DNA from: Pyrolobus fumarii 1A
GTDB lineage: Archaea > Thermoproteota > Thermoprotei_A > Sulfolobales > Pyrodictiaceae
Length of the DNA: 32,000 nt
Reading direction: 5' to 3'
Assembly (NCBI RefSeq): GCF_000223395.1
Contig: NC_015931.1
Span: 570,001-602,000 of the forward strand
In this document: piece by piece, positions 1-32,000 of the stretch
Numbering within the stretch: position 1 is the first letter of the stretch
Layout of the letters: each line of letters opens with the position of its first letter
Notes under the pieces: model-generated
Database searches by the model: none
Seen by the model: the letters and a program-made list of their open reading frames with translations, nothing else
Told to the model about the DNA's origin: nothing
Translations under genes and position numbers: made by a program

Positions 1-34
1 TGTCTTTGCCCACCTGGATGCTGTTAGGAGCGCG

Positions 35-643
35 ATGAAACCTTGGGTTTCGAATGTTGTGAAGGAGCGTATGGACTATGCACAGCTTGACGATAAAGTC
101 TACATCGAGAGAGTTCTACGGAACTTATCAATGACTTACAACAAATGGATTAATAACCTCGCTAAAGGCTTTGCTCGAGCTATCGCCGAGGTGCTTGGTG
201 CTGAGATACGCTGGAAGAATTTAACGGAGACTGAAGATGCAAGTGAGTTCGAAAGGGGTAAACCGGACTGCAAGTATCTCATCTCCAACCTGTTCTTCAG
301 ACTGCATAGGAGGGCCCTCCTAACCTCACTATACTTTGACATGCTCTACATCTGTTTCAAGTTCAACACTGAAATCTTCAACGAGACCGTACTGAGGATC
401 ACTAAGAGAAGAGCTGCCGAGATGGGACGTTACGCAATCAGAGCATGCGTAGAAAGCACAAACCCTCGCTGTGCTCTTAGCACTGCACTTGACGTCTTCA
501 ACCACTATACTCTAGACGCCTGCAAGAGGTACATAGAGCAAGCACAGACACTGGCAACCCGATACTCGGAAATGCTATATGCAATGCTAACCCATGCAAC
601 CCGCCTGCTAAGGGAACACTATGGCTGCGAAGTCTTCTACTAG
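35..643 (+). CDS. hypothetical protein with no recognisable domain; possibly 5'-truncated by the window edge
   Basis: 202-aa ORF with a non-repetitive, helical-looking sequence. In-frame codons from position 2 to 34 contain no stop, so the true start may lie upstream of the window. Convergent with the TOPRIM-like gene. Confidence 0.45.
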   Translation: MKPWVSNVVKERMDYAQLDDKVYIERVLRNLSMTYNKWINNLAKGFARAIAEVLGAEIRWKNLTETEDASEFERGKPDCKYLISNLFFRLHRRALLTSLYFDMLYICFKFNTEIFNETVLRITKRRAAEMGRYAIRACVESTNPRCALSTALDVFNHYTLDACKRYIEQAQTLATRYSEMLYAMLTHATRLLREHYGCEVFY

Positions 644-778
644 GCTTTCCTCCTAACACGATACTACCGAGGCTATAACAGAGTGAGTGTTAACTTTGAA
701 GCCAATTTCGTAAAGAGTATCGAAGCAAGGTTTGCACTCTCACATACTCTCCGCCAAACACTATGAGGCACCTAAAGG

Positions 779-1321
779 CTAAGGTGATGTTAACCACCTT
801 AAACAGTCTAGATACTTGTCAAAATCGCGTTCCCCTATGAGAATCTTGACGTCGATACGAGGGGCTAGCTTGGCTAGCATTCGCTTCTCGTAATATGAGT
901 TGAGGAGTCTCTGTATAGCTTGTACCGGGTCTCTTCTGCAGATGCGCCTGTCACCTCCAAGGCCTATGCAGAGCCACGCTTCGTGCATGGGTTCGACTGT
1001 CACAACACGGATGTAATCAAGCTCATCTCTTCTAAAGTGCCTCCTTACAAAGTAGTCGGGAGCGTCTGGCTTTCCCTCTGAATCGATAACCACCAGAATT
1101 CTCCATGGACTACCGGCAACAATGGCTCTAGCGTGGTTCGCCATGGCGGGATTGCACTTCTTTGCAGGTAGGCGTCGAATACGTGGCTTGTGAGTCCTGA
1201 TGTTCTCACATAACGATTCGATCTTGAGCTTTCTGCTCTCGCATAGTTCTATCAGCTTGTTTATAAGCGTGCGATGAAATGTTACACCATAAGTGTCCTC
1301 GACTAGTATTAGGCGCTTCAA
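779..1321 (-). CDS. small TOPRIM-like (DUF4276/OLD-C-terminal-like) putative nuclease, partner of the upstream ATPase
   Basis: 180-aa ORF with a TTG start 4 nt after the ATPase stop codon. Acidic motifs are in TOPRIM order: LILVEDTYG (Glu8), ILVVIDSEG (Asp80/Glu82), VEPMHEAWL (Glu110/Glu114). Family assignment is by eye only. Confidence 0.6.
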   Translation of the reverse strand: MKRLILVEDTYGVTFHRTLINKLIELCESRKLKIESLCENIRTHKPRIRRLPAKKCNPAMANHARAIVAGSPWRILVVIDSEGKPDAPDYFVRRHFRRDELDYIRVVTVEPMHEAWLCIGLGGDRRICRRDPVQAIQRLLNSYYEKRMLAKLAPRIDVKILIGERDFDKYLDCLRWLTSP

Positions 1322-1325
1322 GGTC

Positions 1326-2660
1326 TTAACCCCCGGTCTCGTGGTATATCACATAGTCGCTAAGGAGTATACCTTCACGTGCGAGAGTCTCACGCAGCTT
1401 CTGCGGGTCTGGTAGCCTCGAGGCTGTCGTGCCCTGCGCCTCCCTCTTCACTACAATGACATCCTCCGGGTCGACGAGGTCTACTGGTATCGGAGAGTGC
1501 GTCGCGACTATAACCGGTATTTGTAGCGAGTCAAGCTCGTCAACGAGGTACTCTAGCATCTTTGCATGGAGGCTATTTTCTATCTCGTCAATGAGTAGCA
1601 GCGTCGGGTTAAGCTCTATAGCGGCAAGTATCGCAAGCAGTTTTACGAGACCATCCGGCATGTTGGGGGGCGGTAGCCTAAGCCCATTCTCGGTGGCTAC
1701 CAGCGCGACTCTCCCAAACCCCGTTTCCACTTTCACGCTACAACCCGGGAATAGTTCACGTAGCGCATCCGCTATTCTCTCAGGGAGTGCACCCCTTTCC
1801 GCAATCAAAGTGAGGAGTACCTCCGCGAGGTTACGCGCCCTCACATCGAGCCTCTTTGCACCAGTGAAGGGTCTCGGCTCGCCTATTGCTGCGATATCAG
1901 GGTGTTTGAGCATAACTATGCCACTCAATATCCTAACGATGTGCGAGAATAGCATCATGAGAGATGGGGCCGTATAAGAGTAGCCTATGGGACGTCTGCA
2001 TGAGCTGCCCTCCTCCGGCACTACAAACACCACACGCTTCTCGCTCCACATTAAACGAAGCTCACAGCGCCACAAGCTCCCCCGCATACTACAATACTGT
2101 TGTAATGGCATCCTCCAGGGTATGAGCGGACGTGGAGCCCTCCACTCGATCTCGGTTACAATCCATTCATCCTCCCTCCGGCCTTTTACACCCGCCCTCT
2201 CCGCGACATCATGTCTAGTGTATGTTTTAACCCTATCAGTACTAACCTCGAGAACCAGACTATCATCTAACATGATACGATGCTCGACCGGATATAGCGT
2301 GTCACCAGCCTCGTCGTACGCGAAAGTCACCATGTACTCGAGCTTGTTGACGCTACAGGCTCCTCCTTCGACCCGGTACACGTCAATGGAGAGGCCAAGG
2401 CGAAGTGGCGTGGTAGGGTCACGCTGGTATAACAGGTCGAGAGCCGACCAGTATAGCGGCGCATGTGGGCGGTAAGGTATAGAGTCCGCCTCGTCCACTA
2501 GCGCATGCCGTAGAAAGTACAATGCCTCAAGAATGTTGCTTTTACCAGCTGCATTTGCACCCACGAGTATGTTTAGACCAGGATTTAGCGTTAAACTAAG
2601 ATGTTTTATCGACTTGAACCCTTGTATCGTGAAGCTCCGAATGAACGCATAGTATCTCAC
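1326..2660 (-). CDS. SMC/RecF/OLD-style ABC-type (AAA_21/AAA_15-like) ATPase
   Basis: 444 aa with a GTG start. The N-terminus FTIQGFKSIKHLSLTLNPGLNILVGANAAGKSN contains Walker A. After a roughly 290-aa insert come MPDGLVKLL (signature-like), LLLIDEIENSLH (Walker B/D-loop) and VATHSP (H-loop). Confidence 0.85.
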   Translation of the reverse strand: MRYYAFIRSFTIQGFKSIKHLSLTLNPGLNILVGANAAGKSNILEALYFLRHALVDEADSIPYRPHAPLYWSALDLLYQRDPTTPLRLGLSIDVYRVEGGACSVNKLEYMVTFAYDEAGDTLYPVEHRIMLDDSLVLEVSTDRVKTYTRHDVAERAGVKGRREDEWIVTEIEWRAPRPLIPWRMPLQQYCSMRGSLWRCELRLMWSEKRVVFVVPEEGSSCRRPIGYSYTAPSLMMLFSHIVRILSGIVMLKHPDIAAIGEPRPFTGAKRLDVRARNLAEVLLTLIAERGALPERIADALRELFPGCSVKVETGFGRVALVATENGLRLPPPNMPDGLVKLLAILAAIELNPTLLLIDEIENSLHAKMLEYLVDELDSLQIPVIVATHSPIPVDLVDPEDVIVVKREAQGTTASRLPDPQKLRETLAREGILLSDYVIYHETGG

Positions 2661-3117
2661 GGTTCGAGGCCCACAGGTTAAGACACAAGCCAGCCCCTAA
2701 TCCAGGCTAGCCTTTACCATCTTAAGCCTCCACCGCTGGAAAATACGCCAACCTATGGCCGCAACTACCTGGCATCTTGGAAGGCCTCGGAGGCTCTAAC
2801 GCTTCTACGCTCACCCCGACAGAGCTTCTGGGAGAGCTGAGACGAGGCGGGTTGAGGTGCTCGCCCTTTGTAGCTCTGGATAAGAGGGGTGGTCCACACG
2901 CACGCACCATAGGCTCGCGGAGCATTTTGAGTAGATAATCCAGGCGAGGATGTGAGAATGCTCTACACGCTCATGGGTTAAGAGTATTGAGGAGGCGCAT
3001 GTAAGGGTGGAGGACTGCCTCGATGGAGTACTGGCAAGGTTGCTCATAGAGGAGCATGACGTTGAGACCAATGCACCTTGTCATGTGTTGGCCCCGCCGC
3101 TAATACTCATCACCCTC

Positions 3118-3143
3118 TACCCGCTTTAGGCCAAAAGCGGGTA
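3118..3143. promoter_or_regulatory. perfect 10-bp inverted repeat (tacccgcttt-aggcca-aaagcgggta) ending 8 nt before the ATG at 3151
   Basis: Read directly from the sequence. The arms are exact reverse complements with a 6-nt loop. Function (operator, 5'-leader hairpin) is unknown. Confidence 0.35.
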
Positions 3144-3150
3144 CGGCAGG

Positions 3151-3849
3151 ATGAGCGACACGAGGAGCGACTATAGGCTGCTGGTGGCTGAGCACGCCGT
3201 TTCGCTCCTCGAGGGTATCGTGAGGGGTAGGAGGATACCGGCTCCCATAGACTGGGAGGAGGCTGCGCGGCTATTGCGCGAGGCTCGGGGGATAGTGAAG
3301 AGGATGCGGTTTAGCTTCATGCCCGCGACGATGCTAGCTAGGAGCCCGGATGCCAAGAGCCTACAGGAGATCGCCAAGAGGCTCGTGGATGTGGTGTTGC
3401 CGCGCGAGTGGGTGGAGAGGCTGCGTGGAGACCAGCGCGCGAGGATGCCGATAGCTGAGGCGCGGTACGCTATACGCACGCTCTATACGCTCCCGGCTCG
3501 CCTCGCGCTAGGCGACGATAACAACCCGCTGTATGCTGTTGACATCGAGTGCGTCCGTATAATCACGGTATCCAAGATAAGGGGTGCGGAGAGGCTCTAC
3601 GTGACCAAGGCTCAGGGTACCCTCCCGTACACGATAGTCACGAACATCCAGGATGTCAAGCAGGGCGAGGTGAGAGCCGCGGCCGTGCTACCACCACGCG
3701 AGTTCATGGGGTATATCAGCGAGGCAATGTACTGTAGTAAGCCGCTGCAAGACTGCCAGGTGGGCAAGAGACCCTCGCCAGACCAGGTAGAGAAGGGAGA
3801 AGTGACACGCATCGTGTACGAGATAGCAGCGCAGGTACCCGGCAGCTAG
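3151..3849 (+). CDS. predicted RNA-binding protein with a C-terminal tRNA-binding (EMAP/CsaA/Trbp111-like OB-fold) domain, COG2517-like
   Basis: 232 aa. The C-terminal segment IITVSKIRGAERLYVTKAQGTLPYTIVTNIQDVKQGEVRAAAVLPPREFMGYISEAMYCS follows the tRNA_bind pattern (h-P-x-A-x-x-L-Y-V ... I-V-T ... G-x-x-V ... S-E-G/A-M). The N-terminal half is helical and unassigned. Confidence 0.7.
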   Translation: MSDTRSDYRLLVAEHAVSLLEGIVRGRRIPAPIDWEEAARLLREARGIVKRMRFSFMPATMLARSPDAKSLQEIAKRLVDVVLPREWVERLRGDQRARMPIAEARYAIRTLYTLPARLALGDDNNPLYAVDIECVRIITVSKIRGAERLYVTKAQGTLPYTIVTNIQDVKQGEVRAAAVLPPREFMGYISEAMYCSKPLQDCQVGKRPSPDQVEKGEVTRIVYEIAAQVPGS

Positions 3850-4039
3850 AGGTCACAATCCTACGCACCTAGAACGAAGAATAACGGAGAGACGTTACGC
3901 AAGCTGCAAAATGCTCTTGCCCAACTCACGTTATGCTTGATAATACACGCTCACAACAAGGAGCTGCAACACTAGAGTTGTAACGTTAACTTAGCAATGC
4001 TAGCATACTCATTCTAATATGCTGACACGCGTCCACTTC

Positions 4040-4663
4040 TCAGTCTTCTGCGCTCGCCACGTGCACCAACAGTAGCACTAGCAACATGAGCGCCAAGATC
4101 CTCTGGGTGTGCACGGCACGCGCTACTAGCTTAGCCCTGCGGCCCCGGAAGTACCTCATCACTATGCCGCTGGCCACCAGCAAGAGTATGAGGGTGACCG
4201 CGCCGTACTCTACCGGCCCGGCTTTCTCTGCGAATGTGTAGGCGTGCCAGAGGGCCGGTATGGTTAGCACAATGTTGCCATCCATGTGGAGCTCTAGGGC
4301 TAGCCTCTGGATGCCCGGCGGGATATCGACAACGAAACGAGCCCAGCGCACTGCGACAAACCCGAGGTTCAACATGAGGCCTAGGTAGAACGCTATCTTG
4401 CCCATGGTCTTTGCGTACTCTTCTCCAAACTCATCCTCCTCCGCCTCCCAAGCCTCACCACCAACATAGTCATGCTCCTCCTCACCATTCTCGCCGTTGG
4501 CCTGGACTGGTTTCGCCAGTATAGCAGCAAGGCAAACTAGAAAGAGAATGAGTACTCCAGCAATTTTAAAAGCCTTAACATCTCTCAAGACTCGAACACC
4601 GTTGATATAACCTGCAGTATTAATGCTACCCATTTTTATGTAGCCCTCCTTTGACGAGTGCAC
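4040..4663 (-). CDS. membrane protein with signal/anchor, an acidic Glu-rich ectodomain stretch and about 3 further TM helices
   Basis: 207 aa. Hydrophobic segment AGVLILFLVCLAAILAKPVQA, acidic run ENGEEEHDYVGGEAWEAEEDEFGEEY, then hydrophobic helices. No known family recognised. Confidence 0.55.
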   Translation of the reverse strand: MHSSKEGYIKMGSINTAGYINGVRVLRDVKAFKIAGVLILFLVCLAAILAKPVQANGENGEEEHDYVGGEAWEAEEDEFGEEYAKTMGKIAFYLGLMLNLGFVAVRWARFVVDIPPGIQRLALELHMDGNIVLTIPALWHAYTFAEKAGPVEYGAVTLILLLVASGIVMRYFRGRRAKLVARAVHTQRILALMLLVLLLVHVASAED

Positions 4664-4709
4664 ACGTGCATGTGGCGCAGAAGGCTATACGTGACGCTCA
4701 CTACAGCTT

Positions 4710-5573
4710 ATGCTAGCTGCACTATGCCCAAAGAGATGCTCGAGCTGCTTTATTTACCCACTGTCCCGTGGGCACACGGGGTTAAGAACATCCTTGAAGC
4801 TACCCTGCGACGCCATCGGCGAACTCCTGCTTGACGCTGTGACAAGGTTTGTCCGGAGCACAGGTTGCGACTGCATAGCGTTGAGCGGCGGGATAGACAC
4901 TAGTTTCGTTGCCCTTGCTGCACACCTTGCATATGCCAAACTGCGTGGAGTCACAGTCTACTATGCGGGTGGGCTGCCACGCGACCTTTACTACGCGAGT
5001 TTCGTAGCCCGGCGGCTCGGCATCGAGCAAGAATATGTGATGGTAGACTACAGCTTCATCGCATCTAGGGCAGCTCTTGTACTAGAGTGCACCCGGCGCC
5101 GCGACTATATCGAGTTGCGTAACGATGTTGTATTCCTAGCTGCTATAGAGTGGAGCCTTGAAAAGCACTGCAAGTGTCTTCTCACCGGCGACGGCGGTGA
5201 TGAGCTTCTCGCCGGGTATAGCTTTCTTCGCCTGCTCGACTCGCGCAGCCTTCGCGAAGCTATTCTAAGGCTAGGAGTGCGGGGAAGATACCCATCGCTA
5301 GAGCTGGCAGAGTGTATAGGAGCGAGGGTAGAGGCGCCACTACTCAACGACGAGGTTGTTGAGATAGTCACCTCTGCGCCCATAGAGTGTATCCGTGGCT
5401 GGCTCCTCGAGGGTAAACACCCGCTACGCGCAATCCTAGAGAAGTACGGACTATGGCCGGTCGCCACACGCACCAAGACACCCGCAGAGTCGGGCGCAGG
5501 AACAGACACCCTGAGCCACAGGACGCTAGAAGTGATAACAGGATTACAGCTAGACGACCTACACGGAGCATAA
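4710..5573 (+). CDS. asparagine-synthase-like PP-loop ATP pyrophosphatase domain protein, no glutaminase domain
   Basis: 287 aa. PP-loop IALSGGIDTSFVAL and the AsnB-type motif LLTGDGGDELLAGY. Exact start uncertain. Confidence 0.75.
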   Translation: MLAALCPKRCSSCFIYPLSRGHTGLRTSLKLPCDAIGELLLDAVTRFVRSTGCDCIALSGGIDTSFVALAAHLAYAKLRGVTVYYAGGLPRDLYYASFVARRLGIEQEYVMVDYSFIASRAALVLECTRRRDYIELRNDVVFLAAIEWSLEKHCKCLLTGDGGDELLAGYSFLRLLDSRSLREAILRLGVRGRYPSLELAECIGARVEAPLLNDEVVEIVTSAPIECIRGWLLEGKHPLRAILEKYGLWPVATRTKTPAESGAGTDTLSHRTLEVITGLQLDDLHGA

Positions 5574-5624
5574 CTTGATACAAGATCAGTACATCAAATC
5601 CAAAAACATACTCCACCAGACTAC

Positions 5625-5639
5625 AAAAAAAAAAAAAAA
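5625..5639 (-). terminator. oligo-T15 tract (A15 on the + strand) starting 2 nt after the stop codon of the Mrr-like gene
   Basis: Counted directly: ctac + 15 a + c, followed by tca (TGA on the minus strand at 5641-5643). Oligo-T tracts are the known archaeal intrinsic termination signal. Confidence 0.5.
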
Positions 5640-5640
5640 C

Positions 5641-6912
5641 TCAGTAACTTTGCGATAGTTTTGCTAGCTCTTTTGCTATTTTGTTAAGTTCCTTTGCTGT
5701 TTCACCGACTCTCTTGGCTATCTCTAAGAGTTGCGGCGGCGCTATACTCGTAAAGATATCGGATAACCTTTTATATATTAGTTTGTAGACTTCGTCCGCG
5801 TTTGACCTCGTGGCTTTCTCGCCTACCTCGATTACGAAGAATCCGTCTGCCTCAGCCACTTCTTTAGCCGGTCTAGACATGGACTTGACAACAAGTATTC
5901 TTAGATGTGGAACCTCTTGGAGGTTGAACACCCTGCCAAACTCTTCATCGACAACAGACCTATCTACATCTCTATTCCAGTTCTTGCATGACACGTAGAC
6001 CTTGAACCTTGTATCGCTAATGCGCTTCTCAGCCCACACATCAACCTCTATAGCAGCACCTCTCCTGGCAGCCTTCCGGACATTAACCCAGACCTGGAAC
6101 CCAAGAGCCCTTAGAGCCCGTGCAACAACATGCTCCAAATCTTCACGTGCACGTATAACCCCTGATGTCACATCCGAAATTGATGACGGAGAAAACTCTG
6201 CTTCATCGTCAGACCTTTCTTCGCTCATCTTGACGTGTTGCGACCATTCATCTAATGTTGCAAGGGAGAAAAACGCTGGAAACAACATGAATTTGCGGTA
6301 GTGATGTCTTCTTGAAGACCACTCATACCCTACACCTATACCCATTGACTGCAAAAGTCTCTCGACATTGAATGCCGAGTCAACTTTGAACAATTCTTTC
6401 AATTTGAACTCTCCTACTGCAAGTGCCAAAGGTGCTTCCTCTGTTGCTTCTAGTTTAAGACCGTAGATTCTGTTTGCATATTTTATCAGGAGATTCCTGA
6501 GTTCAATTATGGCTCTTCTTGTATTGTCATTAGCATTATTTATAATAGCTTTTAGCTTGTCAAGGTGTAACTTTGCAGCATACACGCACCGGCTGCTAAG
6601 TATATTCTCGATAAAAGCTTTGACTTTGTCAGCGACTTTATTTGACTCCCACGGTAGATTACATAGGAAGTTTAAATATGCTTCTAGAATGTCACGTAAT
6701 TGGTCAATGGCGCTCTTTGCTTGGTTTTCGCTAAAACCAAGACCCTGGATAACTTCTTTTAAATTATACAGGAAAGACGAGGTTTCTTCTTTACTTGGTC
6801 TACCTTCTTCATGATAAAGAAATAAAAGCGTAAAGTACGCCGATAGTTTTTCGACATCATCAGCACCTTCAACACAAAGTTTTGCTAGCCTTTCTAAGGT
6901 ATTCGTATACAT
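5641..6912 (-). CDS. Mrr-like (PD-(D/E)xK restriction-endonuclease-fold) domain protein with a large unassigned helical N-terminal domain
   Basis: 423 aa. Residues about 255-365 read LEHVVARALRALGFQVWVNV..AAIEVDVWAEK..FKVYVSCKNW..ILVVKSMSRPAKEVAEADGFFVIEVGE, which resembles the Mrr_cat core. The N-terminal 250 aa have no recognised motif. There is a coiled-coil-like C-terminal tail. Confidence 0.75.
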   Translation of the reverse strand: MYTNTLERLAKLCVEGADDVEKLSAYFTLLFLYHEEGRPSKEETSSFLYNLKEVIQGLGFSENQAKSAIDQLRDILEAYLNFLCNLPWESNKVADKVKAFIENILSSRCVYAAKLHLDKLKAIINNANDNTRRAIIELRNLLIKYANRIYGLKLEATEEAPLALAVGEFKLKELFKVDSAFNVERLLQSMGIGVGYEWSSRRHHYRKFMLFPAFFSLATLDEWSQHVKMSEERSDDEAEFSPSSISDVTSGVIRAREDLEHVVARALRALGFQVWVNVRKAARRGAAIEVDVWAEKRISDTRFKVYVSCKNWNRDVDRSVVDEEFGRVFNLQEVPHLRILVVKSMSRPAKEVAEADGFFVIEVGEKATRSNADEVYKLIYKRLSDIFTSIAPPQLLEIAKRVGETAKELNKIAKELAKLSQSY

Positions 6913-6930
6913 TATATATGTCCCCGCCTG

Positions 6931-6940
6931 AGTATTAAAA
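6931..6940 (-). promoter_or_regulatory. TATA-like box (TTTTAATACT on the minus strand) about 20-28 nt upstream of the ATG at 6912; suggests a leaderless transcript
   Basis: Position relative to the start codon matches the archaeal TATA position of about -26. Sequence only. Confidence 0.35.
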
Positions 6941-7249
6941 TCGGTATCTGCTATATTTTGTTTTCTACAGAATCGAGTTGTTAAGTTAATTCTTATCGGC
7001 TACCTCATTCTAATTCGATCCGAGCGTGCATATAGCTAAGACAATATATCTCATATAGGAGTGTATAAGTGTATTATAGTTAAGCAGGAAATGTAACATG
7101 ACACCCAGACACATAATGTCTACACGATCATAGTTTTTAACATTAGATTGCTAATCAAGGTTTTCTAATTATATGGCAACATCAACGTATATAATGTACC
7201 ACACAATAATCGTGCGCATAACGGTTTTATGGTTGGCCTTTAACAGTGA

Positions 7250-7257
7250 TTATATAA
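7250..7257 (+). promoter_or_regulatory. TATA-like box (TTATATAA) flanked by a direct TTAACAG repeat, about 31-38 nt upstream of the TTG start at 7288
   Basis: tttaacagtgattatataattcttaacagcgg, read directly from the sequence. Confidence 0.35.
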
Positions 7258-7287
7258 TTCTTAACAGCGGAGGTACTGAATCTGCTG

Positions 7288-7848
7288 TTGCCGAAGCTTA
7301 GGCTGACCCGTTGGGGGTATGCTAGTGGCCGTGTGTTGGAGGCGCTTCTAGAAGCTCTTCTAGCATTGAGCTTTCTCGATATGGGCTACACTCGTAACGC
7401 TGCTGGCAAGGCATTCCAAGCCTGGAAGGCGTTGACGGCTGCAATACTGGCGTTGGAGAAGGACAGGTTGGAGAAGCTGCTATCCGAGAAGGAGAGGAAG
7501 TGGTTGGAGACGAAGGGTGTCCCTTGGGTGCCCACCAGCAGCCTCAAGCCCCTATCGCAGCTATTGGAGGAGAAGGTAGGCTACAAGTACTTCTCATTCT
7601 ACACGGATAAGGCGCTAGACCTGCACACTTACCAGTACCAGGGGCCGGACCCGGAAAGACTACTATCGAAACATGCCAGCAGGGAGGAGGCTGCCACCGA
7701 CACGTTACTGCTGCTAAAGGTGCTAATAGAACTCATAGAGGAGAAGGTCAAACCCAGACTCCAACAAAGGAATCTATGGCTACCAGACCATGAAAAGGCG
7801 TTACAGCAGCTGAAGCAAAAACTAACACCGGGAAAACAACAAGCCTAG
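7288..7848 (+). CDS. PaREP1-like archaeal protein (four-helix-bundle family)
   Basis: 186 aa with a TTG start. The segment LEALLALSFLDMGYTRNAAGKAFQAWKALTAAILALE resembles the PaREP1 N-terminal signature as I remember it. Confidence 0.6.
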   Translation: MPKLRLTRWGYASGRVLEALLEALLALSFLDMGYTRNAAGKAFQAWKALTAAILALEKDRLEKLLSEKERKWLETKGVPWVPTSSLKPLSQLLEEKVGYKYFSFYTDKALDLHTYQYQGPDPERLLSKHASREEAATDTLLLLKVLIELIEEKVKPRLQQRNLWLPDHEKALQQLKQKLTPGKQQA

Positions 7849-8231
7849 ACCTCTTTCAATACAATTGAAAAAGCTGACTGCGCTGGGGAGACTTTCAAGA
7901 CTAGGCAATACCCCGGCGCTAATTGACAACTTTTCTGCGGTTGGAGAGTATCTCTCCATCGCTACGGTCCTATCTCTCCTGCCTTCCACACAACATTATC
8001 CATGCAGTTCCAGAAGTGCAAAGTGCACAATATTCCGAGTGGGTAGCCCAACACGCCAGCTAACCTGAAGAGACAGTCCTGGTATAGCAAGTTTAAAAGT
8101 CTGAGTCGAATAAGTGGGCTATCAAGTGCCGCTTCTACCACTTAACCGGGCTCATCGTCCATAAGTGAGACACACCGAGTGACTACACAGTACGCCAAGC
8201 TTGTAGGGTGAGATGTCGAGAGGCTTAGGAT

Positions 8232-8309
8232 TGGTGGGCCCGCGGGGATTTGAACCCCGGACCTCCGCCGTGTGAGGGCGGCGTCCTAACCAGGCTAGAC
8301 GACGGGCCC
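8232..8309 (-). tRNA. tRNA-Val (anticodon CAC), CCA encoded, no intron
   Basis: Minus-strand sequence GGGCCCGTCGTCTAGCCTGGTTAGGACGCCGCCCTCACACGGCGGAGGTCCGGGGTTCAAATCCCCGCGGGCCCACCA. Fold: 7-bp acceptor stem GGGCCCG/CGGGCCC, D stem GUCU/GGAC, anticodon stem CCGCC/GGCGG with loop CUCACAC, T stem CGGGG/CCCCG with loop UUCAAAU. Confidence 0.95.
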
Positions 8310-8340
8310 AGGTGCCGTGATGACTCCTTATCGCCAGGGC

Positions 8341-8346
8341 TTATAA
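8341..8346 (-). promoter_or_regulatory. TATA box (TTATAA) with a purine-rich BRE-like stretch upstream, about 32 nt before the tRNA 5' end
   Basis: Minus strand reads GGAGAAAAGGTTATAAGCCC ... 5' end of the tRNA. Confidence 0.45.
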
Positions 8347-8652
8347 CCTTTTCTCCTTTTAAGTGTTTCGCGAGTGCTAGGAGCTCCTCGGCTGATATCA
8401 GGCTAAGCGCACAGCGAACCAGCTCGTCGCTCGGCTTCCTCTTCCCGCGCCGGAGCATGTACGCCGAGCAGCATCAAGAATCTCGCTGCAACTCCACTCG
8501 CTAGCCACACGCCGGGTATAACTGCCGATAAGCGTCAATCTCACATTGTTTCACAGCAACGCATCAACCCAACCTCCCTTAGCCCTGACAACACCGACAG
8601 GCAGGTACCATCGTGACTACAAACATCTCAACAACCACTACCCACCACCCCC

Positions 8653-8817
8653 TCAGCCTACAATCGCAGCCTTCTCCCGACGCTTAACCAGGCGCAGCCC
8701 TTCATCACGAATCTTGTTGATATCAACGGCACCAGGAGCCTCGAGAGTCTCGAGTAGTAGCCGTAGTGTTGCCTCGTCTAGGCCGCTCTTGTAGAGGTCA
8801 AACTGCGTTGTAAACAT
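8653..8817 (-). CDS. possible small protein (54 aa), unknown function
   Basis: Translated by hand: MFTTQFDLYKSGLDEATLRLLLETLEAPGAVDINKIRDEGLRLVKRREKAAIVG, ATG start and TGA stop. It is below the 60-aa cut-off of the ORF track. It looks more protein-like than the overlapping + strand ORF 8546-8794. Confidence 0.25.
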   Translation of the reverse strand: MFTTQFDLYKSGLDEATLRLLLETLEAPGAVDINKIRDEGLRLVKRREKAAIVG

Positions 8818-8986
8818 CTCTATGCATCCGGATTACCCGTCACCATAAAGAGCTTTGCAAGAGGTTTATCACACCGAATAGGAGGCTCCGAGAGGCCGCG
8901 AAGAAGCAAGGAGAATCCCTGACAGGCTCGGATGGGAAGGCTTACTGAACTAAAATGATGCGTGAGGTTATTTCACTGGCGACATC

Positions 8987-9674
8987 TCAATGACTAGTTT
9001 TACAGGTGTCGCGTTGGAGTCTTTCCATTGTAGGAATATCGTCACTTCTATCACCGGGCAATATTTTACCGATACCCTGCGCGACTAGCTCGTTATTCTC
9101 GTCGTATAGTTTTACTCTAACATCCATGTTCTCGGTGAAGGGTACGCGAGGCTCCCAGACTAGTGTCAATGTCTTCCGATCTTTCGAAAGCCACGCAAGT
9201 ATGACCATTGAGCTTGACTCTACTATACGGCCTTGCTCGTCTCGCTTCTTGTAGCCCATCTCCAGTATCCATGTCCCGTTTGCGGTTCGGATGCCATAGG
9301 TACTCTCGATGATGTATATGGTTTCATTCGGCCATCCTTCTTTCTCTACGCTCCTGTAATGGAGTTCGAAGCTCACATCTGGTATGTGAGTGACTGTGGT
9401 TGTAACGGTTTGATGTCTTTACAACTGTTTTCTCCACCACCATCATAGATGTCTCCGTCACTGTTACCGTACGCGTCTCTGTCTTGGTCACTGTCTTTTC
9501 GATGGTCTTCGTCTCGGTTACAGTTGTTGGCACCATCAGTGTCTGGTAGAGGGTTGTTGTGCTAGTGAGCGTTGTTGTCGACACTATGCCTGGTATACTG
9601 GGTGCAGCCGCCCACAGTATCGCCATGCCAACCACTAGACCGGCGATGAAGAATGCGGCGAGACGCGTGTCCAT
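8987..9674 (-). pseudogene. membrane-anchored Thr/Val-rich protein, apparently split by a frameshift into ORFs 9324-9674 and 8987-9376
   Basis: The upstream ORF has an N-terminal TM anchor followed by TVT/TET repeats. The frame of the downstream ORF, read upstream of its GTG, continues the repeat (QTVTTTVTHIPD-VSFELHY) back to a TAA at 9419-9421. Confidence 0.45.
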
Positions 9675-9812
9675 GGTATAGCCCCATGGGCCCGTGCAAT
9701 TTCATGGCTATAACCCGAACTGGATGGATGCAGTCAAAAACTGCTAAAAAGAGGTGAAGCTTGTTTTATTGTAAGGTCGCCTTTAACAGCAAGTGTGCTG
9801 TTTCAGTTGCTT

Positions 9813-10331
9813 CTAGTGCATTTCTCTGGTTATGCTGTCTGGTTTCTGTCCGCTCGGGCTGGTGTTGATGCCTTCGTGTTGATAGGCTCCTTGGTATAGG
9901 CGTGTGAGGCCTATCACGGGGATGTAGACCAGTTGGGCTATGTGCGCGCCCTGCTCTATGGTGATGCCGTGGGGGTTGTGCACCTCTAGGAGGGTTACGC
10001 CTCTGCCCTCGTAGCCCGGGTCCCATACTGCCGTGTGTAGCACGGCGCCCATCCTTAGGAGGGTTGAGCGGGGGTATGCTAGTGCGATGAAACCGGGTGG
10101 TATCTTCACGGGCTCCGAGTACCTCACGAGGTAGGCTCCTGGCTCTAGGTGATATCGGCCGTCGCGGGGCTCCAGCCTCTCCAGCTTGGGTAGGCTCCTG
10201 GTGTTCCTGGTGAGGGTTGCTGGCCCGGCGTACCGGTAGACCTCGCCGAGTGTGAGTTTCAAGCCGCTCGTGTCGAGGGACTCCTGTGGCACTCCGAGGA
10301 TCTGTGCTAATAGTGTGGGTGAGAGGGCCAC
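9813..10331 (-). CDS. dut: archaeal-type dUTP diphosphatase (dCTP deaminase/dUTPase family)
   Basis: 172 aa. AYPRSTLLRMGAVLHTAVWDPGYEGRG and GAHIAQLVYI closely resemble the archaeal dUTPase (MJ1102-type) motifs. Confidence 0.85.
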   Translation of the reverse strand: MALSPTLLAQILGVPQESLDTSGLKLTLGEVYRYAGPATLTRNTRSLPKLERLEPRDGRYHLEPGAYLVRYSEPVKIPPGFIALAYPRSTLLRMGAVLHTAVWDPGYEGRGVTLLEVHNPHGITIEQGAHIAQLVYIPVIGLTRLYQGAYQHEGINTSPSGQKPDSITREMH

Positions 10332-10457
10332 GTGGCTTCCCTTTCGCGGGTTAGGGGCTAAGCCCCCTTTGCGGCGAGCGGCGGGGTATAACCCGGTGAG
10401 CGGGCTACGAGCGAGAAGCCTATACTAATACTCCCAGACTTCTTTGTCGATGTTGTT

Positions 10458-11357
10458 ATGCACCCGTTGTTCCCGGGGTTTGAGGAGCTGCTCGAGGCTA
10501 TGAGGGAGACGGCGTCATACGGTGGCGGCAATATACTCGTGCGTGGGGTTATACGGCCTGGCGGGAACGCCGGGAATACCGCCAGGGTGCTGGCGGCGCT
10601 GGGTAGGCGTGTTGTGCTGGGGCTCGTGGGCTCCGAGCAACTGGCTAGCATAGCGCGCGTCATGATGCCGGGTGTTGAGGTTGTTAGGCTCGGGGGGTGG
10701 GGCGAGTGCTTCTCGTCCATAGTCGAGGTTGAAGCTAGGGAGAGACTCGTTAACCTCATGTTCTCGGATAAGGGGTGTTTGTCCGCGATAGGCCGCGACG
10801 AGAGGATAGTGGAGAGGCTGGAGGCGCTGATACGCGAGAGGGGGTTTAGCGCGGCAGCCGCCGTGAATATAGCCGCGTGGGGCGAGCCTGGCAGCCTCTC
10901 ACGACTCCTCAATGGGCTTGAGATACTCGTGCTCGATACTAGTGATGTGAGAGGCCGCGACCCAAGGAGGCTCCTAGAGGCACTCGCATCCTACAGGGCC
11001 TCGAGGCTAACGATACTCTCCATGAACGAGAATGAGGCTGCATACTTCTCTCTGCACCTGGGCGCGGGGAGCCCCGCCGAGACTGTGGAGAGGCTAGCCG
11101 AGTTTCTCGGCTACACAGTGTGCCTGCACACGCCGAGGTTCGCTCTATGCCAGCCGGGCGACATACGCGTTGATAACATGTTCTACGTGGATAACCCTGC
11201 TACTAGCACCGGCGCGGGAGACGCGTGGAACGCGGGGCTTCTCGATGCGCTCACACGGGGGCTGGACCTCGAGAGCGCGGTGCTACACGCGCACCGCGTC
11301 GCATCCTGCTATGTCGCGAAGGGCGCGCCATGCACTAGGAGCCAGCTTCCAGGCTAA
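10458..11357 (+). CDS. PfkB-family carbohydrate/nucleoside kinase
   Basis: 299 aa. C-terminal TGAGDAWNAGLL (the PfkB GAGD anion-hole motif). Substrate not inferable. Confidence 0.8.
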   Translation: MHPLFPGFEELLEAMRETASYGGGNILVRGVIRPGGNAGNTARVLAALGRRVVLGLVGSEQLASIARVMMPGVEVVRLGGWGECFSSIVEVEARERLVNLMFSDKGCLSAIGRDERIVERLEALIRERGFSAAAAVNIAAWGEPGSLSRLLNGLEILVLDTSDVRGRDPRRLLEALASYRASRLTILSMNENEAAYFSLHLGAGSPAETVERLAEFLGYTVCLHTPRFALCQPGDIRVDNMFYVDNPATSTGAGDAWNAGLLDALTRGLDLESAVLHAHRVASCYVAKGAPCTRSQLPG

Positions 11358-11546
11358 CCGTGGCTACCTGCAGGCGGATCGCAGCACCGCACACCATCTA
11401 TTGTCAATTATCTTTGGCGCAGTTGCTATTCGATTGTGTTTCGCGATTGATTAAAGCAGTGTAAAACCGGTGAGTCTCTTTGCTTATTAGTTTGCGGATT
11501 GTTTTTCAGTGGGCGCGTATCATACATCCGCGGTGGGGCGTAAACC

Positions 11547-12503
11547 TTGGCCAGATTGAAGATTGCTGTTGTTGGCGTCGGCAGGCTTGGCCAGGCTGTA
11601 GCCTTCCGCGTGCTCCAGGAGCCTTACGTCAAGGAGCTCATACTTGTCGACATTCGTGAGGATTTCGTGCAGGGTATTGCTGAGGAGTTTAGGCACTACG
11701 TCGCTATCGCAAGCATGCACGATGTTGAGGTAGAGGCTGTTAGTGATGCTAGCGAGGTCGCTGGCGCCGACATCGTGATCGTGACTGCCGGTGTACCGAG
11801 GAAGCCAGGCATGAGCCGCCGTGACCTAGCCGGGCAGAACGCGAAGATCATGAAGACCATCGCTGAGGCCATGTCCCCTAGGAACCCGAACGCAGTCTTC
11901 CTCATCGCAACCAACCCTGTGGACGCCATGACCATGGTGTTCAAGAGGTACGCGAGAGTAGAGAAAGTCTATGGTTTCGGCACGATGCTAGACACCGCCA
12001 GGTTCCGCTCGATACTCGCGAGGGAGCTTGGCGTGGAGCCGAGTAGAGTCACCGGCTTCTTCGTAGGCGAGCATGGCGAGTCTGGCTTCGTGGCCTGGAG
12101 CACCGTGTACGTTGATGGCATACACGTTGACAAGTGGGTGAAGAGGAAGGGCAAGCTACTCGACAAGCAAGCCGTCGAGCAGAAGGTGCATAGGGTCGCC
12201 GCAGAGGTCATCGCGGCTACCGGCGCGACCATGTGGGGCCCCGCGGGCGCCTTCATCAAGGTCATAAGGGGCTTCGCAATACCAGAGGATCACCTGCTAG
12301 CCTTTGGCGTGGAGATGAAGTTCCCAGAGGTGGAGGAGCCTGTGATACTAAGCGTCCCGACGATGGTGACGAGGGGCTACGTCAAACCGCTGCTAGAGCT
12401 GCTGAACGAGGAGGAGAGGAAGAAGCTCGTCGAGTCAGCAAAGTCAATACTCAACGTCTATAAGCAGGCTCTCACGGCGCTCGAGGAGCAGAAGGAGAGC
12501 TAA
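11547..12503 (+). CDS. mdh: malate (L-2-hydroxyacid) dehydrogenase, LDH/MDH family
   Basis: 318 aa with a TTG start. Rossmann segment KIAVVGVGRLGQAVAF, then TAGVPRKPGMSRRDL and ATNPVD motifs. Confidence 0.9.
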   Translation: MARLKIAVVGVGRLGQAVAFRVLQEPYVKELILVDIREDFVQGIAEEFRHYVAIASMHDVEVEAVSDASEVAGADIVIVTAGVPRKPGMSRRDLAGQNAKIMKTIAEAMSPRNPNAVFLIATNPVDAMTMVFKRYARVEKVYGFGTMLDTARFRSILARELGVEPSRVTGFFVGEHGESGFVAWSTVYVDGIHVDKWVKRKGKLLDKQAVEQKVHRVAAEVIAATGATMWGPAGAFIKVIRGFAIPEDHLLAFGVEMKFPEVEEPVILSVPTMVTRGYVKPLLELLNEEERKKLVESAKSILNVYKQALTALEEQKES

Positions 12504-13806
12504 CAGGCTCATAGTACAACGCCAGTACCGCCGCTCCCACGTACCCGAGCAACGCCGCCATTATGAACACTAGCTGGTCGCCGCTCAGCAGGCCCCCGAG
12601 CAACACCAAGTCTTTCCACGCCCTGTACAGGTAGGCGCCCACCATGGGCCCTACTATCATACCCGCGTTGAAGAATGCTTGTTGCATGCCGAATACCCTA
12701 CCTCGTAGATTCTGCGGCACTAGTTCAACCTGTATAGTGCGCATCAGCGGCATTAGTATGTTGAAACTCACCTGCGCGAGTATAAGCGCGGCGAGCAGCT
12801 CTAGTATGTTGCTCGAGAAGGCTATGAGTAGCCACGTTGTCCTAGCGGTGAACGCCGCTGCTATTAGCACCGTCTTTTTCCTCGCAGCGTCTAGCCTGTC
12901 AATCCTCCCCGCCATAGGGTAGGCCGTCGTCATCCCCACTAGACTTGCAACCGCGAATGTAATGCCTATGTGGATGGGGTTGGCCGTGATCCTATCCATT
13001 ATGAAGAGCGTCGCCACCGAGACGAAGATACCCATTGTGAAGCCATTGATGAGGCTGTTCGTGTATATGGCTGCTAGGCTCCTCCTAACCCTATCCCCAA
13101 CCTCCCTAAACACGCTTGTGAAGCTCAGCGCGGCCGATGCCAGGCTGTTACGGGTCTCGCTGCGCTGGATTGTCTCCGGGAGGGTTGTTGCGAGTATCAA
13201 CCCGGGTATGGTGAAAAGCGCTACTATGGCGAAGGGCGCCCTTAGCAGGGTGATGACATCACCGTGTATCAGCATCCTCGAGGCCATGTAGGCTGCTACG
13301 CCCACAAGTGGGCCGGCTACGTGTCCAACCTGCATTGATATCACGTAGAGGGATAGTGCCCTTGCACGATAGAATGGAGGCACGAGGTCAACTAGGAGGG
13401 TCTCGGCGACGGGCCATACTAGTGCGGAGGCGACGCCTTGCAAGGCACGTAGCAGTATGAGCTCCTCGACGCTAGCCGTGAAGACATAGAGTATACTAAC
13501 GAGCACGTAGATGGCCATGCCAGTGACTATGAGCTTCTTGCGGCCAAAGTGGTCGCTTAGCCCGCCGCTCACTAGCGCGAAGAGTGTCCTCGTGAGCATG
13601 AAGGCTGAGGTCATGGCTCCAAACTCGAGCGCCACCTCTCTGGTTTCGACGCGAGCGAGTATATCGGGGGGCTCGGTTAGGAGGCCTTTGAGTGCAAGAA
13701 GGTAGTATGGTATGATGAGGTTGACTGCCGCGAAGCCAACACTTATCAACAGGGAGATGAGCACAACCGGCAGTATCATGCGTATCCTGAACCCGTTAAC
13801 CTCCAC
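12472..13806 (-). CDS. MFS transporter
   Basis: 444 aa with about 12 hydrophobic helices and the MFS loop motif GGLSDHFGRKK. Confidence 0.85.
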   Translation of the reverse strand: MEVNGFRIRMILPVVLISLLISVGFAAVNLIIPYYLLALKGLLTEPPDILARVETREVALEFGAMTSAFMLTRTLFALVSGGLSDHFGRKKLIVTGMAIYVLVSILYVFTASVEELILLRALQGVASALVWPVAETLLVDLVPPFYRARALSLYVISMQVGHVAGPLVGVAAYMASRMLIHGDVITLLRAPFAIVALFTIPGLILATTLPETIQRSETRNSLASAALSFTSVFREVGDRVRRSLAAIYTNSLINGFTMGIFVSVATLFIMDRITANPIHIGITFAVASLVGMTTAYPMAGRIDRLDAARKKTVLIAAAFTARTTWLLIAFSSNILELLAALILAQVSFNILMPLMRTIQVELVPQNLRGRVFGMQQAFFNAGMIVGPMVGAYLYRAWKDLVLLGGLLSGDQLVFIMAALLGYVGAAVLALYYEPVSSPSAPRAP

Positions 13807-13884
13807 TATCTTTCGCCGGTCGATAGGCGGCGGCCCATACGGCCCGATTAAAATATCGTGTGGGCCGCTACTCCCACCGCTGTT

Positions 13885-14736
13885 TCAGAGCCTCGGGTTG
13901 GGCTCCTCTGTGAAGAAGTCCTCGCCGGCAACAAGCACCTGCTGTATAATCGCGTAGAGGTCGTCTAGGCCGTAACCGGAGACCGCCGAGACGAACCTCA
14001 CTGCCGTCTCCATGCTGGCGCCGCTGGGCGCCTGCGACTCTATGAGCCTCGCGAATGCCTCTGCTTGCTCAGGTTCTATGCGGTCCTGGAGTAGCCTCTC
14101 GTAGAAGTAGTCAGGCTCGTTAAGCATCCTCTCGATCTCCTCCATCGCATCCCGTGTGAGCAGATCAGCCTTCGAGACTATGTTCACCTGTGGCAGTTTG
14201 AGGCGGAAGCGTACCGAGTAGGCTAGTAGCACGGCGGACGCCAGGCTGGACGGTCTTGACGCGAGAACCGCGTCTATGAGGAAGACTGTGACTGTGCGGT
14301 ACCCTTCGATGAGCTTCGAGAGGACCATTGGGCCGGTATCGCGGAAGGCGAAGAGTTCCATCTGGCCCGGCGTGTCGACTATGACGTAGTTGGCGCGGGT
14401 GGCCTCCACCTCCTCCCTAATCTTATCCACGTACTTGATGACGAGGTCGACGGAGGCTATGAGGGCGCCATTGGGGCCCAACTGGTAGTCCTCCATCACC
14501 TTCCTCGCGTTCACATAGTCGCGGACGTCGACGTCCGGATTGTAGGGTAGCCACTCGACAGCCGGGTCGAGGTTAAGCCTGGTGACGTCCAGCTCGTTAG
14601 CCTCCATCCAGTCTGCCAGCGCTGCTACGAGGTGCGACTTGCCGCTCCCAGCGGGCCCCACTACCACCACGAAGTACACTGGTACCCCCGCGTGTCTCTC
14701 GCCGCGCCAGCCCCTTACAAGGCATCGCAGCCCCAC
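13885..14736 (-). CDS. GPN-loop GTPase
   Basis: P-loop VVVVGPAGSGKSH, LNLDPA, and GPNGALI (GPN motif). Alternative GTG start at 14679 (VYFVVVVG). Confidence 0.85.
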   Translation of the reverse strand: MGLRCLVRGWRGERHAGVPVYFVVVVGPAGSGKSHLVAALADWMEANELDVTRLNLDPAVEWLPYNPDVDVRDYVNARKVMEDYQLGPNGALIASVDLVIKYVDKIREEVEATRANYVIVDTPGQMELFAFRDTGPMVLSKLIEGYRTVTVFLIDAVLASRPSSLASAVLLAYSVRFRLKLPQVNIVSKADLLTRDAMEEIERMLNEPDYFYERLLQDRIEPEQAEAFARLIESQAPSGASMETAVRFVSAVSGYGLDDLYAIIQQVLVAGEDFFTEEPNPRL

Positions 14737-14818
14737 CGACCTCTCCGTTTAAGCCTCTCAGCTGTACCTATGCACCCAGACCGGGTGGCAGGCGCTGCAA
14801 GCGGCAGTTAGGCTCACT

Positions 14819-15547
14819 GTGCTGGGAGCGGGTGGGTCGAGCCCCCCGCCTGGCTACGCGGGGCCCGCGATCCTAGTCGATAGCGGCGACGCTAGGCTAC
14901 TACTGGACTGTGGCGAGGGTTGCCTTGAGAGGCTCCGCGCCCTGGGCTACACTCCCTGCGAGATAGACGCGGTGTACATTACACACGCGCATGTGGACCA
15001 CTGGTCTGGTCTCTTCCCTCTCGCTGTGGGGAGGATCGAGGAGGGGTGCCGCCACCTAAAGATATACATGCATGGCGAGGTGGCCGAGGAGCTTAAGACT
15101 CTACTAGCGAACCTCATGCCGTCCAAGATAAGCGTCGAGGTGAAACCCGTCACGGATGGGTTCCGGGTGGAGAGCCTGGATGCTAGGCTTGTCCCGGCCT
15201 CGCACTCGAAGCCCACCTACGCAATCGGAGTGTACCATGATGGTAGTCTTAAGCTCCTCTACACCGGAGACACTAGGCTCGAGGATAATGTGGTTGATGC
15301 GCTGAGGAGGCTCGGCAAGCCTGAGGTGCTGGTGGTGGAGGCTACCCTGCCTTCCGGTAGAGAGGATGCCGCGAGAGAATCGGGCCACCTGACTGTAAGC
15401 CAGGCTCTCGAGCTGGGCGCGTTGCTAGACGCAGGGCTGTTGATACCGGTGCATCTCACGCCGTTGAGCTTGAGGCAGCTTCGGGCTTACAGGAGGATGC
15501 CACGTGGCGTCATAGTCCCGGTTGACGGGTTTACCATCACTGTGTAA
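14819..15547 (+). CDS. metallo-beta-lactamase-fold hydrolase (RNase Z/ribonuclease-like)
   Basis: 242 aa with a GTG start. ITHAHVDHWSG matches the HxHxDH motif. Confidence 0.8.
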   Translation: MLGAGGSSPPPGYAGPAILVDSGDARLLLDCGEGCLERLRALGYTPCEIDAVYITHAHVDHWSGLFPLAVGRIEEGCRHLKIYMHGEVAEELKTLLANLMPSKISVEVKPVTDGFRVESLDARLVPASHSKPTYAIGVYHDGSLKLLYTGDTRLEDNVVDALRRLGKPEVLVVEATLPSGREDAARESGHLTVSQALELGALLDAGLLIPVHLTPLSLRQLRAYRRMPRGVIVPVDGFTITV

Positions 15548-15599
15548 TGCTTGTTTAAGGCTGGGGTCTTGTTGTAACAGAAAACGGAGGCCCGTAGCC

Positions 15600-15983
15600 T
15601 TGAGGTTCGCGGTTAGCCCTCGCGAGCTTAGCAAGATACTACGCAGGATGGGCGTCAGCGTAGAGGCTAACGAGGTTAAGGCTTCGAGGGTTGTGATAGA
15701 GACGGAGGACGGTAAACGCATGGTCATGGAGCCGGAGCACGTGATGATACTGAAGATACAGGGGCAGTACTACATGGTTGAGATAATCGCGCCTAGCATC
15801 GAGGAGGAGAAGATAGAGGAGGTGGGTGAAGCTGAGAAGCCGAGCCTAGAGATACGCGAGGAGGATGTGAGGCTTGTGGCTGAACAGGCGGGCGTCTCGC
15901 TCGAGGAGGCAAGAAAAGCCCTGGAGGAGACCGGTGGCGACATCGCCGCCGCTATACTCAAGCTCATGGAGAGGAAGGGCTGA
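15600..15983 (+). CDS. nac: nascent polypeptide-associated complex protein (archaeal NAC, NAC + UBA domains)
   Basis: SPRELSKILRRMGVSVE...VVIETEDGKRMVMEPEHVMILKIQGQYYMVE (NAC domain) and EEDVRLVAEQAGVSLEEARKALEETGGDIAAAILKL (UBA domain). I prefer the in-frame TTG at 15600, preceded by GGAGG, over the ORF-track start at 15522. Confidence 0.8.
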   Translation: MRFAVSPRELSKILRRMGVSVEANEVKASRVVIETEDGKRMVMEPEHVMILKIQGQYYMVEIIAPSIEEEKIEEVGEAEKPSLEIREEDVRLVAEQAGVSLEEARKALEETGGDIAAAILKLMERKG

Positions 15984-17760
15984 GGCTAGCCTCGCCCTTC
16001 ACGCTCAGCGTTGCCGCGTCCACCACACTCACCTTACCCTCGCTTATCACGTATAGCTTGTCCAGGCTCCCCACGGCTCGGAGCCCCACGAGCAACTTGT
16101 AGGCTTCTATGTGGCCCTCGTTATCTATCCTGGCTAGTAGCACCTTCTCGCCCTTAGGCCCCTCGGGGGTGTATACGGGGTAGCCGATTGCACCCCTGGC
16201 TATGGCCAGGTACCGGTATGCCTCTGGCCTACTGAGCACACTAGACCATGTCTTGTGCAGTACTAGCTCGTCCACTAGCGCTAAGCTAGCGTTACTCTCG
16301 ATGCGGTATACGCGTAGGCGTAGGCTACCCTCATCGGTGTACCCTAGGCCTAGTACAAGCCCGTCCCATAGAGGCTGGAGTATCTGGTCGTAGCCCGGGC
16401 CCTTCCTCCAACCGAGCAGCCTAGGCTCATCCGGGTTAGTCACGTTTATCACGAAGAGTGGGTCCTTGTTTCTATAAGTCACCACGTAGATGTACCCATC
16501 GATCAACCTGATCGCGTGGACGCGCTCACGGAACCTGGGCACCTCTAGACTAGCCTTCGTCTCGAGTGTCTCACCGTCAAGCATGTATAGTGTGAAGCCG
16601 CCGTCCTTCCTCTCCAGGACTAGTAGGAGCCTATCACCTAGCAGCGCAGCCGCCAGCCAATTGGTTGGCAGGAGGCCGTCGAGCTCGGCACCATTCACGG
16701 CATAGAGCGTCCCGTTGTACACTAGCCTCACTACCACGGTCTTCACGCTGCCCTTCGGCCCCCACCCCGAGAACGCCAGGTACGCGTCCCGCCCGCTCGC
16801 ATTGACTAGTAGGAGAGGTGCTCTCCACGAGGAGGTCACGTTGAACCTTAGGATGCTCGCCTCGCAAGACGTTGCGTTGATCACCGCCACTTCTATGCTG
16901 GGTTGGTATGCTGCCACGGCTCGTGTAACCTGAGGGCCGCCAACCAGCATCACTGTGTATAATGGCGACGTTGTCTCGACCCATATGAGTCCGTGGGCGC
17001 TTCTAGCATCCACTAGGCGCCCTGGTATCAGCGTCTTGCATACAACGTCACCATCGTTATTGTATACTATGATGCCGGTCCACGAGCGACCAACACCTAT
17101 ACCCTCGTACCTCACGTCCAGGAGGGCTGCTATCCCATCCCAAGTGTAGAGAATGCCACGCAGCTCTATAGACGCTGGTAGGGTGATGTTGCTGATGCTC
17201 GCCTCGGGTAGTGTTATCGAGATGCTCGCCTTGCCCCAGGATGCCCTGGCTATGCCCAACGGGTCTAGTGGCTCGAGGGGCTCGAGGCTGGTAGTATTAA
17301 CCCGGTATACGAGCCCATCCCGCGCAACGTAGAGTATATCGTGTATCAGCTTGACAGTGTCTATCTCGTCGACGCCGCGAATAGCGACTAGCGTCCCGGT
17401 CTCGCCACCAGGCGCACCATACCCGCCAACAACACCCGCTCTCAGCGGGACAGCCTCAACAGCCGTCACGACAGTTGTTAACACGGGTGAGCCTCTAACA
17501 CCAGGCTGCGTTATACTCTCGAGCAGTTTCGCAACCTCGGGCGCCACGACACCAGACTCTATACGCGCTGATGGGGCCATGCTCCACTGCGTGGGCGTCA
17601 CAGGCTCGGCAGTGACAGTGACCGTCACAACCCTAGTCTCGATGGGTGTGATGGGCGCGCCACCTGGGATGCTCACCGCCGCGAGATACACTATGGCCGC
17701 CGCGGCGACAAGCGCAATTACGGCTGGGAGTACCAGCCTCTTCTCCATCACGCTCAGCAC
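15964..17760 (-). CDS. secreted/membrane-anchored beta-propeller domain protein (Beta_propel-like)
   Basis: 598 aa with N-terminal anchor LVLPAVIALVAAAAIVYLAAV. The C-terminal segment VHAIRLIDGYIYVVTYRNKDPLFVINVTNPDEPRLLGWRKGPGYDQILQPL matches the family signature (YvVTfr..DPLfviDls.P..P...G.lk.pG.s.yL.P) as I recall it. Confidence 0.7.
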   Translation of the reverse strand: MLSVMEKRLVLPAVIALVAAAAIVYLAAVSIPGGAPITPIETRVVTVTVTAEPVTPTQWSMAPSARIESGVVAPEVAKLLESITQPGVRGSPVLTTVVTAVEAVPLRAGVVGGYGAPGGETGTLVAIRGVDEIDTVKLIHDILYVARDGLVYRVNTTSLEPLEPLDPLGIARASWGKASISITLPEASISNITLPASIELRGILYTWDGIAALLDVRYEGIGVGRSWTGIIVYNNDGDVVCKTLIPGRLVDARSAHGLIWVETTSPLYTVMLVGGPQVTRAVAAYQPSIEVAVINATSCEASILRFNVTSSWRAPLLLVNASGRDAYLAFSGWGPKGSVKTVVVRLVYNGTLYAVNGAELDGLLPTNWLAAALLGDRLLLVLERKDGGFTLYMLDGETLETKASLEVPRFRERVHAIRLIDGYIYVVTYRNKDPLFVINVTNPDEPRLLGWRKGPGYDQILQPLWDGLVLGLGYTDEGSLRLRVYRIESNASLALVDELVLHKTWSSVLSRPEAYRYLAIARGAIGYPVYTPEGPKGEKVLLARIDNEGHIEAYKLLVGLRAVGSLDKLYVISEGKVSVVDAATLSVKGEASLSPSSP

Positions 17761-17816
17761 CCACTGGGCGTCTCAGCCATACACCCCCTATTGGCTCGAG
17801 GGCATCGCGACGGTAG

Positions 17817-17852
17817 CTCGAGACCCTCGAATGGGTATGCGAGGGTCTCGAG
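17817..17852. promoter_or_regulatory. perfect 13-bp inverted repeat (ctcgagaccctcg N10 cgagggtctcgag) in a divergent promoter region
   Basis: Read directly from the sequence. A further CTCGAGGG copy lies at 17795-17802. Confidence 0.45.
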
Positions 17853-17898
17853 ATGTAATAGCGGGCGTGGCGGGTAATCAATACCGGGCGTCTCTACC

Positions 17899-18333
17899 TT
17901 GACTGGACAGAAACAGGAGCATAGCGAGGATCCCATAGCGGCTTTGGGCGGCACCGCGCTCCGGGTGTACCTCTACCTGCTCTCGCATGGAGGCCCGGTG
18001 ACTCCGAGAGAGCTGCAGAGGGCGATGGGCTTTCGCAGCGTCTCGACGGCCTATCACCACCTTGAGCGGCTGGCGGGCATGGGTCTCGTCGAGAAGAGGG
18101 GCGACGGCTACGTTGCTCGTAAGCCTAGTGGCCTCCTAGGCCTCTACATGAGGCTTTATGGCAGGCTTGTACCTAGGATGCTCATCGCCGCGAGCATATC
18201 AAGTGGAGTGGCTCTAGGCTACACATTGTCGTACAGGGATCCGCTCGCGGCTATACTATTGTGGCTCGTCTCCGCCCTCTTCTGGCGCGAGGTTATCACT
18301 CTGAAGGCTATCCTCATGCGCCTCTGTGCATAG
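17899..18333 (+). CDS. winged-helix (ArsR/TrmB-like) DNA-binding protein with C-terminal transmembrane helices
   Basis: 144 aa with a TTG start. ALRVYLYLLSHGGPVTPRELQRAMGFRSVSTAYHHLERLAGMGLVEKRGDGYV, followed by two hydrophobic helices. Confidence 0.7.
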   Translation: MTGQKQEHSEDPIAALGGTALRVYLYLLSHGGPVTPRELQRAMGFRSVSTAYHHLERLAGMGLVEKRGDGYVARKPSGLLGLYMRLYGRLVPRMLIAASISSGVALGYTLSYRDPLAAILLWLVSALFWREVITLKAILMRLCA

Positions 18334-18377
18334 ATGGGCCCCTAGCGGCGTCGCTGTAGAATCGCCGACTCGCGTGT

Positions 18378-20018
<1,641 letters not shown>

Positions 20019-20051
20019 CTATAAACCTAACCATGGCGCGCTTCAAGTTGC

Positions 20052-21359
20052 TTAGAGAGTATGGTCTGCTCGTCTAGCGGTTCTCCTCTTCTCGGCTGCA
20101 AGCCTCTCTGCAACCACGAGTATATCCTCGGGCGTAAGTACCTCGTCTAGGCCCGCATAGCCCTCCTCAATCCCCCCGAGCGCAACGACACCGACACGGG
20201 GCACGCCTAGGCCACGCATCCACTCTGCTATCCCGCTAGCCTCGTGTCGTTTCACTTGCCCCATTTTCACCTCGTAGCCCCACGCCACTCTACCCCGCCT
20301 GTCCAAGAGGACCACGTCTACATCACGACCGTCGGGTTGTATCGAGTAGGCGCGTCGCAAGCCATGATACTCCGCGAGAAGCTCGCCCAGCGTGAACTGT
20401 AGCTCAACGCCGTAGACGGCCCTGAGGGTGTCGAGGGGCGGGGTCGTCCCAGCCTCTTCGACCATATCGGCTATCCTGTAGAGGAGGCTCGTGAGAGGCG
20501 ACCTGTGCCTGTAGTAGACGCGGGCCCCCCGGGTTCTCCACAATGCTATCCTCTCGACGAGCCCCATCTCCTCGAGCACGTGTAGTATGCCGGTCGCGAC
20601 GCTGGCAGATGGGCTCGAGGTTAGCCCCGCCGCGTACAGCCTAGCGGCGATGTCGGACGCCTTCCAGTAGCCCTTGGCGAGCAGCGTTAGCACGGCGTCA
20701 TATGTTCGTGTGAGCTGCCTCTCCTCCTCCTCGAAAACCTCGCCCACGAGGCCACGCACGATAGGCACGAGCATCTCAGCCTTCTCGGCTAGAGCGGCCC
20801 AAGGATTGCCGCGGGGCGCCACGTGCCCGAGTATCCAAGGGTCTCGGACAACAACAGCCCAGAGCACTGCGTTGCGCGGATCCAGCCCGGCTTTGCCCAG
20901 CGAGACGATAACATCATAGACGCTCGCAAGGTCCACTCGGAAAGCCTCAAACACGCCGAGCAGCGGCGACCTGCGGTCGAAGATCCTCGAGACTATGCCC
21001 ATGCTAGAGCCGCAGGCCACAAGTACACCCTCGGCCTCACCACGCAGAATGGAGAACACGTCCCAGTAGCGCTGCGGAAGCCTCTGAAACTCGTCGATAA
21101 CGGCTATACCGCTCCTTCGCACAACACTCGTAACCATCTCCAGACACTCATCTAGCCCAGCGAGCCTAACGCCACCCGCATCCTCCACGATACACTCGCC
21201 GCTACGAGTGACGGTGGCGTACACGCTCCACGAGACGCACCTCCTCAGGAGCCACGTCTTGCCAGTCTTCCTCCTGCCATACACTAGGAGCCACACGCCC
21301 TCACCAACAAGCCTCTCCAGCGCGACACACTCCCAGCGATCGATAACCACCCGCGCCAC
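20052..21359 (-). CDS. archaeal ATPase (Arch_ATPase-type P-loop) with a C-terminal DUF234-like PD-(D/E)xK-type domain
   Basis: 435 aa. LLVYGRRKTGKTWLL (Walker A), AVIDEFQRL (Walker B), a wHTH-like middle region, and DVDVVLLDRRGRVAWGYEVKMG near the C-terminus. Confidence 0.8.
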   Translation of the reverse strand: MARVVIDRWECVALERLVGEGVWLLVYGRRKTGKTWLLRRCVSWSVYATVTRSGECIVEDAGGVRLAGLDECLEMVTSVVRRSGIAVIDEFQRLPQRYWDVFSILRGEAEGVLVACGSSMGIVSRIFDRRSPLLGVFEAFRVDLASVYDVIVSLGKAGLDPRNAVLWAVVVRDPWILGHVAPRGNPWAALAEKAEMLVPIVRGLVGEVFEEEERQLTRTYDAVLTLLAKGYWKASDIAARLYAAGLTSSPSASVATGILHVLEEMGLVERIALWRTRGARVYYRHRSPLTSLLYRIADMVEEAGTTPPLDTLRAVYGVELQFTLGELLAEYHGLRRAYSIQPDGRDVDVVLLDRRGRVAWGYEVKMGQVKRHEASGIAEWMRGLGVPRVGVVALGGIEEGYAGLDEVLTPEDILVVAERLAAEKRRTARRADHTL

Positions 21360-21371
21360 AAGCCAAACCCA

Positions 21372-21427
21372 CGGTGATATAATAGCGGTGATATAACCAC
21401 GGTTATATAGCGACCGTTATGCGATAA
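21372..21427. repeat. tandem 14-nt-period repeat array: CGGTGATATAATAG / CGGTGATATAACCA / CGGTTATATAGCGA / CCGTTATGCGATAA
   Basis: The 11-mer CGGTGATATAA is exact at 21372-21382 and 21386-21396. Degenerating copies start at 21400 and 21414. The array includes the palindrome TATAACC-ac-GGTTATA (21392-21407). Confidence 0.7.
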
Positions 21428-21469
21428 CCACATGTGCCTCTTCCCCGCACTACAGCAAAGGAGACAACC

Positions 21470-22027
21470 ATGGAAACGAGATGTCTCGAGAAGGGCTTCG
21501 TAGTCTGGTTCACGGGTCTACCCGGCTCCGGGAAGACCACAATAGCCTCGAGGCTCGCAGAGAGGCTAAGGAGCCTCGGCTACCGCGTGGAGCTCCTCGA
21601 CGGCGACTGGGCCCGGAGGACTATCAGCGAGGGCGCGGGCTTCACCAGGGAGGAGAGGCTACGCCACCTCAAGCGCGTCGCGTGGGTGGCTAGGCTCCTC
21701 GCAAGGAACGGCGTGATAGTCTTGTGTAGCTTCGTGTCGCCCTACGAGGAGGCAAGGAGGCTCGTAAGGAGCATAGTTGAGGAGGAGGGCATCCCGTTCA
21801 TACTAGTGTGGGTCAAGGCGAGCCCCGAGACGGCTGCCAAGAGGAAGCCCGAGCTCTGGGAGAAGGCCAAGAAGGGCGAGATCAAGCACTTCACGGGCGT
21901 CTCCGACCCGTACGAGCCGCCCAGCAACCCAGACCTCGTCATAGACACTGAGAGGGTCGGCGTAGAGGAGGGTGTAGAGGCTGTCTTTAAACTGTTGGAG
22001 GGTAGGGGGCTAGTCGCTAAGGCTTGA
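21470..22027 (+). CDS. cysC: adenylylsulfate (APS) kinase
   Basis: GFVVWFTGLPGSGKTTIASRLAERL. I prefer the ATG at 21470, preceded by AAGGAG. The ORF-track GTG at 21434 is an alternative (leaderless) start. Confidence 0.85.
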   Translation: METRCLEKGFVVWFTGLPGSGKTTIASRLAERLRSLGYRVELLDGDWARRTISEGAGFTREERLRHLKRVAWVARLLARNGVIVLCSFVSPYEEARRLVRSIVEEEGIPFILVWVKASPETAAKRKPELWEKAKKGEIKHFTGVSDPYEPPSNPDLVIDTERVGVEEGVEAVFKLLEGRGLVAKA

Positions 22028-23405
22028 GGTGCTCGGGGTCTCTCGGGACGAACCTCGCCTCCCTGATGTTGCCGAGGCCTAGCAGTTGCATCACGACCCT
22101 CTCTAGTCCTATGCCTGCTCCTCCGTGGGGCGGCGCGCCGTGCCGGAACATCTCTAGGTACCAGTCGAAGGCTGCTGGGTTCAGCCCCTTCTCCCTAAGC
22201 TGCTCCTCGAGTATCCTCGGGCAGTGCTCGCGCTGGCCGCCCGTTGCCACCTCGAGGCCCTTGAATAGCAGGTCGAAGCTGTAGGTTCTCTTTGGGTTCG
22301 TGAAGCGTGGCTCCTCTGGGCAGCTCCATGGCTCTTCGCGCGCCTTCATCGTGTAGAAGGGTCGCACGCTCCACGGGTACATCGTGACGAAGACTAGTGG
22401 CGCGCCGTACTCCTTCTCGTATATCTCGCCTAGCTTCTTCTCGCCCTCGGTGCCGAGGTCCTCGTCCTCCTCTATCTCGAGGCCGGCCTCGCGTAGGAGG
22501 CGGTACGCCTCGTCGATGGGCACGCGTGGGTACTCGCGTGGCGGCTTCAGCTCGAGCGCCTGCGGGTAGTACTCCTCGAGGAGTGGTTTTGTGCGCGGGT
22601 CGCTCTGTATAGCCTCTATCATCGCGGTGACCGCGCCCTCAACCACCTTCATCACGTCCTCATAGCTCTTGATGAATCCCATCTCGAAGTCTACGCTGGT
22701 GAACTCTGTGAGGTGGCGCACCGTGTGGTGCTTCTCGGCTCTGAAGGCTGGGCCTATCTCGTAGACCCTCTCGAGGCCGGAGATGACGCCCATCTGCTTG
22801 TAGAGCTGTGGCGACTGTGCGAGGAACGCCTCCTTCTCGAAGTAGATTATGGGGAATACCTCGGCGCCGCCCTCGGTGGCAGAGGCTACTATCTTGGGCG
22901 TGAATATCTCGATGAAGCCCTGCTCGGCGAAGAACTTGGATGCTGCCTCGGCGGCGACAGCCGCGGCTATAATCGGCGTCGCGTGGCGAGGCTCACGCAG
23001 ATCAATCCACCTGTACCTCAGCCGGATGGCTAGCGAGGCTGTCTTCCCGCCCGGCTCGATGGGGAGGGGCTCCGCCTCGTTGAGGACTAGTATCTCCTCT
23101 GCCTGCAGCTCCTTGCCTCCAAGCGCGGCCTTCGACTCCACCAGGACGCCCTTGACGGCTATGACGCTCTCCCTGGATAGCTCCCGGGCCGTCTCCCAGG
23201 CCTCCCTCGCCACGTTCTTCTTCGCGACGACCTGCATCCTGCCGGAGCGGTCACGCACAACCACGAACACGACGCCGCCGTGCCGGCGGACCGCCTCAAC
23301 CCACCCGGCGATCACGTACTTCTCGCCGACGCGCCCCTCGCGTAGAACATCGGCGATGTACCGCCTAGCCTCTAGCAGCAAACCCGGCACCCAACGCTGC
23401 AGCAC
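22017..23405 (-). CDS. aspS: aspartyl-tRNA synthetase (archaeal class IIb)
   Basis: OB-fold N-terminus VIAGWVEAVRRHGGVVFVVVRDRSGRMQVV, then class II motifs FRAEKHHTVRHLTEF and GGAGIGLERVVMQLLGLGNIREARFVPRDPEHLKP. The first roughly 96 codons of the 558-aa ORF are Arg/Ser/Pro/Thr-rich and judged non-coding. Start set at the GTG at 23405; 23390 or 23381 are also possible. Confidence 0.9.
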   Translation of the reverse strand: MLQRWVPGLLLEARRYIADVLREGRVGEKYVIAGWVEAVRRHGGVVFVVVRDRSGRMQVVAKKNVAREAWETARELSRESVIAVKGVLVESKAALGGKELQAEEILVLNEAEPLPIEPGGKTASLAIRLRYRWIDLREPRHATPIIAAAVAAEAASKFFAEQGFIEIFTPKIVASATEGGAEVFPIIYFEKEAFLAQSPQLYKQMGVISGLERVYEIGPAFRAEKHHTVRHLTEFTSVDFEMGFIKSYEDVMKVVEGAVTAMIEAIQSDPRTKPLLEEYYPQALELKPPREYPRVPIDEAYRLLREAGLEIEEDEDLGTEGEKKLGEIYEKEYGAPLVFVTMYPWSVRPFYTMKAREEPWSCPEEPRFTNPKRTYSFDLLFKGLEVATGGQREHCPRILEEQLREKGLNPAAFDWYLEMFRHGAPPHGGAGIGLERVVMQLLGLGNIREARFVPRDPEHLKP

Positions 23406-23512
23406 GACACGCCGGCGAGTTAAACCCGCCCCGGAGCGCCCCCGCAAGCAGGGCCCTCGGCACCCTGCAGTGCTCCGGGTGGGGCGCGCCGCACTGGTAT
23501 TAACGCCGCTCG

Positions 23513-23995
23513 TTGAGCGGTTATCGCGGGTATCTCGTCGTGTCGAGTAGGGAGAGGGACATCCGTTACATCTACGATAGGGTGCTTCGCGACGCCCGGC
23601 GGATTCTCGGCGCGTGGCCCGCCGAGCAGAAGCCAATCTCGAGGCTGTTGAGGGAGGAGAAGCCGCTGATCCGGCTAGTGGGCGGGGGCACACATCTCCT
23701 GGACCGCGGCGAGCTAGAGGACATGGCCTCGAGGATACCCTGGTTCATGCACGAGCTGGTTAGGCTCCCGATAGTAATCGTGTATAGGAGGATCGCCGGG
23801 AGCGGCGTGTACCGCGTGGAGGGCGACGTGTGGGCGGCTAGGGCTGTCTCGGTGCTACTGGGCGGCGGCTACTGGGAGGAAAAGTGGGAGCTAAGCTACG
23901 AGGAGGTCTCCGAGCTGATAAAGAGGTACAAGACGCTCTTCTTCGTCACGATTCGCGTCGAGATACAGGGGCTACTCGAGCACGAGGAGCTCTAA
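23513..23995 (+). CDS. UPF0216/DUF61-like archaeal protein
   Basis: 160 aa with a TTG start. KPISRLLREEKPLIRLVGGGTHLLDRGELEDMASRIPWFMHELVRLPIVIVYRR resembles the UPF0216 pattern as I recall it. Confidence 0.55.
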   Translation: MSGYRGYLVVSSRERDIRYIYDRVLRDARRILGAWPAEQKPISRLLREEKPLIRLVGGGTHLLDRGELEDMASRIPWFMHELVRLPIVIVYRRIAGSGVYRVEGDVWAARAVSVLLGGGYWEEKWELSYEEVSELIKRYKTLFFVTIRVEIQGLLEHEEL

Positions 23996-24103
23996 CAACA
24001 GGCTGGCGTTCCCCCAACATGCCCCGCGGGCCCACCGCCCGGCGTACACGAGGCCGTGGGCGCCCGCACCCGTGTCCTTTAGGCAGGGCACCTCGGCATA
24101 CCC

Positions 24104-24799
24104 TTGTGGGTGGATGGGTTGAGAGCCACCAGGAGGTGGCCTTGGGAGGAGAAACCCGCGCTCCAGGTCGCACTCGACATGACTAGTCTCGAGGATGCGC
24201 TCCGCGTCGCTAGAGCCGCCTGGGCTAACGGCGCCGAGGTGCTCGAGGCGGGGACGCCTCTCATAAAGGCCGTTGGCATGGAGGCTGTCCGTGCTCTGCG
24301 CCGCAACTTCCCCGAAGCCGTTATCGTCGCGGACACCAAGATCATGGACGCTGGCCGCATAGAGGCTGGTGTAGCTCTCGACGCGGGCGCCGATATCGTC
24401 ACTGTGCTTGGCGTCGCGAGCGACGAGACGATAAGGGAGGTTGTGGAGGCCGCCCACGAGCACGGCGCGCTAGCAGCGGTCGACATGATTAACCATCCGG
24501 ATCCCGTGGCGCGCGCCGAGCAGGTAGCCAAGCTAGGCGCCGACATAGTAATCCTCCACGTGGCGGTAGACGTGCAGAAGGCCAGGGGCGTGACAGCCGC
24601 AGAAGCCGCACCACTCGTACCACGCGTGAAGAGTGTCTTCAACGGCTGGGTGGCCGTCGCGGGAGGGCTTAACAGGGAGACCGCCCCCATCGTCGCGAAA
24701 GCCGGCGCCAACATAGTGATAGTAGGCTCCGCGATAACCAAGGCCAGCGACCCAGGCAGAGCAACCAAGGAGATAGTAGAGGCGCTCAGAAGCCTCTAG
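24104..24799 (+). CDS. 3-hexulose-6-phosphate synthase-like protein (OMP decarboxylase superfamily)
   Basis: LQVALDMTSLEDALRVA..., ADTKIMDAG, VAVAGGLN, IVIVGSAITKASDP. Start uncertain (TTG at 24104 or 24119). Confidence 0.8.
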   Translation: MWVDGLRATRRWPWEEKPALQVALDMTSLEDALRVARAAWANGAEVLEAGTPLIKAVGMEAVRALRRNFPEAVIVADTKIMDAGRIEAGVALDAGADIVTVLGVASDETIREVVEAAHEHGALAAVDMINHPDPVARAEQVAKLGADIVILHVAVDVQKARGVTAAEAAPLVPRVKSVFNGWVAVAGGLNRETAPIVAKAGANIVIVGSAITKASDPGRATKEIVEALRSL

Positions 24800-25125
24800 C
24801 CGCACAAACCCCGCCACACAACGCCCCACCCGCAGCACGGAGCAGCCCACCACTAGCCTAACACGCCCAAATCCATCAAACTATACAATGCCGCGTTTTG
24901 CCACATTCCGAGATCATTGTCATTAGAAGTGGCTTGCGACTATCAACTTGCTATGCAGCCATGTGATAGGGCGACAAGCTTACCCTCCACACCTAGCTAG
25001 AGACGAGACGGGCGGATGACGACCGCGCTCTGCGCCGAACAGAAACGCGAGACTCAATGTGGATTCGAGAACCCGGGACCGACGCCCATAACCCCCCGCG
25101 CCTCTCCAAGTTCTCCATGGGCCCG

Positions 25126-25183
25126 GGGAGCCCACCGCCCAGACACCGGGGCTGGACCCCGGCTGGGTGAGGGGCGGGCTCCC
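25126..25183. ncRNA. 58-nt nested GC-rich hairpin, the core of a candidate structured RNA of unknown class inside a 549-nt ORF-free gap
   Basis: GGGAGCCCaCCGCCC-agaca-CCGGGG-ctgga-CCCCGG-ctgggtga-GGGGCGGGCTCCC. Outer and inner stems were checked by hand. Strand and true extent are unknown. Confidence 0.25.
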
Positions 25184-25348
25184 AAACCACCCCACAACTC
25201 GCACCCACGATCCACTAGCGACGCCGGCAACGATACTATGGATAGACGTGTTCAATACCCGAAGAGTCTACAAGGAGTTCTTCGAGCAAGGATTACCGGC
25301 CAGGCCTTGGGGCGCACAGGCGTCCTAGTTTACTCTGTCTTTCTGTCG

Positions 25349-26203
25349 TCATGTGTTGGTAGGCTTGCTAGTTGTTGTGTTGTTTACGAGTTTGCACTCT
25401 TCTTCGAGGTTTGTCCTGTCCTCCTCTATTAGCCTCCAGAGGTTATCCCGGGCTAGCCTCTTGGCTAGGCGGAGTGTGGGGTGGAGCCACCCGAGCCTCT
25501 CGATGATCTCGTTGTCTTCGAGTAGCTCTCTGGGTGTGGTGCAGTGGGTGACGCCGTTGCGTAGTATGCACGTCTTGTTGGAGAGCCAGGCTGCTGCCTC
25601 CACGTTGTGCGTCGCTAGTATCACGGTTTTGCCTTTCTTGGCGTAGAGCCGGACTATGCATGCTACGCGGCGTGCGGCGTCTGGGTCGAGGAAGGTGAGT
25701 GGCTCGTCGAGGAGGAGTATGTCGGGCTCGTAGACGAGTATCGAGGCGAGTGCTACGAGCCTCTTCTGCCCCATGCTGAGCCTGTAGGGTGGCCTCTCGA
25801 GGATAGCCTCTATCCCGAGGAGCCTCGCGACCGCCGCGACCCTCTCGCGTATCGTGTCCTCGTTCTCGCCGAGGGTGCGTAGAGAGTAGGCTATCTCGTC
25901 GTAGACCGTCGGGTTGAAGAGCTGGTCGTCGGGGTTCTGGAAGAGTAGCCCTATCCTCCGCCTCGCCCCCGGCAACTGCGAGTATAGGTCCGTACCGTCG
26001 AGCAGGACCTCGCCCTTCTCTGGCCGGAGGAGCCCCGCCAGGACCAGGAGGAGGGTGGTTTTGCCCGAGCCGGTCGGCCCCAGGAGGCTGACCACCTCGC
26101 CCCGCTCGGCTGCCAGGCTGGCACCCCGCAGCACGGGGTTGCCGTCGACGTAGGATACCCAGACGCGTCTCGCCTCAATAACCCAAGGCATACCCTGCCA
26201 CAC
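25349..26203 (-). CDS. cbiO: ECF/cobalt-type transporter ATPase component
   Basis: GPTGSGKTT (Walker A), LSMGQKRLVALASIL (signature), ILLLDEP (Walker B). The start overlaps the cbiQ stop by 29 nt. Confidence 0.9.
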   Translation of the reverse strand: MWQGMPWVIEARRVWVSYVDGNPVLRGASLAAERGEVVSLLGPTGSGKTTLLLVLAGLLRPEKGEVLLDGTDLYSQLPGARRRIGLLFQNPDDQLFNPTVYDEIAYSLRTLGENEDTIRERVAAVARLLGIEAILERPPYRLSMGQKRLVALASILVYEPDILLLDEPLTFLDPDAARRVACIVRLYAKKGKTVILATHNVEAAAWLSNKTCILRNGVTHCTTPRELLEDNEIIERLGWLHPTLRLAKRLARDNLWRLIEEDRTNLEEECKLVNNTTTSKPTNT

Positions 26204-26954
26204 TCGCCGCGATGACGAGCAGCGAGGCCGCGTATATCAGCCAGGGGTGGCCGCCACCCGTGCGGGCCCCACACCCGCTCCTCTCCCCCCACGCGCCGTT
26301 GCCGCTGGCGAGCGTTCTGGCTTCAATCGCCAGCGCAAGCCTATGAGCCGAGTCCATGGCGCGGATGAGTAGCTCGCCCAGCGCCGTGGCCTGGAGCCTC
26401 CACCACTCGCGGTAGCCGGGAGACCCGAGGTGCCTCGCACGCCTAGCCGCCAGGAGGGCTAGCATCTGCCCCGCGAACCGCGGCACCAGGAAGGATAGGA
26501 GGGCTAGGCTCTCGGTTAGCTGGCGAGGAACACCCAGCCTCCCGAGCCCCTCCACTAGGCTCATCCACCCGACGCTCCACACAAGCAACGCCATGAAGAC
26601 GGCCGGCGCCACGACCCGGAAGACCAGCAGGGAGGCGTCGCCAACCCGGTTTGACAGTAGGAGCGGGGCAGCGGCGACGGCGGACACGGCGAGGGGGTAG
26701 ACGAGCGCATGGAGGAGCCTCTTGTCCGGCTTTCCCGCTTTGCACGCGGCGGCCAGGAGGAGTAGGAGCGAGAATGGGAACAAGACTATCGTAACCATGG
26801 AGGATGTGAAGGCGAGCGCGGAGGCGGCTGCAAGACCCAGGATGGTGTGGAAAACGGGGTTGGCGCATGTGCGTCTCCAGGCTGTTAGCCTCGCCGCTGC
26901 GTCCCTAGCCTCCGCGGCGAGCCTCTCTAGCACACCGTCCATGGCGTCACTCAC
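26175..26954 (-). CDS. cbiQ: ECF transporter transmembrane (T) component
   Basis: 259 aa, polytopic, with the Ala-Arg-Gly-type loop LLAARRARHLG. Position between the small subunit and cbiO supports the call. Confidence 0.8.
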   Translation of the reverse strand: MSDAMDGVLERLAAEARDAAARLTAWRRTCANPVFHTILGLAAASALAFTSSMVTIVLFPFSLLLLLAAACKAGKPDKRLLHALVYPLAVSAVAAAPLLLSNRVGDASLLVFRVVAPAVFMALLVWSVGWMSLVEGLGRLGVPRQLTESLALLSFLVPRFAGQMLALLAARRARHLGSPGYREWWRLQATALGELLIRAMDSAHRLALAIEARTLASGNGAWGERSGCGARTGGGHPWLIYAASLLVIAASVAGYALGY

Positions 26955-27264
26955 CGCTGGCTGTGCGCATCAACAGGGCGCCCACCAGGAGTATCACGGC
27001 TACGCCTATGAGCCCGGCTACTATGTAGCCTATAGTGTCTGGTAGCCCTGGCACCGTGTAGTCGGTGAATGGTGTCCACTCGGGCACCTCAGCCTCCTCA
27101 AGCCCGATCATCTCCGCTGCGACGTCGAGAGGCTCCTTGTACCCCACTAGCTTGGCGCCAATGACGCCGAACAGTGGGCTCACCAGCAGCAACACCATTA
27201 CCACTAGCATCGCCGTCTTGTGCCTCGAGACTAGGCTACGAACACGAGCCAGGAGCCCCGCCAC
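26947..27264 (-). CDS. small membrane subunit in the CbiN position; looks PDGLE-domain-like rather than canonical CbiN
   Basis: 105 aa, TM-ectodomain-TM. GYKEPLDVAAEMIGLEE...TDYTVPGL..IGYIVAGLIGVAVILLVG resembles the PDGLE-domain layout as I recall it. Confidence 0.65.
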   Translation of the reverse strand: MAGLLARVRSLVSRHKTAMLVVMVLLLVSPLFGVIGAKLVGYKEPLDVAAEMIGLEEAEVPEWTPFTDYTVPGLPDTIGYIVAGLIGVAVILLVGALLMRTASGE

Positions 27265-27270
27265 ACCGCC

Positions 27271-27942
27271 TCACCCCCTAGCCGCGACCGCCTCAACCAT
27301 CCTGGCCTTGGATACCACGAGGTGAGGTGCCCTAGAGTACACGTAGTCCACCACGAGCGCGGTTATCACACCCTCGATGACGCCTAAGACCGCATGCCAA
27401 AAGCCCATCACCGGGACTGTCACCGCGACGCCGTAGGGGAACTGGGGCGAGAGCCCAATCTCCAAGCCGCAAGCCACGCCAGCGAGTGTTATCCCAAGCC
27501 ACCCGCCGAGGAAGGCGCCGAGAAGCCTGCCGGTTCTCGAGCCGCCGAGAGCCCCGTACACAAGCCTATACACGTAGTAGCCCACCAGGACGTCGATTAT
27601 GGCCATGTTGAGTATGTTGGCGCCGAGCGCCGTGATGCCACCATCGTGGAACACTAGACACTGTACTATCAACACTAGGCTCATCGCTAGGAATCCGAGC
27701 CAGGGGCCGAGGAGTATCCCTGCAAGCGCGCCGCCGACAAAGTGTAGCGAAGTGCCGCCGGGAATCGGCCAGTTTAGCATCTGGGCCACGAAGATAGCGG
27801 CAGCTAGCACCGTCACGGCCGCTGCGGTGGCAGGGCCCCACACGCTACGCGCCTTGCGCAGAGCGATAACGCCGAACGCCAGCGTCGCTGCATAGGTGGC
27901 GACTACCCATGGAAGCGAGAGGAAACCATCGGGGATGTGCAT
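27271..27942 (-). CDS. cbiM: cobalt/nickel ECF transporter substrate-capture component
   Basis: N-terminal MHIPDGFLS, the hallmark of CbiM/NikM. Polytopic. Confidence 0.9.
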   Translation of the reverse strand: MHIPDGFLSLPWVVATYAATLAFGVIALRKARSVWGPATAAAVTVLAAAIFVAQMLNWPIPGGTSLHFVGGALAGILLGPWLGFLAMSLVLIVQCLVFHDGGITALGANILNMAIIDVLVGYYVYRLVYGALGGSRTGRLLGAFLGGWLGITLAGVACGLEIGLSPQFPYGVAVTVPVMGFWHAVLGVIEGVITALVVDYVYSRAPHLVVSKARMVEAVAARG

Positions 27943-28332
27943 CCTCTAACCTACCGGCTAGCTTGCACACCCATAAGCCACGTGAATAGGGTACTGGAGG
28001 AACCCGCCACATTCACAAATCAGAAACATAGGCCGAGACCATATCCCCATGCAGACTATCCTCGCGTCACTAGAGCAAGAGGAGAACCACAACACCATCT
28101 GGCAACATCAACGGTAATACAGCGGACGTGCAGAGCCGCATGGAGGAGACACTCCAGCTGTAACGCCTTCCACCTCTAACGCATCGCTCCGCATGGCAGC
28201 ACATCTACTCGGGCCGTGCGATACACTCGCGAGGCGAGACGCGAGTCGCCTTGCCCTGTGCCCGGCGGTGTGGTTAGCTGTTTTGTCTTCGCCGGTTTGT
28301 GTGCAACTCTCGGGGTTCGCGTCGTGCCCGGC

Positions 28333-28647
28333 GTGAGGGTCTGTGCTCGTATATTCATCGAGTGTGGTGGCATACGTGTTGCCGGTAGGGGTCTCGTCGA
28401 GGCTCTCGAGGCTATCGAGAGGGAGGGTAGTATCCGTGGAGCTGCAAGGGCACTGGGGATTAACTATAGGAGGTTGTTGTCCCGTATCCACCGTGCTGAG
28501 CGCGTGCTTGGCGTCAAGCTCATCGATGTCACGGGGAGCGGGTCACGGCTGACCGAGGAGGCTAGGAGGCTTATCCGCGCGTTTCGCGAGCTAGAGGCCC
28601 TCGTTGGCGGCAAGTGTGTTGAGGCTGGCTTCGAGTGTAACGATTGA
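28333..28647 (+). CDS. ModE-N-terminal-like (LysR-type) winged-helix regulator
   Basis: GRGLVEALEAIEREGSIRGAARALGINYRRLLSRIHRAERVLGVKLIDVTGSGSRLTEEARRLI fits the ModE HTH pattern. The ORF is open from 28216. The conserved domain starts near the GTG at 28333, so the start is uncertain. Confidence 0.7.
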   Translation: MRVCARIFIECGGIRVAGRGLVEALEAIEREGSIRGAARALGINYRRLLSRIHRAERVLGVKLIDVTGSGSRLTEEARRLIRAFRELEALVGGKCVEAGFECND

Positions 28648-28792
28648 ATAGGCTCTACTCTCCCTCGGAGGCTACTGGGCCGCTCTCTTTGCATTAGGGG
28701 CGCGCCTCTCTTATACCGTGAGCCTTGTCTAATTCTTGACTGTAATCGTGGAGGAGTAGTATCTGGGGTGCGTGACTGAGGCTGGGTGAGGC

Positions 28793-31700
28793 TTGGCGGG
28801 GGACGGGTGGAGGCTTCACGGTGTCTATTGGTATGCTTGCCCCCACTGCGGGGGCCCCATAGGCGATGATCGCCTCTATCACAGGTTGCCGTGCGCCCGT
28901 TGCCTCCCGGACGATAGGCTCTCGCTGCTAGAGCCTAACCCCGATGGCACCTATGATCCTCGCCGTGTGGCTGAGCTGTTGGAGCCGCGTGAGGATAGCC
29001 CTTACCTTGCGCTCGCGGAGCTCGAGAGGGAGGTTGAGAGGGCTGAGGCTTTCTTCGAGAAGGCGATGGGCTCCCGCTTTTGGAGTGTGCAGAGGACGTG
29101 GCTGAGGCGTGTACTGCGGGGCAAGAGCTTCGCTGCTATAGCGCCGACGGGTATCGGCAAGACCACCTTCGGGACCTTCACGGCCGTGTATCTAGCCGCC
29201 ACGAGGGGCGTGAAGAGCTACATCGTCGTGCCGACAACTCCTCTCGTTGAGCAGGTGGAGGAGAGGGCTAGGAGGTTCGCCGAGGCCATCGACCCGGGCG
29301 TCAGGATAGTCGCCATTCACAGCAGGTTGCCTAGGAAGGAGTTGAAGAGGCGGATGGACGCGTACCGAAACTGCGACTTCGACGTCCTGATAACCACCTC
29401 TAGCTTCATGTTGCGCCACGTTGACGAGATAATATCGGTGCTTGAGGGGAAGTGCGGCCAGCGCTTCTACCTCGTGTTCGTAGACGACGTTGACTCCGTG
29501 CTGAAGAGTAGTAAGAGTGTCGACGCTGTGCTCAAGATAGTCGGGTTTAGCGACGAGGATATCAAGGCTGGCTGGGAGCTTCTCAAGCTGCGCAGGGAGA
29601 TTGCACGGCTCTCAGCGAGGGCACGCTCCAAGGGCGAGATTGACCCTAGGCTCGCGGAGCTCATCGAGAAGGCACGTGAGCTCGAAAAGCGCTTCGAGGG
29701 GAAGAGGCGTTGCGTCTGCGGAAGGTGCAACCATAGAGACTGTGTCTCCGTGCTCGTGGTGTCCTCTGCCACTGGGAGGCCACGGGGCACACGCGTACGC
29801 CTCTTCTCCGTGCTCTTAGGGTTCGAGGCGGGCTCACGCCCCGAACTATACCGCAACATTGTAGACACGTATGTCAAGCCGCGTGACGGGATAGAGGAGG
29901 AGGTTGTTAGGCTCGTCAAGAGGCTCGGAGACGGCGGCCTCGTCTATGTCCCGGTGGATAAGGGCGCCTCCTACGCCGAGAGGCTCGCCCAGCTCCTCTC
30001 GGATGCCGGGGTCAGAGCGGAGCCTTTCACCGCGAGGAACCCGGATGCACTCGAGAGGTTCCGTAGGGGCGAGACGCAGGTCCTGGTGGGCGTCGCGATA
30101 TACTATGGTGTTGCGGTGCGTGGCCTCGACCTCCCCGAGAGGATAAGGTACGCTGTGTTCGCGGGCGTTCCTCGCCACAAGTTCTCCGCGCGCTTCGAGG
30201 ACCCGCACCCAACCAACATCATGAGGGTATTGGGGCTCCTGGCTGAGCACGCGCCGGACGACGTGAGGAGTGAGGCTGAGAAGCTCCTGGCTAGGCTGCG
30301 GAGGATCGTCCGGAGGCTCTCGGCGGCCGCCCTCCAGAAGCTCGCGGAGGAGTTGAGGAGCGGGGAGGTGTCGAGCGACGCTGCTAGGCTCTTCCAGGAG
30401 GCACTGAGGTTCGTCCGCGAGGCTCTCTCGAGGAGTGATGTCTGGGAGGCTCTTGAGAAGGCGCCGGACGTGGCGATAGTGAGAGAGGGCGACAAGAGCT
30501 ACATCATGATACCCGACGTGGCCACCTACATCCAGGCGAGTGGTAGGACCTCGAGGCTCTACGCGGGCGGTATAACCAAGGGCCTCTCAGTGATAGTCGT
30601 GGACGATGATAGGCTGCTGGAGGGTCTTAGGAGGAGGCTACGCTGGTACATCGGCGAGGCTGAGATAAGGCCCCTCGAGGAGGTGGACCTCGACAAGCTG
30701 CTCCGCGAGATAGACGAGGACCGCCGGCGCGTTAGGGATGTGCTCTCGGGGCGCGTGAAGCCAGAGTACCTGGAGCTGGTGAAAACCGCGCTGCTCATAG
30801 TCGAGTCGCCCAACAAGGCCAGGACTATCGCCAGGTTCTTCGGTAGGCCGAGCGTCCGTGAGATAGCGGGTCTCCGCGCGTACGAGGTGTCGACCGGCGA
30901 CTATGTGCTCACGATAGTCGCGTCGGGAGGCCACATCTACGACCTAGCCAAGACCTACTACCCGCTCGACGTGATACCATCCTGGTGGCTACGCGAGTTC
31001 AACTTCGAGGGGCGCGTCGCAAGCATAGACGAGTTCGTCACGGGCTTCGACTGGAGCAGCGCCGAGAACAAGCACGGTGTGTTCGTCGCGAAGAGGGGTA
31101 GCGTCCGGTACCTACCCGTGTACACGCCACTCGTCCGCTGCCCGGACTGCGGCTTCCAGAGCGCCGCGAACCCGTCACTAGCCCCCAACGAGGAGCAGAC
31201 CATACGCGACGTCATCAAGGCGAGGCTCGGCAAGGATGTCGACCCGTTCGACGAGAAGAGCTTGCCACGCTACTGCCCGAGGTGCGGCTCACCCTCCGTG
31301 AGGACCAGCCTACCCGTGATAGAGGCGCTGAGAGAGCTAGCCTCCGAGGTTGACATGGTGATGATCGGCACCGACCCTGACACTGAGGGCGAGAAGATTG
31401 GGTGGGACGTGGCTGCTCTCATAGCACCGTTCGCCAATAAGCTCGTGAGGGTCGAGTTCCACGAGGTGACGAGGAAGGCTATACTGGAGGCTATACGCAA
31501 CCCGAGGCCCTTCAACCCGAGGCTAGTAGAGGCCCAGACGGTGAGGCGCGTAGAGGACCGGTGGATAGGCTTCACACTCTCCCCGATACTCTGGCGCGAC
31601 TTCTGGCTCAACTACTACTGCCCGAGGATGACCGAGAGGCTGAGAAAACGCCTTGAGGCCATCCGCGCCAAGATACGCGCCTTGCGCAGGAGGGGCATGC

Positions 31701-32000
31701 GAGTACCAGACGAGCTGAAGAAGAGAATGGAGCGTATCGAGGCGCTCCTCAGAGCCTGTGAGGGCCCCAACCGTAACCTGAGCGCGGGTAGGGTCCAGAC
31801 GCCAGTGCTAGGCTGGGTGATAGACCGTTGGTCTAGGTTTAGCGGGGAGCAGAAGGCTTGCGCCGCGCGCCGTGGGCTGCCCAGCGAGGAGTGCCCGCGG
31901 CTACAGGTTACGGTGTCGAGTGATGGCGTGCGTGTCGTCTTCGAGGCTCCTGGGTCGCTGGCGCCAAGGCTGAGGCCGGGTACTCTCGTCGAGCTCGTCG
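28793..32000 (+). CDS. rgy: reverse gyrase (3'-truncated by the window end)
   Basis: Hand-translated. TTG start 4 nt after an in-frame TGA (28787-28789). N-terminal zinc finger YACPHCGG...LPCARC. Helicase motifs APTGIGKTT, VFVDDVD, SSATG. Topoisomerase IA part LLIVESPNKARTIARFFG, CPDCG...CPRCG, IGTDPDTEGEKIGWDV. The frame is open to position 32000. Confidence 0.95.
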   Translation, partial: MAGDGWRLHGVYWYACPHCGGPIGDDRLYHRLPCARCLPDDRLSLLEPNPDGTYDPRRVAELLEPREDSPYLALAELEREVERAEAFFEKAMGSRFWSVQRTWLRRVLRGKSFAAIAPTGIGKTTFGTFTAVYLAATRGVKSYIVVPTTPLVEQVEERARRFAEAIDPGVRIVAIHSRLPRKELKRRMDAYRNCDFDVLITTSSFMLRHVDEIISVLEGKCGQRFYLVFVDDVDSVLKSSKSVDAVLKIVGFSDEDIKAGWELLKLRREIARLSARARSKGEIDPRLAELIEKARELEKRFEGKRRCVCGRCNHRDCVSVLVVSSATGRPRGTRVRLFSVLLGFEAGSRPELYRNIVDTYVKPRDGIEEEVVRLVKRLGDGGLVYVPVDKGASYAERLAQLLSDAGVRAEPFTARNPDALERFRRGETQVLVGVAIYYGVAVRGLDLPERIRYAVFAGVPRHKFSARFEDPHPTNIMRVLGLLAEHAPDDVRSEAEKLLARLRRIVRRLSAAALQKLAEELRSGEVSSDAARLFQEALRFVREALSRSDVWEALEKAPDVAIVREGDKSYIMIPDVATYIQASGRTSRLYAGGITKGLSVIVVDDDRLLEGLRRRLRWYIGEAEIRPLEEVDLDKLLREIDEDRRRVRDVLSGRVKPEYLELVKTALLIVESPNKARTIARFFGRPSVREIAGLRAYEVSTGDYVLTIVASGGHIYDLAKTYYPLDVIPSWWLREFNFEGRVASIDEFVTGFDWSSAENKHGVFVAKRGSVRYLPVYTPLVRCPDCGFQSAANPSLAPNEEQTIRDVIKARLGKDVDPFDEKSLPRYCPRCGSPSVRTSLPVIEALRELASEVDMVMIGTDPDTEGEKIGWDVAALIAPFANKLVRVEFHEVTRKAILEAIRNPRPFNPRLVEAQTVRRVEDRWIGFTLSPILWRDFWLNYYCPRMTERLRKRLEAIRAKIRALRRRGMRVPDELKKRMERIEALLRACEGPNRNLSAGRVQTPVLGWVIDRWSRFSGEQKACAARRGLPSEECPRLQVTVSSDGVRVVFEAPGSLAPRLRPGTLVELV

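Follow-up and report, generated by a model that had tools for sequence, protein, structure and literature searches.

A two-gene operon of Pyrolobus fumarii encoding an ABC ATPase and a small TOPRIM-type protein: a divergent archaeal branch of the HEC-01/AbiL/PARIS-like candidates

Two adjacent genes, Pyrfu_0624 and Pyrfu_0623, lie on the minus strand of the genome of the hyperthermophile Pyrolobus fumarii 1A, where they are named in the database ‘SMC domain protein’ and ‘hypothetical protein’, respectively. The first encodes an ATPase of the ABC type and the second a protein of only 180 aa with acidic motifs of the kind found in TOPRIM metal sites. Here, we ask what kind of system the two genes form: whether they belong to one of the described ATPase plus TOPRIM modules, and whether a role in defence, or some other role, accounts best for their sequences, distribution and surroundings.

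The locus and its distribution

Within the window (the whole stretch of 32,000 nt that was analysed), the pair and its immediate surroundings comprise the following features:

1326..2660, minus strand: ABC ATPase gene Pyrfu_0624, 444 aa, GTG start; AAA_21/AAA_15 type, HEC-01A-like
779..1321, minus strand: Pyrfu_0623, gene of a small DUF4276-like, TOPRIM-type putative nuclease, 180 aa, TTG start
1319..1334, minus strand: operon junction, with a G-run (1334-1330), the TAA stop codon (1328-1326), a 4-nt spacer (1325-1322) and the TTG start codon (1321-1319)
2661..3150, unstranded: intergenic region of 490 nt between the ATPase operon and a divergently transcribed tRNA-binding-domain gene

The products match AEM38493.1 (ATPase) and AEM38492.1 (small protein) exactly, and the ORF list and a reading of the sequence confirmed the ORF coordinates, the sizes and the 4-nt separation of the two genes given in an earlier note on this DNA. 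On the minus strand the junction reads GGGGGT TAA GACC TTG, in which the Shine-Dalgarno-like G-run (1334-1330) is placed 9-13 nt ahead of the Pyrfu_0623 start. The gap described earlier as free of ORFs is present (490 nt, 2661-3150); it holds only short mechanical ORFs, contains no Rfam family at the gathering threshold and is presumed to be the promoter region. A sigma-70 promoter and terminator scan was set aside, since such a scan has no meaning in an archaeon. The ‘orphan ORF’ at 35-643 calls for a refinement: the window edge cuts a 350-aa ORF, of which only the C-terminal portion is seen here.

The pair is a self-contained, horizontally acquired two-gene operon. Its GC content (0.483 in Pyrfu_0623 and 0.529 in Pyrfu_0624, versus 0.604 for window positions 9000-32000) and its GC3 (0.52 and 0.57, versus 0.67-0.80 in neighbouring housekeeping genes) bear out the lower-GC segment claimed before. 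None of the neighbours within ~9 kb matches a PADLOC model, and neither a methyltransferase (by Pfam) nor MAD6-8 is found among them. VapBC-type genes are located near the pair in Pyrolobus, Ignisphaera and L033. Searches around the pair for att-like direct repeats or a duplicated tRNA-Val fragment found none, the repeats there being short, two-copy matches at chance level.

In other genomes the ATPase gene is found immediately upstream of the small-protein gene, on the same strand, in 30 of 31 loci, and the co-conservation of the two genes on which the earlier reading depended is thus borne out. The stop-to-start distance in the other loci ranges from -20 to +38 nt, with several 4-nt overlaps, and the two proteins diverge in step (Mantel r = 0.81, p = 2e-4), a correlation that simple co-inheritance could explain. 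The same pairing is seen in second-tier relatives, and on plasmids of the cyanobacteria Anabaena and Calothrix true DUF4276 genes directly follow a gene for an AAA_21-type ATPase.

Among 185,579 species genomes 24 loci were found, all in scattered Thermoprotei. No unit other than the pair is conserved over the roughly 27 distinct Thermoprotei loci, whose flanks are unrelated between genomes, which argues for a function of the pair on its own; as had been anticipated, these flanks are variable and not of a housekeeping kind. Some loci, and only some, are situated in defence islands, beside OLD, Mrr and McrBC, beside Cas1/2/4, or beside Cas3/Cas5d. About a third carry a frameshift or stop codon, including two in isolate genomes; many of the disrupted copies come from MAGs and may reflect assembly errors. 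A pattern scan of IMG/VR viral contigs and tblastn searches of phage and plasmid collections returned no copy of the small protein.

The two proteins

The ATPase contains four regions of interest:

2538..2561, minus strand: Walker A motif (P-loop) GANAAGKS, residues 34-41; G34, N36, G39 and K40 invariant in 45 homologues
1941..2420, minus strand: hypervariable all-beta insert, residues 81-240, delimited by AF2 strands and low identity
1584..1655, minus strand: stretch from the ABC signature (D336-G337 in MPDGLVKLL) to Walker B (LLLIDE, D358-E359); invariant columns
1497..1499, minus strand: H-loop histidine H388 (in VATHSP); H388, S389 and P390 invariant

All ATPase motifs quoted in the earlier note are present and fall in invariant columns of the homologue alignment; from the signature to Walker B these columns comprise D336, G337, K340, D358, E359, E361, S363 and H365 (45 sequences). 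Judged from these motifs, the product of the first gene is a catalytically complete ABC ATPase. It matches AAA_21 (3.5e-24, 86.9 bits, cut-off 27) and AAA_15 (1.1e-15, 58.6 bits, cut-off 32.1), both above the Pfam gathering threshold and both as predicted. Its best match of 151 in PADLOC is HEC-01A (PDLC04178, 5.1e-30), and further matches include AriA (1.2e-24), mad3 (3e-21) and AbiLi (9e-20); the Old and GajA models give values of about 1e-15 to 1e-17, and NCBIfam MAD3 matches at 2.9e-19, with 69.5 bits far under its 420-bit cut-off. SMC_N and RecF match only the N-terminal P-loop region, in a stretch of ~45 residues at Walker A, with scores that fall far short of the family cut-offs. The AF2 model (pLDDT 93.7) has the predicted fold of an ABC head, and Foldseek places it with PtuA (7e-13), Thermus OLD (6p74, 8e-12), GajA and SMC/Rad50 heads (probability 1.00, E 7e-13 to 1e-10, TM 0.4-0.6 on target). 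Neither a coiled coil nor a helical dimerisation insert is seen in this model.

An insert of roughly 290 aa had been described between Walker A and the signature. A real insert exists, but it is a beta-rich, hypervariable segment of ~160 aa (residues 81-240), and the remainder consists of conserved ABC-head segments. AF2 predicts strands only over about residues 86-229; identity to homologues is 10-26% in the insert, with indels, versus 40-70% in the head, and many tblastn matches skip the region altogether. We propose that it may serve as a sensor or partner-binding domain.

In the small protein, three motifs are relevant:

1295..1300, minus strand: acidic pair E8-D9, at the C-terminal end of strand beta1; TOPRIM Glu position
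1076..1084, minus strand: D80-S-E82, at the end of strand beta3; TOPRIM DxD position, here DxE
974..985, minus strand: H113-E114-A-W116, after strand beta4; ExW motif common to DUF4276

By itself, Pyrfu_0623 is nearly invisible to profile libraries: it has no Pfam or NCBIfam match, matches PADLOC mad4 at E = 0.006 only, and gives no HEC-01B match at E <= 1 and no AbiLii, RloB, AriB or DUF4435 match. About 200 representatives of its family occur among 1.84 billion, the core being confined to Thermoprotei. Twelve of the 20 core members match mad4 (best 4e-07) and five match HEC-01B (best 3.7e-05). The Pfam family DUF4276 (PF14103) is matched by three of the 20, at E >= 0.13, and the window protein and all core members score under its 30.2-bit threshold, so that membership by score is rejected. 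Second-tier relatives match the DUF4276, RloB, mad4, HEC-01B and AbiLii models: 20 of 60 match DUF4276 at E <= 0.1 (best 2.2e-06; one of them, P0053, reaches 25.7 bits, under the same threshold), at least 12 of 60 match HEC-01B (best 7e-07) and four of 60 match AbiLii.

The link to DUF4276 is made by a chain of profiles. The core family aligns to the second tier (hhalign 99.96%, E 3e-39) and the second tier in turn matches aligned true DUF4276 proteins (92.9%, E 3.8e-07, 159 columns); the second-tier HMM scores 16.0 and 13.4 bits on true DUF4276, versus at most 7.7 bits for 1000 shuffles. Core family and DUF4276 compared directly give no significant match, and only the two-step route succeeds. 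The earlier guess of a DUF4276-type protein therefore holds as remote homology, but not as a Pfam match of its own. Searches of PDB sequences, whether started from the protein or from the core and second-tier profiles, returned noise only. A non-significant alignment paired the family's vvDADg motif with the TDADh motif of topoisomerase and was not used as evidence.

As far as sequence comparison goes, the second gene thus encodes a protein of 180 aa that has remote homology to DUF4276 and carries acidic residues at the positions of a putative TOPRIM metal site. DUF4276 and RloB are assigned to the Toprim superfamily (PMC12065111; PMC10440598), and according to published reports the metal site of OLD is also present in DUF4276, RloB and HEC-01B proteins (PMC12065111; bioRxiv 10.1101/2024.01.29.577857). 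The motifs quoted in the earlier note are present and their acidic positions are invariant among homologues: E8, D9, D80, E82, H113, E114 and W116 are identical in 20 of 20 core members, as are C56, C118, C128 and H16, a Cys triad and a His. E8-D9 directly follows model strand 2-7, and in the second tier its conservation is 90% or more. D80 ends model strand 73-80, at a place where the second tier carries DADG; the second TOPRIM Asp is a Glu throughout the core family (invariant D80-x-E82). The aligned counterpart of H113-E114-A-W116 is EIEEW in the second tier and, in true DUF4276 proteins, an invariant ELEAWL. In the AF2 model (pLDDT 91.3) the elements follow the beta-alpha-beta-alpha-beta-alpha-beta-alpha succession of TOPRIM. 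Foldseek searches of PDB and BFVD with this model gave no significant match, to TOPRIM or otherwise (best E 0.038 and 0.045); TOPRIM proteins appear in the list at non-significant E 0.16-0.64, namely retron Eco2 (TMq 0.47), RNase M5 and the PARIS complex 8ux9. A TOPRIM fold is supported for the modelled protein by the order of its secondary structure and the placement of its motifs, without a significant Foldseek match.

Relation to catalogued systems

The pair belongs to a functionally unproven candidate type (HEC-01/AbiL/PARIS-like) that was catalogued before, and forms a divergent archaeal branch of it. Its closest relative in PADLOC is HEC-01 (‘Hma-embedded candidate 01’), in which an ABC ATPase, HEC-01A, is combined with a small TOPRIM protein, HEC-01B, and which was found embedded in Hma systems (Payne et al., bioRxiv 10.1101/2024.01.29.577857). 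Both consist of two genes in the same order; among defence models, HEC-01A scores best for the Pyrolobus ATPase, and a beta-rich Insert 1 has been described for HEC-01A as well (bioRxiv 10.1101/2024.01.29.577857). In contrast to HEC-01, the Pyrolobus pair lies outside any Hma system, and its small protein gives no HEC-01B match itself, although five of 20 core members and at least 12 of 60 second-tier relatives do; its clade is restricted to Thermoprotei, has DxE in place of DxD and carries the invariant Cys triad.

AbiL of Lactococcus (AbiLi ATPase and AbiLii RloB/TOPRIM protein) is likewise a bicistronic combination of an ABC ATPase with a small stand-alone TOPRIM-type protein, and is an experimentally shown abortive-infection system that has been grouped with PARIS (PMC13064643). 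It is bacterial and plasmid-borne, whereas the Pyrolobus pair is archaeal, chromosomal and not found in plasmid or phage collections. Membership in AbiL is rejected: AbiLi matches the ATPase, but AbiLii matches neither the window protein nor the core members.

PARIS shares the split into ATPase and TOPRIM protein, and its ATPase scaffold senses a trigger and releases a nuclease that cleaves tRNA (PMC11464382). The insert of the Pyrolobus ATPase is all-beta and lacks the coiled-coil hexamerisation insert of AriA (PMC11464382), and the Pyrolobus partner is a DUF4276-like protein of 180 aa, as opposed to the 35-kDa DUF4435 protein AriB. With no AriB or DUF4435 match for the window protein or any family member, membership is rejected, in agreement with the earlier remark that the pair is ‘not simply PARIS’.

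In MADS, the counterparts are the ATPase Mad3 and the DUF4276 homologue Mad4, mad4 being the most frequent model in the small-protein family. MADS is an eight-gene operon defined by the mandatory MAD6-8 and a methyltransferase, and both mad3 and mad4 are required for defence. As neither MAD6-8 nor a methyltransferase is encoded near the pair, and as the MAD3 score stays at 69.5 of the 420 bits needed, the pair is not assigned to MADS. The OLD family, including GajA, has the same two catalytic modules, and Thermus OLD and GajA stand near the top of the structural matches to the ATPase; unlike these, the Pyrolobus TOPRIM protein is of the DUF4276 type and not OLD-like_TOPRIM (PF20469), and there is no helical dimerisation insert. 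Fused OLD class 1/2 proteins (P2 Old, GajA) are excluded, the two Pyrolobus ORFs being separated by a stop codon and 4 nt. DUF4276 proteins such as WP_015338142.1 of Anabaena cylindrica plasmid pANACY.05 resemble the small protein in size (~200 aa), in being encoded right after an AAA_21 ATPase gene and in their ExW motif and C-terminal helical region, and differ from it in the N-terminal and beta3 motifs (FECGP and WDL, versus VEDTYG and DSE in Pyrolobus).

Candidate function and rival explanations

On balance, we lean towards reading the operon as a system of the ‘ABC ATPase plus stand-alone small TOPRIM nuclease’ type, as in HEC-01, AbiL and Mad3/Mad4, with a PARIS-like organisation, a different and shorter effector and, by analogy, a gated nuclease mechanism of defence; both the defence role and the nuclease activity of the Pyrolobus pair are putative. 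In the proposed model, which draws on PARIS and on pairs of ATPase antitoxin and TOPRIM toxin, an ATPase oligomer would bind the nuclease and hold it inactive, the variable insert would recognise a trigger derived from a virus or plasmid, and ATP binding or hydrolysis would release or activate the nuclease. The latter would then cut nucleic acid (RNA/tRNA or DNA) in a metal-dependent manner, and cleavage would stop the invader or the infected cell. A more specific version is tentative and, in our view, rather doubtful: the Thermoprotei clade would be a working antiviral or anti-plasmid abortive-infection system, active up to ~113 C in Pyrolobus, with the insert as invader sensor and a minimal TOPRIM nuclease as effector, having a DxE site and an extra Cys/His centre (zinc or disulfide) of a kind not described for DUF4276, RloB or AriB. 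Doubt on the defence reading arises from the only HEC-01 system tested so far, which did not protect E. coli against any phage (bioRxiv 10.1101/2024.01.29.577857), from the Pyrolobus neighbours, none of which matches a PADLOC model, and from the lack of copies in the viral, phage and plasmid collections searched.

The same lack of protection by HEC-01 (bioRxiv 10.1101/2024.01.29.577857) would suit a selfish, toxin-antitoxin-like addiction module with a TOPRIM toxin and an ATPase antitoxin, kept by post-segregational killing or drift and of no real antiviral benefit. In the NetFlax classification, RloB/TOPRIM toxins have AAA (D29) proteins as their antitoxins (PMC10440598), and the pair is patchy, compositionally foreign, often decayed and in three cases (Pyrolobus, Ignisphaera, L033) close to VapBC-type genes. 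Yet toxin-antitoxin behaviour and defence are not exclusive, since PARIS does both (PMC11464382; PMC13064643); a hypervariable insert in an otherwise conserved ATPase resembles a diversifying recognition surface, for which a plain antitoxin has no need; some loci lie in defence islands; and searches of plasmids and viruses, the typical home of addiction modules, did not recover the pair. We consider this explanation unlikely. Still less probable is that the pair has been left over from a larger system linked to methylation or restriction (MADS Mad3/Mad4, Hma-embedded HEC-01 or RloAB in type I R-M) and is useless without its absent partners. Such an orphaned sub-module would fit the best matches of the small-protein family, mad4 and HEC-01B, the discovery of HEC-01 inside Hma systems (bioRxiv 10.1101/2024.01.29.577857) and the cyanobacterial plasmids on which a large DNA methyltransferase is encoded directly upstream of the ATPase-DUF4276 pair, but not the Pyrolobus neighbours, which include no methyltransferase, MAD6-8 or other PADLOC family, nor the conservation of the pair as sole unit in about 27 distinct Thermoprotei loci.

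Two further readings change the roles of the proteins. The small protein might be an adaptor without catalytic activity, or might regulate the ATPase as a metal- or redox-binding protein through its invariant Cys and His residues, with the ATPase as the real effector; this we judge improbable. The absence of a significant structural match to any TOPRIM enzyme, the change of DxD to DxE, the separate metal or disulfide site suggested by invariant C56, C118, C128, H16 and H113, and the single Asp retained at the beta3 motif of true cyanobacterial DUF4276 all point towards it. Five invariant acidic residues exactly at TOPRIM metal-site positions, the canonical DADG kept in the second tier and the OLD metal site reported for DUF4276, RloB and HEC-01B (PMC12065111; bioRxiv 10.1101/2024.01.29.577857) argue against it. 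A housekeeping pair for DNA repair or chromosome maintenance, made up of a RecF/Rad50/SMC-like ATPase and its cognate nuclease, is very improbable. It is suggested by the annotation ‘SMC domain protein’, by the SMC_N and RecF matches in the N-terminal P-loop region and by the SMC and Rad50 heads found by Foldseek, but those profile matches span only ~45 residues near Walker A, far under the cut-offs, and the ATPase model has no coiled coil. We reject this reading on distribution, composition and context: only 24 loci in scattered Thermoprotei, a foreign composition, unrelated flanks and frequent disruption, two isolate genomes included.

If the preferred reading of an ABC ATPase with a stand-alone TOPRIM nuclease holds, the operon extends the large class of immune modules made of an ABC ATPase and a nuclease by an archaeal branch specific to hyperthermophiles, one whose small protein is now invisible to Pfam and nearly so to PADLOC. 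To our knowledge, crenarchaeal defence repertoires outside CRISPR are poorly charted, and we know of no demonstrated function anywhere for the DUF4276/HEC-01 class. Concepts remain unchanged, and the pair fits the existing picture. The present alignments could seed HMMs that would make the clade detectable by defence-finding tools, and the pair, compact, confidently modelled and, given the growth temperature of the host, presumably thermostable, would be convenient for the biochemistry and structure of an ABC ATPase gating a minimal TOPRIM nuclease. Should it prove to be a working antiviral system, it would contain the smallest ATPase-gated TOPRIM effector known and provide the first functional proof for the HEC-01/DUF4276 class.

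The two-gene locus and its surroundings in Pyrolobus

The pair, from Pyrolobus fumarii 1A, consists of an ABC ATPase gene and a small downstream gene, and a mechanical ORF list places the two minus-strand ORFs exactly where the earlier note had put them. The locus is laid out as follows, with the junction taken from the sequence read:

1326-2660, minus strand: Pyrfu_0624 (AEM38493.1), ABC ATPase, 444 aa, GTG start, annotated 'SMC domain protein'
1328-1319, minus strand: junction, with TAA stop at 1328-1326, four spacer bases and TTG start at 1321-1319
779-1321, minus strand: Pyrfu_0623 (AEM38492.1), small protein, 180 aa, TTG start, annotated 'hypothetical protein'

Written in coding orientation, the junction is ...ACC GGG GGT TAA GACC TTG AAG..., and a run of five Gs (1334-1330), 9-13 nt 5' of the TTG start of Pyrfu_0623, could act as a Shine-Dalgarno-like site for an internal operon gene. 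Neither gene was mentioned in the literature searched.

The pair stands out in base composition: GC is 0.483 in the small gene and 0.529 in the ATPase gene, as against 0.604 for window positions 9000-32000, and GC3 is 0.52 and 0.57, respectively, as against 0.67-0.80 in five neighbouring housekeeping-type genes. The 490-nt gap described in the earlier note is real (2661-3150), and Rfam recognised nothing in it. The region around the start codon of a tRNA-binding-domain gene (3151-3849) is covered by two abutting 25-nt inverted-repeat arms (3106-3155; 76% complementary), which may form a regulatory hairpin or may be coincidental. No PADLOC model matched the neighbours of the Pyrolobus locus, no methyltransferase was found among them, and no att-like repeats were found flanking the pair.

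Convergent with the small gene, positions 35-643 (plus strand; GC 0.470) encode the C-terminal 202 aa of a 350-aa orphan ORF (4907-5959 in the extended locus L004), which has no Pfam or PADLOC family; directly beyond it, outside the window start, lies a PIN and MazE (VapBC-type) pair, so that the low-GC accessory segment runs past the window edge. On the other side, a minus-strand gene at 5641-6912 encodes a 423-aa protein with an Mrr_cat restriction-endonuclease domain (residues 257-355) and an N-terminal half that matches no family. This gene has the lowest GC of the window (0.424; GC3 0.40), has no PADLOC match, adjoins a PaREP1 gene (7288-7848) and tRNA-Val (8232-8309), and looks like a separately acquired nuclease gene.

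A conserved ATPase head with a hypervariable domain

Pfam assigns Pyrfu_0624 to AAA_21 (3.5e-24) and AAA_15 (1.1e-15), and its SMC_N, RecF and Rad50 matches span only ~45 residues around the P-loop. In PADLOC the best match is HEC-01A (5.1e-30), the ABC ATPase of the candidate system HEC-01, followed by PDC-M25A, AriA (1.2e-24), mad3 (3e-21), AbiLi, Old, PtuA and GajA. A search of 5.8 billion proteins returned 115 relatives at E <= 1e-10; most of those assigned to a named organism belong to Thermoprotei (Ignisphaera aggregans, Vulcanisaeta, Desulfurococcales and Sulfolobales), the weakest named matches including Candidatus Caldarchaeum and a Nitrospirae bacterium. Among 45 aligned relatives, the residues of Walker A (G34, N36, G39, K40), the signature (D336-G337), Walker B (D358-E359) and the H-loop (H388) are invariant, which argues that Pyrfu_0624 should be catalytically competent.

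The AlphaFold2 model of the ATPase is very confident (pLDDT 93.7, pTM 0.93), consists exclusively of beta strands at residues ~86-229 and contains no coiled coil. Foldseek matches it in the PDB to the Septu/retron PtuA (7e-13), Thermus OLD (8e-12), Gabija GajA and SMC/Rad50 heads, with query-normalised TM scores of just 0.4-0.48, and the match is therefore limited to the ATPase head. Identity with homologues is sharply divided: 40-70% for residues 1-80 and 241-400, but 10-26%, with indels, for residues 81-240, which are left out of many tblastn alignments. The ATPase is thus composed of a conserved motor and a hypervariable beta domain. AriA, PtuA, GajA and OLD oligomerise via a coiled-coil or helical insert, whereas the modelled Pyrolobus ATPase is without one, which suggests that its mode of assembly may differ.

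The small protein and its relationship to DUF4276

On its own, Pyrfu_0623 has no match in Pfam or NCBIfam, and only a weak mad4 match in PADLOC (E = 0.006). A word-indexed search found 20 relatives (39-91% identical), referred to here as the core family, none of which has a Pfam domain, and an exhaustive HMM search of 1.84 billion representatives returned just 201 proteins at E <= 1e-3 and 34 at E <= 1e-30, so that the family is small. Residues invariant in the core alignment include E8, D9, G12, F15, H16, P52, C56, V78, D80, E82, H113, E114, W116, C118 and C128. The TOPRIM-type acidic motifs proposed from the first reading are upheld at this level, the invariance of E8, D9, D80, E82 and E114 clearly excluding a lack of conservation; the second Asp of DxD is replaced by Glu in all 20 members.

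The confident AlphaFold2 model (pLDDT 91.3, pTM 0.88) has the element order beta1(2-7)-alpha-alpha-beta2(47-50)-alpha-beta3(73-80)-alpha-alpha-beta4(104-109)-alpha, followed by a helical C-terminal region, with E8/D9 after beta1, D80-S-E82 after beta3 and H113-E114 after beta4. In this predicted structure the acidic residues take up the TOPRIM metal-site layout described for RNase M5, OLD and DUF4276/RloB (PMC12065111). Foldseek returned no significant match for the model in the PDB (best E 0.038) or BFVD (best E 0.045), with retron Eco2, RNase M5 and the PARIS complex appearing only as weak matches, and profile searches of PDB sequences with the family were empty. The TOPRIM fold assignment therefore rests on topology and motifs, which support it in the model, whereas the structural search does not.

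The core family also contains three invariant cysteines (C56, C118, C128) and two invariant histidines (H16, H113), with H95 nearly so. This Cys/His set could be a zinc site, a hyperthermophile-type disulfide or part of the catalytic centre. Disulfide bonds are typical of hyperthermophile proteins. C56, which belongs to a CN.K motif, and H95 stay nearly invariant in a second tier of more distant relatives.

This second tier, obtained from the HMM search, comprises proteins of 160-170 aa (60 aligned) with the consensus EDtYG...CN.K...IIIvvDADG...H.P...EIEEWIC...KPS...YEK..LP...sF..FL..L, and it connects the core family to known ones. Scanned singly, core members match mad4 (12/20; PADLOC, best 4.1e-07), HEC-01B, the small TOPRIM protein of HEC-01 (5/20; 3.7e-05), and, weakly, Pfam DUF4276 (3/20). 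In the second tier, DUF4276 is matched by 20 of 60 proteins (best 2.2e-06; the single bit score given, 25.7, falls short of the 30.2-bit Pfam threshold), 23 match mad4 and 10 RloB, and several match HEC-01B models or AbiLii. Core and second tier align over their full length in hhalign (99.96% probability, E 3e-39). As DUF4276 references we used the ORFs beside the best plasmid ATPase matches, namely WP_015338142.1 of Anabaena cylindrica pANACY.05, annotated 'DUF4276 family protein' (50.8 bits), and its Calothrix homologue (48.3 bits), both above the Pfam threshold. The second-tier HMM scores 16.0 and 13.4 bits on these proteins, against at most 7.7 across 1000 shuffles, and hhalign of the second tier with 33 true DUF4276 proteins (92.9%, E 3.8e-07, 159 columns) lines up the beta1 acid, the beta3 Asp, ExW and the C-terminal F..F. 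Compared directly, core family and DUF4276 gave no significant match. This profile chain, from core to second tier to DUF4276, indicates that Pyrfu_0623 is a divergent relative of DUF4276/mad4/HEC-01B, outside Pfam-defined membership. DUF4276 and RloB have been assigned to the Toprim superfamily (PMC12065111; PMC10440598; Payne et al.). Topology and remote homology are in favour of TOPRIM for Pyrfu_0623, with the structure search giving no significant match.

In the Anabaena plasmid (L038, 1-6316) and Calothrix plasmid4 (L039), the AAA_21 ATPase gene is overlapped at its start by a large DNA methyltransferase gene, and 2 nt after the ATPase gene comes a bona fide DUF4276 gene, itself followed by an integrase gene; the methyltransferase-ATPase-DUF4276 set is a MADS-like or mobile three-gene arrangement. 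Its DUF4276 subfamily has W-D-L in place of DxD.

Distribution, genomic context and probable function of the pair

Searching one genome per species (185,579 species), we found 24 loci, all in Thermoprotei: Desulfurococcales, Pyrodictiaceae, another Pyrolobus sp., Acidilobaceae, Thermoproteus sp. CP80, Thermofilales and Vulcanisaeta distributa. In 30 of 31 loci the gene directly upstream on the same strand is an ATPase homologue (35-56% identical), the single exception being cut by a contig end, and this clearly excludes a lack of co-conservation of the two genes. Stop-to-start distances range from -20 to +38 nt, with several 4-nt overlaps. In 16 intact pairs, pairwise divergences of ATPase head and small protein are correlated (Mantel r = 0.81, p = 2e-4), which fits co-inheritance of the pair as a unit and is no proof of physical interaction. 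Second-tier relatives with the same pairing occur in a WOR-3 bacterium and an Archaeoglobales archaeon. No copy of the pair was found in viral contigs, phage records or plasmids.

The genes flanking the pair vary between genomes, clearly excluding a housekeeping setting:

L001 (GCA_054027675.1, JBPMJU010000014.1), 3923-16531: Mrr_cat gene and fused OLD-family ATPase-TOPRIM gene (610 aa) to one side of the pair; genes for McrB-like and McrC proteins plus a large DEAD/Helicase_C gene to the other
L003: miscellaneous metabolic genes
L007/L008 (uncultured Desulfurococcales MAG, CAZTIR010000072.1), 1244-6634: pair, then CRISPR adaptation module Csa1-Cas1-Cas2-Cas4
Ignisphaera locus: ABC transporter, MazE and AF2212-like genes
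One further locus: glycosyltransferase island with PaREP1 and DUF4258/DUF2283
One further locus: end of nuo operon, with HerA on the other side
L035 (candidate division WOR-3 bacterium, JBDRVH010000055.1), 1-7161: second-tier pair ~2.4 kb from Cas3 and Cas5d genes

The first of these is a dense defence island, and the last shows that the family crosses the boundary between archaea and bacteria, again near immune genes. Only the closest relative, L007/L008, has a flank in common with Pyrolobus; here, the neighbouring tRNA-binding-domain (housekeeping) gene reaches 97.8% identity, compared with only 90% for the small protein, and the ATPase gene is split over three reading frames. At the position of the adaptation module, Pyrolobus carries the 350-aa orphan ORF and VapBC. 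A frameshift or internal stop affects one gene of the pair in ~9 of ~27 distinct loci, a count possibly inflated by MAG errors; the affected loci include two from cultured-isolate draft genomes, Thermoproteus sp. CP80 (L012, 4524-5991; ATPase) and Vulcanisaeta distributa JCM 11216 (L030, 6001-6446; small gene), where the frameshifts mark genuine pseudogenes or else stem from sequencing errors. What the analysis shows directly is the parts list of the pair, its conservation and linkage, and its accessory nature.

The pair is very probably an ABC-ATPase plus DUF4276-like module of the HEC-01 type, a PADLOC architecture in which an ABC ATPase with a beta-rich Insert 1 is paired with a small TOPRIM protein sharing the OLD metal site. 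Payne et al. report that E. coli carrying their HEC-01 representative was not protected from any of the phages they tried (bioRxiv 10.1101/2024.01.29.577857). Among relatives of like logic, AbiL is a functionally validated abortive-infection system (PMC13064643), and Mad3 and Mad4 are both needed for defence within MADS. In PARIS, AriA senses a phage protein and releases AriB, which cuts tRNA (PMC11464382), and in NetFlax AAA 'antitoxins' are paired with RloB/TOPRIM 'toxins' (PMC10440598). Given such functionally validated relatives, an ATPase-gated nuclease is the most likely mechanism, and on balance we lean towards an invader-triggered, ATPase-gated DUF4276-like nuclease as the overall reading. 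In this model, an ATPase oligomer would keep the nuclease inactive, the hypervariable insert would recognise an invader-derived trigger, and ATP-dependent release would allow the nuclease to cleave nucleic acid; complex formation, nuclease activity, substrate and antiviral role are what we infer for the pair.

The observation of the earlier note holds, and its interpretation is supported. The pair, which will not surprise a specialist, is no new type of system but a new, divergent archaeal branch of a kind that is already known and catalogued but functionally unproven. Its uses lie in the extension of defence-system HMMs to Crenarchaeota and in mechanistic work, for which it presumably offers thermostable material.
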